This document shows positions 1 through 64,000 of a DNA stretch of 64,000 bases, piece after piece. The stretch is taken from contig CAZUNO010000004.1 in NCBI GenBank assembly GCA_964621445.1, positions 96,001-160,000 on the forward strand, in the 5' to 3' direction. The stretch's first letter is position 1. Every line of letters starts with the position of its first letter. Made by a program: the position numbers and the translations under genes. Source of the DNA: Candidatus Hadarchaeota archaeon (GTDB lineage: Archaea; CAYQAE01; CAYVLA01). Under the pieces are notes generated by a model. The model did no database searches, was not told where the DNA came from, and saw nothing but the letters and a program-made list of their open reading frames with translations.

Positions 1-1624
1 TGTCAGCAGAATATATCTTGTTCAGTATGATCATGGGAACGCTAGAATTCCTGGGATTTTCAAACCCCTGTTCCACGTAGGGCCATACCTGATCGAGGAC
101 AACCTGATAGCCATTTTTCGTTGCGTTCCCTGCCAGCTGCCCGGCATTCTTGTATCTTCCCTCACCGAACTCCTCGATCGCCCGTTCGTAGGCTATCCTC
201 GCTGAGTTAAGCTGACCAAGACCGAGTTGCCCATAGTACTCCAAAAGGTCCGAAAGTTCATGTATGGGTCCCCAGGACTCCATGGCTCTTAATTCCTCCT
301 CGGAGAGATCCCATACGAAGCAGGGAAGGTCCTCGAGGTTCAACACGTCGCCCTCTATGGTAGTTGTGGACATATTACGGCCCATGTACTTGAAAGGACC
401 CATGGCCGGGGAGAGCTGAAGAGGCGAGAAGGCCAATCCCAATTTCGGTGGGAGAGCCTCGCCCGAGCTGGTATTCACATTGGGGTTGAATACTGCCGAT
501 GCTACCCCCGGACCAATATTTGCCCGTACCTCGATCCCGGGATAGACGAAGAAAGGCTGGATGGGATTGGGCGGTGCGGTGTCGTTGAAGTGGACCTGGC
601 TCTGGAGAAGACGGAAGGCCTTTGCGTAATGTGCCTCCGGCGCCAGTGTCCAGGGGTTAGTTGCCCTTTGATAGATCCAGAAGGCGCCATTGTGCCTTGT
701 GCCGTACTCCATATAGTCCAGTATATCGAAGGGAGCTATCCAAAGCGTCCACATACCCGGCAGGACCTTGCCATTTATCCCCATTTCATGGAAGAGCTGG
801 TGGTTATCATCCACCTTTCCCTTTTTATAGCCGGAATAGGTATCCTCATGCCAGGCGGTTACTGTTTTTCCCTCCGTCGATAGACCCTTTAGAATGCTCA
901 GGTGGAACCAGGACCCATCCTCAAAGGCCAGTATACCTAGGTGAAGATCGGGATTGATAGTATGAATCTTCCGTTGCGTCTCCCTGGCGTATCCGATCAC
1001 GGTCCGCTCCTGCCAATCCTGGAACTCCTCTAGAAGACCATTTTGGCTGAGCCAGCCCCTTCTCTCCGATGGGGGAAGAGAGGGTATGGTCCTATCCGTC
1101 TCGTTGCCGAATCTTTGCAGGGCATACTGATCGAAGGTGTAGTCCCAGTAGGTAAATTCCTCCCTTCTGTAGTCCTCAATGTCCCATACAACTCCCCATA
1201 TATCATGGCTCAAGGAGAGGTTGGCTATAGCAACCCCTGGCTCCTCGATAAGCCTCTTCCAATAGATGGGGTCCACACGTGATGGGGTTACGCTCTCCAC
1301 ATGTCCGTTGGCGTTTACCGCCCGGGAGTAGTTGAATTCGGGCTCCGTCACCTCGTAATATGGGCCGCAAATCAGGCTAAGGCCATGCTCAGATGCCTTA
1401 TCGCTCTCGTTTGCAAAGAGCTCAAGGGCCTTCTCCTCCCCCTCAGTCCACCACACCTCCTGGTACACGGCATCAAATCCTAGTTCACCGAGGATGGAAT
1501 AGTTCCAAACGCCATACACGGCTCTGAAGTCATCGACGCCTTGAGCTTGAACGAAGGTTAAGGCGATAAAGAAAGCCATAACTAATACAGGGAATCGAAA
1601 ATGAGTAATCTCCAATTTGATCAT
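1..1624 (-). CDS. Exported glycoside-hydrolase-like (TIM-barrel-like) protein, 3' end runs off the window
   Basis: Hand translation is open from ATG 1624 (or TTG 1615) to the edge: MIKLEITHFRFPVLVMAFFIALTFVQAQG (signal-peptide-like)...GPYY...FNYSRAV...IWGVVWDIEDY...WHEDTYSG...GAFWIYQ. It is absent from the ORF track because no stop lies in the window. The fold call is inference. Confidence 0.8.
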   Translation of the reverse strand, partial: MIKLEITHFRFPVLVMAFFIALTFVQAQGVDDFRAVYGVWNYSILGELGFDAVYQEVWWTEGEEKALELFANESDKASEHGLSLICGPYYEVTEPEFNYSRAVNANGHVESVTPSRVDPIYWKRLIEEPGVAIANLSLSHDIWGVVWDIEDYRREEFTYWDYTFDQYALQRFGNETDRTIPSLPPSERRGWLSQNGLLEEFQDWQERTVIGYARETQRKIHTINPDLHLGILAFEDGSWFHLSILKGLSTEGKTVTAWHEDTYSGYKKGKVDDNHQLFHEMGINGKVLPGMWTLWIAPFDILDYMEYGTRHNGAFWIYQRATNPWTLAPEAHYAKAFRLLQSQVHFNDTAPPNPIQPFFVYPGIEVRANIGPGVASAVFNPNVNTSSGEALPPKLGLAFSPLQLSPAMGPFKYMGRNMSTTTIEGDVLNLEDLPCFVWDLSEEELRAMESWGPIHELSDLLEYYGQLGLGQLNSARIAYERAIEEFGEGRYKNAGQLAGNATKNGYQVVLDQVWPYVEQGFENPRNSSVPMIILNKIYSAD

Positions 1625-1653
1625 GCCTGAGAAAATTGTTGCAAAGCCAGAAA

Positions 1654-1707
1654 AAAATAGTTTGATAAAAATGAATACTCGGGAATAGTAAAGGGAGGGT
1701 CTATTCC
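1654..1707 (-). terminator. Putative terminator after the small basic ORF
   Basis: Inverted repeat GGAATAG (1682-1688)/CTATTCC (1701-1707), followed on the minus strand by T5 and T7 tracts. Confidence 0.4.
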
Positions 1708-1726
1708 ACTCCAGGAAATCTCGCGT

Positions 1727-1843
1727 TTAGTCCTCTTTTTGGCCTTTTCCCTTCTTTCGTGTTTCGCTGCATCCACCGCGGCCACGGTTTGCCCGTTTTC
1801 CCTTGCCAGATCCGTCACGTTTCGGTTTTCCTTTCTTTGCCAT
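1727..1843 (-). CDS. 38-aa Lys/Arg/Gly-rich small protein
   Basis: Strong SD AGGAGGTGA, then ATG 1843; reads MAKKGKPKRDGSGKGKRANRGRGGCSETRKKGKGQKED* (TAA 1729-1727). Below the ORF-track length cutoff. Confidence 0.7.
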   Translation of the reverse strand: MAKKGKPKRDGSGKGKRANRGRGGCSETRKKGKGQKED

Positions 1844-1949
1844 TGACTCACCTCCTGATCATGTTCTGTATGGTTAGAAAATTCCGAGGGACGCAAAAAT
1901 GTTCTGGTAATAATTGCCCAGATACAATTTTCTGTAAGGATTCCTGATC

Positions 1950-3770
1950 ATGATCATGGCCGACTTGCTGTCACTTAGCAGGGATCTGGCGGTATTCAGG
2001 GGAGAAGTAAACGTCGGTGTTGTTTTCAATGGGCCCTCAGTTCTATTGATCGATGTCGGACAGGGAGAGGTTTTAGAATCACTTGATCAGGATCATGAAG
2101 TTGACCTGGTGGCCTTCACCCACCATCATAGAGATCAGGCATGTGGTGCCTGGAAGGCCAAGCGTATTGGTTCGAGGATCCTTGTCCCCGAGGGAGAACG
2201 GTGGCTTTTCGAAGAGGTTTCTAGGTATTGGGGCGACTCCAGATACAGGTGGCACCTTTATGATCTCCATCCACACCACCTGACGCTGACCGAGCCGGTT
2301 AAGGTCGACAATTCTTTAAGGGATTGGGATGCTCTCGAATGGGGAAGAGCGAGGATCAAGGTATTATCAACCCCTGGACACACGGATGGAAGCTTGAGCT
2401 TCCTGGTTGAGGTAGATGGACAACGTACCGCATTCTGCGGGGATCTTATTTACGACGGCGGCAGGCTTTGGGATATCTACAGCATGCAGAAGGGATTACA
2501 TACCAGGGACTATCATGGATTTATGGGATCCAGGGAGGAGCTAACAAATAGCCTGTCAAGAATCGCTGAACGATCACCGGACAGAATCGTTCCCTCCCAT
2601 GGAGATATAATTAGAAATACCGATCGGGCCATAGATGTCCTAGTAAAACGTGTGGACCGGTGCTACCGGGATTTTGCCGCTATATCCTCTTTGCGCTACT
2701 ATTTTCCGGAGCTATTCGCGGATTACATGCGCGGGCCGAAGATAATGCCCATTTCCAAGGGAAAACGGGCTCCAGATTATTTGCTCCATCAGGGGACGAC
2801 ATGGGTATTGAAGTCCTCGGAAGGACCCTGCCTGGTCATGGATTGTGGTTCGCGGGATGTAGTGGACTGGCTTCTTCGTCTTCGTGGGGATGGGGACCTT
2901 GGTGAGGTCGAAGGGTTATGGATAACCCATTATCATGATGATCATGTGGATGGAATTCCCTATTTCAGGGAAAGCTTTGATTGCCCCATCATCGCAGATT
3001 CTCACGTTTCCAGGGTCATTGAGAGCCCCCTTAGTTGGCGGTTACCATGCATCTCGCCGGTGGAGGTGAATGTGGATCGTGTCACTGGAGAGGGTGAGAG
3101 CTGGGAATGGCACGAATTTAGCCTGTCAAGTTACCATCTTCCAGGCCAGACCCTCTATTCCGGTGGGCTTCTGGTTGAGGGGAAAGATATGAGGCTTCTT
3201 TTTTCCGGCGATTCATTCACACCTGGGGGCATAGATGATCATTGCTGCGGAAACCGAAACTTCCTTGGATACGATGTAGGATACCAGAGATGCATTGATC
3301 TCCTGGAATTCCTAAAACCCGATTTGATATTCAACAGTCACGTCGATGAGGGTTTTTCATTCAAGGCCGAAAACCTGGAATTCATGAGGACCAACCTGCA
3401 CAGGAGACTCAAGGATTTCGGTGCTCTTCTGCCATGGAGTAATCCGAATTTCGGGATGGACGAGAATTGGGTCCGTATGTACCCCTACGAACAGGTGATT
3501 AAGCCCGGCCAAAGGGCTGTTGTGTGTGCGGTGATTACCAACCATACGCGGGAGGATCTTGCAATTAAAGCTCGTATAATACCACCGAGATCATGGAAGG
3601 ATACACCGCCCGGTTGGAAGAGAGCAACCACCTCGCCGGGAGAAAATCGGATACCTCTATCCATAAAAATTCCGGAAAATATGGAGGGAAGAACCGCCTT
3701 TCCCGTGGACTTGAAGATGAACGATCTTGATCTTCCCCGTATTGCGGAATTTATCTTAGATACCCGCTAG
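1950..3770 (+). CDS. Tandem-domain metallo-beta-lactamase-fold hydrolase
   Basis: Two MBL motif sets: THHHRDQ...TPGHT...GD...PSHG and THYHDDH...PGQT...GDSF...NSH. C-terminal beta-rich extension. Confidence 0.85.
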   Translation: MIMADLLSLSRDLAVFRGEVNVGVVFNGPSVLLIDVGQGEVLESLDQDHEVDLVAFTHHHRDQACGAWKAKRIGSRILVPEGERWLFEEVSRYWGDSRYRWHLYDLHPHHLTLTEPVKVDNSLRDWDALEWGRARIKVLSTPGHTDGSLSFLVEVDGQRTAFCGDLIYDGGRLWDIYSMQKGLHTRDYHGFMGSREELTNSLSRIAERSPDRIVPSHGDIIRNTDRAIDVLVKRVDRCYRDFAAISSLRYYFPELFADYMRGPKIMPISKGKRAPDYLLHQGTTWVLKSSEGPCLVMDCGSRDVVDWLLRLRGDGDLGEVEGLWITHYHDDHVDGIPYFRESFDCPIIADSHVSRVIESPLSWRLPCISPVEVNVDRVTGEGESWEWHEFSLSSYHLPGQTLYSGGLLVEGKDMRLLFSGDSFTPGGIDDHCCGNRNFLGYDVGYQRCIDLLEFLKPDLIFNSHVDEGFSFKAENLEFMRTNLHRRLKDFGALLPWSNPNFGMDENWVRMYPYEQVIKPGQRAVVCAVITNHTREDLAIKARIIPPRSWKDTPPGWKRATTSPGENRIPLSIKIPENMEGRTAFPVDLKMNDLDLPRIAEFILDTR

Positions 3771-5521
3771 GACTCGGGCAAACGTCCCCTCGTGTAGCCC
3801 ACGATAAGAAGAGCGCACGAAAACACGACGGCGGAGATGAACATTATGGCCAGTAGAATATCCATCTTTATTGAGGCTTTGTGCTCGTTAAGCATCCTCT
3901 CCATATCACTTCTCAGTGCATCGTTTTCTCGTTCCGTCGTATACTCAATGAGACTAATCTCTTCCTGGGATTGTTCTTCAAGATTCCTTATCTCTTCATT
4001 CAAGGATTGAAGTTCCTCGATTCCTCTTTCAAGCTGGTTTATCATGCTAATGATTTGTCTGTCGTACTCCTGAAGTTCGGTGATATCTCGTTCCATCCTC
4101 TTTATGCGGGCAACACACTCCATAAGCTTGGATCGGATATCTGGCAGAGTTTCTGCCAAGTCCTTTATTTTCCATATGCTGGAATTGATTGCAGAAATTT
4201 CCCTTGAGATTTCGGAGAGATTGGAGCTTATGAATCCGGAGATATTCGCATATAGTTGGGCAAGTTGATGGCTCATGTTTGAGGTGATATTGCCCTCGAG
4301 CTGCCGAATCCTAGATGTAAGACCCATTTGAATTTGGACGAGCGAATTCGATAAATTCTCTATCCTCCCCTTTTCTTCCATGAGAGAACTGTTTAGATCC
4401 CCAATCCTCAGGTTTAATGACTGGTTCAGGCCCGACAAATATACCGTCAGGTTATTCAGGGTCCCGTTTAGAGTGTCAACTTTTTGGTTGGTTTGGGTCA
4501 GGTTGGAGATGATATTTCGAACCGAATTGTTCAATTCTCCTGCCGATTCCTCGGACTCCAGGCACAGTTCCCAGAGGGTCGTTGTTGTTGGTCGCCTGGC
4601 CAGATCAAGCATGACATTCAGGAAGCTATTTCTTATCCAGGCATCGGGAAGCGGAGAGAGGCTCAGCGGGTATGCCTCACCCTCCTCGTCGATGTCTATG
4701 GCGAACCATCCTATACAATCGCAATCACGTATTCTAGAGAATAATAGGTCGAATGTCATTTGATTGATGGTCGTTGTCTTGTCGATGATCTCCCCCTGCT
4801 CGCGGTGAGCCCTGAGGATAAACCAGGAATCGGAATCCAGCTTCCCCGTTAGGTTGATGGATAGCGCTACAGCCTCTGCAAGCCTTTCAATCTCCCCGGG
4901 ATCCAACTCCCTACCTGGTTCCACATAGGAGTAGTAATAGCTGACGATGAAATCGTATGGGGAGAGGAGGTTTGTGAGATTATCCAATTTCCTTGTGGAT
5001 CTATTTCCCACTACAATGCGCATATCAAGTATAACTCCCAGGCTCACATTCGGAAATTCCTCTTTCATGTCCCGCGCAATCTGGTTCTTGGCCTCCTTTC
5101 CACCCCGAGAGAGGTAGTCATCCCAAAGGATATACTCGGCTACCGGACCTTGATCGGTGCCTTCAAAGTATGAGATATTCCCCTTTATGCCGGAACTTAT
5201 CCTGTCAGAATTGAATTCATCGCTGATATTTGCAGTCAGAATCAGAGATATGTTCTTTCCGGACTTTGAGATATTAAGAAAGTAGTCCCGGGTAGAGGGC
5301 TGACAGGTTTCGTTTGTGGCATAGAAAACGATCCTGTCCAACTCTAGTTTCATGAGCTCTTGTGTGAGATTTTCGTTATTTGGCTCGAATGGGGCCACGA
5401 TGAAGCTCGCTGGTGCAATACGGGTATCTGAAGCCTGACAGGGGAATAAAATAAGAGCAAGTGCAATCATACCTCCCAATAGAAATTTGGGCCTAGAGAT
5501 CAAACCCTTTGGGATATTCAA
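3767..5521 (-). CDS. Membrane-anchored surface protein with a globular N-terminal domain and a long coiled-coil stalk
   Basis: Signal-peptide-like N terminus, many NxS/T sequons, heptad-rich region from about residue 320 to 550, C-terminal TM helix (ILLAIMFISAVVFSCALLIVGY) followed by basic residues. Confidence 0.75.
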   Translation of the reverse strand: MNIPKGLISRPKFLLGGMIALALILFPCQASDTRIAPASFIVAPFEPNNENLTQELMKLELDRIVFYATNETCQPSTRDYFLNISKSGKNISLILTANISDEFNSDRISSGIKGNISYFEGTDQGPVAEYILWDDYLSRGGKEAKNQIARDMKEEFPNVSLGVILDMRIVVGNRSTRKLDNLTNLLSPYDFIVSYYYSYVEPGRELDPGEIERLAEAVALSINLTGKLDSDSWFILRAHREQGEIIDKTTTINQMTFDLLFSRIRDCDCIGWFAIDIDEEGEAYPLSLSPLPDAWIRNSFLNVMLDLARRPTTTTLWELCLESEESAGELNNSVRNIISNLTQTNQKVDTLNGTLNNLTVYLSGLNQSLNLRIGDLNSSLMEEKGRIENLSNSLVQIQMGLTSRIRQLEGNITSNMSHQLAQLYANISGFISSNLSEISREISAINSSIWKIKDLAETLPDIRSKLMECVARIKRMERDITELQEYDRQIISMINQLERGIEELQSLNEEIRNLEEQSQEEISLIEYTTERENDALRSDMERMLNEHKASIKMDILLAIMFISAVVFSCALLIVGYTRGRLPES

Positions 5522-5558
5522 AACATTTCCCTTCCTGGTAGTTTGATTGTTCGGGCCT

Positions 5559-5640
5559 TATTTATAAGTCAAGCGTAGACCAATGAAGGCCAATTGTGGA
5601 GTTCCTTGTTCAGGGCTCCGCGAGGGTGTGAAATTTATAT
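5559..5640. promoter_or_regulatory. Divergent archaeal-type TATA boxes
   Basis: CTTATAAATA on the minus strand (5568-5559) upstream of 5521, and GAAATTTATAT on the plus strand (5630-5640) upstream of 5691. Confidence 0.45.
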
Positions 5641-5690
5641 TATTATTCCCCTCTACGAAAACAGCCACTGAAATGCGGTAGGCAATAATC

Positions 5691-7322
5691 ATGAACAAAT
5701 TTCTAGAATCCATCACTGGAAAAAGGTCCTTTCATCTCCTGCTCATCCTTTCCATATTTTATGTAATATCTAGCGGAAGTGTGCTTAGTACAAACGGGCC
5801 CTACCAGCCAATCCAACCAATCCAACCAATCCCCAATCTAACTTTTGATCCAATTCCTCCCGTTACCAATATCAGCCTTAGCGGTACTCAAGGTGAAAAT
5901 GGGTGGTTTACATCCGATGTGACCGTCACCCTGGAGGCAGCCGACAACCAGGGTACATGGAATAGCGGGCTCAAGGGAACCTTCTACTCAGTTATCCACG
6001 AGGACCAGCAATTTTCGCTTTCCTTGGAGTACACTGAACCCTTCACGGTTTCCCGGGAGGGGAAAAATACGGTCCGGTACCATTCGATAGATAACTATGA
6101 TAATTCGGAGGAAACCAATATCGAAGAGATTAGGATCGATAAGACCGAGCCACAGGGCTCCATGTCCATAAAGGGCCAGCCAGAGTATGTTTCGGAGCGG
6201 GATATACAGTTAAGCCTTTCGGGAACGGACGGGGTTTCTGGTTTGGCGACGGTGAGGTTAAAGACCGAGGGTGGTAGCTGGAGTGACTGGAGATCATATT
6301 CAAGCTCAATGAACTGGCAGCTAAGCTCAGGTGACGGAGAAAAGACGATAATGGCCCAGTTAAAGGACAGGGCCGGACAAACCTCGGAAACCTACCAGGA
6401 CCAGGTTATCCTGGACACATCTGCCCCGTCAATTTCCCTGGGTAACGAGAATGGATCGGTGGTTAAGAGCAATTCGGTTACCATCAACTGGAGCGCCACC
6501 GACGAGGGTTCAGGGATAGATAGTTACCAGGTCAGGGTCGATGGTGGGTCCTGGAAAAATGCGGGTACGGATTCCTCCTACACCTTTGAGAATCTCGAGG
6601 GTGGGGAACACGTCTTTGAGATCAAGGTAGCTGATGAGCTGGGGCAAACCGAAGTTAAGGCCCTTGAAATGGTGGTAAATACCACCCCAATTGGTGGACC
6701 ATCAATGCTCGAGGAGCTTCTTATCGTGGTGTTAATAATTGCCGTTGCCATAGGAGGGGTACTATACTGGTTGAGCAAGAGGCCCGAGAAACCGCCCGAG
6801 CCAGCCCAGCTGAGGGTTACCGCGGACCCAGATGAGATAATTGCCGATGGAAAATCCACATCCACCATAACCGTGCAACTGCTTGACGAGAAGGGTGAAC
6901 CGGTGGAGGCCAATGCGGATACCGAGGCAAAACTAAAGGCTAGCTCCGGGAGCATCGTCAATCCCGTGGTGAAGATTGCCCAGGGAAGCGATTCCGGAAC
7001 CGCGGTTCTTGGTTCATCCACCAAGTTCGGGAGCGTGAACGTGACCGTCGAGAGTTCCGGGCTGGCTTCCAGTTCCGTTTCGGTTACCTTCAAGGAGAAG
7101 CCTAGATTCTGCATGGGATGTGGCAGCCGAATGTCCGTGGGCGAGAAGAGGTGCGAAAACTGCGGTGCATCTCCATCAAAATTCGCAGGGCCCGAAACCA
7201 AGACCTGTCACTGCGGGGCCGTACTGCCCTACACGGCGAACTACTGCAGTGAGTGCGGCGCCAAACAGTCCCGAGCCGGGGAGTTTTCGGGCGAGGGGCC
7301 CGAGCCCGAATCACAGGAGTGA
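5691..7322 (+). CDS. Single-pass membrane protein: Ig-like ectodomains, TM helix, Big_1/invasin-like Ig domain, double zinc ribbon
   Basis: Signal or TM N terminus; Ig-like repeats (PPVT...GENGWFTSDVTVTL, IDKTEP, LDTSAP); TM LLIVVLIIAVAIGGVLYWL-SKR; ADGKSTSTITVQLLDEKGEPV (Big_1-type motif); CMGC, CENC, CHC and CSEC knuckles. Confidence 0.8.
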   Translation: MNKFLESITGKRSFHLLLILSIFYVISSGSVLSTNGPYQPIQPIQPIPNLTFDPIPPVTNISLSGTQGENGWFTSDVTVTLEAADNQGTWNSGLKGTFYSVIHEDQQFSLSLEYTEPFTVSREGKNTVRYHSIDNYDNSEETNIEEIRIDKTEPQGSMSIKGQPEYVSERDIQLSLSGTDGVSGLATVRLKTEGGSWSDWRSYSSSMNWQLSSGDGEKTIMAQLKDRAGQTSETYQDQVILDTSAPSISLGNENGSVVKSNSVTINWSATDEGSGIDSYQVRVDGGSWKNAGTDSSYTFENLEGGEHVFEIKVADELGQTEVKALEMVVNTTPIGGPSMLEELLIVVLIIAVAIGGVLYWLSKRPEKPPEPAQLRVTADPDEIIADGKSTSTITVQLLDEKGEPVEANADTEAKLKASSGSIVNPVVKIAQGSDSGTAVLGSSTKFGSVNVTVESSGLASSSVSVTFKEKPRFCMGCGSRMSVGEKRCENCGASPSKFAGPETKTCHCGAVLPYTANYCSECGAKQSRAGEFSGEGPEPESQE

Positions 7323-7327
7323 TATGG

Positions 7328-7723
7328 GTGGGACTTCCGGCTGCAAAGCTTAACGACAAGATAACGGCCATGGACATCCATGTGATAATGGTGCCCTCCC
7401 CCGGGGGTCCGGTGCCCACGCCCACCCCTAGCCCCTTCACCGGAAATATAGTATCCGATGTATCATCCGACGTACTAATTGAGGGCCTTCCGGCAGCCAC
7501 CCTTGGCAGCCGGGCCATCAACATGCCTCCCCATATCCCGGTCGGGGGCCCTTTCATGAAACCTCCCATGAACGAGGGAAAGGTGATGATGGGCAGCACA
7601 AGCGTCCTCATAAATTCAAAGCCGGCAGCACGGCTGGGGGACACCGCCATGACCTGCAATGACCCGGTTGACCTGCCCATAGGACAGGTCATCTCCACAA
7701 CCACCACGGTTTTGATCGGATAG
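7328..7723 (+). CDS. PAAR-domain spike-tip protein
   Basis: Motifs LPAAKLND, LPAATLGS and KPAARLGD...CND. Likely start is GTG 7328 after GGAGTGA; the ORF-track start at 7253 overlaps the upstream gene. Confidence 0.93.
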   Translation: MGLPAAKLNDKITAMDIHVIMVPSPGGPVPTPTPSPFTGNIVSDVSSDVLIEGLPAATLGSRAINMPPHIPVGGPFMKPPMNEGKVMMGSTSVLINSKPAARLGDTAMTCNDPVDLPIGQVISTTTTVLIG

Positions 7724-7769
7724 TCCTTAGTTTGATCGTAAAGACCGCGATTGAGTTTGAGAGAGCCGT

Positions 7770-8312
7770 ATGAAGACACACAAAACGGCCGTGGTAATAA
7801 TTCCTCCAGGTGAGGTACTGGAGCCAATACAGGAAATAAGGAAGGTGCACGACAGGCAGTTCAGGCGCTGGATGCCCCATATCACGCTGATCTATCCCTT
7901 TAGGCCCCGGAAATACTTCCCGATAATAGCCCGTGAGATGAGGCCCGCAGCCTCCAATGCAAGCCCTTTCGAGGTGGGCCTTAAGGAGCTGTCATTCTTC
8001 GAGCACTCGTCCGGCAGGTGCACCCTGTGGCTCGTCCCTGAACCAGGGGCTAAACTGGGTGAACTCAGGGAGTCCCTGGTCCAGGTGGTTCCAGATTGCG
8101 ATGATGTTGCTAGATTCAGAAATGGATTTACCCCGCATCTAAGTGTTGGGCAGGCGGAGGGGAAAAGAGAAGCCGTTGAGCTTATTGAGGAGCTTGAAAA
8201 AGGCTGGGAGCCCCGCTCCTTCAAGGTAACCGAAGCCAGCTTCATATCGAGAGGAGACCCTCCCAATGACATATTCCAAAAAAACCTGTCGATAGAGCTT
8301 GGTCAAGAATAG
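7770..8312 (+). CDS. 2H phosphoesterase (2'-5' RNA ligase family)
   Basis: Two Hx(T/S) motifs: WMPHITL and FTPHLSVGQ. Confidence 0.88.
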   Translation: MKTHKTAVVIIPPGEVLEPIQEIRKVHDRQFRRWMPHITLIYPFRPRKYFPIIAREMRPAASNASPFEVGLKELSFFEHSSGRCTLWLVPEPGAKLGELRESLVQVVPDCDDVARFRNGFTPHLSVGQAEGKREAVELIEELEKGWEPRSFKVTEASFISRGDPPNDIFQKNLSIELGQE

Positions 8313-9008
8313 CTAGACAAGGGGTCCCTGGCTTCGGACCTCTACCTTTTCTATTAGGCCTACCTCTTTCTGTATCTGTATTTCTCTCTCCAGATCACAC
8401 TCAATCTCTAGCACTGTGGCCTGCATAGGTTCATCTAGTCTCAATTTCCCTTTTCCAGGCTTGATCTCCATGCCCTTTTTGGAGAATTCCTCTTCCGCCA
8501 TCAAAAGGGCCTCCATTACCTTATGGCCCAGGGCATCCGCCTTATCCCTCTCCTTTTGCCATACCTGAATCGAGTACCTGGCCTGCAGTTTGGCTTTTTT
8601 TAGGGTAACGATTCCCCTTTTTGGCTGGTAGCTGACCTTGATATTCTCCTTTCCTTTCTTGGGGGCTCTCTCAAATTGGACCTGTACCTGGTCATAATCC
8701 ATGTGGTAGTCCTCGCCCTCGCGGAGAATCTTTCCCTGCGGATGCTCAACGCGAAGGCTACCTCTCATCATGGATTCCTGAAGCTCAAAGTTCTTTTTGC
8801 TACCCGTCCCGTTCAGCAATTCCACTGCACGTGGAGTCTGGGATTCCAGATCCTCGGATATTGTAGGTTTGCCCATCTCAAAACCGAGATTCCTGATGGA
8901 GATGGCAGGGAGGCTTTCTGGGTCCTCCCCGAAAATTATCCTTTTATCCTCCACTCCCACCTCGGTTTGAAGGAGCTCCCCTATGCTCTCCTCGATCTCT
9001 CTAAGCAT
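8313..9008 (-). CDS. Probable tail terminator/cap protein (Pvc16/DUF4255-like) with an inserted beta module
   Basis: Last gene of the tail operon. N terminus (LREIEESIGELL...IIFGEDPESLPAISI) and the YSIQVW...DALGHKVMEAL segment resemble the Pvc16/gp15 cap pattern. Confidence 0.55.
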   Translation of the reverse strand: MLREIEESIGELLQTEVGVEDKRIIFGEDPESLPAISIRNLGFEMGKPTISEDLESQTPRAVELLNGTGSKKNFELQESMMRGSLRVEHPQGKILREGEDYHMDYDQVQVQFERAPKKGKENIKVSYQPKRGIVTLKKAKLQARYSIQVWQKERDKADALGHKVMEALLMAEEEFSKKGMEIKPGKGKLRLDEPMQATVLEIECDLEREIQIQKEVGLIEKVEVRSQGPLV

Positions 9009-9014
9009 ATGCCT

Positions 9015-9677
9015 TCACTCTGTTAGCTTTTTGGAGGGAATGATCCTGGCCCTTCCGTGAAGCAGGTTGCCTATCCTAGGCGTGCATTCCTCGTCAAGGT
9101 TGGTGAAGGTAATGGTTAGTATTTCCTTTTTGGGATTTGGATTATGGAGTCGATATCTGTACCATACATATTCGTTTGAGGAAAGGAGATATTCGACGTA
9201 GGGGTTGTCCTCTCCCTTTGGCCTTAACCTGGATCTATCGTGGACGAACATCTCGCTAAACACGTACTGGGTACCGTCGGTATAGTCCAGGGCTATGTCC
9301 AGTGTTTTTCTATCCCCGTTCTCCGCTCCTGCCCAGTAGTCAATGGAATCAAGCTTGGAGACTATCCCGAATCTGCAGATATCTCCCACCTGACCGGGAT
9401 CCAGTAGCCACTGCTTGGTAATCAAGCCCACTATCTGGGTCTCATAGCTTGAGGACTCGCCGGGAATGACCTCGTTAAGCTCGTGGGGATTTCCTATCTG
9501 GCTGGTTACATTGAGAAGGGTGGTTGTCTCCTGCATATTATCTATGTAGTCTCGGAGAATCTCGATCTTCTTTTCAAGAGAATCGAGATCGGACTTTATC
9601 TTGTTCTGCATTTCGTTCCAGTCTTCAGACTTGATTACCTCTCCAGGGTTTCTGGCTATTGGTTCAAATTCTACCAT
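9015..9677 (-). CDS. CIS accessory protein, candidate short fibre or receptor-binding protein
   Basis: N-terminal PGEVIKSEDWN motif, short coiled coil, then a beta-rich domain ending YRLHNPNPKKEILTITF. Start ATG 9677 chosen from GGAGG spacing. Confidence 0.5.
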   Translation of the reverse strand: MVEFEPIARNPGEVIKSEDWNEMQNKIKSDLDSLEKKIEILRDYIDNMQETTTLLNVTSQIGNPHELNEVIPGESSSYETQIVGLITKQWLLDPGQVGDICRFGIVSKLDSIDYWAGAENGDRKTLDIALDYTDGTQYVFSEMFVHDRSRLRPKGEDNPYVEYLLSSNEYVWYRYRLHNPNPKKEILTITFTNLDEECTPRIGNLLHGRARIIPSKKLTE

Positions 9678-9678
9678 T

Positions 9679-10596
9679 TCAATCATCCTCCGATACGGCA
9701 ACGATCCCGGTCGTCCCCGCGGCCTTCATTGAGTTAACTACCTTCTGAAGGTACTCTTGGGAGACATCGCTAGATTCCAGCGTATCATGATCTATAATGA
9801 CCTTAAAGGTTGAGGGTTGGAGCCTTTTCCATTCGAATTCTATCTCAACCGGGGGTATACCAACGGCGAAAGTCTGTTCATCGAACTTTGCCTCATCAAA
9901 TACTCCCACCATTTTTCCCAGGGATTCGCTGTACTTCCATTTTGATATCCATCTGGTGAGCGTAGGTATTTCTCCCGGGGATTTTTCATCGGGCAGCTTC
10001 TCCCCGTCTAGAGTGGCAGCTCCTTTTTCCAGTATTAGTGTTTGATTACTCCCTAACTTACCATCATAGGTGACCGACTCGCCGGTATCGATGTTGGTTA
10101 TCTCTGGCTGGCTGACCTCGCCACCCTCCTTGACGGTTATGGTTATTCGAGGCTTAGCATCCTCTATGCTCTGGCTGCTGATCTGCCAGGTATCGCTGGC
10201 CCTTACCGTCAGCTTCTGGCGTCCCGGCGCCGGAGGATTCTCCACAACCTTGACCGAGCCCTGCCCCTCGTCCCTTATGAGCTTGGTAACCGAGTCCAAG
10301 ATTGCCGATACCGTTCCACCCCCCTTGTACTCGTCAACGGCTCTATGGATACGAGTTCGGAAATTGGCATCATCTTCATCGTCAAATCTTTCCATGCCCA
10401 GGAGGCTTGCCAGATTGTCCAGGTTTTCCCCATCAGCAACGTCGACCCATTTTGTCTTCATGACGTCCATGAGCTTATCTTCCGCCAGATCGAGTTCGGT
10501 GCTGATCCCATGTATGAGGACACTAATCAGGGAATCTTCGTCCCAACTTCTATAAAAACGAGGAAGCCTCCGCCTAATTCTTTCGACCCGGTCCAT
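9679..10596 (-). CDS. Baseplate wedge protein (P2 gpI / T4 gp7-like)
   Basis: LPRFY...LDNLASLLGMERFDDEDDANFRTRI...GGGTVSAI N terminus, VVNSMKAAG C terminus, directly downstream of baseplate J. Confidence 0.8.
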   Translation of the reverse strand: MDRVERIRRRLPRFYRSWDEDSLISVLIHGISTELDLAEDKLMDVMKTKWVDVADGENLDNLASLLGMERFDDEDDANFRTRIHRAVDEYKGGGTVSAILDSVTKLIRDEGQGSVKVVENPPAPGRQKLTVRASDTWQISSQSIEDAKPRITITVKEGGEVSQPEITNIDTGESVTYDGKLGSNQTLILEKGAATLDGEKLPDEKSPGEIPTLTRWISKWKYSESLGKMVGVFDEAKFDEQTFAVGIPPVEIEFEWKRLQPSTFKVIIDHDTLESSDVSQEYLQKVVNSMKAAGTTGIVAVSEDD

Positions 10597-10600
10597 CCAA

Positions 10601-12169
10601 TCACTTCAATTCGAAATCTATATCCATATTTCTTGGTTCCGCACGTTCCCGGCTAGATATGGTTATGTTCTCCTTTTCACTCTGCACTATCTCTCCTTCC
10701 TTGTGCGCCGTGAGTTTGACCTCCCTGACATCGATAACCTGGTTTACTTTAAGCGCGGAGTCGATAACCCGGGAATATAGCACATCCTCCCCTATTCCCA
10801 GGAAGGATATGTAGCTTCTCACCGCCATCTCGGCCTCGGTAAGCACACCGGGAGCATCGGCGGATTTTTTCAAAGTGAGAATGAAGCTAACATCGATGTA
10901 GGCCCTCTTCGGCCTGGAAAACTCGACCTTGATGCCCGCGGCCCGCGTTTCGTCTATTACCGCCTGAATCTCTTCTCCATCGCCCCCATCAGCGATAACG
11001 GCGACTATTCCCGGAACATCCTCGGGCATGTCCTCCACAAGAAGGGATCTAACTCCCTCGACCGCCCCCACTGCCGATTCAAGAGAGGACACGGTTGCTC
11101 TACCCGCGAATTCGAGGGCATGCCTTGCCCTTTCACGGAGCTCCTCATCGGTCTCCGTGCCCACGCCATTGGTGATGTCGCCCTTGTTTATCACATACTC
11201 AATTCCGGGGACCGGCTGAGGCATAACGGTGATGGTGCCGGCGAGCACGTTACCACGGGTTCCCGGTTGGTCACAGACCACGGGAACATCGGCTTCCCAT
11301 CTTCCCTCCTCCGTGGGCGAGAGCTCACCCTCTTCGGTGGTGGTGAATGTACGGGCTTCCTCGGGGGTGGAGGAGAATGTGGATACGCTTGCACCTTTGG
11401 GCACGATTATCTGATTATAGCTTGTATAGTCAACGCGAAAAACGGTTCGGGGGTCGGGCTTGGTCCCTTCGGCCACCCACCTGATCCTATTTTCCACCAC
11501 AATGTAGTCGACCTCGGGTTGGAAGGTATGCTCCTCACCCTCTACGGTCCCCTCCACACTGGATACCTCCTCGACCAGAGGCTTCTTGAGCTCGTATTCA
11601 TCAGAACCATCGAAGAGGTGAACCTCTTCTGAATTTGCTACCGTTTCTGGCTCGGAAGCTCTGCCGAAAGTTACCTGTCCCGAGGAAGGCTTTGGGGGTT
11701 TCCTGGTTATTCCGAGAAGGGAGACAACCATATCCAGGGCCTCTCCCTCCGCGGTCTCCAAAAAACCGGACTCATGAACCTCCTCCATCTGAGAGTAAAG
11801 GAAATCGATCTCCCGGCTTATGGCCTCCACTATGGTCCTAACCACGCTACCTGGGCTCACGTCCGAGATCCCGGCCGGCCTTGAGAACCAGTAGCTAACC
11901 TCGAATTCGGTGCCCTGGTCGGGGTGCCTTCCATCTGGTAACCACTCCACCTGGTTGGCTATTAATCTGAAATCCTCTTCTATATTGAACTGGACACCGG
12001 TCCCGTTGTGGATACCAGTGATCTTTGAGATCTTCTCCACAGGTTTGCTGGACAATTGATAGGAATTTAACCCCTGCCTGTATTCGATTTCCTCCACATT
12101 TTCCCCGCCAGTTATCTGGGTCAAGATGTCCTTTGAAACCTTTCTGTAGTCCTTCCGTATCGCCTTCAC
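10601..12169 (-). CDS. Baseplate J/gp47 (gp6-like) wedge protein
   Basis: PGSVVRTIVEA...ETAEGEALD...LGITRK, PGTRGNV, GTETDEELRERA, RAAGI. Confidence 0.93.
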   Translation of the reverse strand: MKAIRKDYRKVSKDILTQITGGENVEEIEYRQGLNSYQLSSKPVEKISKITGIHNGTGVQFNIEEDFRLIANQVEWLPDGRHPDQGTEFEVSYWFSRPAGISDVSPGSVVRTIVEAISREIDFLYSQMEEVHESGFLETAEGEALDMVVSLLGITRKPPKPSSGQVTFGRASEPETVANSEEVHLFDGSDEYELKKPLVEEVSSVEGTVEGEEHTFQPEVDYIVVENRIRWVAEGTKPDPRTVFRVDYTSYNQIIVPKGASVSTFSSTPEEARTFTTTEEGELSPTEEGRWEADVPVVCDQPGTRGNVLAGTITVMPQPVPGIEYVINKGDITNGVGTETDEELRERARHALEFAGRATVSSLESAVGAVEGVRSLLVEDMPEDVPGIVAVIADGGDGEEIQAVIDETRAAGIKVEFSRPKRAYIDVSFILTLKKSADAPGVLTEAEMAVRSYISFLGIGEDVLYSRVIDSALKVNQVIDVREVKLTAHKEGEIVQSEKENITISSRERAEPRNMDIDFELK

Positions 12170-12576
12170 TCCTCTCCCTCCAAATCGAATGGGTAGGTAA
12201 TGCTAAGCGTTCTTCCTTCCCCCTCGGGGACCACGGATATGGCTATATACAATAGGTTGGGGTCATGATTATCGGATCTAACCCTAATCTCGGTTACTTC
12301 CCTTATCCTTGGCTCCTGGGAGAGTGCAAACCTTATCGTGTTACGTATTCTATTCCTGGTCATCTCGTTATTCGGCTCCCCTATTATGTCATACAGGCGG
12401 GACCCGTAATCCGCATGACCCACATCCTCCAATTCACCCTCCTCGGTGGTTAGGCGATGAATAATTGCCTGGGCAAGATTGTCTTCCCCGGAGATAACAT
12501 CCAGGTCCCCTTTGCCGGGAACTAGATCAGCACCCACCCGGTCGAATTCGAGTCTGAGATCTGTTTTCATGGACAT
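12166..12576 (-). CDS. GPW/gp25 family baseplate (sheath-initiator) protein
   Basis: SGEDNLAQAIIHRLTTEEGEL...HADYGSRL...ALSQEPRI. Confidence 0.92.
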   Translation of the reverse strand: MSMKTDLRLEFDRVGADLVPGKGDLDVISGEDNLAQAIIHRLTTEEGELEDVGHADYGSRLYDIIGEPNNEMTRNRIRNTIRFALSQEPRIREVTEIRVRSDNHDPNLLYIAISVVPEGEGRTLSITYPFDLEGEE

Positions 12577-12586
12577 ATCAAAACCT

Positions 12587-13399
12587 CTAGTTTATGGTCA
12601 CCAGTGACCCCTTGATCTTGGTAACTGCACTCGAGGAAAGCTCCGAGAATGCATCGGATTTTAGTAGAAGCTGTAGCGCCTGGACCTTTGCCTTCCCCTG
12701 GGTGGTGGCATTTAGCGCCGTCTGGGCCTCCATGCCAATCTCGGCCGACTTGATATCGGCACTCTTCTTTGATTCAAGTTTTAGATCGGTGCCACAATCG
12801 AGCCCCATCGCCTTCTGGCTTTCAATCTTTACGTCAGATCCCGATATGCTCATATTGCCACTGGATTTAAGTGAGGCATCTCCATCCGCCGCTATCGAAA
12901 CGTTTCCCTTTGACTTTATCTCGACGTCCCCATCCTTCTTCACCCTGATTTTAGTTTCCCCGGAGGTAAGATTCGCCTCCTCGTCGCTTATGGCGAGCGT
13001 GGTTCCGCTTGGAAACTCCAAATATATCCTTCTAACATCCGAGTTCTCCTCCTGGGGGGAAACGTAAACCACTTCCTCTGCCTCGCTTGCCGGCGGCCTA
13101 TCCTCATCATTATACAGCCTACCGACCACTATTGGATAGTTTATATCTCCGTTAGCAAATACCACCAGCACCAGATCACCCACGTTGGGAGGTCCCACAA
13201 AACCTATTACCTGGGTAGCTATCTGGGCCCTTCTGATTTCCAGATCTGGATTCTTGAGCCTAACGTCGCATTCGTAGTTGTCCTTGTCGCTTTCATCCTG
13301 GTGAGGGTAGATGGAGGTTACGACGCCCAGCTGGGGCATCCAGAAATTGCTGAGTTCCTCCTGTGTTATCCCTCTTACCGCTTCGACTATATCCATCAT
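12587..13399 (-). CDS. Central spike (gp5 / gpV / VgrG C-terminal half)
   Basis: OB-fold motif PNVGDLVLVVFANGDINYPIVVGRLYN, followed by beta-helix repeats ending KIKGSLVTIN. Confidence 0.92.
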   Translation of the reverse strand: MMDIVEAVRGITQEELSNFWMPQLGVVTSIYPHQDESDKDNYECDVRLKNPDLEIRRAQIATQVIGFVGPPNVGDLVLVVFANGDINYPIVVGRLYNDEDRPPASEAEEVVYVSPQEENSDVRRIYLEFPSGTTLAISDEEANLTSGETKIRVKKDGDVEIKSKGNVSIAADGDASLKSSGNMSISGSDVKIESQKAMGLDCGTDLKLESKKSADIKSAEIGMEAQTALNATTQGKAKVQALQLLLKSDAFSELSSSAVTKIKGSLVTIN

Positions 13400-14379
13400 G
13401 GTAGTTCGGCTCCTTTCTTCCTTCCAGTTACGGTGGTGGTGAAGCCCTTTGTCTTGCTTAGGTAGTGCTCCACTCCGGTGACCTGTATCTCTCCATTTAG
13501 TGACGAATTTGGCGTGCCATTGACATCAACCACGTCTCCGAGTTTGATCTCCGCGCGTCCCACCAGGTCCAGGGTAACCTTCATTTTGTATTTCATTTTC
13601 TCCGCTCTCGCCTTAGCGACGCTTTGGGCGGTTTTAGTATCCTTTATGGTGGGGTCATTTATGATGAGGGGATTTCCGCCGCCGCCTCCGGATATCTTTG
13701 CTAAAACGTTCTGTTTCGTCAACCAGGTTATGGTGTGCGAACCCTTAGAGCTTGAAGGGCTTTCCCCCCGAATCTCGGTGGACCCATACCTTGGGGATGT
13801 ATCGAGACAAGAGGCGCTCATGATATCCTTTCCGTATTCCACCGTATGTCGATCCTCGGTAACCCAGGATCGAAATATTAGCTGGCCCTGCTCGTTTGAA
13901 TAGATATCGAAATTACATTTCTTGGCCAGCTTCAGGATGTGCTTAAAGGCATTTATCTTATCATCGAGGGAATATATCGGTAGATTAATTCCATCGGAGG
14001 CCTCCTTGACCTCTATCTCGGCCTCCTTGGCCAGATCCTTCACTATCTTACCCGCAGTTTGATTCGAGTATACCTTCTTGGTCTTGAGTTTCAGAAGTGC
14101 CGAGAAGGGACCCAGTCCGGTCAGGGTTAGGTTTCTGATATCGTACTCGACCTTGTCCAACGCACCGGCAAACACCTTCTCCAGTTTATCCTCATAACCA
14201 AGGCTGGCCTCCACCATCTCCTTTCCCTCGACCTCTAGGGCATCTGGAGATGACATCTTTATCTCGCAGCTATCAATGGGCAATCCCATGCTTCTCTTAA
14301 CCCGAAGGCTCACCAGCTTCCTTTCCTTGGCCGAAATCGAGTCCGATCCTACGGTGATGGAGAAAGCCGGTTTCATCAT
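13396..14379 (-). CDS. Baseplate hub (gp27/gpD, VgrG N-terminal-like)
   Basis: LGY...VFAG, TAGKIVKDLA, ILKLAKKCNFDIY, IKLGDVV...VTGVEHYLSKTKGFTT; lies upstream of the spike gene. Confidence 0.88.
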   Translation of the reverse strand: MMKPAFSITVGSDSISAKERKLVSLRVKRSMGLPIDSCEIKMSSPDALEVEGKEMVEASLGYEDKLEKVFAGALDKVEYDIRNLTLTGLGPFSALLKLKTKKVYSNQTAGKIVKDLAKEAEIEVKEASDGINLPIYSLDDKINAFKHILKLAKKCNFDIYSNEQGQLIFRSWVTEDRHTVEYGKDIMSASCLDTSPRYGSTEIRGESPSSSKGSHTITWLTKQNVLAKISGGGGGNPLIINDPTIKDTKTAQSVAKARAEKMKYKMKVTLDLVGRAEIKLGDVVDVNGTPNSSLNGEIQVTGVEHYLSKTKGFTTTVTGRKKGAELP

Positions 14380-14880
14380 CTACACCATCGACCCCCTAGA
14401 TGAATTGATCTCCTTTACCTTACTCCTTACCTCCTCCTTCGCCGATTGCTTCTGTTCCGGGGGCGGCGTTTCACCTGGGCCCTTCTCAGGTTCATGCTCC
14501 CTCAGTACCATGGAGTATTCGCTGCCCGAGGGTTCGGTGTTTTTTAGGGTAGCCGAGAATTTTTCCATAACTACCTCAGTTACCTCCGTCAGAGGGCTTA
14601 TATCGCAGGAAAATGATAACACCTTGCCCTTGGAGAAAAGATCCCTGAGCTGATCAAGGGTCTCGGGAGTGTCCGGGCCAACCAACCGACCGTCGAAGGA
14701 GATCTTTACCGGGTCCCGCCCCAGGTCCTGAAATACATTTGAATCGGAACCCGGGATCTTGAGCTCAACCACCGATCGCTCTCCGCTTATTGATAGATTA
14801 GCTATATTTCTAAGCTCCCGGATCACCCCATCCTCATCATTTCGCATAATGAGATCTATGTCCTCTACCCTCATCTGCAT
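14380..14880 (-). CDS. Tail tube initiator-like protein (gpU / Mu gpN N-terminal-like)
   Basis: VVELKIPG...FQDLGRDPVKISFDG...YSMVLRE pattern; position between tape-measure candidate and hub. Confidence 0.7.
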   Translation of the reverse strand: MQMRVEDIDLIMRNDEDGVIRELRNIANLSISGERSVVELKIPGSDSNVFQDLGRDPVKISFDGRLVGPDTPETLDQLRDLFSKGKVLSFSCDISPLTEVTEVVMEKFSATLKNTEPSGSEYSMVLREHEPEKGPGETPPPEQKQSAKEEVRSKVKEINSSRGSMV

Positions 14881-14882
14881 AG

Positions 14883-16412
14883 CTATATCTCCTCAAAGCT
14901 GATGTGACCGTAGTGACGGCGCACCTGTTCGGTCATTATCCTGGATATCTTTCTCTCCAGGTCCCTCAGATCCTCTTCCTGAACTTCGCCTGAAACGACC
15001 AGGTTCACATCCCTCTCACGGGTCGGTCTGACCGGTCGCAATACGGGACGAGAAGGTTGTTCTTCCTCTCTCTGAACGGTGGCCTGAGCGGCCGTTGATG
15101 GAGAGGTGGAGACCGGGGGCATTGTGGCCGTCACCGGGGGCCCGGAAACTGCAATATTTGCTAGGGGCCTAAGGTATTCCCTCTGGGTGACCTCGATGTT
15201 CTGGGCCATTTTGGTAAAATGATGTTCTATCTCACTGGCCAGGGCCGTTTCCAGGGAGAGTAATCCAGGTCCTGCCTCCCGCGGCCGAGATACGGGTGAG
15301 GGCCGGGTTTCGGCAGGGGCCCGGAAATCCACGGGAATAACTGGCAGTTGTGTTTCTTGCCCCTCCGATCCAATCTCCTTCAGACTGGATAATTCTCGGC
15401 CTATTTGCCCTTGAAGTCTGGCCATGGCCATGCTTGGCGCCAAAATCTCGGGAACAATGGCCCTGGTTTTATCCTCCTCAGTCTCAGTTCCGGATATATA
15501 CCTTCTTTCTTCCGAGGATGGTTGCTTTGCCGATACATTTCTAGTATCCTCAGGGGGGATTTCGCCCCCCGTTATGCTTATGGGCGAGCCCAGGTCTCCC
15601 TGTAGGCCTGAACCCAGCCTGGTCAGGGGCATCACAAGTTGAGAGGCGGCCACGGTCAGTGGTGAAACCGGGGTCTTCTCGGTGCCTAGCTGTGGCTTTT
15701 TCATTTCTACTTCTTTACCATCGGATTGTTTCCTTTCCGCGGTTTCCCCGTCTGACGCAGGTGTGCCAGGAAAGGCCGGGATTCCGGCCATAACTGTGCT
15801 TGAAATTGCGCCTGCAAGAAGAGCGGCATTGCCTATCTGACGGCCCGCTCGCTCTGCAACGGACAGGGGCTCATTTATGCCCTCCTCCAATTCCATTATG
15901 CTGGATGATACCCGTCTTGTGGCCTGGGATGGTCGTGACTGAGAAACTAGACCTGCCAGTCCCTGCGATCCGGTGATATCTCCGACCTGGAAATCTTTGG
16001 AAGGGGTCTCCTGGACAGCCCCTGGAACGAGGTGTACCATTTGCTGGGCCATGGCTGAGGCTATCTTTCTGGCTACCGAGACCCGGAATAGTAGGGAAAC
16101 GTTTACCCCTCCCATCCTTCCCGTTTGGGTCTTGACATCTTGCTCCATTTGGTCCTGTCGAGACCAGATATCAAGGGGTGGAAGAGGTGCGAAACCAGTC
16201 ATAGACAGCTCCGTCATCCTGTTACCTACGGTTGCCAGACGGGTTATGGCGCCAGTCAAGGTCCTGAAAACCGATGTCAGAAGTCTTTCCATGGATGCCG
16301 CGTACCTGGATGTATCAACACCCATCTCCCATAACCGGTTAACGTAGCGCTGGGTATAGGCAGCTATTCTAATGGGTTTAGAGATGGCTCGATAGGTTTT
16401 TCGTTCATCCAA
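14883..16412 (-). CDS. Putative tape-measure-like protein
   Basis: Canonical position after the chaperone pair. Low-complexity A/S/P/T/E sequence with a helical C terminus (LERKISRIMTEQVRRHYG). Start is TTG 16412 after GGAGG; the track gives 16439. Confidence 0.5.
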   Translation of the reverse strand: MDERKTYRAISKPIRIAAYTQRYVNRLWEMGVDTSRYAASMERLLTSVFRTLTGAITRLATVGNRMTELSMTGFAPLPPLDIWSRQDQMEQDVKTQTGRMGGVNVSLLFRVSVARKIASAMAQQMVHLVPGAVQETPSKDFQVGDITGSQGLAGLVSQSRPSQATRRVSSSIMELEEGINEPLSVAERAGRQIGNAALLAGAISSTVMAGIPAFPGTPASDGETAERKQSDGKEVEMKKPQLGTEKTPVSPLTVAASQLVMPLTRLGSGLQGDLGSPISITGGEIPPEDTRNVSAKQPSSEERRYISGTETEEDKTRAIVPEILAPSMAMARLQGQIGRELSSLKEIGSEGQETQLPVIPVDFRAPAETRPSPVSRPREAGPGLLSLETALASEIEHHFTKMAQNIEVTQREYLRPLANIAVSGPPVTATMPPVSTSPSTAAQATVQREEEQPSRPVLRPVRPTRERDVNLVVSGEVQEEDLRDLERKISRIMTEQVRRHYGHISFEEI

Positions 16413-16641
16413 GGTTTTCCTCCACCTCTTCCTCTTCATCCTCGGAAACCACTATTCTGGTCACTCCTTCAGCCGCCTTTTGGGCCGTTCTCTTCATCTC
16501 ATTTCTGTATGACATAGCGCCGGTGAGGAAGAGAACCTGGTCTCTGGTAAGGTTGGCGGGATTATCGGCCAGTTTGTATCCGCAGTCCAGACATAGGGCT
16601 GCAAGCTCTACGCCCTCGGGACTTTTAACGAACCGTTTCAT
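16405..16641 (-). CDS. Small tail-assembly-chaperone partner (lambda gpT / P2 E'-like, -1 frame ORF)
   Basis: 78-aa ORF in the -1 frame relative to the upstream chaperone, with an ATGA overlap; open back to the A9 run. Confidence 0.65.
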   Translation of the reverse strand: MKRFVKSPEGVELAALCLDCGYKLADNPANLTRDQVLFLTGAMSYRNEMKRTAQKAAEGVTRIVVSEDEEEEVEENLG

Positions 16642-17003
16642 TCGGATTTTTTTTTACGAGCTGCCGATTCGGTCACGCCGCTTAGTTCAAGGACCTTCAT
16701 TCCAATAAACTCCGGTACCCCGAATTTCATTGCGGCAACCTCTCCCTCAGAGAGCTCCGGGTCAACCAGGCCCTTTGAAGCCGCCATTCTGAGTGCTTCA
16801 AGGTTTTTGTGGACGTCAACATTGCCTAAATCCGGGGTTCCATCGTCCTTCAATGGAACGTTTCCAATCAAACCAAATATCTCAGAAAGCTCTCCATCGG
16901 TTAATGGACGTATAGAGACCTCTGCGTTATCGTACTCCTTGATGGTGAGAGTTTTCTTCATTTTTGCGCCCTGTAGAATGGCCTGCTTCGTGAGCCTTGT
17001 CAC
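16638..17003 (-). CDS. Tail assembly chaperone (gpG/gpE-like)
   Basis: Follows the tube gene. GTG 17003 after GGAGG; LTKQAILQG...VSIRPLTDGE...GLVDPELS pattern; ends RKKKSE*. Confidence 0.75.
   Translation of the reverse strand: MTRLTKQAILQGAKMKKTLTIKEYDNAEVSIRPLTDGELSEIFGLIGNVPLKDDGTPDLGNVDVHKNLEALRMAASKGLVDPELSEGEVAAMKFGVPEFIGMKVLELSGVTESAARKKKSE
16647..16655 (-). other. Candidate -1 programmed ribosomal frameshift site (A AAA AAA)
   Basis: T9 on the + strand reads CGT AAA AAA AAA TCC GAA TGA on the minus strand. The -1 frame continues ATC CGA ATG AAA CGG into the 78-aa ORF. Confidence 0.65.
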
Positions 17004-17008
17004 TTCTA

Positions 17009-17410
17009 CTACTCCTCCCTCATCCTGGTGGCGGTGAATGTGTAGTCGGTGGTGCCCACGCCGTTGGCATCCATTGAGAACACCTTTCCCTCCAGATAGC
17101 ACCTATCGAAGGCCAAGGTCCTCACGGATTGACCTCCCTTCTTGAGTTCTATTACCAGCTGGAATGGCTGGATGTCAGCCACGCCGGTAACCATCATGCT
17201 ATCAAACTTTGGAAAGCTGGAACGCACCTTAAGCGTGCCCTCCACGTACATGGGTCCGTAGTCTATTCCCACCCTTTCGTCAAGGCCTATGTTGTGGACA
17301 TTCTGGCGGTTTCGGACCACCTTGTACTCTATTGCCTGAAGCCCTGGTATGACCTCGCCGTCGACCTTTATGTTACTAACATTTGCGGAAACAACAACTG
17401 GTTCTGGCAT
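17009..17410 (-). CDS. Tail tube protein
   Basis: 133 aa, directly after the sheath; beta-rich tube pattern IKVDGEVIPGLQAIEY...NIG...YVEGTL...DYTFTA. Confidence 0.85.
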   Translation of the reverse strand: MPEPVVVSANVSNIKVDGEVIPGLQAIEYKVVRNRQNVHNIGLDERVGIDYGPMYVEGTLKVRSSFPKFDSMMVTGVADIQPFQLVIELKKGGQSVRTLAFDRCYLEGKVFSMDANGVGTTDYTFTATRMREE

Positions 17411-17426
17411 CTATAATCACCTCCTC

Positions 17427-18782
17427 CTAGGCTTGAACGGTTATGGTGGCGTAGATATAATCTATGGCCCTAACCGGCCTTACCGCGATGTCCGCCCTAA
17501 CTATGCCCTGGGCGAAATCCTGTTCTGAACAGTACACGTCGACCAGGAAAGGTGGCTCCTCCCCGTCCACGCTGGGCACGATGGCGTCCTCACGTTCCAT
17601 GGTCATGAAGAACTCGGTTAGCTTCTCCCTTAGAGCAGTGCGACCGCCGGGGGTGTTAAGAGTACCGATGAAGTTCTCAGCCACATTCCGGGCTCCCCTA
17701 ACCGCGTGGTCAGCAACTCTGGTGACGCTGATCTGTTCCTTGTCGGTTGAAATGCCCTTCTCCACGATAATTCCTCTTCCCTTTCGGGCCTCCAGGGCCA
17801 GAATACCGGCCTTGAGAAGCTCCTTTAGCTGTGCAGGTGTGTACCTGGTTTCAAGCTCGGATACCCCGGTAATGGACTTGAAGGTCGGGGATTCGTAGTA
17901 GTTCAGCTTGCTTATCAAACCGCCAACGGCACCAGAAACTCCGTAGGGCGCTACAAGAACGAATCGATCGCTGGCCAGGGTCTCGGTTCTCTTTGCGATG
18001 TCCTCCACATCTTCCCCGGGTGCCACGGTCCCAATTCCGATCCTGTTCTTTGCCTCCTGGGCCATGTTCTTGCAGTGGGCATCGATCAGAGCATGTACCT
18101 TGGGGTCCCATGTGTCACAGACGGAAACCATGTCCACATCCTCTTCCATCTCCAACATCTCGAGGGCTGACTCGATATCCTCCATCTTTGGTTGAGCTGT
18201 CTCGCCGCCGGAAAGCTCGTACTCGCCTGGTGCAGGGATTGGACTCTTGGTCTCCTTTCCCTTGCTAAGGTCCTCCGCCGACACCAGTTCGGAGTTTTGG
18301 TTGAGCATTGTGACGATGTAGTTGTCACTGTCCGGATCCATGACCAGATCGTCCCATACCTCGAAGGTAACGCCATTGGTGATCTGTAGCATCACGCTGT
18401 CTTCCGAATTCCCTTCCGATACTCCCACCTTTATGGAGTTACCGGCCTCGCCCGGAACCTTTGATTCAAGGTCCACGAGCTTTGCGTTGTTCTCGTTGGT
18501 GAGGGTCGCTTTCGCGGATTTTGACCCTCCCGCCTCAACTCGCACCGCATATACCTGCGATACACCATTTAGAAAACAGGTGCGAGCATCCTTGGTTAGG
18601 GAATAGGCGGTATCCGCTCCGAACTTACCAGTCAGTTCCCGGTACCCAGTGACTGGTATCGGTTTGAGAAGGGGGCCCTTCTCAGCCGTGCCCACAAGCC
18701 CAACCACCCCGGCTGGATGAAGCTGTTGAGGCACGATCTCCTTTATTACCTGGATTTCAACTCCGGGTAGGATTCTTGCCAA
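17427..18782 (-). CDS. Contractile tail sheath protein
   Basis: ILPGVEIQ N terminus, GLVGTAEKGP, FLNGVSQVYAVRV, PGEAGNSIKV, RVAD...FIGTLN, IAVRPVRAIDYIYATI C terminus. TTG start. Confidence 0.96.
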   Translation of the reverse strand: MARILPGVEIQVIKEIVPQQLHPAGVVGLVGTAEKGPLLKPIPVTGYRELTGKFGADTAYSLTKDARTCFLNGVSQVYAVRVEAGGSKSAKATLTNENNAKLVDLESKVPGEAGNSIKVGVSEGNSEDSVMLQITNGVTFEVWDDLVMDPDSDNYIVTMLNQNSELVSAEDLSKGKETKSPIPAPGEYELSGGETAQPKMEDIESALEMLEMEEDVDMVSVCDTWDPKVHALIDAHCKNMAQEAKNRIGIGTVAPGEDVEDIAKRTETLASDRFVLVAPYGVSGAVGGLISKLNYYESPTFKSITGVSELETRYTPAQLKELLKAGILALEARKGRGIIVEKGISTDKEQISVTRVADHAVRGARNVAENFIGTLNTPGGRTALREKLTEFFMTMEREDAIVPSVDGEEPPFLVDVYCSEQDFAQGIVRADIAVRPVRAIDYIYATITVQA

Positions 18783-18814
18783 TCTAAGTCCTCATTGGCG
18801 ATGTTGTTCGATAT

Positions 18815-18832
18815 TATTTAAAGATTGTCTTC
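18815..18832 (-). promoter_or_regulatory. Archaeal-type BRE/TATA promoter of the CIS operon
   Basis: Minus strand reads GAAGACAATC-TTTAAATA (TATA at 18822-18815), about 33 nt upstream of the sheath start. Confidence 0.6.
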
Positions 18833-18887
18833 GAATTCTGACAAGATTCTCGGTCATTTCGAAGAGTTTGGATACTTTACCAGACAT

Positions 18888-18922
18888 TTAGGAAACCCGG
18901 TGATCTCCATTAGGAAATCCGG
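18888..18922. repeat. 13-bp direct repeat TTAGGAAA(C/T)CCGG with 22-bp period, candidate operator
   Basis: Copies at 18888-18900 and 18910-18922 in the divergent intergenic region. Confidence 0.5.
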
Positions 18923-18967
18923 AAGATATTAATCCCCCTTAAACATTTTCGATAGCCCAGTGTTAAT

Positions 18968-20488
18968 TTGAAAACCCCTTTTCACGGCATATGCCCGCCA
19001 TTAGAACTTCGCTCAAATATCATGTTTTTCCACGATTGGAGATACGTCCACCATGGATCGACCGTCTGGTTGAGTGAATCGGGGGAGAATCCCGGTTTAT
19101 GGGTACCGGCAAAAACGGAGGACTATCATTGGGCAGGAACCAATATCCCGAGGGGAATAGAGTTGAAGGTGAAGAAAGCCGTCAAATCGGGTCCCATTAT
19201 CGAGCCCGACAAGCCCTGGGAGGGGATGTTACATGCCCCCAGTCTAATTTTTGACCAGGGAAAATATAGACTCTGGTACGAGTCGGTTCCACCGGTCGAT
19301 ATGGAGGCCTTTGATGCCGGAATGACAAACCTGCTGTGCTACGCGGAGTCCGCGGATGCAGAGGAATGGGTCAAGCCAAATCTGGGGGCTATGGGCTACC
19401 AGGGGGCCGAGAATACAAACATAGTCTATGGGGGAGAATTAACCTCCAAGACGGGCTACCACGGGGGAAGCGTGTTCCTGGACCCAGGGTGCGATATAAG
19501 CGAGAGGTTCAAGTTGATACACCTGGGATATCTTTCAAGAGACGACTACGAGTCCTACATGCAAAAAGAGGGGATGGAATCAGACCCCCATAACGAGAAA
19601 AGAGACGAACCTCGGGCCGTTTTTGGCGGCGTTTCCCCTGATGGCATAAACTGGACGCCTCTAGATGAGCCACTAGTTTTACAGATGAGCGACACCCAGA
19701 ATGTAGCCTACTATGATACCCATCTGAGGAGATATGTGGCCTATCTAAGAACCTGGGTGATGGGAAAGCGGTCGATAGGTAGAACCGAGTCCAGGAAGTT
19801 CGGGCGCTTTCCACTTCCCGAAACCTTTCTCTGGCCGGATTTATCGGTAGGTCCCTCCGATCTGTGGTACGCAAATGGAAAAACAACCTATCCTGACGCG
19901 GATGACTACCATCTACTCTTCCCCAAGAAATGGAGGCTGTCCGAGGACCGTTTCTACGTCTACATGTCAACCAGCCCCGATGGAATCATGTGGGGTCCAC
20001 CTAGACCTGTTTTGGAACCGGGTGAGGAGTGGGATTACGGCGGGGTCGATGTAGGCCCAGGAATGGTTAATCTGCCAGGTGAAAGGCTAGGGGTACCATT
20101 CGTGGGATACGAGGTCCCCCACAAGTATCCAAGAAGTGCTCCCCTGGGAAAGATAGCATTAGCCCACTGGGAACGTGGGAGGTTGGTCGGCCTGGAGGCA
20201 AAGGAGAGAGGGAGCTTCAGCACGGTATTGTTGAGATTAAAGGGGCAGGAGGTTCACGTAAATCTAAAAACCAGCAAAACCGGTGAATTCAGGATAGGGA
20301 TCTCGGATAAAAACGGAATCGGAATAGCAGGTAGGACAATAGCAGATTGTGATCCCATTACCGGGAATCATCTCGACAAATTGGTTACATGGCACGGTAG
20401 CTCAAATATCGAGGAGGGGGATGAACACCTTTTGCGCTTCCGGGTAGTTATGGACCAGGCCGAACTTTTTGCCCTACGGTTCATCTAG
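18968..20488 (+). CDS. Beta-propeller glycoside-hydrolase-like protein (GH32/43/130-like fold)
   Basis: PDKPWE, YRLWY, YAESAD..EWVKPNLG, Asp-box-like SPDGINW and SPDGIMW, C-terminal beta-sandwich. Confidence 0.7.
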   Translation: MKTPFHGICPPLELRSNIMFFHDWRYVHHGSTVWLSESGENPGLWVPAKTEDYHWAGTNIPRGIELKVKKAVKSGPIIEPDKPWEGMLHAPSLIFDQGKYRLWYESVPPVDMEAFDAGMTNLLCYAESADAEEWVKPNLGAMGYQGAENTNIVYGGELTSKTGYHGGSVFLDPGCDISERFKLIHLGYLSRDDYESYMQKEGMESDPHNEKRDEPRAVFGGVSPDGINWTPLDEPLVLQMSDTQNVAYYDTHLRRYVAYLRTWVMGKRSIGRTESRKFGRFPLPETFLWPDLSVGPSDLWYANGKTTYPDADDYHLLFPKKWRLSEDRFYVYMSTSPDGIMWGPPRPVLEPGEEWDYGGVDVGPGMVNLPGERLGVPFVGYEVPHKYPRSAPLGKIALAHWERGRLVGLEAKERGSFSTVLLRLKGQEVHVNLKTSKTGEFRIGISDKNGIGIAGRTIADCDPITGNHLDKLVTWHGSSNIEEGDEHLLRFRVVMDQAELFALRFI

Positions 20489-20564
20489 AATCACCCGATG
20501 GGTCACCTTTCGCTTGATATTTAAGTTCCCAAAGGAATTTCCATGCTGCCAGAGGGGAGGGAAC

Positions 20565-21320
20565 CTGCTGAGCTCATCAAACGGAATAATTCGGGTAAGC
20601 GATCTGGTAAAGAAATATGGTGAGGTCGCTGCACTGAAGGGATTAGATCTAGAGGTGTTTTCGGGGGAGCTCTATGGGTTTCTTGGTCCCAATGGAGCCG
20701 GTAAGACGACCACCATAAACGTCCTGACTGGTCTGACGGTACCCACAAGCGGTGAGGTAATTCTCGATGGGTTCCATATGCCCGAGGAGTCAGGCGATGT
20801 AAAGAGGGATATAGGCCTCTGCCCCCAGATAACCGCCGTATATGACTACCTAACGGGAAGAGAAAATGTTGAATTTTTTGGTGGACTCCAGGGTATGGAG
20901 GAGAGCCAGATTTCCTCCCGGACCAAACTCCTGTTAAGAAGCCTGGGCCTGGAGGGCGATGCGGACAGGCGAGTCGGGGAATACAGCGGGGGCATGAAGC
21001 GCCGAATAAACCTGGCCATGGGATTGGTTCATGGCCCCAAGATGGTATTTCTGGATGAACCCACGGTCGGCATGGACCCACAGTCCAGACATGCAGTCTG
21101 GGACTTCCTAATGGAACTGAAGGAGAGCCGTAAGACCCTCATACTTACCACTCATTACATGGAGGAGGCAGAAATCCTCTGTGACAGGGTGGGCATAATC
21201 GATCACGGTAGATTGATTGGTCTGGGGTCGCCGGAGGAGCTCATGAAAGACCATGACGCCCAGAATCTGGAAGAGGTCTTTCTCGATCTGACCGGCAGGA
21301 CCATAAGGGAGGAGATGTAG
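20565..21320 (+). CDS. ABC-2 type exporter ATP-binding subunit
   Basis: Walker A GPNGAGKTT, signature YSGGMKRR, Walker B FLDEPT, TTHYMEEA. Start codon uncertain (track 20469; TTG 20514; CTG 20565/20568). Confidence 0.92.
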   Translation: MLSSSNGIIRVSDLVKKYGEVAALKGLDLEVFSGELYGFLGPNGAGKTTTINVLTGLTVPTSGEVILDGFHMPEESGDVKRDIGLCPQITAVYDYLTGRENVEFFGGLQGMEESQISSRTKLLLRSLGLEGDADRRVGEYSGGMKRRINLAMGLVHGPKMVFLDEPTVGMDPQSRHAVWDFLMELKESRKTLILTTHYMEEAEILCDRVGIIDHGRLIGLGSPEELMKDHDAQNLEEVFLDLTGRTIREEM

Positions 21321-22481
21321 TTGAGGTTTCAAAGAATCCTGGCCCTTTTCATGAAGGAGATAAGGAGAATGACCAGGGACCCGGGGGCTCTCTTTCTGCT
21401 GGTGCTTTTCCCCATGATCTTGACCCTGGTGTTCGGCCTATCATTCGGCAAGATAGGGGGTGGAGAGGAGAACAAGTACACATTGGCGCTGGTGAACGAG
21501 GGGGACATGGGAGATAAATGGGTTGGATTCTTCCAGAGCAACCTGAGTGAGACCGGGCTTTTCGAAATCGAGAACTACGAGCAGGAGAATTCGGCCAGAA
21601 GCGAGCTAGAACAGGGGAGGATAGACTCCATAGTAGTTCTACCCCAAGGTTTTGGGGAGGCCTGCGAGTCCTTCAGGAGGGCTCCTGAAGACCCGTCCAG
21701 CTGGTCGAACGTGACCCTGGGTCTTTATGTGGATAGTGGGTCCCTCGTTGCCAGCCAGGCCATACCTCCGCTTATAGAAAGTATGATTGAATTAATCCTA
21801 ATAGGTGATGTTATTGATGAGCCCAGGATACCCGTAAACCTGGGAGCTCCTTCGATGATCGAAGGCAGGGAAACCAGCACCTTCGATTACTTTGTTCCGG
21901 GGCTATTCTCTTATGCCGCCATTTTTCTAATAATGAGCGTCGGGCAGTCGTTCACGATTGACCGGGAGAATGGATTGCTTAGAAGGATCAGGACAACCCC
22001 AACCAGTTCGATTGAATTCATGTCGGGACATGCTCTTTCGAATATGGTCGTGGCAATCATCCAGGTAACCGTAATATTTGCCATGGCCTTTGTCATAGGT
22101 TACAGACCCCTTGGCGGCGTGCCGGCGCTGCTCATGGCCTTTCTAACTGTGATAATCTTCTCCCTTTGCTGCGTAGGTTTCGGACTTATCACTGCAACCC
22201 TGGCCAAATCGCCGGGTTCGGCAACCGGTATAGCATTCGTGTTCATACTACCCCAAATGTTCCTAGGGACGTTCGTGGGGCTAGTTCTAAGCCCGGCCAT
22301 GAAAAGGATCGCCAGACTGGTTCCCAGCTGATACGTCACCGATAGTCTCACCACGTTATTTATCAGAGGGGCCTCGGTGTTTAGCCCCAGCGTTATTCTT
22401 GACCTATTGATAATAGCGGCATGGAGCATCGTAGTGCTATCAATAGGAATAGTGGCCTTCGAAAGGTACGGAAAAGACTGA
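21321..22481 (+). CDS. ABC-2 permease interrupted by an in-frame TGA at 22329-22331 (possible pseudogene)
   Basis: ABC-2 motifs (FDYFVPG, DRENGLLRRIRTTP). After ...RLVPS-TGA the same frame continues YVTDSLTTLFIRG...IGIVAFERYGKD*, supplying the expected last TM helix. Confidence 0.85.
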
Positions 22482-22515
22482 AAAGCCATTCAATTGTGGA
22501 TAAAGTGATCATAAT

Positions 22516-25197
22516 ATGGGCTTACTTGGCCGATTCGGAAAAGCCGTGGTTAGCCACCCCAAAGCCATCATCATAATAATTCTGACCTTCACCGCAGTAA
22601 TGGGTTACTTCGCCACCCAGGTGGAATTCTCATCCAGCGAGGAGGATTTTCAGCCCGAGGACGAGATTGGGATGGCAAATAGAAGGGTCCAGGAGAAATT
22701 CGGGGCCCAGCAGATTTCAGTTAACGTCCTTTTTTTCTCAAATGATAACGCCATAGATCGAGCATCGCTTCTTGCCCAGCTGGCATTTCGACAGAGAATT
22801 TTAAATGACACCGAAATCAAGAGCTCCCTAGCCACTACATCCGACAACCCCTCGGGCATGAATTCCGTCGTGGACCTGGTATGTCGAGCGGCTTTCATGA
22901 CGGAACTGTTCGGCGAGTTTGAAGAACTATTCTCGAATGGAGAAGGATCCTCGGGCCCCCCGCCAGGAGTATTCGGGCAGGTCACTGAGCGTGCGTCGAA
23001 TCTCTCCGACCAGGAGCGGAGATCAATCCTCGAAGGAGGCTCATTTGAGGTAAACTTCCAGGGCATGCCCCTGCCCATCACCGTCGATTTTAAGCCCTAC
23101 CGTCCTTCCCTTCTTCCGACATATCTTGAGAACACTCCTTACGAGGATATCATCACCTTTCTTCTATCTAAGGATTATGAGAAAGGGGGAACCACGGCCA
23201 AAGATGCCCTGTTCAGCGTCTTGCTTAAGGGTTCCCTGGATTCCGAGAGGGCCCTTTCAGTTGAGGAAAGAATTCAAACCATTGCCAATGATATTGGCTC
23301 CTCCAAGGATTTCCTGGATATCAGGGTGCTGGGCGATGAGTTGACAAGCCAGGTCATAAGCGAGGCTTCAGGGCGGACAACGGGCATACTGATGTCCTTA
23401 GCTTTGCTTTCTGTGGTGGTTACCTTAATGATCGTGTATAGGAGCTTCACTGACACGGCATTGAATATAATCACCCTGATTTTTGCGGTGATATGGGTAT
23501 TTGGCCTCAGCGTTTTGCTTGGGTATAGATTCAACCCTGCCATCACCGCGGTTCCCGTATTGATCATCGGGTTGGGGATTGATTACGGAATACATCTCAC
23601 CAATCGGTATAAAGAAGAGCTTAGAGGGGGAAAGAAGGTGAAACAGGCCTGGATGGTTAGTGAATCCTCGGTTGGATTTGCTATCCTCCTCACCACCATT
23701 ACCACCCTTCTCGGTTTTATGAGCAACATCACATCTTCGGTCGCCTCGGTGAGACACTTCGGCATACTTTCTGCCTCGGGGGTGGTAAGCGCTTTCATCT
23801 TGATGGTCACATTCCTACCTGCAACAAAGGCCATATTGGACGGTCGAAAGGAGAGATCGGGTGAGCAGGTAGTCAAGGAGAAGAAGGATGCGGATGGTGG
23901 GTGGGGTTTTGCCAGGAAAAAAGTTGAGGCCGAAAGACCCGAGATGTTGGACGAGATGGTCTGTGCGTCGGGACCTGCCTGTATAAACAAGGGATTGGGT
24001 GCCGGGGCAATCATAGCACGTCATCCAATTATCATTTTGTCGATAGTGGCATTGATCACCGGGATTGCGGTTCTGGGAGCTGTTCAACTGGAGCCAAGAT
24101 TTGATTTCCGTGACTTTCTTCCCCGTGGGCTTGAGGTATCTGAAACCTTCGATCGTTTCTTCAGCGACTTCAACTTCAGTGGCGAATTGGTATATGTTCT
24201 GGTAGAGGGCGGGGTAACCAACCCCCAGGTTCTGGAATCGCTGTCGGCGGTGGAGGGGAGAGCAAGCGAAAGTCCATTCACCAGCCCAACCAGCCCGATT
24301 GAATCACCCCTAGAACTGGCAAGGGGGCTTGCGGACCCGAGTTCTTACCAGTATGATCCGGATGTTGCCCGGTTCTGGAGCGAACGAATTGATGAGGACG
24401 GAGATGGAACTCCGGACGATGATTTGAAGGAAAGGGAAGTGGAGGAGCTTTATGAGCTGCTTTATGAAAAGGATGAGTCCCAGTCACGAAGGGTTCTTCA
24501 CCGCTCGGGCTCCGGATTTGACTCTGTCTTGGTGAGGATACCCGTGAAGAGCACTTCCGGAGATGAAGTCCTGACCCTGGCGGAAGATATGAAGTCGGCC
24601 GCCGATCCCCTGGAAGAGCTCCAGGGAGAGGTTAACAGGGTAACCGTTACTGGGTCCCCAATTATCTCGGCGGTCACTCTGGAATCAATTGACACCGATT
24701 TCGTTCGTTCGGTGCTAATCACCTTTGCCGTTTCCCTGCTAATCCTAACCATCATCTATCTTCGCATTAGGAGGGCGATGCTTCTGGGTGCTGTAGCATT
24801 GATTCCTCTAACTTTTGTCATTGCCTGGGGAGCTGGAACCATGTACTATGCCTCCATACCACTAAACGTGGTAACGGTAACTATACTGGCCATTACCGTA
24901 GGGCTGGGAATCGACTACGGCATACATGTAACAGAACGCTTTTTGGAGGAATTGGATAGACTTGGTGATCCTGATTGCGCTCTCTGTGTTGCCGTAAACC
25001 ACACGGGTAGTTCCCTTTTTGGCTCTGCAACCACCACGGTTATCGGTTTCGGAATTCTATCGCTGTCCATAATCCCTCCGCTTGCCCAGTTTGGAGTGAT
25101 TACCGCAATTACCGTATCCTTTGCATTTCTATCCTCGGTGTTCGTTCTACCCACTTTCCTCAGGCTCTGGTACATACTGGGACCGGGCAGGGAGTAG
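22516..25197 (+). CDS. RND superfamily (MMPL / HAE3-like) transporter
   Basis: Duplicated halves, each with GLGIDYGIH; about 12 TM helices and two large loops. Confidence 0.92.
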   Translation: MGLLGRFGKAVVSHPKAIIIIILTFTAVMGYFATQVEFSSSEEDFQPEDEIGMANRRVQEKFGAQQISVNVLFFSNDNAIDRASLLAQLAFRQRILNDTEIKSSLATTSDNPSGMNSVVDLVCRAAFMTELFGEFEELFSNGEGSSGPPPGVFGQVTERASNLSDQERRSILEGGSFEVNFQGMPLPITVDFKPYRPSLLPTYLENTPYEDIITFLLSKDYEKGGTTAKDALFSVLLKGSLDSERALSVEERIQTIANDIGSSKDFLDIRVLGDELTSQVISEASGRTTGILMSLALLSVVVTLMIVYRSFTDTALNIITLIFAVIWVFGLSVLLGYRFNPAITAVPVLIIGLGIDYGIHLTNRYKEELRGGKKVKQAWMVSESSVGFAILLTTITTLLGFMSNITSSVASVRHFGILSASGVVSAFILMVTFLPATKAILDGRKERSGEQVVKEKKDADGGWGFARKKVEAERPEMLDEMVCASGPACINKGLGAGAIIARHPIIILSIVALITGIAVLGAVQLEPRFDFRDFLPRGLEVSETFDRFFSDFNFSGELVYVLVEGGVTNPQVLESLSAVEGRASESPFTSPTSPIESPLELARGLADPSSYQYDPDVARFWSERIDEDGDGTPDDDLKEREVEELYELLYEKDESQSRRVLHRSGSGFDSVLVRIPVKSTSGDEVLTLAEDMKSAADPLEELQGEVNRVTVTGSPIISAVTLESIDTDFVRSVLITFAVSLLILTIIYLRIRRAMLLGAVALIPLTFVIAWGAGTMYYASIPLNVVTVTILAITVGLGIDYGIHVTERFLEELDRLGDPDCALCVAVNHTGSSLFGSATTTVIGFGILSLSIIPPLAQFGVITAITVSFAFLSSVFVLPTFLRLWYILGPGRE

Positions 25198-25221
25198 TGA
25201 AAACCCTCTAATTGCGGATAA

Positions 25222-26427
25222 TTATTTTTTCCAGAAGTCTGCCGGCATGGTTTCCGGCTCGCCCTCCAGTTCAAGCTCCACCACGGTGTCCTTGGGGTCC
25301 GGGGCCTCCTGGGGAAGACCCTTAACGAAGGCTCTGTCCGCGGATTGTTCCACATCCAGCTCCCGTCCAGAGGCAAGCATCCGGGCTCCTGTTATCCGGT
25401 TTTTTATACCCGCCAGAGTCATCTCGGTTCCTGGCCAGCACGTGATGTGGATATAGACTTTATTTCCCTTGGCCGTAACATGTCCCACATGCCGCTGGGA
25501 AAAGGGAGCCGATCCTGCGCCGTAAATCGACTCCTGGTTTACCTTGATCCAGTCACCGATTTCCCTCAGCCTCCTTGCCTGGAGCTGTGGAATCGTCCCG
25601 TCGGCCTTCGGCCCCACGTTTAGGAGAAAGTTCCCGTTTCCCGAGACACATTTGACCAGATTTCTGACCAGCTGCATGGATGATTTTAAATTAGGATCTC
25701 CTGGGTGATAGCCCCACCAGAGATCATCCATGGTCATGCAGCTTTCCCAGGGCCTGTTTTTCCCCTCGATTTTCTGTTCCGGGGTCTCCAAATCCCCGGG
25801 AATGCCCGAACGATTATTGATTATGATATCCGGCTGAAGAGATCTGACCCGGTTATTTAGTTCCTCAGCCCTCCAGTCCTCTGCCGTGTGGGGCCAGGAG
25901 CCATCATACCACAGTATATCTATCCTATCATACTTGGTCATCAGCTCTTCTACCTGGGCATGGACATAATCAACAAACTCCCTCCATCCCTGGGGATCCT
26001 TTTCTGGCCCTTTCCAGTATGCCGGCCATCTCCAGTCAAGAAGAGAATAATAGAAGCCGATACGCATATCAGCTTCCCTACACGCATCGACGTACTCCGA
26101 TATGAAGTCACGGCCGGAAGCCATCTTGGGAGCAGTGAAGTCCGAAACGTCGCTGTCCCAAAGCGAAAAACCGTCATGATGCCTTGTTGTCAGCACAATG
26201 TATTTCATACCTGCATTCTTGGCCTTTGATACCCATTCTGTTGCATCAAAATTCTGGGGATCAAACCTATGGGCGAGCTTAGCATATTCGGATTTAGGTA
26301 TTCTCTCGCATTGCATAATCCACTCGCCGCGAGCTGGAATAGCATATAGCCCCCAGTGTATAAACATACCAAACCTGGCCTTGGTCCACCATTTCATCCT
26401 TTCCGGAACCTCGTATTCATCTGCCAT
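25222..26427 (-). CDS. Alpha-L-fucosidase (GH29)
   Basis: RFGMFIHWGLY, TTRHHDGFSLW, YYSLLDW, ILWYDG, NFLLNVGP. No signal peptide. Confidence 0.95.
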   Translation of the reverse strand: MADEYEVPERMKWWTKARFGMFIHWGLYAIPARGEWIMQCERIPKSEYAKLAHRFDPQNFDATEWVSKAKNAGMKYIVLTTRHHDGFSLWDSDVSDFTAPKMASGRDFISEYVDACREADMRIGFYYSLLDWRWPAYWKGPEKDPQGWREFVDYVHAQVEELMTKYDRIDILWYDGSWPHTAEDWRAEELNNRVRSLQPDIIINNRSGIPGDLETPEQKIEGKNRPWESCMTMDDLWWGYHPGDPNLKSSMQLVRNLVKCVSGNGNFLLNVGPKADGTIPQLQARRLREIGDWIKVNQESIYGAGSAPFSQRHVGHVTAKGNKVYIHITCWPGTEMTLAGIKNRITGARMLASGRELDVEQSADRAFVKGLPQEAPDPKDTVVELELEGEPETMPADFWKK

Positions 26428-26674
26428 ATCATCAACCTATCTCCCATTCTTCCTTGAGTCGGTCTGAAGAAAATGGGTTTTCGAATTGGGTGAAAAAACG
26501 AGTTGACTTAAAAATCATGCGGAACCAAAAGCAAACAAGCACCCCAAAGTTGCTTTATTCATTATGTTAGCTTATGTTAACCGCACTCATCAAATGCCCT
26601 AATTGAGGATTCGGTGCGCCCCGTATCTCCTTTACCCTTCAAACCTGCACCAATTCGGGAAAATGTCAACTAGC

Positions 26675-29356
26675 TCAATCAGCTAGCTCCTTGTACAACT
26701 GGCCGATAATCAGTACAACCGAACTCAGTGCGAATATCAATAGCCAGCCGAGGTTACCTGGGTCCGTTGTCCTGAGAACCATGGCCAAGGGTGGGAGATA
26801 AACGGCGGCGAATAGAAGCCCCGTACACAGGGCGAGCGAGCCCCAGATATAGATATTCTGGGTCAACTCATTTCGCAAAATTCCAGTTCCCTTTCCCCTC
26901 ATGTTGAATACATGCCAGAGCTGGGCAAAAGCCAAGGTCAGGAATGATGCCGTAACGGCCTGGGATTCACTCATTCCTAACCAGGACAAGCCCATAAACA
27001 GGATCATCAAAACGGAGACGGTTATGATGGACCCATAACCGGATATTCCCATCCATGCAGAACGGGGGAGTATGGGCTCCTCGGGGTCTCGAGGTTTTCT
27101 CTCCATGATATTGGGGTGACCGGATCCCGTTGCCATGGCCAGGGCCGGGAATATATCGGTCACCAGGTTAAGGAAAAGTATCTGGAGGGGTAGTATCGGT
27201 AGCGGTGCGTTGGCGATTGAGGCCAGGCCAACTACCATGATCTCGCTAAGGTTGCAGGAGAGAAGAAAATAAACCACCTTCCTTATGTTGTCGAATATGA
27301 CCCTCCCCTGCTCCACCGCGGTGGCAATTGTGGAGAAGGAATCGTCCTCCAGAATCATGTCAGCCGCCTCCCTGGCGACCTGGGTTCCCCTTTGCCCCAT
27401 GGCCACCCCTATATCGGCTTCCTTTAGTGCGGGTGCATCGTTGACACCGTCTCCGGTCATTGCCACTATGGAACCATTTTTCTGGTGTATATCGATGAGA
27501 TCAAGCTTTTGTTTGGGATCCACTCTGGCGAACACCGAGGTATTAAGAATCTCACTCCGTCCTTCAGATGGCGTGTCAGCCAGCTCCTTTAACCTCTGAC
27601 CACTCATTACTGGGTCAGAAGGCCCCGAGAGCCCGACCTGGACTGCGATATTGCGCGCGGTTACTGCCTGGTCCCCGGTGACCATTATCACTCGAATCCC
27701 GGCCTTCTTGCAGGATTGGATGGAGGCCTTAACCTCCTTTCTCGGAGGATCCTCCAGGCCCACCAAGGCTATGAAATTCAGGTCCTCGTACGGTTCAACT
27801 CCCGGATCCCGGACCTCCTTTTGAGCCAGGGCCAGAACCCGCAATCCGGACTCCGCCATCCTTCTATTTTCCTCCAGAAGTTCCTCGGAATCCTTAGGGT
27901 CCAGAGTATGAGCCCCCTCTTCCGAGATATAACCCGAACAGACCTTTATTACCTCCTCCGGAGCGCCCTTGACAGCCACTCGATAGTTGGAGTTCATCCT
28001 ATGATAGGTGGCCATCATCTTAGTGCTTGAGTCAAATGCCTCCTCCCTCTCCTCCGGTAGCCTTTCTATCAGGTCATCTCGCTCTATCCCTGCTTTGGAG
28101 GCCGCTGACAGTAAGGCGATTTCCATTGGGTCCCCCACTGACTTTCCCTCGGGGCCTAGGGTGGCATTGTTACAGAGAGCTGCCACCTCAAATCCAGCTC
28201 TGAGAACGGATTTCTCATCTATCTCCATTATCCCCTCATCCTCACTAGGAATGGAGAAGTCCTCGCTTTTCGATGAAAGATTGGTCACCGTCATCCGATT
28301 TTCGGTTAGCGTGCCCGTCTTATCGGTGCATATTACGGTGGTCGCTCCCAGGGTTTCGACTGCAGACAGCCTGTTGATAAGGGCATTTTTCCGGGCCATT
28401 CTTAACATGCCCCGGGCCAGGGCTATGGTGGCCACTATGGGAAGTCCCTCGGGAACCGTGGCCACGGCGAGAGCAATGCCCGTTTCAATCATCAGGAACA
28501 GCTCTCTACCCGCTAAGAGCCCTGATACGGTAACTAGGGCGGCAACGACTACGGTCACCCATACTAGCTTTCTTCCCAGTCCCTGCAGGCGTTTTTCTAG
28601 CGGGGTTATTTCCTTCTCCGCGGTGGCAACCAGCGATGAGATCTTCCCCAGTTCGGTATCCATACCGGTATTCACCACCACCCCCGTACCACTCCCCCTG
28701 GTTACCGCCGTTCCCTTGAACAGCATGCTAGCTCTTTCGGCTAGTGGAACTTCTCTATCAACCGGTTGACTTTGCTTGCCAACGGGAAGAGATTCGCCGG
28801 TAAGTGTTGATTCATCCGCCTCCATCCTGGATGTTTCCAACAGCCTAAGGTCGGCGGATATAACGTCGCCTCCTTCCAGTATAACGATGTCGCCTGGAAC
28901 CAGATCTTCAGCAGAGATTTCCTGAACCGAGCCATCCCGACGTACCTTTGTGGAAACCGTGCCCAGGCGCCTTAAGGCCTCCATGGATCGAATTGCCCTA
29001 AGCTCGGTCACAAACCCGATTATTCCGTTAATCAGAATGACGGCAAGGATGGCGATGCCCTCCAGGTTCTCCCCAAACAGAAACGACAGACCAGCAGCCA
29101 CTGCCAAAAGAACTACTATCAGACTTTTAAACTGATGAAGAAGTACGCTCCACCAGGGTTCCTTTTCCGCCTCCTCCAGATGGTTGGGTCCGAATATCCT
29201 ACTGCGACGAGATGCCTCTGCGCTTGAGAGGCCTTCCTTTGGATCAACCACCAAGTCGTCGAGTAGAGATTCACTATCCTCGGACCACGGAAATTGTGGT
29301 ACTGAAGGCCGTTGGTTTTCGCCTGAATTGGCCACGAAGCTTCCAGGCGGGTTCAA
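26675..29356 (-). CDS. Type II (Ca2+/cation-transporting) P-type ATPase
   Basis: TGES, PEGLP, DKTGTLT, KGAPE, TGDGVNDAPALK. Confidence 0.95.
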   Translation of the reverse strand: MNPPGSFVANSGENQRPSVPQFPWSEDSESLLDDLVVDPKEGLSSAEASRRSRIFGPNHLEEAEKEPWWSVLLHQFKSLIVVLLAVAAGLSFLFGENLEGIAILAVILINGIIGFVTELRAIRSMEALRRLGTVSTKVRRDGSVQEISAEDLVPGDIVILEGGDVISADLRLLETSRMEADESTLTGESLPVGKQSQPVDREVPLAERASMLFKGTAVTRGSGTGVVVNTGMDTELGKISSLVATAEKEITPLEKRLQGLGRKLVWVTVVVAALVTVSGLLAGRELFLMIETGIALAVATVPEGLPIVATIALARGMLRMARKNALINRLSAVETLGATTVICTDKTGTLTENRMTVTNLSSKSEDFSIPSEDEGIMEIDEKSVLRAGFEVAALCNNATLGPEGKSVGDPMEIALLSAASKAGIERDDLIERLPEEREEAFDSSTKMMATYHRMNSNYRVAVKGAPEEVIKVCSGYISEEGAHTLDPKDSEELLEENRRMAESGLRVLALAQKEVRDPGVEPYEDLNFIALVGLEDPPRKEVKASIQSCKKAGIRVIMVTGDQAVTARNIAVQVGLSGPSDPVMSGQRLKELADTPSEGRSEILNTSVFARVDPKQKLDLIDIHQKNGSIVAMTGDGVNDAPALKEADIGVAMGQRGTQVAREAADMILEDDSFSTIATAVEQGRVIFDNIRKVVYFLLSCNLSEIMVVGLASIANAPLPILPLQILFLNLVTDIFPALAMATGSGHPNIMERKPRDPEEPILPRSAWMGISGYGSIITVSVLMILFMGLSWLGMSESQAVTASFLTLAFAQLWHVFNMRGKGTGILRNELTQNIYIWGSLALCTGLLFAAVYLPPLAMVLRTTDPGNLGWLLIFALSSVVLIIGQLYKELAD

Positions 29357-29476
29357 GTCTTAAATCTTCCATGGATCATTGAACTCATCGTTTTGAGCGT
29401 GGGGCCGATTATGACAAAGATCTGAAAATCCAATAGTATGTTTTAAACCCCGCTAATATCCAACCAAGGTACGATC

Positions 29477-31468
29477 ATGAAGCGGGATCATGACCACCAA
29501 AAGGAGAAGCATCAGGATCATCACCGGATGATGAAGGACTTCAGGAGAAGATTCTGGATCTCCTTGATCCTCACGGTTCCCATACTCGCATTGTCCCCCA
29601 TGATACAATCCTTCCTGGGGATTGAAGGGGCAATCTCGTTTCCAGGGGACAGCTTTGTACTGCTGGGGCTTTCGGTGTTGGTTTTTTTCTACGGCGGATG
29701 GCCGTTTCTTTCCGGCATAGTTAGAGAACTCAGGCAGAAGCAGCCCGGAATGATGACCCTTATCGCCGTGGCAATAATTGTTGCCTTCATCTACAGCGCT
29801 GCGGTGGTTCTGGGCATTCCTGGTAGGTTCTTCTTCTGGGAGTTAGCCACTCTAATCGACGTTATGTTACTTGGGCATTGGGTGGAAATGAAATCGGTAA
29901 TGAGCGCCTCCAATGCTCTTGAGGAACTGGTCAAACTAATGCCCTCCAAGGCCCACAGGTTGAAGGAGGATGGATCCACGGAAGATGTGGATATCGAGGA
30001 GCTTACGAGAGAGGACAAAGTCAGGGTTAAACCGGGAGAAAAGTTCCCTACCGACGGTAAGATATCCGAGGGGGAGACCACGGTAAATGAATCCATGTTA
30101 ACCGGGGAGTCGAAACCTGTGGCAAAGGAGCCCGGCGACGAGGTGATAGGCGGATCGGTAAACAATGAGGGGGTGGTTACCGTTGTGGTCGAGAAGACCG
30201 GTGAGGAGACATTTCTTTCCCAGATCATTGAAATGGTTGAAGATGCTCAAGAGAGCAAATCGAGAGCACAGGACCTTGCCAACAGAGCGGCCTTCTTGTT
30301 GGTAGTCGTCGCTCTTTCAGTGGGATTCGTAACCCTAGCAGCCTGGCTCTGGGCGGGTAAGGATTTCGTCTACGCGCTTGAGAGATCGGTAACGGTAATG
30401 GTAATAACCTGCCCGCATGCGCTTGGCCTCGCGGTACCCCTAGTCATCGCCACCATAACCGCACTGGGGGCAAGGGAGGGCCTTCTAATACGTAACAGAA
30501 CCCCCTTCGAGAAGGCACGTGAACTAGCAGCCATCGTATTCGACAAAACCGGAACCCTGACCGAAGGTCGCTTCGGAGTTGAGGACATCCTATCCTGGGG
30601 AAGGGAGAAATCCGAGATAATTCAACTCGCCGCATCCGTGGAAAATCTATCCGAGCATCCGATAGCACAGGGAATATTGAACGAGGCCCAAAGGCGAGAG
30701 CTTGAGGTTCTGGAGGCAAACGATTTCAAGGCCATGAAAGGAAAAGGCGTTGTAGCCAGCATAAAAGGAAAGGAGATTTCGGTTGTTTCGGAAAAATATC
30801 TCCAGGAGAAGGACATCGAGATACCTGACAGCGAGAATGGAATTGAAAGTGGGGGCAGAAGTATCGTGTATGTCCTGGAAAATGGTACTCCAATTGGCTG
30901 CTTGGCTTTGGGCGATGTGGTCAGGGGAGAATCAAAGGAGGCCATTCGGAGACTGAAGGAGATGGGACTAAGATGCATGATGATGACCGGGGACACCGAG
31001 GAGGTTGCCAGATCGGTGGCCGGAGAACTGGGTCTGGATGAATATTTTGCAGAGGTTCTACCTGACGAGAAATCACGAAGAATCCAGGATATCCAGCAGC
31101 GAGGGCTTTCAGTTGCCATGACCGGAGACGGGGTTAACGATGCACCTGCCCTGGCCAGGGCGGATCTTGGTATCGCTATCGGGGCTGGAACCGATGTGGC
31201 CATTGAAACTGCTGATGTAGTTCTGGTCAAGAACGATCCCAGGGATGTGGTTAGCGTCATTAACCTCTCCAAGACATCATATAGCAAGACCCTACAGAAC
31301 CTATTGTGGGCAACCGGTTACAATGTAATAGCCATCCCCCTGGCCGCAGGTGTTCTTGCCTCGGCAAATATAATACTCAGTCCCGCTGCCGGTGCCATGC
31401 TAATGTCAGTTAGCACGGTCATCGTGGCCATTAACGCGAAATTGATTAAGGGTCCGGATGGTTCCTAA
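29477..31468 (+). CDS. copB: Copper-exporting P1B-3 ATPase
   Basis: His-rich N terminus, CPH motif in the TM, DKTGTLT, SEHP, GDGVNDAP, YN and MSxST motifs. Confidence 0.92.
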   Translation: MKRDHDHQKEKHQDHHRMMKDFRRRFWISLILTVPILALSPMIQSFLGIEGAISFPGDSFVLLGLSVLVFFYGGWPFLSGIVRELRQKQPGMMTLIAVAIIVAFIYSAAVVLGIPGRFFFWELATLIDVMLLGHWVEMKSVMSASNALEELVKLMPSKAHRLKEDGSTEDVDIEELTREDKVRVKPGEKFPTDGKISEGETTVNESMLTGESKPVAKEPGDEVIGGSVNNEGVVTVVVEKTGEETFLSQIIEMVEDAQESKSRAQDLANRAAFLLVVVALSVGFVTLAAWLWAGKDFVYALERSVTVMVITCPHALGLAVPLVIATITALGAREGLLIRNRTPFEKARELAAIVFDKTGTLTEGRFGVEDILSWGREKSEIIQLAASVENLSEHPIAQGILNEAQRRELEVLEANDFKAMKGKGVVASIKGKEISVVSEKYLQEKDIEIPDSENGIESGGRSIVYVLENGTPIGCLALGDVVRGESKEAIRRLKEMGLRCMMMTGDTEEVARSVAGELGLDEYFAEVLPDEKSRRIQDIQQRGLSVAMTGDGVNDAPALARADLGIAIGAGTDVAIETADVVLVKNDPRDVVSVINLSKTSYSKTLQNLLWATGYNVIAIPLAAGVLASANIILSPAAGAMLMSVSTVIVAINAKLIKGPDGS

Positions 31469-31507
31469 ATCGCTTGCTAACATAAATGACCATCAGGAAG
31501 GAAACCG

Positions 31508-32443
31508 ATGAAAATTTTTGAAGACGTAACACAGGTTATCGGTGATACGCCATTAATCAAACTGCAGAAGGTTGCCGCCGAATCAAAGGGAACCATACTG
31601 GCAAAGCTGGAAAGCATGAATCCATTGGGTTCTATTAAGGAAAGGATAGCCCTTTCCATGATTCACGAGGCAGAGGCCAACGGGAAATTGAGCCCTGGGG
31701 ACACGGTGATAGAGCCCACAAGTGGGAACACTGGGATTGGTCTTGCCCTTGTCTGTGCCGTGCGGGGATATGATTGCATTCTTGTCATGCCAGAAACGGT
31801 AAGCGAGGAAAGAAAAAAGGTATTGAGTGCACTGGGCGCTGAGATCATATTGACACCACCTGGGAAGGGGATGAAGGACTGTATCTCCATGGTCGAGGGT
31901 CTGGTTCGTGAGAATGAGATGTACGTCTTCCTGAACCAGTTCACCAATCCCGCGAATCCGAGGGCCCACAAGGAAAAAACGGGGATGGAGATATGGAGGG
32001 ATACCGAAGGTGAAGTTGATATCCTGGTTGCCGGGGCTGGCACCGGAGGAACCATTACCGGGGCCACTGAGTTTCTAAAATCCAAGAAACCATCATTGAA
32101 ATCCGTGGTGGTAGAACCCGCTGAATCCCCGGTTCTATCACAGGGGAGGAAGGGAAGTCACAAGATAGAGGGCATAGGACCCGGCTTCATACCGGAAGTG
32201 CTTAGAACCGAAATTCTGGACGAGATATTCCCGGTAAAGAGCGACCAGGCCATAAACATGGGGCGTCGCTTGGCCTGTGAAGAGGGTATTATGTGCGGAA
32301 CCTCATCAGGAGCGGCTGTACATGCTGCCGTCGAAATTGGTAAAAGATTGACTAACCGCGGCATGACCATCGTGGTTATACTTCCCGATACCGGGATGCG
32401 ATATCTTAGCACCGAGCTGTTCGCTCGCCATTCAGGAGGGTGA
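31508..32443 (+). CDS. cysK: Cysteine synthase A (O-acetylserine thiol-lyase)
   Basis: NPLGSIKERI (PLP lysine), EPTSGNTG, GTGGT, HKIEGIG, DTGMRYLST. Confidence 0.95.
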   Translation: MKIFEDVTQVIGDTPLIKLQKVAAESKGTILAKLESMNPLGSIKERIALSMIHEAEANGKLSPGDTVIEPTSGNTGIGLALVCAVRGYDCILVMPETVSEERKKVLSALGAEIILTPPGKGMKDCISMVEGLVRENEMYVFLNQFTNPANPRAHKEKTGMEIWRDTEGEVDILVAGAGTGGTITGATEFLKSKKPSLKSVVVEPAESPVLSQGRKGSHKIEGIGPGFIPEVLRTEILDEIFPVKSDQAINMGRRLACEEGIMCGTSSGAAVHAAVEIGKRLTNRGMTIVVILPDTGMRYLSTELFARHSGG

Positions 32444-32447
32444 TAAT

Positions 32448-33401
32448 ATGGATCAAGATGAAGAGGATGACCCGGTTACAGAGGCCAAATTGACTTGGGA
32501 AGATGACCTTTCCGAACTCGTTGACTCGGTGATGGCGAGTTATGATAGAGAAGGTGGAATAAATATCCAGGAAAGACAGAACCTGCCCTCCAGAACCGAG
32601 GTATCGGATCTACTTGACGGGTTTCTCAGCCTTCTTTTCCCCGGTTATCTTGGTCTTCAGGGGATTTCAAGATCGGATACGAGGTATGTGATCGGTAACT
32701 CTCTCCATTCCACCCAAGATCTTCTCCAGAACCTTATAGAGAGATGTCTCAAACACGAATGCGATAGAAAGGAGAAGTGTGATACCGACCGCTGTGCGGC
32801 CAGGGCATACAGGGTATCTTCGGAACTACTGAGGAGCATACCCCGGACCCGGGAACTATTGAAGGAGGACATACAGGCAGCCTATGACGGGGATCCAGCG
32901 GCAAAAAGCCTGGAGGAGGTTATTCTATCATATCCAGCGATATTGGCCATATCCACATACAGGATAGCGAACCAGCTCTACGAACGGGATATTCCTTTCG
33001 TCCCTAGAGTTATGTCGGAAAGGGCACATAGCCTCACGGGAATAGATATTCATCCAGGTGCCAGCATAGGAAGGAGATTCTTCATCGACCATGGCACGGG
33101 AACGGTGATAGGGGAGACGGCGGTAATAGGGGATAACGTTAAACTCTACCAGGGAGTGACTCTGGGTGCGCTAAGTTTTCCCAAGGACGAGAGGGGGCGT
33201 ATAATCAAGGGGGGCAAGAGACATCCGACCATAGAGGACAATGTTGTCATATATTCAGGGGGCACGATTCTGGGAGGGGAGACGGTCATTGGCCATGACT
33301 CGGTAATAGGTGGAAACTGCTGGATAGTCAAATCCGTGGAACCAAACACCAAGGTAACCATCCACGCTCCGCACCAGCATTACCGAAACACCGAAGAATA
33401 A
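32448..33401 (+). CDS. cysE: Serine O-acetyltransferase
   Basis: GDPAA, TGIDIHPGA, FFIDHGTG, LYQGVTLG, KRHPT. Confidence 0.95.
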   Translation: MDQDEEDDPVTEAKLTWEDDLSELVDSVMASYDREGGINIQERQNLPSRTEVSDLLDGFLSLLFPGYLGLQGISRSDTRYVIGNSLHSTQDLLQNLIERCLKHECDRKEKCDTDRCAARAYRVSSELLRSIPRTRELLKEDIQAAYDGDPAAKSLEEVILSYPAILAISTYRIANQLYERDIPFVPRVMSERAHSLTGIDIHPGASIGRRFFIDHGTGTVIGETAVIGDNVKLYQGVTLGALSFPKDERGRIIKGGKRHPTIEDNVVIYSGGTILGGETVIGHDSVIGGNCWIVKSVEPNTKVTIHAPHQHYRNTEE

Positions 33402-33406
33402 TTCAA

Positions 33407-34387
33407 TCAACCCAACACTTCTGGGTTTACCAAATTTGGTGGCCTTTCCCCCTTCATGGCGGCGATTATATTTTGGGCGGCCATCTCGGACATCCTATTT
33501 CGGGTTTCGATGGATCCGCTGGCGATGTGGGGGGTGAGAATCGCATTAGAAAGCTCGATCAACCTCTGGGATACCTCCGGCTCATTCTCGAAAACGTCCA
33601 GGCCTGCAGCTGCAATTCCCCCCTTTTCCAGGGCCTCGGCCAGGGCATTTTCGTCAACTACCGGTCCACGGGATGTGTTAACGAGTATCGTGGAGGGCTT
33701 CATGGAATCAAGCTCCTCTCTACCTATCAGATGCCGGGTGGAGTGCGTGAGCGGGGTGTGAAGGCTTATGAAATCCGAGATTTCTATGAGCGTATCGAGA
33801 TCCACGTAATTAGCGCCGATATCCCTTTCCTTGACTTCTGACGCCCTTTCCACATCGCTATAGACCACCTTCATGTCGAAGCCCTTCGCCCTACGGGCTA
33901 CCGCGCTACCAATTCTTCCCAGCCCGATTATACCCAAAGTCTTTCCATGGACATCATAGCCCAGTAACATCTTGGATTCCCAACGCTTGAACCGACCTGC
34001 CCTCACAAATTCGTCGGCTTCAACGACCCTTCTGGCACAGCTCATTATCAGGGCCCAGGCCATATCGGCCGTGGTGTCCGTGAGTACGCCGGGCGTGTTG
34101 GTAACCCTGATACCCCTTTCCGTGGCTGCTGGAACCTCGATGTTGTCATAGCCAACTGCATAGTTCGAAATGATCTCCAGATTCTCCGAGGCATCCATTA
34201 CCTCCTGGTCAATTTGGTCGGTCAGCAGACAGAGAAGGGCTTCCTTGTTCTGCACTCCGCTAATTATCTCGGACTTCTCGGGGACATCCATTTTATCCCT
34301 GACCGTAACTTCCTTGCACTCCTTACGGAGGATATTTAATCCAATTTCGGGTATACCTCTGGTCACGAAAACATGGTAATCTGGCAT
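33407..34387 (-). CDS. Glyoxylate reductase / D-isomer 2-hydroxyacid dehydrogenase
   Basis: YAVGYDNI, NTPGVLT, GLGRIG, NTSRG, DVFENEP, TPHIAS. Likely start ATG 34387. Confidence 0.93.
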   Translation of the reverse strand: MPDYHVFVTRGIPEIGLNILRKECKEVTVRDKMDVPEKSEIISGVQNKEALLCLLTDQIDQEVMDASENLEIISNYAVGYDNIEVPAATERGIRVTNTPGVLTDTTADMAWALIMSCARRVVEADEFVRAGRFKRWESKMLLGYDVHGKTLGIIGLGRIGSAVARRAKGFDMKVVYSDVERASEVKERDIGANYVDLDTLIEISDFISLHTPLTHSTRHLIGREELDSMKPSTILVNTSRGPVVDENALAEALEKGGIAAAGLDVFENEPEVSQRLIELSNAILTPHIASGSIETRNRMSEMAAQNIIAAMKGERPPNLVNPEVLG

Positions 34388-34475
34388 TCTATCCCTGGGA
34401 TTCACAATCTGGAGATGGGTATTAACAATTACGGTAATGAAAGGAAGTGAAAGGTCCCCACAAACTGATTCATGC

Positions 34476-35348
34476 CTATTTGGAACCAACAAGGTGCTCC
34501 GCTATTATCCTCCTCAGGCGAAGGCGGTTCCTTCTGGTTTCAATATCGGAGCAGGATAGACCCATGGTTTCCAGGATGATAGGGCTGCTATATTCTATGT
34601 CCCTTAGGGTCCTTAATGCCTCCTTCCATGGTATATTTCCTTCAAGGGGAACCAGGTGTTGATCGGATGCACCCTCGTTGTCGTGGAGGTGTGTGGCTAT
34701 GAGAGTGTTGTTAAGCTGCCGTATAAAACCATCTAGTTCGAGAAGCGGTTTCTGGATGTTTGCATGGCCGAAATCAAGGCACACCCCTAGATTATCGGGG
34801 TCGATGGCCACAATTTGCAGCAGCTCAGATGGCTGGCAACAGAACCTTGCGGGCAGTACCATATTTCTATCATCGGCGATGGAAACCGGTTCCAAGGGAT
34901 CGAATTCGTTTTCCACCGCAACCCTGACCCCCACCTCATCCGCACACGAAGCAATCTCGGAAAAGGATTTCTTAACAAGCTCGGATGTACGCCCCATGTC
35001 CCGGTGGTACTCGCATGCATGTTCTACCATCACGGGAACCCCGAGTTCTGCTGCGTGGTTGAGAAATTTACAGCTTTTATGGATACTCCTGCTTCTAGTT
35101 TTGGGATCTGGGCTGCCGAGATCGAAGCCCGAACTGAGACTTGGGCCGTGTAACTGGACCGGGAATAGGTCCAGGGACCGGGCATGATCAGCTATTTCCC
35201 TCAGCTCCCGGTTTGGATCGTTATCCAGCCGTTGGACATGTCCGTAGCTGTATTCGAAGAACTCAAAGCCCGCGTCCGCGATCTCCTCCAATGCTTTCTC
35301 GGCCTCTACCATCCCAGCCCCGTGGAGAACTATGCCATAATCCATCAT
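34476..35348 (-). CDS. Sugar phosphate isomerase/epimerase (xylose-isomerase-like TIM barrel)
   Basis: AVENE, CLDFGHAN, HLHDN...DQHLVPLEGNIPW, IILE. Confidence 0.88.
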   Translation of the reverse strand: MMDYGIVLHGAGMVEAEKALEEIADAGFEFFEYSYGHVQRLDNDPNRELREIADHARSLDLFPVQLHGPSLSSGFDLGSPDPKTRSRSIHKSCKFLNHAAELGVPVMVEHACEYHRDMGRTSELVKKSFSEIASCADEVGVRVAVENEFDPLEPVSIADDRNMVLPARFCCQPSELLQIVAIDPDNLGVCLDFGHANIQKPLLELDGFIRQLNNTLIATHLHDNEGASDQHLVPLEGNIPWKEALRTLRDIEYSSPIILETMGLSCSDIETRRNRLRLRRIIAEHLVGSK

Positions 35349-35389
35349 TGATGGGGCTACAAACCTCTCAAGATAAATGATTACTGGGG

Positions 35390-37159
35390 TTAGGGTGACC
35401 GCAGATCAAAGGAATGCTCGGGTCTAAGGGAGACTACCGGGGAAGCTCCCGGACGGATGGTAAGTGCGCTTCGGCGCAGAACCCCCTCGTCGGCCGGGGT
35501 GATTTCCAGGGACCAATTTCCCTGACCTTCCTCTTCCGGCCAAATTTCCATCTCTGCCCTTCTCCTCCTAAGATTTGTCTGTGCCTCACCGGCTTTAAGT
35601 CCACTGGGCTCATAGAGGGTTAGGCGTGCGGTCTCCTCGCCAGATCCCCGAATTCGGACCGTGAAACGATCCGTAAGCTCAGGAACCCTAAAGTAGAGAC
35701 GTCCAATCTCCCCCATTAGATTTAGCCTTCTCGCTGCATATAGCCCAACTGCCGAGTTTGATTCAGTTATCCAATACAGAATATCATCCCCCTCCAGGGT
35801 AAGAGGATACACACCCGTGACCTTTGGTTTGAAGGAGATTTCGGACGGGCCCTCGGCCAATCTCCCCTTGTCGAGAATATCTAGGTTCGGGTCCTCTAGC
35901 GTCCATTTCACGGCGGAGCCGACCTCTCCCCTTGAATCTCTCCCTATTCCAACCTTGACCTCGTGACCGGAACTGGCACCTATCAACACAACATTCCGGC
36001 TCGTCATCTTTGCCACCGGGAAGTTTTCCATTCTAGGTGGGCGACCGGGGGACACTATCCTCCTCCTACGGCTATGGTCATCGGTGAGAGCCAGGCCCCA
36101 TATTGATTCCGTCTCCCTTGGACCTTTCCAGAATTCGAAATTGCCTTCCTTTATCGCCTGGTTTGCCTGTTTGAACCACCGGAAGTAATCCGCATGATCC
36201 TTCCCGTACTCCGGACCTTCATAGAAAACCCAGTATCCATCGCTAACTTCCGATATGCCGACTGCGTTTTTGCCGCAGAACTCGGGGTCCGCTCCGATAA
36301 CCACGGGATCGATACCTCCTATGTAGCTAAAGGGTATGTTGGCCCTTTCAGGTATCTCCATTCGTTTACCCAGCTTTTCCTGATTAACACGGATGGCATC
36401 TTCCTGAACCATCATTCTGGAAGGCCTTCCGTAGGTCGTTGCATCCGCAAGGATGATTGGCGCCTCTTTTGTCGACCATTCAGGATAGCAGGCCTCGGTC
36501 ATGAATGTGGTTCCCGGGGCCGGGTATATGCAAAACCTGAATTGGTGATTGCTCTGGTCTACGGCCTTTCTAAGCTCCTTGCAGTTATGGCGCCAATGTC
36601 TGATCTGAAAATCAACGAACTCCGAGTGGATTTTTTTCCTTTCCAGCCATTTTCTCCTCTCATCATTCCCCAGTTTGGGTATTTCAATGCCCTTATGGTT
36701 TGAAAACTTCTCCAGAATAACATCGTCGTATGAGATAGGGTAGCAGTTTCCATGATGGCGTGGTTTTCCGGACGCATAGTTCTCAAAGTCCAGAAAAACA
36801 CCAATGAGGTTTGGATATTTAGGGCTGATTCGGGCATGTTTTCTTATATGACCGCTCATCCAATCCCAGAATTCCGATGAATTTGGACTCCAGAGGTCCT
36901 GTTCAAGGCCCGAAGACCACACCAGCTTCCTTCCCGTCGCTCCGCCCTCCGGAGCTCTAAGAGTTCCGCCCATCCAAGGCATGTACATTAGCCCGTGCTT
37001 CTGGCACCACGTGGCAAGAGCCTCAACTTCGTCATAATCGTCATACCCTTGTCTGGGAGAATATAGGCTGAAACCTGCTTCCGCCGTCTCCTCGACCATC
37101 CATTCCTCGGCGACCCAATCTGCATCTTTTTGCATTACCTTGTCGACAAGTATCCTCAT
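35390..37159 (-). CDS. Hypothetical GH-like TIM-barrel protein, distant relative of the 1-1624 gene
   Basis: SPNSSEFW...GVFLDFENY...IPKLGNDERRKWL...EFVDFQ...ADATTYG...DGYWVFY aligns by eye with the 1-1624 protein. Likely start ATG 37159. Confidence 0.6.
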   Translation of the reverse strand: MRILVDKVMQKDADWVAEEWMVEETAEAGFSLYSPRQGYDDYDEVEALATWCQKHGLMYMPWMGGTLRAPEGGATGRKLVWSSGLEQDLWSPNSSEFWDWMSGHIRKHARISPKYPNLIGVFLDFENYASGKPRHHGNCYPISYDDVILEKFSNHKGIEIPKLGNDERRKWLERKKIHSEFVDFQIRHWRHNCKELRKAVDQSNHQFRFCIYPAPGTTFMTEACYPEWSTKEAPIILADATTYGRPSRMMVQEDAIRVNQEKLGKRMEIPERANIPFSYIGGIDPVVIGADPEFCGKNAVGISEVSDGYWVFYEGPEYGKDHADYFRWFKQANQAIKEGNFEFWKGPRETESIWGLALTDDHSRRRRIVSPGRPPRMENFPVAKMTSRNVVLIGASSGHEVKVGIGRDSRGEVGSAVKWTLEDPNLDILDKGRLAEGPSEISFKPKVTGVYPLTLEGDDILYWITESNSAVGLYAARRLNLMGEIGRLYFRVPELTDRFTVRIRGSGEETARLTLYEPSGLKAGEAQTNLRRRRAEMEIWPEEEGQGNWSLEITPADEGVLRRSALTIRPGASPVVSLRPEHSFDLRSP

Positions 37160-37274
37160 TATGTTATCCTCTCCCCTCAAGGAAAATCGTCTCCGAACTC
37201 GATTACAGAAGGTATGAAAAAATATTGCCCTAAGGAGGAAAATCTTTTCCAACCTGGGCAGCTGAGAAACCCCC

Positions 37275-38372
37275 ATGAGTCTTCAAAGGGGCCTCTCAGC
37301 GGTCAATCTTGATGAGACGGATATCGTTCCCTGGGTGGAATGGTTCTGGCCCATGTCAAGGCAGGCATATCTTCATCTAACCGGTATCGATCCTATTCAA
37401 AATACTGCAAAGGCATGCTTAGCGGTTATCGAGGAATTGGATTTGGACCTAATGTGGGGAGGGATCCACCATCGAGCGGATGCCGAGTCCCTGCCAGGTA
37501 GCAAGGGGTCACGTATTGATCAAGAGGGCAAGAGAGTCGAAGCCTGGGGTGTATTTGGCACCAAGTGGTCCACCGAGGGCGCTCACCTCAGCTCAGGAAG
37601 TAGGGCAACGACCGAGGATGTCCTTACCTTCGATCCCTCCGAATATGATGACCGAACGGTTTCCGAAATTGCCTCCGATCTTTCCAGGATTCATGAGAGG
37701 AATCAAGATGATATAGGTGACATGTGCCTGGTCGCAGAGGCCCACTACACCACGCTTTTCCATTGGTTTTTGGGATTATTTGGGTGGAGGCCCACCATAT
37801 CTGCAGCTTTAGGTCATCCTTCGGATTTTGCCGATCAAATTGAGATGTTTGCATCCCTGTCCAGGAAGTACACGGAAGCCTACGCCAGGGTTCCCGATCT
37901 ACGCGTTTTCATTTCCCATGACGATATCTGTATGAGTAACGGGCCAATCTTCAGCCCCAAGTGGTACAGGAAATACATCTTCCCATACTACTCCTGGATA
38001 TGGGAGCCTCTCAGGGAAAGGGACATTCCCGTCATCTTCTGTTCAGATGGCGATGTCACCCAGGTCGTTGGCGATGTGTTCGATGCAGGGGCGGATGGCT
38101 TCATATTTGAGCCCTATGTAGACTTGAGATGGATGGCCGATAACTGGGGAGGGAAAAGGATATTGATCGGGAACGCGGATACCAGAGTTCTTACCGGAGG
38201 TACCCCGGATGATTGCCGTAGAGAGGCCCAGAGGTGCGTTTCAATATGTGGCGATATGCCTGGGTACTTTCTAAATGCCGGTGGCCAGCTCCCCCACACC
38301 ATACCATGGGCCAATCTCCGGGCCTATCTCGAGGAGTGTCGGTCTTTGAGAAAACGAGAGACACGAGCATAG
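37275..38372 (+). CDS. Uroporphyrinogen decarboxylase / methyltransferase (MtaA/CmuA-like) family protein
   Basis: HDDI...GPIFSPKWYRKYIFPYY, FCSDG, LIGNAD, GYFL...PHTIPWANL. Confidence 0.8.
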   Translation: MSLQRGLSAVNLDETDIVPWVEWFWPMSRQAYLHLTGIDPIQNTAKACLAVIEELDLDLMWGGIHHRADAESLPGSKGSRIDQEGKRVEAWGVFGTKWSTEGAHLSSGSRATTEDVLTFDPSEYDDRTVSEIASDLSRIHERNQDDIGDMCLVAEAHYTTLFHWFLGLFGWRPTISAALGHPSDFADQIEMFASLSRKYTEAYARVPDLRVFISHDDICMSNGPIFSPKWYRKYIFPYYSWIWEPLRERDIPVIFCSDGDVTQVVGDVFDAGADGFIFEPYVDLRWMADNWGGKRILIGNADTRVLTGGTPDDCRREAQRCVSICGDMPGYFLNAGGQLPHTIPWANLRAYLEECRSLRKRETRA

Positions 38373-38415
38373 ACCACGGTTAAAAGATTTATGGCGGGAT
38401 TTCAGGATCATTCCC

Positions 38416-39168
38416 ATGGCAAACGCCGGCTCGGTGGCCAAGTGGTTAGCGGCTTTGGTACTCGCCATGTTTTTGCCTGGGCTGCTGGCCGGACTAATCA
38501 GCCAGATATCATCATTCGTGGGTCTAGCAGGGATCGAGCCCATACCTGATATAGCGTCGACCATCGATGCGCTTTATGCATTTTCCAGGAATCTGGGGTT
38601 TATTCTGGTTGTTGGAGGATCATTGGGAATTATTCTCTCCTTCAAGTCCGAGGAACTGCCCGTTTTGGGAACGATTGGCTGGTATATTCACCTAGTGAGC
38701 CACGAACTAATCCATGCACTGATGGCAAAGCTATGTGGTTATAGGATAAAGGAGTTCAAGCTAACCAAGCATGGTGGCTATGTCGCCTACTTCAAGCCCG
38801 AGTCAAAGGGCAACTTTCTAATAAGCCTCGGTCCCTACCTATTTCCGCTAGTACCGCTGGTGTTGCTTGTTGCCTGCTACTTCTCGGGGGGAATTCTAAG
38901 GCAGGTAATTGTATTCCTGCTGGGGGCATCCCTGGGGTCACATATTGCCGGCACTTCTCGCGAGGCCTTTCACCAGTATGATGTGAGACACGTCGGCATA
39001 TTTTTTTCGGTCATGGTTATCATGATTTGGAATGCATTCCTGGTGGTATTGATCATGGCCATGGTTGCGCCCTCGCGTGTTTCGCTTTGGCTTTTCCTGG
39101 AAACCAGCCTTCGTTTCGATGCCTGGTACCTGTCATCCTTGTACCGTTTCCTGCTCCGAATCACTTAA
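38416..39168 (+). CDS. Membrane zinc metallopeptidase (M50B-like)
   Basis: HELIH (HExxH), GGYV, ISLGPY, several TM helices. Confidence 0.75.
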   Translation: MANAGSVAKWLAALVLAMFLPGLLAGLISQISSFVGLAGIEPIPDIASTIDALYAFSRNLGFILVVGGSLGIILSFKSEELPVLGTIGWYIHLVSHELIHALMAKLCGYRIKEFKLTKHGGYVAYFKPESKGNFLISLGPYLFPLVPLVLLVACYFSGGILRQVIVFLLGASLGSHIAGTSREAFHQYDVRHVGIFFSVMVIMIWNAFLVVLIMAMVAPSRVSLWLFLETSLRFDAWYLSSLYRFLLRIT

Positions 39169-40267
39169 CATCGACTAAATTATACTCGCTGGAGCCCAGG
39201 CCCGCCTCCTCTGCGGCCTCGATTTGCCCCACGGGATCAAGACCGTGGATTCCCTTGAATTTCTTGTCATTCGATTCTAGCCCCTCTTCGGATGCCACGG
39301 AGTTAGGGAGGGATGGTGCCTCGGTGATAAGATCGAGGGAAGCCTTCTCCAGGGAAACGATATCTGTGGATGCCAGAATTCCAAAATCCTGGACTATGGG
39401 GTTATCCGAAAAAGGAGCACAGTCACACTCTGGGCCTATGCCGGTAAGGAAATTGACGAAAAGCACCCTGTTTTCCTCAAAGGTTGAAAGAACACCGCTA
39501 ACTCCATCCACCAGTGCCTGCAGGAAATTCTTTCTCATAGGTGAGGGACGCTTAAGACCTTCGTGCGTACATTCCCGAACGCAACGCATGCACCTCTCGC
39601 ACTTCTCAACATCGAACTCTATCTTTCCATCCACCAAGCTGATTGCCCCATAATTACAGGCCTCAACGCAGTCCCCACATGCAATGCACTTCTCCGAATT
39701 CCATATTGGGGGATCGACATTCACGGATCTGTGGATTTTTCCCTTGGAACTCCTGGCCGTACATCCCATGGCTATGTTCTTTATGGATCCGGCAAATGAC
39801 GCGTTGCCGTGCCCGGTAACATGGGTAAGGACTATCATGGATGGGGAGTGATATATTCCGGATGGGACGTCCACCTCCTTCACTATCTTGCCCCCGGTCT
39901 CAACGGTCTTGAAATCCTCGCCCTTGAATCCGTCCACTATTATTATCGGGCATCCCAGCGTCCCCTGATTATATCCTCTTCGATGTGCTATCTCCAGATA
40001 TCGCACCGCGTCCGGTCTACAGCTTTCCGCTATGAACGGCCTAGCCCCCGTCAATCTCACCTTGTTAATAACTCCATTAACGAATTCTGGTCGAATTGTC
40101 CTAAATCCTCCCGAAGAACCAAGGTGCATCTTTAGGGCAACTAGGTCATCATCTACCACGGTCCCTGGTAATCCCGCGGTATCTAGTAGATCGGGTACCT
40201 TCATTAGAAGACTTCTTTCTCCTTCCGCCCTGCTCGCTCTTGAACCAGCAAATGCAACATCGGTCAT
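39161..40267 (-). CDS. DUF362 protein with 2x[4Fe-4S] ferredoxin domain
   Basis: ALKMHLG, THVTGH...GSIKNIAMGC, CIACGDCVEAC and CERCMRCVREC, ECDC. Confidence 0.9.
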   Translation of the reverse strand: MTDVAFAGSRASRAEGERSLLMKVPDLLDTAGLPGTVVDDDLVALKMHLGSSGGFRTIRPEFVNGVINKVRLTGARPFIAESCRPDAVRYLEIAHRRGYNQGTLGCPIIIVDGFKGEDFKTVETGGKIVKEVDVPSGIYHSPSMIVLTHVTGHGNASFAGSIKNIAMGCTARSSKGKIHRSVNVDPPIWNSEKCIACGDCVEACNYGAISLVDGKIEFDVEKCERCMRCVRECTHEGLKRPSPMRKNFLQALVDGVSGVLSTFEENRVLFVNFLTGIGPECDCAPFSDNPIVQDFGILASTDIVSLEKASLDLITEAPSLPNSVASEEGLESNDKKFKGIHGLDPVGQIEAAEEAGLGSSEYNLVDVK

Positions 40268-40652
40268 GGAGTGGAGCGAGGTAATGTGTCTTATAAGTTG
40301 GACGTCTGACCGACCTTAAAGCGGCCATTCCGCAGACCGGCCTGAACCACGATTTCGGAGAAATTCTTTCGGAAATTAATGGCCTTGACCCTACGGAAGA
40401 ACATAATGGCTACGCAAGCACGGCAACGGGTTGATCATCGGCCGATTTATAACCATCCAATAATAATCCAGACCAATTTTGGAGCAACCCTTTTTCACGA
40501 AACTTTTTGATGACCCTCCTCCCAAAGCTTGCAGAGTGGAGTGAGTTTGCTCACGTGATTGAGGAAATTAAGGGGGTTGCAGTCCTTGAGGAACCCTGGA
40601 GCTGGGATACGTTTTTCAGGGTATTGTGTTCCAACATGATTGAGGAGATCAG

Positions 40653-41474
40653 ATGTCCCAGGGTAGCGAACCAAAAATTGGGGTTATACACTATAATTTC
40701 CCCGGATATACCATGGAGGACTTCCTGTCCTATGCCCAAGACACCGGGTTTAAATATGTGGAGATTCAGATAGGCGACGTATGGGATGAGGAAAATCCAT
40801 TATCGGAAGGCAAGGAACGAGCACGAAAACTTCGCGGCAGGCTGGAGGAGCATGGTCTCAAGGTTTCCTCCCTATCGGCCAAGAACGATTTCGTTTACCT
40901 GGACACAGAAATGATAGAAGCCGAGGTCGCCCGTATGGAAAAGGTCTGCGATCTGGCCGAGATATTGGGAACCAGTGTACTCAGAACCGAGGGCGGAAGG
41001 CCAAAGGAGTCAGTTCCCGAGAGCAAATGGGCCGAGGCCATATCCACCTGCCTCAAAGGATGTGTCCCCTTCACCGAAAAGCGGGGTTTCTATCTTGCTT
41101 TGGACAATCACGGATTAACCACCAATGACGGAGACCGCCAACTCAGGATCTTCGAGGAGGTTGGCTCCGATCACGTTGGAGCGAACATGGACGTCATGAA
41201 CTACCGTTGGTTCGGCCATGATCTTGATACGGTCTATAGATTCTACGAGCTCATCGCTCCCTACACATTCCACCTACACATGAAGGATGGTTTTGGCTCC
41301 AGAGAAAACTATGAATGCAAGTCACTAGGAGAGGGAGAGCTGGACCTTCACAGGGCAATTTCTGCATTGAAGGATGCCGACTACGAAGGCGTTTGGTGCG
41401 TGGAATACGAGGGGAAGGAGGACCCTGCCGTAGGATACCGAAAGGGGCTGGAATATTTGGAGAAGAACCTCTAG
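40653..41474 (+). CDS. Sugar phosphate isomerase/epimerase
   Basis: LALDNHG, ANMDVMNY, HLHMKDG, LGEGELD, YEGVWCVEYEG. Confidence 0.88.
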   Translation: MSQGSEPKIGVIHYNFPGYTMEDFLSYAQDTGFKYVEIQIGDVWDEENPLSEGKERARKLRGRLEEHGLKVSSLSAKNDFVYLDTEMIEAEVARMEKVCDLAEILGTSVLRTEGGRPKESVPESKWAEAISTCLKGCVPFTEKRGFYLALDNHGLTTNDGDRQLRIFEEVGSDHVGANMDVMNYRWFGHDLDTVYRFYELIAPYTFHLHMKDGFGSRENYECKSLGEGELDLHRAISALKDADYEGVWCVEYEGKEDPAVGYRKGLEYLEKNL

Positions 41475-44224
41475 GCTTCTTCTCCCTGCTGGGCCAGTAT
41501 TCCATCGATCTCTATCCTAATCTCTTCTGCTGCAGCAAGCTCCCGGCCGTACTCCACGAAGTCACCCTGGCTACGGTATTCCTCGGCCCTGTCAATGTGA
41601 TCGAAATACTGCTCAATAAGCTCCTCAAGGGTCTCCCCGCTGGGGGGAGTAGGCGGTTCAGTGCCGGTTATAACCAATGAAACCGCATCGGGAAGTGTAT
41701 CAGCCATCACCACGTTATTCTTGTGAACAGCGATCACCTTCTTGAGCTCGGGTATCTCCGACTGCTCGGCGGATAGATACAGGGGCTCTATGTATAGCAC
41801 CGATCCCTCAACCGGCAATACCAGGGTGTTACCCCTTATTACCCTCGAACCCCCGGTATTCCAGAGAGATATGCTCTTTGAGATATCCTCGTCCTGGTCT
41901 ATCACGGCCTCAATCTGCATGGGGCCGGGTACCAGTATCCCCTTGGGGAAGCGGAATATCATCACGGTTCCATAGTTATCGGGGTCCTGAAGTGCACTGA
42001 CCCAGGCTATCATATTTTGCTTGCCCTTGGGCGTGAAGGGTTGGATGAGCGCGAAGTCCGTTATCTCTGAATCCTCCGCGGCTAGCAGAATATTGTAGGG
42101 CTCAACCCTGCTGCTCTGGCTCTGGTACTGCTCGGTTGCCGGCGTCCACACGTCCTCTTTATTGTAGAAGGTCTTGTAATCCTCCATATGATAGGTAGAA
42201 TAACGGGCCATCTCCAATTCGAAAAGGTCCTCCGGATACCTCAGGTGTCGCCTGAATTCCTGAGGCATTTGTTTGCCGTCCGTTAGAAGGTCGGGGAATA
42301 TCTTTGAGAAAGTCCTGACCACCGGATCGTCCTCATCTATGATGTACAACCACATCTCGCCGCTGTAGGCATCAGTAATTATCTTGACGCTGTCCCGAAC
42401 ATAGTTTACCCTTTGCCCCTGTAACCAACCGTACTCTGAATAGGGATATCTATCGCTGTGGGTGATACCACTGGCCATCCAGTACAGCCTTCCGTTTTCC
42501 ACAAAGGGGTAGGGATCATCATCAATTACCAGGAAGGGAGCGACCAGCTTAATCCTCTCTAGTATCTGTCTCCTAATTATCAGCCGGGACTCCTTGGACA
42601 CGTAATGGGAAAAAAGCATCTTGGTGCTTCCCGTATGTACCGCAGCGATGCCCTTACGAAGTCCATTTTTGAGTTGGATGCCACTGTCCGCCTCATAGCG
42701 ATAGAATTTATTCACGTTACCGCTGGGATAATCAAATTCATCGATTCCCTCCGCGTTGACCACGATGTAATCATCGGTGAGCTCCCCGAAGTAAATCCTT
42801 GGCTGTTCGATCTTGATCTCCGGCCAATCGGTTGAAGGAGGGATGTCCTTGACAACCACCTCGGGCAGGCCATCCTGGTCGACGAGGTTGACCGGTGCGA
42901 TGACCACCCCGAATCCGTGGGTGTACTGGAGATGACGGTTGGCCCAGGTTCTGGCAGCGGACTCAAGTTTGCTGGTCATCATCTCTCGGGCCCCGATCAT
43001 TACCTCGGTACGCTCCCCGGAAACTATGTATCGATCCACATCCGGATCCAAGAACTCATAATACGAACGTATCTCCTGTTTCTGTTGGAAGACGGCCTTG
43101 GTAGGCTTATAATCCAGTATCCTGGCGTTCTTTATGGTGGGGGAGGATAGAGCCTCCTGCGCAGTCAGGTTGACATATGTGGGATCATACTCCGTGCTCA
43201 CAACATCGGCAAGGGAATATCCTGATAGGGTGTAGTTGATATGGCGCTCTATGTACTCCTGCTGTATTCCCGGTTCGTTCGGGGTAACTGTGATGGAGTC
43301 AATGACTGGGAAAATAATTATCTGGAATAGCAATAGCACCCCGACAACGGCGGCAGTCCCTTGTACCCACCTAACTGCAATGGCCCCGCTTCTCCACTTT
43401 TGACTACTCAACCTACCTGTGAAGAAGAAAATGGCAACACCAGAGAGGATTACCAGAAGACTGGCCACCAGATAGAAGGGGAGCTTGTATGTTACGTCCA
43501 TGAACTCGGCTCCAACCGGTATTGCACTAGCCGCATTCGCGGCCCGAAGCAGGCCATACCTGGCCAGGTATATCCTGACTCCAACCAGAACGAATATGAT
43601 GGAGGCCAGGAAACGGAGGTGTAATGATTTCTCAAATATCTCTATGCTGGGATGCCTGGCGTAAGCTATGATGATTACAGGGAGGCTCACCAGAATGCAG
43701 ATGAAGGCCAGGGCGATCATTGCGCCAATCAAGGTAGTCAGGAATGGGAAGGTGAACACGTGAAATGAGAGATCTAGTCCAAAAAGGGGGTCGGTTTTTC
43801 CAAAAGGTGTTTTATTCAGGTAGGCTAACACCGTGAGCCAGTTCCTGCTGATCACGAATCCGAAACCGAGCGAAATAAGGGCGCCAACTAGCAGGAAAGG
43901 CAGGTTACCAAAATCCGGGATCTGGCTGGCAGCGGCAGAAGCCGGATAATTATCAGCGGCCTGATCGGCTTGCCTGCTTGAAAGCTTCACCGAAAGGTAT
44001 ATGGCAAGGAAACTCAGGCCTGCAGATAGGCCAAATAGTGCCCATCTGGCCCATATCCTGGTGAAGAACACGCTCAGGAACCCCACGTCGGTGTACCACC
44101 ACCAGTCCATAAGGACGCTTGGCATCACCACCAGCAGTACGCCCGCTGCGGCTAGGAGAATAACCAGGGCGATCACGGGTTTGACGGGGAGTGGGGATAA
44201 AGGGGGTGCCTCTCTAGGTTTCAA
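41471..44224 (-). CDS. UPF0182 family membrane protein
   Basis: DWWWY...F, FGKTDPLFGLDLSF, PNE, YYEFLDPDVDRY, HLQYTHGFG, PRIYFGE, NYVRDSVK, HLRYPEDLF, LYIEPLY. Confidence 0.93.
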   Translation of the reverse strand: MKPREAPPLSPLPVKPVIALVILLAAAGVLLVVMPSVLMDWWWYTDVGFLSVFFTRIWARWALFGLSAGLSFLAIYLSVKLSSRQADQAADNYPASAAASQIPDFGNLPFLLVGALISLGFGFVISRNWLTVLAYLNKTPFGKTDPLFGLDLSFHVFTFPFLTTLIGAMIALAFICILVSLPVIIIAYARHPSIEIFEKSLHLRFLASIIFVLVGVRIYLARYGLLRAANAASAIPVGAEFMDVTYKLPFYLVASLLVILSGVAIFFFTGRLSSQKWRSGAIAVRWVQGTAAVVGVLLLFQIIIFPVIDSITVTPNEPGIQQEYIERHINYTLSGYSLADVVSTEYDPTYVNLTAQEALSSPTIKNARILDYKPTKAVFQQKQEIRSYYEFLDPDVDRYIVSGERTEVMIGAREMMTSKLESAARTWANRHLQYTHGFGVVIAPVNLVDQDGLPEVVVKDIPPSTDWPEIKIEQPRIYFGELTDDYIVVNAEGIDEFDYPSGNVNKFYRYEADSGIQLKNGLRKGIAAVHTGSTKMLFSHYVSKESRLIIRRQILERIKLVAPFLVIDDDPYPFVENGRLYWMASGITHSDRYPYSEYGWLQGQRVNYVRDSVKIITDAYSGEMWLYIIDEDDPVVRTFSKIFPDLLTDGKQMPQEFRRHLRYPEDLFELEMARYSTYHMEDYKTFYNKEDVWTPATEQYQSQSSRVEPYNILLAAEDSEITDFALIQPFTPKGKQNMIAWVSALQDPDNYGTVMIFRFPKGILVPGPMQIEAVIDQDEDISKSISLWNTGGSRVIRGNTLVLPVEGSVLYIEPLYLSAEQSEIPELKKVIAVHKNNVVMADTLPDAVSLVITGTEPPTPPSGETLEELIEQYFDHIDRAEEYRSQGDFVEYGRELAAAEEIRIEIDGILAQQGEEA

Positions 44225-44345
44225 TCTTTACACCTTTTCCCATGGCTTTGGCTTGAGTTCTGATAAAGGTTGTGCAAGAGCCAACTCGGTGACCTGTAAT
44301 ACATGGCTTGACCTCATATATAAGCTTCAACCTCCATCTGGTATC

Positions 44346-44897
44346 GTGATCCGCACCATTCTAATCACCGGGGACAGGGCCGCCGGCAAGAGCAGCTCCT
44401 GCCTTTTCGTGCTGAAAAAGGCCAGAGAAACGGGAATGGATACTGGCGGAATAATCTCAATCAGGGTAATGGAAGAGGAAAGGACAATAGGCTATGATGG
44501 ACTGGACTGCTCCAACGATGATAGATTTCCCTTGTCAAGAAAAAAGGAAAAGACTCAAGGCGGAGATTGGTTCTGCGTTGGGGATATGACATTCGCCTTT
44601 TCAAGGGCTGGGTTTTCGAAGGCAAATTGCATTCTGGCAAGAAGCGCCTTCAGACAACCAGATATTTTATTTTTAGACGAGATCGGCAAGCTGGAAATGA
44701 GAATGATGGGGTTTCATGAAGGAATGGTATCGATTTGCGATAGCCGGCCTCCCGGCTTGGCACTTTTGTCCTGCCGCGTAGAGGCAACCCCCTGGATCAG
44801 GGACCAATGGTCAAATTGCTTTAGGATATCAGGTGAGTGGATACCCGGAAATGAATCAGAGCTGTGGAGGACGGTTCTGAGCTCCATTGAGGAGTAG
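44346..44897 (+). CDS. P-loop NTPase (THEP1/DUF2478-like)
   Basis: ITGDRAAGKSS Walker A, LFLDEIGKLE. Likely start GTG 44346. Confidence 0.8.
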   Translation: MIRTILITGDRAAGKSSSCLFVLKKARETGMDTGGIISIRVMEEERTIGYDGLDCSNDDRFPLSRKKEKTQGGDWFCVGDMTFAFSRAGFSKANCILARSAFRQPDILFLDEIGKLEMRMMGFHEGMVSICDSRPPGLALLSCRVEATPWIRDQWSNCFRISGEWIPGNESELWRTVLSSIEE

Positions 44898-44909
44898 TAT
44901 GGTTACCAG

Positions 44910-46708
44910 CTACTCCCTTAGGCCATTTCTCGAGGAAAAATGGAGGCTCAGGGCGTACAGGAACGGTAAAAGTGCCATAGTGGAGGCCTCCGAGATCGCT
45001 TTTGACCATTTGGCCAACCCATCATAGAGGGAGGCCTGGCCGGGGACCGACTTGCCTTCCTCAAGGATCCTCTCAGCATTGGAAAGAGTCCTAAGAAGAT
45101 TCAGGGGTATGGGTGAATCCCTGGGATTTGCCAGGCCCTGCTCGACCATGGGCTTGACCTTTCCCAGTAATCTGTTGTATGCATCCTCCCTTAGATCCGC
45201 CATCATGCCTGGGAAGATGAATAATCTCCTCTATCAATGGCCTCCTTAGCATTACTCAGATCACGATTAATTTGAGTAAAGTTGCACAGACCAAGGTCCT
45301 GGTTAAACCCAAGGAGGCTCTCCATCTCCTGCACCATGACAAAAACCTCTGTTTTTATCAGGTCCTGATCCTTCAAACCTGCCAGCACACACGGTATTTC
45401 ATCCGGGTTTAGGAATAGATCCTCGTCCAGTTGGATTTTTTCTTGCTGAGGTTTTTTCCCACATAGACAAGATCCTAGCTTTCGGTGATTACCGTGAAGT
45501 TCCTCACGACCTCGATGGGAAGCGTCCCCTTCTCCTTTGTTCGGTAGGGGATGAGAAAAAGGGAGTCACCCTCCTTGGGTCCCATATTAGGCTCTTGCTT
45601 CAACGCCTGGACTCAGGTGAAAAAATTGGAACTGGTTCCCCATCACTCCGGTTGAAATAGAAATAATGCTCAATTGTCTTGAAGATTAGCTCATATCCAA
45701 GGTCCCTGTGCTGGGGGTACCTGTTTCCGAAATGGAGCCACATGGCCTCGTTTTGCCTAAGCATCGCCTCGGTATGGGTAAGCACCCCCCATACCTTTAT
45801 GCTCCCCAGTCCAGGGAGGAATTTGCCGTTCAAACCATTATCTTTCCACATCTCCTAATAGGTATCCATCCCCTCCTCCCCGCCGAGCCTGAAGCCGGGA
45901 TGGGATTGCTCGTTTTACCCGGTCACCGGCGCTTGTTCGGTCATGAATGCATCCAGTATGGTTTAATAGAACCAGCAGTCCTCGAAATAGAGAATTCCCA
46001 TTGAAAAGTTTGGGTTAATCTCGTGAATCTTTTCCGCGGTTATTGAGCCATGGTTTACACCCGGTCTCGTATCCAGCCTCTATAGTCATGCAACAGCCCG
46101 TTTTCGCGGAGCCAGAAGTAACGCTCATTAGTTGCTAGCGGAGGTATTTGCGCCCCCCGTCTCGTTGGAAAACTCCTCCAGAGACCGATCATCATAGGTA
46201 TAATATGTAGGCACGAAGGTGTCATGGCCGTAAAGCTCCATATCCCACAATATGCCCCATATAGGGGTAATGCAGCGAGAGATTAGCGGTTATCATGGCT
46301 GACTCTTCAACCATCAAGTACCACCAGGTCTCATCTATGGGGGGAGGGGGTGTGGACCTCTACGACCTCATCGGGGCCAACCGCCCTGGTATAATTGAAG
46401 TCAATTCTGTCCCAGTTTACCTGCATATAGTACGGACCAGCGATGTAGGTTATGTTATTTTCAGATGCTTCGAGGCTTTCCAGCCCGTACTTCTCCTCGG
46501 AATACTCATTGGGCCATAGCCAGTTGCCTCCATTTCCATAGTAGGCGTCTATACCCGTTTCTCCTAACCCCGTGAAATTATATCTCCAATAGGAGCTGGA
46601 GGGCCTGTAAATGGCCCTGGAAAAGGGTATCTCCTTATTGGTCCCCGCAAACCCGGCTACGGCAAGCACGGCCATCAATAAAATTAAGGAAATATTACGG
46701 AGGTGCAT
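44910..46708 (-). pseudogene. Decayed paralog of the exported GH-like gene at 1-1624
   Basis: Colinear fragments (GPYY...FNYTRAV...TPSP; ANLSL...WGILWDMELY; KIHEINP...GILYFED; NGKFLPG; PMVEQGLANPRDSPIP) are broken by several frameshifts and in-frame TAA/TAG codons. Confidence 0.85.
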
Positions 46709-46838
46709 GGCCAGCAGTAGGTTAGATCGGCTGAAAAGTATCGGTATATCTAACCATACCTAGCTTCTTGAACTTTACTTTCGTGGAGAAGAAACACATT
46801 ATAGAAGGGATAAGGGCTCACGGCGAGAAAGTGGTATT

Positions 46839-48092
46839 ATGGTCGAACTTGCAATCAAAGGGGGCAAGCCGATAGCTCCCCAGGGCCTCCAAACCAATTG
46901 GCCGATTTTTGATAGTTCTGATCGGGATGCGATAGTTGATGTTCTAGAAAGTGGTTCCTGGTGGTCTCTAAGCCATGACCCGGAATCAAAGAATGGTGAG
47001 TTTGAAGAGGCGTTCACCCAATACCTGGGAGCAGAATTTGGAATAACCGTCGACAATGGAACCGACGCCATCGCCCTTGCCCTGAAGGCCTGTGGAGTAG
47101 AGGCAGGGGATGAAGTTATCGTTCCTGCAGTTAGCTTCGTGGCCACGGCCACGGCCGTTGTACAGGTGAACGGAATACCCGTTTTCGCGGATATCACTCC
47201 CGATACCTACCAGATCGATCCCCAGGATGTAGAAAATAGGATAACCGATCAAACCAAGGCCATAATTCCAGTTCATTATGGGGGTTATCCAGCTGACATG
47301 GATGAGATCATGGATATCGCGGATCGCCATCATCTCTATGTCATCGAGGATGCGGCCGAGGCGCACGGATCCGAATGGAGGGGGGAAAAAGTGGGGTCCA
47401 TAGGTGACCTCGGCACATTCAGCTTCCAGCAGGGCAAACCCTTGGCATGTGGAGAAGGCGGTTTCGTTACCACAAACTCCCGTGAACTGGCTGGCAAGTG
47501 CATATCATTTGCAAACTTCGGCCGCAAGATCGGTGGGGATAAATACGAGCATCACTGGATGGGCTGGAACATGAGGATGACCGAGTTTCAGGCAGCCCTT
47601 CTTCTCTGCCAGCTAAAAAGATTGCCAAAACAGACCGAGGTCAGGCACGAAAACGGCAAGTATCTAACAAAGCAGCTCGAAAACATCGATGGCCTGAGCG
47701 GCTTGAAAACGGATCCCCGGATAACAAGCAAGGGCTACTACTTCTACCTAATGCGATTCGATTCCAATGGGTTTGGAGGAATAAGCAGGGATGTTTTCCT
47801 CGAGGCCCTTAGGGCTGAGGGAATCAAGGCCGGTCAGGCGCATAATCATCCGCTCTACAAAAACCCCCTATTCAGAGACATGGCCTTTGGGAGCACGGGT
47901 TGCCCCATTAGTTGCCCCCTCCATAGGGGGGAGGTGGACTATAAATCGGTAAGCTGTCCTGTTGCCGAAAGGGTCTACCAGGAAGAGGTCGTGGCATTGG
48001 GAAAGGACTTCCTAATGGATCGTAGTCAAGTCCAGCTCGTAGTTGATGCCATCTTGAAGATTAGGGAGAACGTGGAGGAGCTTAAGGATTAG
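46839..48092 (+). CDS. DegT/DnrJ/EryC1/StrS family PLP aminotransferase
   Basis: NGTDA, PVHYGG, IEDAAEAHG, FSFQQGKPLACGEGG, NMRMTEFQAA. Confidence 0.95.
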   Translation: MVELAIKGGKPIAPQGLQTNWPIFDSSDRDAIVDVLESGSWWSLSHDPESKNGEFEEAFTQYLGAEFGITVDNGTDAIALALKACGVEAGDEVIVPAVSFVATATAVVQVNGIPVFADITPDTYQIDPQDVENRITDQTKAIIPVHYGGYPADMDEIMDIADRHHLYVIEDAAEAHGSEWRGEKVGSIGDLGTFSFQQGKPLACGEGGFVTTNSRELAGKCISFANFGRKIGGDKYEHHWMGWNMRMTEFQAALLLCQLKRLPKQTEVRHENGKYLTKQLENIDGLSGLKTDPRITSKGYYFYLMRFDSNGFGGISRDVFLEALRAEGIKAGQAHNHPLYKNPLFRDMAFGSTGCPISCPLHRGEVDYKSVSCPVAERVYQEEVVALGKDFLMDRSQVQLVVDAILKIRENVEELKD

Positions 48093-49317
48093 GCTGAGGG
48101 AGATGTTCAATGGGCTTTTCCGGTTCCTGGGTTGAAAGAGGGATGATTGGAATGGCTGATAATAAAACCAGTATGCCACTTAGCACGAAAGGAAGACTAA
48201 TTGAGATGGGTGAGGTCCAACCAGCTATCAGCGGCCCGATCACCCATCCAAGGTAACCTATAGCTCTAACTTTGGAAACATCGCTTCCTCGGGACGACTT
48301 TCTAGCGAAACGCTGTATTAGAGTTGCCTGCACCGGCATCCATAGCGCCGCTCCCAATAGATCGTGGGTAAGCCAGATTCCGGCCGAGGCTATGAGGTTG
48401 GGCAATAGCCCTGCTGCGGTAAGTGCCAGGCCTTCATATAGCAATGCTCCGATGTAAACTTTCTTCAGCGAGAATCTGGCAGCAATGCCCGAAAAGAGCA
48501 GGGGCAAGGCCAATGACAGGCGATGAAGAGCCAGGATCAGCGAAACCTGCTCCACAGGAGCACCGAACTTCTTGGAGAAGAATAGAGGCATTATGAAGTT
48601 ATGGCTAGTGCTCAGTCCAACGGCAAAGATGAAGCTGGAGATCGAAATCAGGGCCAGTCCCCTTGGCATGTCAAGGGAGAACATCTCACTCAGCCCTAGA
48701 TGCTCCCCAGTTACCTCCTCCTTCTGCCTTTTTTCCCTGAACCCTATTACGAAAACAATCATCGATAAACCAAGTAAGGTGCCAGATAGGTAGAAGCAAT
48801 TTGAGAAACCAAGGATCACCAGCAGTGTTCCGGCGGCTATATTTCCTCCTGCCTCCGATAGGTATTCTATTCCTCTAGACTTTGCAAAAAGGTCCGGGAA
48901 TTTCTTTGGGGCGAACTCGTATATCAGGGTTCCCTGTATGGTCTGCCTAAATCTCATGGCGGATTCTCTGAGGGTTTTGGATATCACCAAAAAGGGAAAT
49001 GAACTCAATATGGGAGCCATAACAGAGGCTATACATCCGCTGACCATTCCCACGGAATAGAAATACTTCCGACCCCATATGTCCGAGGCGCTGGCGATGT
49101 AAACGCTTGAGAAAGCTATGAATAGGGAGGCCAGCGAAAATGTTATTCCCATATTTTCAAAACTCATTCCCAGCTCATCCAGGAAATATGGAAATAGTAG
49201 ATCATATACTCCCATGGATAGGCCGAAGAGCGCCGCGGCAATTGAGATCACTGCAAAATTTCTGGTCCCTATCCGCATCCTCGATCGGGAAGAGCCGCCG
49301 TTTAAACCTGTAATCAT
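48082..49317 (-). CDS. MFS transporter
   Basis: About 12 TM helices; motif A SDIWGRK; GWVIGPLIAG. Confidence 0.88.
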   Translation of the reverse strand: MITGLNGGSSRSRMRIGTRNFAVISIAAALFGLSMGVYDLLFPYFLDELGMSFENMGITFSLASLFIAFSSVYIASASDIWGRKYFYSVGMVSGCIASVMAPILSSFPFLVISKTLRESAMRFRQTIQGTLIYEFAPKKFPDLFAKSRGIEYLSEAGGNIAAGTLLVILGFSNCFYLSGTLLGLSMIVFVIGFREKRQKEEVTGEHLGLSEMFSLDMPRGLALISISSFIFAVGLSTSHNFIMPLFFSKKFGAPVEQVSLILALHRLSLALPLLFSGIAARFSLKKVYIGALLYEGLALTAAGLLPNLIASAGIWLTHDLLGAALWMPVQATLIQRFARKSSRGSDVSKVRAIGYLGWVIGPLIAGWTSPISISLPFVLSGILVLLSAIPIIPLSTQEPEKPIEHLPQPNP

Positions 49318-49441
49318 AACTTACAAGCATCTAGGACCGGGGCATGCACTAGAGAACCGCGAAGAGCGGTGGATAGAATGAGAAAGTTTAAAGGTGTGCA
49401 GGCGCATTCTATTCTGTAAGAATGATTGGGGATGGATCGAT

Positions 49442-49750
49442 TTGCCCAAGGACGATAAAAAGAAGGCATCTACCCTCGACGAAATGATCAGGGATAAGGA
49501 GACGGAAATCAAACGTTTGAGAGAGCTGAAGAGGAAACGTACGGAGGTTCAGTTCTTTCGAGGCATCGCCGCAATCTCCAAATCAGTAGCAACAAAGCTA
49601 GAGGATGGAGAACCCCTGGGCACCACCGAGAAACTATTTCGCAAAAGGTTATATCTCGGCCTTGAAGCCCGGGAACTTCTCTCCCTTCTAACTGACAAGA
49701 TTTTCAGAAGGAAGAAAGCGGTAATCTTCACTCCCAATACATCGAGCTAG
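49442..49750 (+). CDS. Small basic coiled-coil hypothetical protein
   Basis: Fills the intergenic gap downstream of TTTAAA (49387-49392). Likely start TTG 49442 (track 49394). Confidence 0.5.
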   Translation: MPKDDKKKASTLDEMIRDKETEIKRLRELKRKRTEVQFFRGIAAISKSVATKLEDGEPLGTTEKLFRKRLYLGLEARELLSLLTDKIFRRKKAVIFTPNTSS

Positions 49751-49801
49751 TCCGACGACATTTAAAAAAGGGCCCTACTGGATTGCTGATAGTGAAAATA
49801 G

Positions 49802-50803
49802 GTGAATAGGATGCCAATAACCTGTGCCGTCGTCGGATACGGCCCTGCTTTCAACATGGGGAAAGGCCATTGTAGCTGGATATCGGAAACTGACGGTTTG
49901 GAACTATTTGCAGTTTGCGATATTGATGAGAAAAGAACTATGGCTGCCAAGAAGGATTTTCCGGATATTGAAACCTTCAACTCCATCGATGACCTAGTCG
50001 AGCAGGACTATGACATGACCACCATCGTCACGCCTCACAATACCCACGCTCCTCTGGCAATCAAGTGTTTGAGGGAGGGTAAGCACTGCATAGTAGAGAA
50101 ACCAATGTGCATATCGGTCGATGAGGCCGATAGAATGATTGATGCCGCCAATGAATCCGGAGTGATGCTCACCGTCTTTCATAACCGTCGCTGGGACGGG
50201 GACTTTCTTACCCTCAAGGACATCATTCACAGAGGGCTTCTTGGGGAAGTTTTTCAAATAGAGGCCTTCTGCGGAGGATATGGGCGGCCGAAGGGTTGGT
50301 GGCGGTCCGATAAGGTGGTTTCGGGAGGTGCCATGTACGACTGGGGGGCTCATTTCCTGGATTGGATATTGAACCTGGTCCCTTCGGACCGGGTGGAGGG
50401 CGTACACGGTTTTTTCCATAACCTGCTTTGGGATCACGTCACAAACGAGGACGATGTCAGGTCTATAATCAAGTTCCGATCCGGAACCATCGCCGATTTT
50501 CAGCAATCATCTATATCCCTCATTGGTAAGCCTAAGTGGAGGATACTGGGAACCGAGGGAGCCCTTGTAGACGGTGATAAGGAGTTCAGGGTGACCACCT
50601 CGATCGATGACTTCAAGGCAAATCTGGAGATTCCATATGAGGATTCGGACTGGCCTGGCTTCTACGATAATATAGTGGATCATTTAGTAAATGGAAAGGA
50701 ACTGGGAGTTAAGCCTGAAGAGGCCCGGCGGGTAATAGAGGTCATGGAGGCCGCGGAAAGGTCCTGGAAAAGCGGAAAAGTTGAAACCCTGAAACATGAA
50801 TAG
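49802..50803 (+). CDS. Gfo/Idh/MocA family oxidoreductase
   Basis: VVGYG, TPHNTH, VEKPM, FHNRRWDGDF, GGAMYDWGAH. Confidence 0.95.
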   Translation: MNRMPITCAVVGYGPAFNMGKGHCSWISETDGLELFAVCDIDEKRTMAAKKDFPDIETFNSIDDLVEQDYDMTTIVTPHNTHAPLAIKCLREGKHCIVEKPMCISVDEADRMIDAANESGVMLTVFHNRRWDGDFLTLKDIIHRGLLGEVFQIEAFCGGYGRPKGWWRSDKVVSGGAMYDWGAHFLDWILNLVPSDRVEGVHGFFHNLLWDHVTNEDDVRSIIKFRSGTIADFQQSSISLIGKPKWRILGTEGALVDGDKEFRVTTSIDDFKANLEIPYEDSDWPGFYDNIVDHLVNGKELGVKPEEARRVIEVMEAAERSWKSGKVETLKHE

Positions 50804-50819
50804 GTCGCTTACGCTACAA

Positions 50820-51461
50820 CTACTCCATATCTAGTATCTTCCTAGCGAGTTCTCTACAGGTGGATTCTATTTCCGGTTTGGATGGATCAGGTTCCTTATC
50901 CAGATACTGCCTTAGTCCCTCCTTGATCATATTTGTTTTGCGTTCAAATTTCTCCTCATCAAGGGGCTTGGACCCCTGTAGTTTTTCCTCACCCTCCATG
51001 AATCCCTCTGCAAAATACCAGTCCTTGTACCACCTGCATCCACCAACGTAGAGGAGATATCCAATCGGGGTAGCCGCCTCGGGGATATTGAACATGAGGG
51101 CCTGAGCAGTTAATCTATGATCGGGGTACTTGACCATTATATGGCTGCCCCGAGGAATCATATCGCATAGAAATTTGAAGAGCTCCTCCTCATTTCCCAG
51201 AGTTAGATCTATCTCCGATCCCCCGGCATGGAATCCATTTACGTACCTCACCTCTAACCATGGACGATAGTACTTTCCAAAACCGCGGAAATACAGTACC
51301 GAAGCCGTTGCAGGCTCTAGCTTTCCCCGTTCGCGATCAACGAGGTAGAGATCAAATCTTATCTCTCCCTCACCTCTTCCACGAGATACGTTCTCGATCT
51401 TGGTCCTGAACTTTCCTACTTCCTGCTCATCAAGCTCGGAAACATCGTCATACAGCGACAT
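50820..51461 (-). CDS. DUF1122 family protein
   Basis: YYRPWLE, ATPIGYLL, KDWYFAEGFMEGEEKLQG. Confidence 0.8.
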   Translation of the reverse strand: MSLYDDVSELDEQEVGKFRTKIENVSRGRGEGEIRFDLYLVDRERGKLEPATASVLYFRGFGKYYRPWLEVRYVNGFHAGGSEIDLTLGNEEELFKFLCDMIPRGSHIMVKYPDHRLTAQALMFNIPEAATPIGYLLYVGGCRWYKDWYFAEGFMEGEEKLQGSKPLDEEKFERKTNMIKEGLRQYLDKEPDPSKPEIESTCRELARKILDME

Positions 51462-51548
51462 TTACTTCCCGGACCAGAAAGGTTGTGGACCTTGATAAGG
51501 CTTGATCGGTCAGGTTAATGATGCCAATGATCGTCGTTCCCAAAACCA

Positions 51549-52469
51549 TTATTGGGACTCTATCATCTCGGGGTATTTCTCCTCTATGGCCTCTCGGTAT
51601 TGCTTAACTACCTCATCAGGAACCGGAATAAAGGGCTTACCGGGTATGCCACAGTCAAAGACCCCGAAGGCGTTTGTATAGGCCTTAAATCTGGGTATGG
51701 CTCCGTATTCCTTTCCAAATTCAAGCCCATCGAGGAAAGTCCACACGTCCTTTAGCTTGTGCTGCATCTTCATTGCGTGGTCCCACTTGCCATCCTTACA
51801 TTTCCTGTAAATATCCATTATGAACCTGGGAAACATGGATGCCGACATGGAGAATAGGCCTTTTGCACCGAGCTTCATGGTTGGTACGAAGTAATGCAAT
51901 TCGCTAGCGGTCATGGGGATAAGATCGGTGAAACGCATTATGTCCAGCTGGAGCTTAATGGTGGTTATCTCCTTGCTGCCGCACATTGACGGTATATTGG
52001 CCAACTCCTTGAATGTGTCAACGGTGTGGAGCTGTGCAGTGTTCCCGTTGTTGTATACTATGAGCCCTATCTCCGGGCAGGCCTCGGCCAAGTCCCTCCA
52101 GTACCCTACTAGTTCCTCCTCACGTATATTCACGTAGAATGGGCTGACGTTCATGACCGCATCGGCCCCACAGTCCTGGGCATACTTGGTTTTCTTGATC
52201 GCTTCCTCGGTATTCACGCCCGAGCACCCGGGTATGGCCAGCGTGCCACCGGATACCTCCTCAACGAGGACCTCGATCAGTCTCTTGTGGTCATCCCAGG
52301 TTATGGTATGGAACTCACCCACGCTGCCGGTGGTTACAATTCCGTCAACCCCGGCCTCGCAAAGCGCCTGGACCTCCCGCCTCATTCGATCCTCATCGAA
52401 TCTTCTGTCCTTGTTAATGGGCGTCGGAGCTATAACATAGATGCCCTCCATAGTCTCCCTAGTCAGCAA
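51549..52469 (-). CDS. Dihydrodipicolinate synthase / class I aldolase family protein
   Basis: TGSVGEF, GADAVM...PFY, IVYN, GSKE (Schiff-base lysine). Likely start TTG 52469. Confidence 0.9.
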   Translation of the reverse strand: MLTRETMEGIYVIAPTPINKDRRFDEDRMRREVQALCEAGVDGIVTTGSVGEFHTITWDDHKRLIEVLVEEVSGGTLAIPGCSGVNTEEAIKKTKYAQDCGADAVMNVSPFYVNIREEELVGYWRDLAEACPEIGLIVYNNGNTAQLHTVDTFKELANIPSMCGSKEITTIKLQLDIMRFTDLIPMTASELHYFVPTMKLGAKGLFSMSASMFPRFIMDIYRKCKDGKWDHAMKMQHKLKDVWTFLDGLEFGKEYGAIPRFKAYTNAFGVFDCGIPGKPFIPVPDEVVKQYREAIEEKYPEMIESQ

Positions 52470-52527
52470 AATCAGTTCACCACAATTAATCGTAGAGGGT
52501 TGTTGAAAAATGGGACCTTCCAAAATT

Positions 52528-53229
52528 TTATGGCAAGTAACGTCTAGTGGGATTACGAGGCCAGGTCTTCTCCCTGGTGAATGCCTCCGCGTATTTGGCA
52601 CCGCATTGCAGTCCCCTGAACTCCGCTACCGTGGTGACGAATTTAACTATGTCGATTCCATCATGATTCTTTAGCCACTGAACCTGACTGGCATGGCACC
52701 CCAGCATCTCGATTTTCTTGTCAAATGTCTCCTCTATATCCACGTATTCCTCGGGCTGGAATTGTAATCCGGCGATGGTATCCATGTAATAAATGGGAGT
52801 TATTTTTTCGTGATGAGGGTGCTCGGTGGTTAGATGAGGAAGGGTTGCCATGAAGCTAGCGTCAAAAATCATTCTGGAGGTCAATTTATGGTCGGGCATG
52901 TAGTCATCCGGATGGTGGGTGATTATCAGATCAGGCTTCGATCTTCTTATCAGTTCCACAAAATCCATCTTTATTTCCCTATCCATCTCCATTTCCAGGT
53001 CGGATATCCCTAAACCTATTGACTGGGCGTCGATTAACGAGCTAGATTTCTCTGCCTCCTCGGCCCGGGTCCTCGCTAGTTCCTTGGGAGGGATCTCAAA
53101 ATGTCCTTTGTCACCATTGCAGGCATGGGACATTACAACATCATGGCCTTTCCGCCTGTAGAGAGCAAGGGTTCCCGCACAGAGAATCTCAAGGTCATCT
53201 GGATGTGCACCAACGGCCAGTATGTTCAT
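52528..53229 (-). CDS. PIG-L/LmbE family N-deacetylase
   Basis: AHPDDLE, THHPDDYMPDH, CHASQ, YAEAF. Confidence 0.93.
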   Translation of the reverse strand: MNILAVGAHPDDLEILCAGTLALYRRKGHDVVMSHACNGDKGHFEIPPKELARTRAEEAEKSSSLIDAQSIGLGISDLEMEMDREIKMDFVELIRRSKPDLIITHHPDDYMPDHKLTSRMIFDASFMATLPHLTTEHPHHEKITPIYYMDTIAGLQFQPEEYVDIEETFDKKIEMLGCHASQVQWLKNHDGIDIVKFVTTVAEFRGLQCGAKYAEAFTREKTWPRNPTRRYLP

Positions 53230-53260
53230 ATCAACCCTTCCCGATTGAGGAAATAACCCA

Positions 53261-54247
53261 TTAATCCCTGATCAAGACCACCTTGAAAACGATCACCAGA
53301 CTGACTGCTATGCCCACGGCCCATAGAAATCCAAGACGAAGCAATCTTCTTTTCTCTATTCTATTCTGGAGTTCCTCGGCTTCCTGGGCCAGATCGGCCC
53401 TCCTCGACACCTCATCGCTTAGGGCCTCCTCGGAAATTTCCTTTAAACGCGAATATCTCGGGCTGTTATCAATAGTCCAACTGAGCGAGTTTATGAAGAG
53501 CTCTCTGAATTCCTCGCGTTCCGTCAAGTACCCAAAATAGTTATTTCTATCCGGATTATCCTGCACGGTAAGCCCGGGAAAGGCAACCGAAGCTCCTCCA
53601 TCCGCAAGTTCGTGGGCTACGATGAGTGGTGCTCCCTTATCTCCCTCATAGAGAACGTGACGGGTTCCGGGTGCGGGTATCTCAACATAGTTCCCACTTC
53701 TATCGCTGGAGTAGAAGGCGAGATAACCCTCCATGTAGAGTTTAGAGGGCAATCCCCCGTTAATCTCCTCCAGGCTTTCCTTCTTGACGTACTCAAAAAC
53801 GGTCCTGCCATCAACGGTCTGTGATCTAAGAGATCTATTCCCGCCAATTGAAAAGACCGAGGGACCTAGCTGGGGAGCATATCGGCTGGTGCAGGCGTCA
53901 CCCAATCCGATAACGGCTCCTCCATCCTCGAAATAGGCGATTGTCATGTCCGAGATATCCTCCAATGTAGCCTGTAACCTGGTTATCGGACATACTATGA
54001 CCGCTTGCACCCTGGGAAAATTGACTACGGTCTCGTATATCTGCCTATCATCAACCAGCTGTATCTCCGCCTCGAATTGCCCAGTATCTCGAATTATATC
54101 CGCCAGTGCTTCTCCCCACTCCATAGTTGGCCCACAGTAAATTAGAATTATCGGCGATTGCCCCTCTCCGTGAACCGAAGCCAATAAAAGCATGGCGCAG
54201 ATCATGGCCATTGTAAGGCCCAATACTCGATGGTTCAAAGGCTCCAC
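53261..54247 (-). CDS. Membrane-anchored exported hypothetical protein (GATase/ThuA-like fold suspected)
   Basis: Signal peptide, YFEDGGAVIGLG, ELFINSLSW, short coiled coil, C-terminal TM helix. Confidence 0.6.
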   Translation of the reverse strand: MEPLNHRVLGLTMAMICAMLLLASVHGEGQSPIILIYCGPTMEWGEALADIIRDTGQFEAEIQLVDDRQIYETVVNFPRVQAVIVCPITRLQATLEDISDMTIAYFEDGGAVIGLGDACTSRYAPQLGPSVFSIGGNRSLRSQTVDGRTVFEYVKKESLEEINGGLPSKLYMEGYLAFYSSDRSGNYVEIPAPGTRHVLYEGDKGAPLIVAHELADGGASVAFPGLTVQDNPDRNNYFGYLTEREEFRELFINSLSWTIDNSPRYSRLKEISEEALSDEVSRRADLAQEAEELQNRIEKRRLLRLGFLWAVGIAVSLVIVFKVVLIRD

Positions 54248-55143
54248 CCGCCCTTTTCGAATGGGACAAGGTTCATCTCATTGACCTCAAGCTCACCATT
54301 TGCATAGACCCTCACGTGTTGAATCATATATCTCCGGTGCTCCATCTGCCTGACCCTGTGAGGTAGGGTGCTTAGGGTTGATTCCACATTCATCTGTATG
54401 AGTATCTGGTCATCGGCCTCCGTGTTATCAAAGGTAATTGAACCTGATGGAGGAGCGGCCTCGATAGGAGTCGTATCAGGGGAGAGCTCGGTGGTTTCCT
54501 GATAAACGGTCTCGTTTTGGTTGTGGCTTATCGAGAGGTATTTGATATTTTGACTTCTTCTGTAGAAGAAGTCAGGAACCCCTGTGAAGTATAGTATTTC
54601 TCCATTATCCCCCTTCAAAACCGCATAAACCATCGAGATCTGCCCCAACAGTGAATGATTCAGGAATAGTCCGAGGGTCCTGGAAAAATCATAGATTACT
54701 CCGGTGTATTCCACGGGATAACTTAAATTGCCACCCCTTGCGGTTACATTCAGAATATCTATGGGGACACTCACATTACCCAGATTCTCTCTCAGAGCGT
54801 GGATATCCTTTCTTGCTTCCATGATTTCTATCGGTTGACTTTGGTTGGGTAAGAATTCAGGATCCGCAAATTCTGGTTTCGGAGCCATGAATAGATTGGT
54901 GTATCGGACCTCCACCTGCTTGAATGCCTCTTTACATATGACACCGAACGTGAAGATCATGGTTTCGCCCCGCGACTGGGTACTCTTGAATTGGGAGGGC
55001 CAGTCATTCTTCGCAAGGTAAACCGGGCTGCCTTCTTCATGACTCCCCAGAGAAATCACGAGCAGAGTGGACAGAATCAGGATGACCACAAGTATTCCTC
55101 CCAGCCCACTCTTGCCGGAATTGACTTTCAATTTATCACCCAC
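54235..55143 (-). CDS. Exported hypothetical protein
   Basis: N-terminal TM or signal segment, NxS/T sequons, overlaps the next gene. Confidence 0.65.
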   Translation of the reverse strand: MGDKLKVNSGKSGLGGILVVILILSTLLVISLGSHEEGSPVYLAKNDWPSQFKSTQSRGETMIFTFGVICKEAFKQVEVRYTNLFMAPKPEFADPEFLPNQSQPIEIMEARKDIHALRENLGNVSVPIDILNVTARGGNLSYPVEYTGVIYDFSRTLGLFLNHSLLGQISMVYAVLKGDNGEILYFTGVPDFFYRRSQNIKYLSISHNQNETVYQETTELSPDTTPIEAAPPSGSITFDNTEADDQILIQMNVESTLSTLPHRVRQMEHRRYMIQHVRVYANGELEVNEMNLVPFEKGGWSL

Positions 55144-55199
55144 TTTTGACGAACAAACGGTTATTCGTACCCTGCTTTAAATCCTTTCCGGATTCCGGG

Positions 55200-55634
55200 C
55201 TACCATTGGTCCCCGCTTTGGGTAACTAAAAGGCGGAGACCGTCCTCTACGGAACGAACCATAATTTCGTTTCCCTTCCCTATGTCACCGGATTCCGCAC
55301 GGGCCTTCCATATCTCCCCTCTCACTTTCACCCTTCCATCGGGGTTCAGATCCTCAAGGGCCTCCCCCTGGAGCCCGATCATCGATCCAGCCCCCACCCT
55401 TTTCTCATTATAGGCAACGGTGTATACCAACTTCATCTGCAAGGGATACGATATCACCACTATTACCAGGGCGCCGATTACCAGAAAAAAGAACACCGAA
55501 TTGGAAAGACCGAATTGGACCTTGGCCACGAAAATAAAGCCCAGAGCCACTAGGAAGTATATCACCCTTAACAGGGCCATTCTGGATTTGGAAAAATCCA
55601 TCTGTATATCCTTCGACTTCCCGTTCCCGTTCAC
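55200..55634 (-). CDS. NfeD family protein (short form)
   Basis: Two TM helices plus OB-fold motif MIGLQGEALEDLNPDGRVKVRGEIWKA. Start GTG 55634 (GTGA overlap) or ATG 55601. Confidence 0.88.
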   Translation of the reverse strand: MNGNGKSKDIQMDFSKSRMALLRVIYFLVALGFIFVAKVQFGLSNSVFFFLVIGALVIVVISYPLQMKLVYTVAYNEKRVGAGSMIGLQGEALEDLNPDGRVKVRGEIWKARAESGDIGKGNEIMVRSVEDGLRLLVTQSGDQW

Positions 55635-58192
55635 TTCTCGCGTCTCCTCCTCAAAAAGAGGAGCAAACCCAGCGCCGTTACCAGGCCAAGCACAAAAATC
55701 GAGACCCTGATAAGGGTGGGAACCCACTCCGGTCCTGCTAAGTCATTGGCCATGTCGATTAGATCATTGCATTTCGATTCCTTATATTCCTGATCCAATG
55801 CCGCCTCAAAATGCGTTTTTGCCGCCGCCGCCAGGGTGGAATTGGAGTGCATGAGCGCCTTTGATAGCGAACGCAGTCCTAAAACGTAATCGCTGGGGGA
55901 AAAGGTACACTCATAAGCCATCTTGACCGAGTTCCATGCTAGGTCATAGTCCCCCAACTTAAGATAACAGTAGGATGAATCCTCATAAGCCGAGAGTGAT
56001 TTTTGGTAATCCTCACCGAAATACCTCAGCTCACCAAGGTTCCAGTATTGCTCGGCAGCCACCTTCCACTCACCCTCCTCCGAATTCTCAGCAGCAAGAG
56101 AGGCGAGCTCATCACCGCCATGATCAATATCAAGCATTATCTTCATGTCCTTCAGCATGAACTCCATATCCGTATCCCCTGTGACTCTGCTTATCTCCTC
56201 CAGGGTGGTGAGCGCATTTTGCCTGCTGCCCTGGTTTGCCTGGTCCTTCCAATCCAGAGCTTGTTTGAGAAGATCAAGGAACTTTCTATTCGAACTATGC
56301 AGTCCGTGATGCACGGACTGCACACTGTCCAGGGCTGATCGGGCCCGCTCTAGGTCCCCGGAGATAAGGTAACATAGACCCGAAAATAGCTCATTAACCG
56401 TATGGCTTCGGAAATCGAATACGGATAGATCCTCCTCTGCAATGTCCTGGTATATGGAGGCAGCGGTGGAGTATATCCGTGCATAGGTGGCCAGCACTGC
56501 TTGTGTTGACCCCAGATAGCTTTGATTAAGGGTCTGGGCCATTCTCCTGGCAAGAAAAAGGTCACCGGCTCTGCGATATGATTTCACCAGGCCCTTGGTT
56601 AGACTCGTCATTGAGGCCAGTGATGAGGGGGAGCTCTGAAGGTAGCTACTTACGACCCCTATGAGTTGATCCGAGGCCTGGGAATACGTCTCGGAGGCCA
56701 GTCCCGTTTCCCCCATGCGATACTGGGCATCTGCAATTGAAACCAGTATCAAAGGAGAGTTCTGGGATTGCTCCTCCATAATATTACGCAAGACGGATAT
56801 CAGTTTCTGGTAGCTATCGCTAGCCTGGGTCATGTTGCCCGCTTTCCGGTAGTAATCCGCAGCAAGTTTGAGTCTGGAGGCCGCGGAGGAAAGATTTCCG
56901 GAAACGATGTCACTATTTCCCAGCTGACGGTAAAGGTTGGCCGCATCCGAGTAGGCCTTCTGGTATGTAACATTTCCTGCGATCTTCAATAGAAAACCGG
57001 CCTCCGCAAGATTCCTAGCGGCCAGGGTATCGTTACCGGAATCCAGAGCATTCTGGCCCATTAGCCGGTAGACGGAGCCAGCAATACCGTTAAGCATCCG
57101 GAAACCCGTCTCATTTTTGATCACATATCTCAGCTCCGCCGCTGCCGAAAAATTACCCCCCGAATTTCGGTAGTCCTCTTTGTGTCCGAGCAAATACCCA
57201 GTTGCCTCCATAGATGAAGCCAGTTCCCCAATCTTTTCTCTGGAGTAACTCGCCAGGTCTTCGATTCTCCCCGGCATCTCCAGATATCCATAGATGTATA
57301 ATGACTCCTCAAGGGGGCTTTTTAGGGAGAGATAGGTGGAGTAATTCCAGGTTGATGGCTCCATAACATGAGACCGATAGGAGTCCGCCGCTGCTTCAAG
57401 TTCTTGATTAACCCCCTTTTCATCATCATGCTCGGAATAAAAAATGGCAGCGCTGGTATGATAGTAAGCTGCATATGATTTGAACCCCATTTCGGCTGCT
57501 AGCTCCGCGGTTTTGGACATCTGAACTGCGGACTGCTGGACATCGCCAAGAAGCTCGGTGAAGACGGGGAGATAATAGAGGTCCAAAACATCGAAAATTG
57601 AAGGATCTCCGTTTCTCAGGGAGGTGCTTCTCATCTTGTATACCGATTCGTTGAGCTTTGTAAGGGAGTCCTGGAAACGCTCTTTAGATATTGGCAAAAA
57701 CACCCTGCCCGCCCTATATAGGGACTTGATCTTGAGGGTGAGATTTGAGCTGATTTCAGCCGACATAAGGTAGGTGTCCCCTGCTTTCTCCTGGGTGACC
57801 ACGAATTCCCTGGTTTTGTTGCTGATGTTGTACAGGTAGGCGCTGTTCTCATAGGCCTCGGCCCCGGACAGATAGTATCCATTATCGACAAATGAGTCCC
57901 CTGCCCTTCCGTACGCAGCCGCCGCATTATCCACCTGCCTTTCGTATTCCTGGAGTGAACCTATGGCCGCGTATATGCTAGCAGACCTTCTATAACTTAG
58001 ACCAGCAGCGGTGTAATTTCCGATGCTAATATAGGCCTGAGCAGCTAAATCGTACTTCTGTGCAGCCGTGGCATAATTCCCGGATTCCATGGCCTCCCTA
58101 GCCATGTCCTCGTATTCCTTTGGGGTAACCGAGTTCACATTCGCGGTTAGGGCTAGCAGGATTATGGGAATAAGAATTATGGACCAACGCAT
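55631..58192 (-). CDS. Large surface protein with TPR/alpha-SNAP-like helical repeats and C-terminal membrane anchor
   Basis: Signal peptide; repeated AAxxYxxAAxxYxxxG(N/D) units; many NxS/T sequons; TM helix followed by RRRREK. Confidence 0.75.
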   Translation of the reverse strand: MRWSIILIPIILLALTANVNSVTPKEYEDMAREAMESGNYATAAQKYDLAAQAYISIGNYTAAGLSYRRSASIYAAIGSLQEYERQVDNAAAAYGRAGDSFVDNGYYLSGAEAYENSAYLYNISNKTREFVVTQEKAGDTYLMSAEISSNLTLKIKSLYRAGRVFLPISKERFQDSLTKLNESVYKMRSTSLRNGDPSIFDVLDLYYLPVFTELLGDVQQSAVQMSKTAELAAEMGFKSYAAYYHTSAAIFYSEHDDEKGVNQELEAAADSYRSHVMEPSTWNYSTYLSLKSPLEESLYIYGYLEMPGRIEDLASYSREKIGELASSMEATGYLLGHKEDYRNSGGNFSAAAELRYVIKNETGFRMLNGIAGSVYRLMGQNALDSGNDTLAARNLAEAGFLLKIAGNVTYQKAYSDAANLYRQLGNSDIVSGNLSSAASRLKLAADYYRKAGNMTQASDSYQKLISVLRNIMEEQSQNSPLILVSIADAQYRMGETGLASETYSQASDQLIGVVSSYLQSSPSSLASMTSLTKGLVKSYRRAGDLFLARRMAQTLNQSYLGSTQAVLATYARIYSTAASIYQDIAEEDLSVFDFRSHTVNELFSGLCYLISGDLERARSALDSVQSVHHGLHSSNRKFLDLLKQALDWKDQANQGSRQNALTTLEEISRVTGDTDMEFMLKDMKIMLDIDHGGDELASLAAENSEEGEWKVAAEQYWNLGELRYFGEDYQKSLSAYEDSSYCYLKLGDYDLAWNSVKMAYECTFSPSDYVLGLRSLSKALMHSNSTLAAAAKTHFEAALDQEYKESKCNDLIDMANDLAGPEWVPTLIRVSIFVLGLVTALGLLLFLRRRREK

Positions 58193-58336
58193 TAACCCCG
58201 AACTCCAAATAGAAAGGTAAATGACTCGATTTAACTCTTTTCGGATCCTGGATTTTTATGTCCTAGCGCTTGGGAGTTGGGGTCCAGGAAGACTTTTAAA
58301 TATAGGACCTTGCTGGAGAGTGTAAGGCGTTTCCAG

Positions 58337-59146
58337 ATGATGAAGCTATCGGCGTTTGCTGACGAAATCCACCAGCCTATCGGAAAGGCACTGGATTTCA
58401 TCGAGACGAACATGGCCCCCATGACCCATGTAGAATTAAGGAAGGTGGCACTCGAGGGCGAGGATTATATTAGAATAGAGGATTTCCAGGGAGAGGAACT
58501 GAAACAGCTGAAGGAGATCCTTGATGAACGGCAGTTTGGGGTGGCCTCGGTTTCCTCGGGCTTCGCCAAATACAAACATGATTCATGGGATGATAAAAAG
58601 GAATGGGAAGAGCAAAAGGACATGTTGAATAGGTCCCTGGAAGTGGCCAGGGTCCTCCACGCCCCCTATACCAGAGCCTTCGGGTTCAGGCGAATCGAGG
58701 GATGCGACCTGGATGATTGTCTATCCGAGATCGCCAATCGGCTTGGCTGGGCCGCCGATAAGGCCCAGGACGCCGATGTAACTTTGGCCATGGAAACCGA
58801 GGGCGGGCTCTATGCTGACACCGGTGAGAACGCCAGGCGGATAGCGGAAGCGGTAAATTCTCGATATCTAAAGATCAACTATGACCCCGGTAACAGCTAC
58901 AATGTCGGGGATAGGCCGTGGCCCGATGGTTTCAAGGAGGTAAAGGACTACCTCGGCTTCATGCATGTTAAGAGCATGAGAACTGAAAATGGAAAGAAGA
59001 TAGATTACTACAACATATTCAAGGAAATGAAGGAAATGGGTTTCGACGGCTTCCTATCCAACGAGCACCATACCGGCGGCATGGCTCCAGCTTCCCTGGA
59101 ACTCCATCAGGATATATTACGTATATTCGACCGCATATACAAATAG
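58337..59146 (+). CDS. Sugar phosphate isomerase/epimerase
   Basis: SAFADEI, LAMETE, NYDPGN, MHVKS, FDGFLSNEHH. Likely start ATG 58337, downstream of TTTTAAATA. Confidence 0.85.
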   Translation: MMKLSAFADEIHQPIGKALDFIETNMAPMTHVELRKVALEGEDYIRIEDFQGEELKQLKEILDERQFGVASVSSGFAKYKHDSWDDKKEWEEQKDMLNRSLEVARVLHAPYTRAFGFRRIEGCDLDDCLSEIANRLGWAADKAQDADVTLAMETEGGLYADTGENARRIAEAVNSRYLKINYDPGNSYNVGDRPWPDGFKEVKDYLGFMHVKSMRTENGKKIDYYNIFKEMKEMGFDGFLSNEHHTGGMAPASLELHQDILRIFDRIYK

Positions 59147-59148
59147 AT

Positions 59149-59985
59149 CTAGAATATAATGGAGTTAAGGTAACGCGCACCGTCTCGGAAACCGTCCTCA
59201 CGCCCGAAGAAACCGTCTTCGTGTTCAATGCTTAGGACGGAGTCGTAGCCATTTTCCTTTAGGGAAGAGATATAGGCGTTCCAATCAATCTCCCCTCTTC
59301 CCGGAATTCGATATCGCCACCAACCCCGTTCGTATACCCCTCGGTAATGCATTTTTCTGTAGTTTATCTCCGTGTCCTTGGCGTGGGTATGGAATATACG
59401 ATCGCTGAGGTGGTCAACCGCCTCTATATAGTCAATCTGTTGGTGAACGAAGTGGCTAGGATCAAAATTCAGCCCCAGGTAATCATTTGGCACCGACTCA
59501 AAAATTAGGTCAAAGTTATCCAGACCCTGAAGAAGCGTCTCAAACCAGTTCTCCATTGCTAGTTTGATATCGTTGTCCCGGGCATAATCGGCAAGTTCCG
59601 AATAGGCTTCCTTGAAATCCGTCCTTATTGTCTCCTTCTTGTTCTTTCCCGGGCTTGATCTACCAGCCAGACAACACAGAACCGGGACCTCCAGTTCCAC
59701 ACAGGCATCAATCGACTTCCTGAAGAAATCTTGGCTTTCCTCTTCTAACAGGATATCAGTTGTGTAATAGGCCAGGCTGGAGATAACCACCTCGTTATCA
59801 TCAATTACAGCCTGTACCTTTTTCCTGCCCCCGGAGATAACGTCATCGATATCAATTTGCTTCTTTTCAGGTCCGACAATTACTTCAAGTCCTCCAATAT
59901 TTGCATTTGAGGCGAACTCCGCTATCGACCTGAGGGACTCGTTTCTAAAGGGTGCCGTGAGCATTCCGACGTACAAGTGGGTCAC
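59149..59985 (-). CDS. Sugar phosphate isomerase/epimerase (IolE-like)
   Basis: AMENW, GLNFDPSH, HTHAKD, YRIPGRGEIDW, SIEHED. Confidence 0.9.
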   Translation of the reverse strand: MTHLYVGMLTAPFRNESLRSIAEFASNANIGGLEVIVGPEKKQIDIDDVISGGRKKVQAVIDDNEVVISSLAYYTTDILLEEESQDFFRKSIDACVELEVPVLCCLAGRSSPGKNKKETIRTDFKEAYSELADYARDNDIKLAMENWFETLLQGLDNFDLIFESVPNDYLGLNFDPSHFVHQQIDYIEAVDHLSDRIFHTHAKDTEINYRKMHYRGVYERGWWRYRIPGRGEIDWNAYISSLKENGYDSVLSIEHEDGFFGREDGFRDGARYLNSIIF

Positions 59986-60057
59986 TTCGTTGAGTGAATT
60001 TCTCGCACAGGTTTAAGTGTTTCGCGAGTATCTTCCGTTCAATTTCGGCAAGAAATA

Positions 60058-61431
60058 TCATTCCAAGCCGATAACCATAATACGCTCATGGTGCCCGGAG
60101 GCCAAGGAAAACCTCCCTTCAGGTCCCCCCTTGGTACCCACCGATACCACGACCTCCTGATTCCCATTGCCATCCAGGTCTCCAATTGCCAGGGGCACAC
60201 ACATTGTCTCTCCCCTCCACCTATGCCAATAAACAGGTTCTCCGTCCTCCTTCATCATATGTAGAGAACACTCGAGAGCGCCTTCCGGGTTGAACAATCC
60301 CCTTCCATGGGACCCACAGATGATTTCCTGTCTACCATCCCCGTCCCAATCCAGGTGATGGGCTCCAGATAAATCGGGAATCGCATGGGCCGCCCAGCGT
60401 AGATTGAATTGGTGATCGAAATAGAGTAATTTCGAGTCCCGGGACCTGATATTTTCGGCCAATAATGAGGTTCCCTTGGAGCTCGGGAACACCCTCAATT
60501 CCTGCAAGTGACTTGCAAATCGTTCGGGAATGTCCAGACGACGGAGTATTTCACCCTTGCTGGAGGAAACTGCAATTCCCTCGGTGCCATCAAGGTATAT
60601 TATCTCCCTGCCTTGATGACCTGATAACCAGTCATAAGCCAGGAGAGAATCGGGATGGTTACCCTTCCCCCGACATGGAAGACTGAACAGATGGGTTCCA
60701 TCGTGGCGAAACCAGTGTATCCTTTCGTGCCCCGAACAACATATCTCACATATGCCGTCCCCATCAATATCGAACATCCAGGTGTTATGGCCATTCCCGT
60801 TTTCACTATCATACTCCTTAGCTACCATTATTTCCTCTCCACCCGGGCCGAGGACCATCAAGGATGGGTGGTTCACCATGTTGATTCGAGGACGTGCGTG
60901 GTTACGAGTCCATCTGAAATCATTTCCAACGGTGAGGGCTAGGTTCAACCCAGCCCCTGGCGTGGCTTTCTTGATATCAAGTCTCGGATTGTTAATGTGA
61001 TAATCCAAACGTACGTGCCACTTAATCGACCCGTCTATGCCGTTTATGCAAATAACATCCCCGTTATATGAGGCTAATAGAACTTCTGGGATACCGTCCT
61101 CGTCGATGTCCCCAAAGCCTAGCTGACTGATTTGATAGGATTTCTCGGGAGGTCCGGTGATATCAGGGCTTAACCATATAGTTGAGCCATCAAGGATGCT
61201 GATGGCACGTGCGCGATTAGAATTTAGGGTCCGGGTTACCAGAGCCCATTCTCCCTCGATGCTGACCAGGAAGCCCTGCCTTATGAACTCCGTCTCCCCG
61301 TGGATTTCCGTGAGGTCAAAATGTTTCTTCAAATATCCCCCAGTTTTCCCCTCCGCATAGATGTCGACGATGGATTCTTCATCCCAGTTCACGATATTCA
61401 TGGGCAGATACCCTCCTAAAGCTCCCTCCAC
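60058..61431 (-). CDS. FG-GAP/PQQ-repeat beta-propeller protein
   Basis: Repeated DxDxDG loops (GDIDEDGIPE, DIDGDGICE, DWDGDGRQE, GDLDGNGNQE). Confidence 0.75.
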   Translation of the reverse strand: MEGALGGYLPMNIVNWDEESIVDIYAEGKTGGYLKKHFDLTEIHGETEFIRQGFLVSIEGEWALVTRTLNSNRARAISILDGSTIWLSPDITGPPEKSYQISQLGFGDIDEDGIPEVLLASYNGDVICINGIDGSIKWHVRLDYHINNPRLDIKKATPGAGLNLALTVGNDFRWTRNHARPRINMVNHPSLMVLGPGGEEIMVAKEYDSENGNGHNTWMFDIDGDGICEICCSGHERIHWFRHDGTHLFSLPCRGKGNHPDSLLAYDWLSGHQGREIIYLDGTEGIAVSSSKGEILRRLDIPERFASHLQELRVFPSSKGTSLLAENIRSRDSKLLYFDHQFNLRWAAHAIPDLSGAHHLDWDGDGRQEIICGSHGRGLFNPEGALECSLHMMKEDGEPVYWHRWRGETMCVPLAIGDLDGNGNQEVVVSVGTKGGPEGRFSLASGHHERIMVIGLE

Positions 61432-62174
61432 CCCGATAGGTCCCTTCCCACCATCTCCTCCAATCGAGTGATATCGTTCTCGAACACGAGCTCCAGTTCT
61501 TGAATTAGATCGGGGGACATATCCTTCCTGGGATCTGCCCTTGGGTCATCGGGGTTAATCTCGGTTCCCAGGAGATTGGTTTGAAAATCAGCGTCCACAT
61601 CAATGAATTCGAAAAAACTTCTCAGGAATTTTCCCGGTTCCTGGGAGAGGTCCTGGTAGAACATGACCTTGACGCTTGACCTGGGAAATAAATCGAATAC
61701 GTTTTGGAGATGTCGACCGTAGAAACGAGGATCCATGTATAAACGAAACCAGGCATGGCCGTGGTGGTGGAGGCATTTCTCCAGGGGGATTCCCGGGCCT
61801 CGACGTCCGTCAAAACCGTACGGCTTATCCTTGAGGTGTACATGGGCCCAGGCGAGATAGAGAGCTTCTATGGGGTGCCTTAAGGTCATGGTTAATTTGA
61901 TCTTTGGGAGGAACCGGGAGATTCTCTCAAGTGCTGGACGATATACAAGGTAGGAATTGCTGAATTCCCCAATAGCTAGCTCGTCCTGTATTTCTGAGAA
62001 ATAGGTATCCTGGTACCATTCCAACCCCCGATGTGGATGTACCGTGAAGTAATTCACATTATCGTGGCTAGGGGGAACGTATATCTCTGGATGGCCCTTA
62101 CACACATTCCAAAGCCAGCTTGAAGCCGCTTTACTGGCTCCGATATGGATAAAATTAGGGAGCAAATAACCCAC
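61416..62174 (-). CDS. PAPS-dependent sulfotransferase family protein
   Basis: PNFIHIGASKAASSWL (5'-PSB loop), GEFSNSY, LRHP. Confidence 0.85.
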   Translation of the reverse strand: MGYLLPNFIHIGASKAASSWLWNVCKGHPEIYVPPSHDNVNYFTVHPHRGLEWYQDTYFSEIQDELAIGEFSNSYLVYRPALERISRFLPKIKLTMTLRHPIEALYLAWAHVHLKDKPYGFDGRRGPGIPLEKCLHHHGHAWFRLYMDPRFYGRHLQNVFDLFPRSSVKVMFYQDLSQEPGKFLRSFFEFIDVDADFQTNLLGTEINPDDPRADPRKDMSPDLIQELELVFENDITRLEEMVGRDLSGWREL

Positions 62175-62198
62175 ATCCTCTATTGAAAAAAGGGTGAC

Positions 62199-63371
62199 TT
62201 AAGTTTCTGTTTGAGATCTACCCCTCATGCTCAGGGATATGGCATCAACCGGGCATAACTCGGCACAGAGCCCGCATCCCTGACAGCTCTTCTTGATATG
62301 GAAAATCCCATCGGCCTCCGAAACCGAGTCATATATACAAACCCGTTTGCAGATGCCGCATCCGGTGCATATCTCGGGGTCGATGGCCGCGATTACCTTC
62401 CTTCTTCTATCCACTTCCGTCGTTGATAGTAGATTCCCGCATGCGTTGCCCCGGAACTCGCCTATTCTGGAGTAACCTTTCCTGGACATGTATCCCCTGA
62501 GCTGGTCGAGCATGGTGCATATCGCTTCATAGCCGTTTACAACTATGGCAGAGCATGATTGTGTTACCTGAGCCCCCGCCAATAGGCCCTTGACCATATC
62601 CATCCCGGACCAAATCCCCCCGCTGGCGGCGATGGGAATTTTGAGCTTGGGGCTGGCGGCTATTAACCATCTCAATGTGTAGTGAATTGACCACGGTCCA
62701 CCATGCCCAGCAAATGACCCATGCATAATTGGTGCCTCCCTATCCATATCGATTTCGAGGCCCGTGAATCTATTGAACATGACCAGGGCATCCGCTCCCG
62801 TTTCGCATAATTTCAAGGCCAGGCTAATGGGATTAGCGGTTTGAGGAGTCATTTTGGGTATGATCGGGATTGACAGCTCCTCCTTGACCATTTTTGTTGC
62901 ATTGCACATGGGAGCTGAGACATCTCCCTCGGATAGTATTGCCCTAGCATGGGGACATGAGACATTGAGCTCCAGTCCGTCAGCTCCGGCCTCTTCCATC
63001 ATTCTCGCATACCTTTTCCAGCCCTCATCGGTATTGCATCCTATACTAGCTATGATGGGAATATCGAGTTTCTTTTTTGCCCTGACTATCTCCTTTGCAT
63101 ACCTTTTTTCATCGAAAGGGCTCGCCTGTTCATACGAATACAGGACCAGGGAGTCCTTTCCCGGGGGACCCGTATCAAGAATCTTGAATCTTGGAGTTGG
63201 GGATTTTCTGGTGATCACGTCCTCGAAAAGGGTCTTAACGACGACCGCCCCGCAGCCGGCCTCTTCCGCCTTCTTCATCCTTTTGACGGTGCCCGTTACT
63301 CCAGCCGGAGAAATGAGCAAGGGATTTCGAAGTTCAATTCCAGCATAACTGGTATGCAGGTCCAATGTCAT
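62199..63371 (-). CDS. Dihydroorotate/dihydropyrimidine dehydrogenase-like flavoprotein with C-terminal 2x[4Fe-4S] (PreA-like)
   Basis: LRNP, VVKT, ELNVSCPH, PKMTP, ASGGI, CTGCGICKRVC and CQGCGLCAELCP. Confidence 0.88.
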   Translation of the reverse strand: MTLDLHTSYAGIELRNPLLISPAGVTGTVKRMKKAEEAGCGAVVVKTLFEDVITRKSPTPRFKILDTGPPGKDSLVLYSYEQASPFDEKRYAKEIVRAKKKLDIPIIASIGCNTDEGWKRYARMMEEAGADGLELNVSCPHARAILSEGDVSAPMCNATKMVKEELSIPIIPKMTPQTANPISLALKLCETGADALVMFNRFTGLEIDMDREAPIMHGSFAGHGGPWSIHYTLRWLIAASPKLKIPIAASGGIWSGMDMVKGLLAGAQVTQSCSAIVVNGYEAICTMLDQLRGYMSRKGYSRIGEFRGNACGNLLSTTEVDRRRKVIAAIDPEICTGCGICKRVCIYDSVSEADGIFHIKKSCQGCGLCAELCPVDAISLSMRGRSQTET

Positions 63372-63507
63372 CTCTCATCATCCATCTCTTCTCAGAGATT
63401 TGCGCCTATGAATATTTCTTTGTTATTCCAATTACAGGAAGGGATGGATATTGGGTTGAGGATGAAAACCGGCATCATTTAAGAGCACAGTGGGTGCCAA
63501 TCCTGTG

Positions 63508-64000
63508 ATGGGAGAAGGGGAAATATCAGCAAAGGGTGCCGGGCTAATCATCACATCGGGGATACTTTGGGGAACGGTGGCCATTGTGGTGAAGGTCTTG
63601 GTCAAGACGGTTGATCCGAGCCTAATCGCCTTTTCCAGGCTCCTGATGGGGGGCGTGATGATCTCTACCATAGTCGTGGTCAGAGGCATGCCCGTCCGAG
63701 AGACCTTTAATCTGAGGTTAGTGGCAATAGGTGGCTTTGGGATGGCTTTTAATTATCTGCTGTATACCATTGGCCTCCAGTACACTTTGGCCTCGGCGGC
63801 ATCAATGGTCGTACAGTCAGAGGTCATTTTCCTCGTGGTGCTCTCCGTACTGCTGCTAAACGAGAGATTTGGAGCGCGGCGGATTCTTGGAATGATCCTC
63901 GCTTTGTCAGGGGTGGTCATAATTTCCTGGAATGGGCGTGATATCGTTGGTCTTCTGGGCTCGGATTATCTTATGGGAAACGTGATAGTGTTTTTTGCTG
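63508..64000 (+). CDS. EamA/DMT family transporter, truncated by the window edge
   Basis: Hand translation: MGEGEISAKGAGLIITSGILWG...FSRLL...YTIGLQYTLASAASMV...LLNERFG...LSGVVII. Confidence 0.88.
   Translation, partial: MGEGEISAKGAGLIITSGILWGTVAIVVKVLVKTVDPSLIAFSRLLMGGVMISTIVVVRGMPVRETFNLRLVAIGGFGMAFNYLLYTIGLQYTLASAASMVVQSEVIFLVVLSVLLLNERFGARRILGMILALSGVVIISWNGRDIVGLLGSDYLMGNVIVFFA

Follow-up and report, generated by a model that had tools for sequence, protein, structure and literature searches.

In the window, meaning the whole stretch of 64,000 nt of DNA analysed here, the gene for a PAAR spike-tip protein is found directly behind the gene for a 543-aa membrane protein (MEM), and not next to the spike gene of the neighbouring tail-like operon. 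We sought to determine why the tip gene lies there, and whether MEM has a role in the particle that the operon encodes. The features of the locus are:

5628..5640, + strand: TATA/BRE-like box GTGAAATTTATAT, 50 nt before the MEM start codon
5691..7322, + strand: MEM, predicted 543-aa type-I bitopic membrane protein (Pfam, NCBIfam, hydropathy, AF2)
5727-5792, + strand: MEM signal/anchor, aa 13-34 (hydropathy)
5844-6689, + strand: MEM ectodomain, three beta-sandwich domains, aa ~52-333
6702-6770, + strand: MEM transmembrane (TM) helix, aa 338-360 (AF2)
After the TM helix, + strand: MEM basic linker SKRPEKPPEP
6801-7094, + strand: MEM Invasin_D3/Big_1 Ig domain, predicted cytoplasmic, aa 371-468 (Pfam)
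7110-7259, + strand: MEM double zinc ribbon (DZR), aa 474-523 (Pfam score just under cut-off, Cys pattern)
7328..7723, + strand: PAAR spike-tip protein, 131 aa (PF05488, 47.5 bits; cut-off 27)
7770..8312, + strand: LigT-like 2H phosphoesterase, 180 aa (PF13563, 119.6 bits)
8313..9008, - strand: g231, last tail-operon gene, syntenic in L018, L019, L023, L047, L066 and L067
9015..9701, - strand: g228, probable start 9677, N-terminal helix then beta domain, in a tail-fibre-like position
9679-10596, - strand: P2_I-like baseplate wedge gene (Pfam/PHROG matches)
10601-12169, - strand: Baseplate_J wedge gene (Pfam/PHROG matches)
12166-12576, - strand: gp25 wedge gene (Pfam/PHROG matches)
12587-13399, - strand: spike, Phage_base_V, VgrG-related (Pfam/NCBIfam/PHROG)
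13396-14379, - strand: hub, gpD-like (Pfam/NCBIfam/PHROG)
14380-14880, - strand: DUF6046/baseplate-hub-like (Pfam/NCBIfam/PHROG)
14883-16439, - strand: 518-aa low-complexity protein, putative tape measure by position alone
16638-17102, - strand: g154, chaperone-like (weak PHROG tail assembly chaperone match)
17009-17410, - strand: tube (assigned via synteny with relatives)
17427-18782, - strand: sheath (Pfam matches)

The tail-like operon spans 8313-18782 on the minus strand and has the gene order of a P2-like phage tail. According to Pfam, NCBIfam and PHROG, this single operon holds genes of a phage-tail-like contractile injection system (CIS), namely those for sheath, tube, hub, spike and gp25 together with Baseplate_J and P2_I-like wedge genes. 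Capsid and terminase genes are absent from it, the flanking ORFs that were scanned encode transporters and enzymes, and no cap/terminator or ATPase gene was identified at the tail locus. The P2-like core order sets the locus apart from type VI secretion systems (T6SS), as does the lack of the TssJLM membrane complex and of ClpV among its scanned ORFs. The marker of the window's tail lineage is g228, which is conserved at 52-80% identity across lineages and has 408 homologues in public data; among the 120 of these that were listed, two carry a Bathyarchaeia/Bathyarchaeota label. The AF2 model of g228 is of low confidence (58.3) and no sequence relatives were found in the PDB. By hydropathy, neither g228 nor g231 has a TM-like segment, and g231 matched nothing in Pfam, NCBIfam or PHROG. 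The stop of the LigT-like gene abuts the stop of g231.

The first-pass annotation had placed PAAR away from the spike gene, 5 nt past the stop of the membrane protein gene, with both genes on the strand opposite to the tail operon, and each of these observations was confirmed. The spike gene is followed, after a gap of 10 nt, by gp25 with no PAAR between them. MEM stops with TGA at 7320-7322 and PAAR starts with GTG at 7328, leaving a gap of 5 nt; GGAG is present at 7315-7318. MEM, PAAR and the LigT-like gene lie on the plus strand. The PAAR start was fixed by alignment: homologues begin to align at 7328 and make no use of the longer ORF that would start with GTG 7253. There are 982 such homologues of about 130 aa, with an identity of 63-73% among the 120 listed. 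In a genome-wide search, this gene was the sole PAAR match in the 3.2-Mb genome. On the NCBIfam model T6SS_PAAR_dom it scored only 31.1, far under the cut-off of 124, and is thus not the proteobacterial T6SS equivalog. In six of six IMG/VR loci with the window's PAAR family, PAAR follows the spike. These loci were found only with a PAAR alignment as the query; a scan with the single PAAR protein returned no matches.

Two hydrophobic segments were found in MEM by hydropathy, aa 13-34 and 332-364, and no others. The first reading of the sequence had put Ig domains before the TM helix, and a Big_1-like Ig domain with a double zinc ribbon after it; domain searches agreed on both counts. On the N-terminal side, Pfam placed Big_7 on aa 253-300, and the OmpL47-type beta-barrel domain NF047446 scored 76.3 bits (cut-off 40) over two stretches before the second helix. 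On the C-terminal side, Invasin_D3 exceeded its cut-off (49.8 bits versus 33) while Big_1 stayed under its own (28.8 versus 34.9), and the domain matched residues 108-198 of invasin 1cwv_A (E 2.8e-8). The double zinc ribbon (PF12773) scored 24.5 bits, just under the cut-off of 27.3, which many relatives exceed; its eight cysteines, in the pattern CxxC...CxxC...CxC...CxxC, are invariant in seven orthologues. The AF2 model of MEM (mean pLDDT 77.9) has a helix at 338-360 with beta domains on either side.

The orientation in the membrane was judged from the seven orthologues. N-X-S/T sequons numbered 4-6 outside versus 0-2 inside, and cysteines 0 outside versus 8-9 inside, in all seven; the net charge past the TM helix was +4 to +6 in six of the seven. 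Together with the modelled helix, these sequence features make it well supported that the Ig domain and zinc ribbon are inside the cell, as the topology proposed earlier predicts. The zinc ribbon is also the most constrained part of MEM, with a mean pairwise identity of 0.85 versus 0.52 for the ectodomain and 42 of 58 alignment columns invariant. Foldseek with the MEM model returned only generic tandem Ig/FN3 adhesins and S-layer proteins, and the ESM Atlas gave no usable match to aa 335-543.

MEM orthologues were found in ten distinct loci, in nine of which at least one downstream gene is visible. In all nine, the orthologue is followed by PAAR, LigT or tail genes, or by a different cassette. 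The first context occurs in the window, G003, L019, L020 and L026. In the second (type B; G001, L023, L027 and L022), a 6-kb cassette on the opposite strand, encoding an extended PAAR, a metallophosphatase-family protein and a DcrB-like protein, leads to the LigT and tail genes. The LigT-like gene is kept at the same place in type B loci and in type A loci, those with a plain PAAR coupled to MEM. In the four distinct type A lineages, the stop of MEM and the start of PAAR are never more than 5 nt apart or overlap by 4 nt (4/4). Relatives whose proteins are about 50% identical to those of the window show this arrangement too, so that it is more than a chance neighbourhood. The far flank, in contrast to the constant block from MEM to the tail genes, is variable: up584 in the window, a URO-D-like gene in G003 and SnoaL/L-PSP in L023. 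The MBL gene upstream of MEM lies on other contigs in G001 and G003.

The presence of MEM also follows that of the tail locus. Among five genomes of the phylum, the inner-tail module (TM helix, Big_1 domain and double zinc ribbon), sheath, LigT and g228 all occur in three (G000, G001 and G003), and none of them was found in G002 (91% complete) or G004 (98%). G002, although it yielded no MEM and no sheath, does have the MBL gene. Across 401 archaeal genomes, the full inner-tail module and g228 occur together in the same three. In G000, the tail locus, PAAR and a protein with the inner-tail module each occur once. The strong synteny comes entirely from kin, namely one family and related metagenome contigs, and may in part reflect descent. 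From gene content and order, the conclusion that MEM belongs to the tail-like locus is supported.

A box of the form GTGA[A/G]ATTTATAT lies 45-60 nt upstream of the MEM orthologue in the six loci inspected (6/6: the window, L017, L018, L021, L022 and L023, with L017/L021 and L022/L023 being near-identical pairs). In the window, the box GTGAAATTTATAT has a single exact match in 64,000 nt. By its likeness to the archaeal consensus, this box is a putative promoter. It was not found before the sheath operon, which has a TATA-like stretch of its own upstream. Scans for sigma-70 promoters and terminators stayed at chance level, with models that do not apply to archaea.

More distant tail lineages give a view beyond close kin. 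Four IMG/VR loci carry g228, and the region past g231 is visible in two of them, L047 and L066. Their tail proteins share no more than 25-58% identity with those of the window. In both (2/2), a convergent gene with a MEM-type zinc ribbon follows g231. The L047 protein (318 aa; domains named on its 316-aa relative P0205) has a signal peptide, a small ectodomain, a TM segment, an Invasin_D3-like stretch and a double zinc ribbon, and is 38% identical to MEM 278-526. The L066 protein is a soluble protein of 200 aa with only the double zinc ribbon (hhalign probability 96%) and no TM segment; because of this, the zinc ribbon, and not membrane anchoring, may be the shared element. A search of IMG/VR with the MEM inner-tail alignment recovered only the L047 contig.

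In L047, PAAR occupies its usual place, in the order spike-PAAR-gp25. Since these distant lineages keep the zinc-ribbon gene, one of them with PAAR in that place, the coupling of PAAR to MEM is lineage-specific. The earlier suggestion that separate transcription of PAAR arms the particle is not supported: the coupling is confined to one sub-lineage, a sister clade carries PAAR on the opposite strand in the 6-kb cassette, and L047 has the membrane gene with PAAR in the core operon.

The inner tail is also found in a much wider family. A profile search with the TM-Big_1-DZR tail gave 3876 representatives, 372 of them at E<=1e-30, and the whole tail was C-terminal in about 85 of the top 150. All 63 whole-tail proteins that were scanned (63/63) carry other ectodomains, such as PKD, propellers, Kelch and CarboxypepD_reg. 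In L024, the genes behind one near relative of the MEM orthologue clade (P0010-like) code for urocanase, prefoldin, DHH and ECF transporter proteins, with no tail genes across 6.4 kb downstream; the upstream side of the locus is cut. As to whether the membrane protein occurs apart from CIS loci, which had been named as grounds for rejecting its link to the injector, the answer is thus divided: orthologues were never found away from the locus, but the wider inner-tail family does occur apart, as in L024. The family is linked to the injector lineage in two distant clades of the inner-tail tree. We also compared the sizes of about 50 inner-tail-family contigs outside the orthologue clade with those of the 120 listed among 408 g228 homologues. 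There was one match: the contigs of P0180, from a third clade, and of the g228 homologue P0389 are both 62918 in size, which is a hint only, as a size match shows no adjacency. Inner-tail-family contigs of 166, 90 and 41 kb had no size match among those 120, a miss that likewise shows no absence.

We propose that MEM may be a membrane adaptor of the phage-tail-like CIS of an uncultured archaeon, a counterpart of Streptomyces CisA that is not related to it in build. To this reading we give an even chance. MEM would cross the membrane once, with three OmpL47-type/Ig beta-sandwich domains facing the envelope and a cytoplasmic tail made of the basic linker, one invasin-D3/Big_1 Ig domain and the double zinc ribbon. 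Once the particle is assembled, this tail could bind it at its baseplate or spike end and hold it against the inner membrane face. Firing would then be directed outward, as in a T6SS, and the outer domains might report contact and so act as a trigger. In the window lineage, the tip gene would have left the core operon for a variable slot bounded by the adaptor gene and the end of the operon; PAAR would adjoin MEM because of this move. The slot would be filled either by a plain PAAR translationally coupled to MEM (type A) or by the opposite-strand cassette with an extended PAAR (type B).

The same inner tail, widespread and joined to many unrelated ectodomains, might instead be a generic one that serves anchoring, sorting or another cytoplasmic partner. 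MEM would then be an ordinary surface protein inherited beside the tail locus, PAAR would have arrived via rearrangement, and there would be no physical link. The tight synteny, all within kin, fits this reading, as do L024, with no tail genes downstream, and the long inner-tail-family contigs that have no size match among the 120 g228 homologues listed. Against it, MEM and the tail locus are absent together from G002 and G004, with the MBL gene persisting in G002, and the block from MEM to the tail genes is constant while the far flank varies. The conserved spacing of MEM and PAAR in the type A lineages also counts against it, and the same zinc ribbon stands at the same spot in L047 and L066 despite the divergence of their tail proteins. 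We regard this explanation as rather unlikely.

The ectodomain resembles adhesins and S-layer proteins and is swapped between lineages: it has three domains in the window family and a single small one in L047. In addition, the type B cassette resembles an effector/immunity module, which suggests antagonism. All of this would suit a protein that acts outside the cell, as an adhesin that keeps a target cell in place where the particle fires or as a factor for kin recognition or self-protection, with the inner tail as a generic anchor. The most conserved part is, however, the cytoplasmic zinc ribbon and not the ectodomain, and L066 retains only a soluble zinc-ribbon protein; we consider an outside role improbable. 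It is very improbable that MEM helps PAAR as a chaperone or loading factor, or that MEM itself is delivered as cargo. The 5-nt stop-start spacing and the shared promoter region in type A loci speak for such a helper, but the signal/anchor and TM helix make MEM an unlikely cargo, and MEM persists without change both in type B loci, with PAAR on the other strand, and in L047, with PAAR in the core operon.

The adaptor reading can be compared with known systems. In the report on CisA (SCO4242) of the S. coelicolor cytoplasmic CIS, this bitopic protein is encoded after the baseplate genes, is needed for firing, is absent from the purified particle, has a cytoplasmic part predicted to contact a baseplate protein, and serves regulated cell death in the bacterium (PMC12237407). 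CisA as described there shares with MEM a single membrane pass, a gene position at the baseplate end of the locus, in the usual place of tail-fibre genes, and conservation with the locus (PMC12237407). Compared by description and not by sequence, their topologies are opposite: CisA has its N-terminus inside and its C-terminus outside (PMC12237407), and MEM is reversed. The inner part of CisA is largely unstructured and its outer domain is like a substrate-binding protein (PMC12237407), whereas in MEM a folded Ig domain and double zinc ribbon lie inside and the outer domains are of OmpL47 type.

A putative membrane anchor, Hbor_38620, is known from the haloarchaeal T6SS, in which the contact with the envelope could not be resolved (PMC11566945). 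As described there, the anchor is, like MEM, archaeal, conserved beside the CIS cluster and located in the membrane, and the baseplate is proposed to be held by its cytoplasmic domain (PMC11566945). It differs in having six predicted TM helices and a cytoplasmic domain of about 150 residues, against one TM helix and a signal/anchor in MEM, and in being encoded upstream of the core cluster of a different CIS lineage (PMC11566945). In the Anabaena thylakoid CIS, the tail-fibre-like Cis13 itself bears a TM helix, as part of the anchoring by Cis13/Cis12 (PMC8894136). In the window, by contrast, g228 in the fibre position has none, and a separate membrane protein is the candidate. MEM was also considered as a T6SS TssM/TssL analogue by homology and rejected, with no such Pfam matches among the scanned ORFs. 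Our literature searches found no work joining contractile injection with a zinc ribbon, and matches for double zinc ribbon, transmembrane and archaea were judged unrelated from titles and the openings of abstracts.

In auxiliary VgrG/PAAR-effector modules of T6SS, the tip gene is carried by an exchangeable cassette separate from the core operon. The type B cassette is like these modules in joining an extended PAAR with enzyme-like and DcrB-like genes. The tip protein of the window lineage belongs to an exchangeable cassette, comparable to the auxiliary modules of bacterial T6SS, and this pattern points to an antagonistic use.

For the contact between an archaeal tail-like injector and the envelope, MEM would be a second candidate adaptor, unrelated to the putative haloarchaeal anchor, and its inner tail, folded, cytoplasmic and highly conserved, lends itself to expression and binding tests. 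A bolder and improbable extension is that the TM-Big_1-double-zinc-ribbon tail serves intracellular tail-like injectors as a portable docking module, with swapped ectodomains as alternative outside sensors that recruit or trigger the same particle. It is hinted at by the link of the tail to this injector lineage in two distant clades of the inner-tail tree, by the size match of the P0180 contig and by the bare zinc ribbon at the L066 locus. If this were true, target recognition would sit in the cell envelope and not in tail fibres, and hundreds of archaeal surface proteins would be alternative sensors.

The phage-tail-like operon lies on the minus strand (8313-18782), in the order sheath, tube, chaperone-like protein, 518-aa protein in the tape-measure position, hub-like protein, gpD-like hub, spike, gp25, Baseplate_J, P2_I-like wedge and the two genes without family, g228 and g231. 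No capsid genes were found at the locus. The genes at issue are the following.

5691-7322, plus strand: MEM, the single-pass membrane protein of 543 aa
7328-7723, plus strand: PAAR gene, with a GTG start
7770-8312, plus strand: LigT-like 2H phosphoesterase
12166-12576, minus strand: gp25
12587-13399, minus strand: gpV/VgrG-like spike

Only 10 nt separate the spike gene from gp25, and the usual PAAR place is therefore empty. The sole PAAR match in this 3.2-Mb, 96%-complete genome starts 5 nt past the TGA of MEM and is preceded by GGAG. MEM, PAAR and the LigT-like gene are convergent with the operon end, and the LigT-like stop directly adjoins that of g231. The first-pass annotation had described a PAAR gene away from the spike, 5 nt after MEM and on the opposite strand from the operon; all of these elements were borne out. 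As listed, the ORFs for the tube and the chaperone-like protein (16638-17410, minus strand) share 94 nt; the second probably begins further in, its homologues aligning from residue ~36 onward. A 506-aa protein without family match (18968-20488, plus strand) is encoded divergently from the sheath gene; it has four weaker paralogues in the genome, and its first 82 residues also occur beside the sheath in a related genome, G003 (47% identity).

Hydropathy places hydrophobic segments in MEM at aa 13-34 and aa 332-364. Ahead of the second segment, Pfam and NCBIfam identify Big_7/fn3-like and OmpL47-type beta-barrel domains (the latter NF047446, 76.3 bits against a cut-off of 40). Past it lie a basic stretch (SKRPEKPPEP), Invasin_D3 (aa 371-468, 49.8 bits against 33, Pfam) and a double zinc ribbon with eight Cys (aa 474-523), which at 24.5 bits is slightly below the Pfam cut-off of 27.3. 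An AF2 model built on seven orthologues (mean pLDDT 77.9) predicts three beta-sandwich domains with confidence, then a helix (338-360) and a fourth beta domain (373-469); its confidence is lower in the zinc-ribbon region. In all seven orthologues, N-glycosylation sequons number 4-6 ahead of the helix and 0-2 behind it, and Cys residues are absent ahead of it and number 8-9 behind it; in six of the seven, the first 15 residues past the helix have a net charge of +4 to +6. This pattern fits a type-I orientation with a cytoplasmic Ig domain and zinc ribbon, the topology proposed in the first-pass annotation.

Five species genomes of the phylum were compared; all are kin and represent one pattern rather than five independent trials. 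The C-terminal module of MEM (TM helix, Ig domain and double zinc ribbon, hereafter the tail), the sheath, LigT and g228 are each present in the window's genome, G001 and G003, and scans of G002 (91% complete) and G004 (98%) found none of them. Metagenome and genome scans gave MEM orthologues at 10 distinct loci (46-67% identity), the relatives being labelled archaeal MAG. Genes of the locus lie downstream of MEM in nine of these, and the remaining locus stops 260 nt past the gene. In type A loci (the window, G003, L019, L020 and L026), MEM-PAAR(-LigT) faces the tail operon. In type B loci (G001, L023, L027 and L022), MEM faces a ~6-kb opposite-strand cassette, followed by LigT and the tail operon. 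Its genes code for a DcrB-like protein, a metallophosphatase-family protein of 601 aa, a PAAR protein of 360-413 aa with a C-terminal extension of 230-280 aa and two or three further proteins that match no family (465, 237/343 and 292 aa). The cassette looks like a tip-effector-immunity module and resembles the tip-effector modules of T6SS.

L023:11527-17843, minus strand: type B cassette
L017:1715-7869, minus strand: type B cassette
L027:314-6472, minus strand: type B cassette

On the tree of tails, type B proteins are one derived pair within the orthologue clade, and thus a plain PAAR beside MEM is probably the older state in this clade. The far flank of MEM varies: in the window it encodes a surface protein with a coiled coil, in G003 it holds a URO-D-like gene and in L023 SnoaL and L-PSP genes. 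In G001 and G003 the window's upstream MBL gene sits on separate contigs, and it is still present in G002. MEM therefore moves together with the tail genes and not with the chromosomal flank. The divergent neighbour of MEM (3767-5521, minus strand; 584 aa) has an N-terminal signal-like segment, a long coiled coil, many N-X-S/T sites and a C-terminal TM anchor, looks like a surface protein, and is kept in the closest relatives only (L019 and L020, 31-36% identity). The LigT-like gene stands between the PAAR slot and the operon end in both types, occurs only in the three of the five genomes with the tail locus, and could be an accessory or effector gene rather than a housekeeping one.

All six inspected loci, two pairs of them near-identical, have a box, GTGA[A/G]ATTTATAT, 45-60 nt upstream of the MEM start; in the window it occurs exactly once. 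Judged by the archaeal consensus, the box resembles a BRE/TATA element. MEM stop and PAAR start are 5 nt apart in the window and L019/L020 and 4 nt apart in G003, and overlap as GTGA in L026. The type A junction is too short for a promoter before PAAR, which favours a single MEM-PAAR(-LigT) transcript in these loci.

The PAAR family itself (~130 aa) is very conserved, with 982 homologues; the 120 matches listed are 63-73% identical and many are labelled bacterial. In all six IMG/VR loci with this family PAAR directly follows the spike, and in four of them gp25 comes next. An IMG/VR scan with g228 gave four loci, two of which (L047 and L066) show the region of interest and two of which stop before it. 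L047, which is also one of the six PAAR loci, is an archaeal contig with pilin-like genes downstream; it encodes tail proteins 33-67% identical to those of the window (J 47%, g228 52%) and has PAAR in the usual place. Directly past its g231 homologue, convergent on the operon end, is a gene for a 318-aa protein with a signal peptide, one small ectodomain, a TM helix and KRRPKK; one stretch is 38% identical to MEM 278-526, with the same Cys pattern at its end, and in its relative P0205 (316 aa) this stretch is Invasin_D3 plus DZR (Pfam). In AT-rich L066 the same position, also convergent, holds a gene for a 200-aa soluble protein (7273-7875, minus strand), whose sole resemblance to MEM is the double zinc ribbon (38% identity, hhalign probability 96%). 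In L066 the baseplate genes precede those for sheath and tube. No PAAR was found on contigs L065, L066 and L067, where the spike-gp25 gap is 42-140 nt; in this injector lineage PAAR thus commonly lies apart from the core operon.

A word-based search for the tail returned only 16 proteins, and when 1.84 billion representatives were searched with a profile there were 3876 matches, 372 of them at E<=1e-30. Among the best 150 of the 3876 are giant multi-Big_1 adhesins and ~85 proteins, 184-1395 aa long, that have the complete tail at the C-terminus. All 63 of the latter that were scanned have Invasin_D3 near the C-terminus and nearly all have DZR; their ectodomains are widely varied. On a tree of 83 tails, in which gene context is visible only for the orthologue clade and L047, the seven orthologues form one clade (100/99), and L047 and P0205 fall in a distant one. 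The only other tail-profile match in the window's genome is an 838-aa ORF with three Big_1-like repeats and no zinc ribbon (G000:C57:4275-6788, minus strand).

MEM is the one membrane protein fixed to the locus, and its folded cytoplasmic module is strongly conserved. The reading with most support, to which we give about an even chance, is that MEM is an adaptor whose cytoplasmic module would hold the particle, by its baseplate or tip end, against the inner membrane face; a sensing or trigger role of the ectodomain is possible. It is rather doubtful that MEM is an ordinary surface protein whose gene is simply inherited next to the locus. In the group next to the orthologue clade, L024 has 6.4 kb of housekeeping genes downstream, its upstream side being cut. 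Contigs of tail-family proteins were compared by size with those of the 120 listed of 408 g228 homologues, a crude comparison that can prove neither that two genes are adjacent nor that one is absent: no counterpart was found there for the 166-, 90- and 41-kb tail-family contigs, and the sole coincidence was at 62918 nt. Both observations are evidence against a general link between tail and injector. The coincidence concerns P0180, a tail-family protein of 1153 aa in which CarboxypepD_reg occurs seven times, and P0389, a g228 homologue, whose longest contigs share this length and the same sources. The two may lie on one contig, and if so, the tail family would have a further link to the injector.

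That MEM acts solely through its ectodomain, for adhesion or for the recognition of kin, appears unlikely; the zinc ribbon is by far the most constrained region of MEM (mean pairwise identity 0.85 vs 0.52 for the ectodomain; 42 of 58 columns invariant). A role as PAAR helper or cargo, suggested by the type A junction, is very improbable, the MEM-PAAR coupling being missing in type B and L047. The same absence leaves the earlier proposal that separate PAAR transcription arms the particle without support; the position of PAAR is better explained by a move into an exchangeable cassette slot.

An adaptor role was shown genetically for CisA of Streptomyces (PMC12237407) and proposed for Hbor_38620 of haloarchaea (PMC11566945). 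On the docking reading MEM would resemble CisA in its adaptor role, but its orientation is reversed and its domains are different. The Hbor_38620 type is defined by six TM helices, which MEM lacks, and the Cis13 type by a TM helix on a fibre-like protein, which the MEM system lacks. None of the papers searched joined "contractile injection" with "zinc ribbon". Judged by its architecture, MEM is not of the CisA family; it would be a CIS membrane adaptor, with putative binding, in a little-known archaeal injector lineage.
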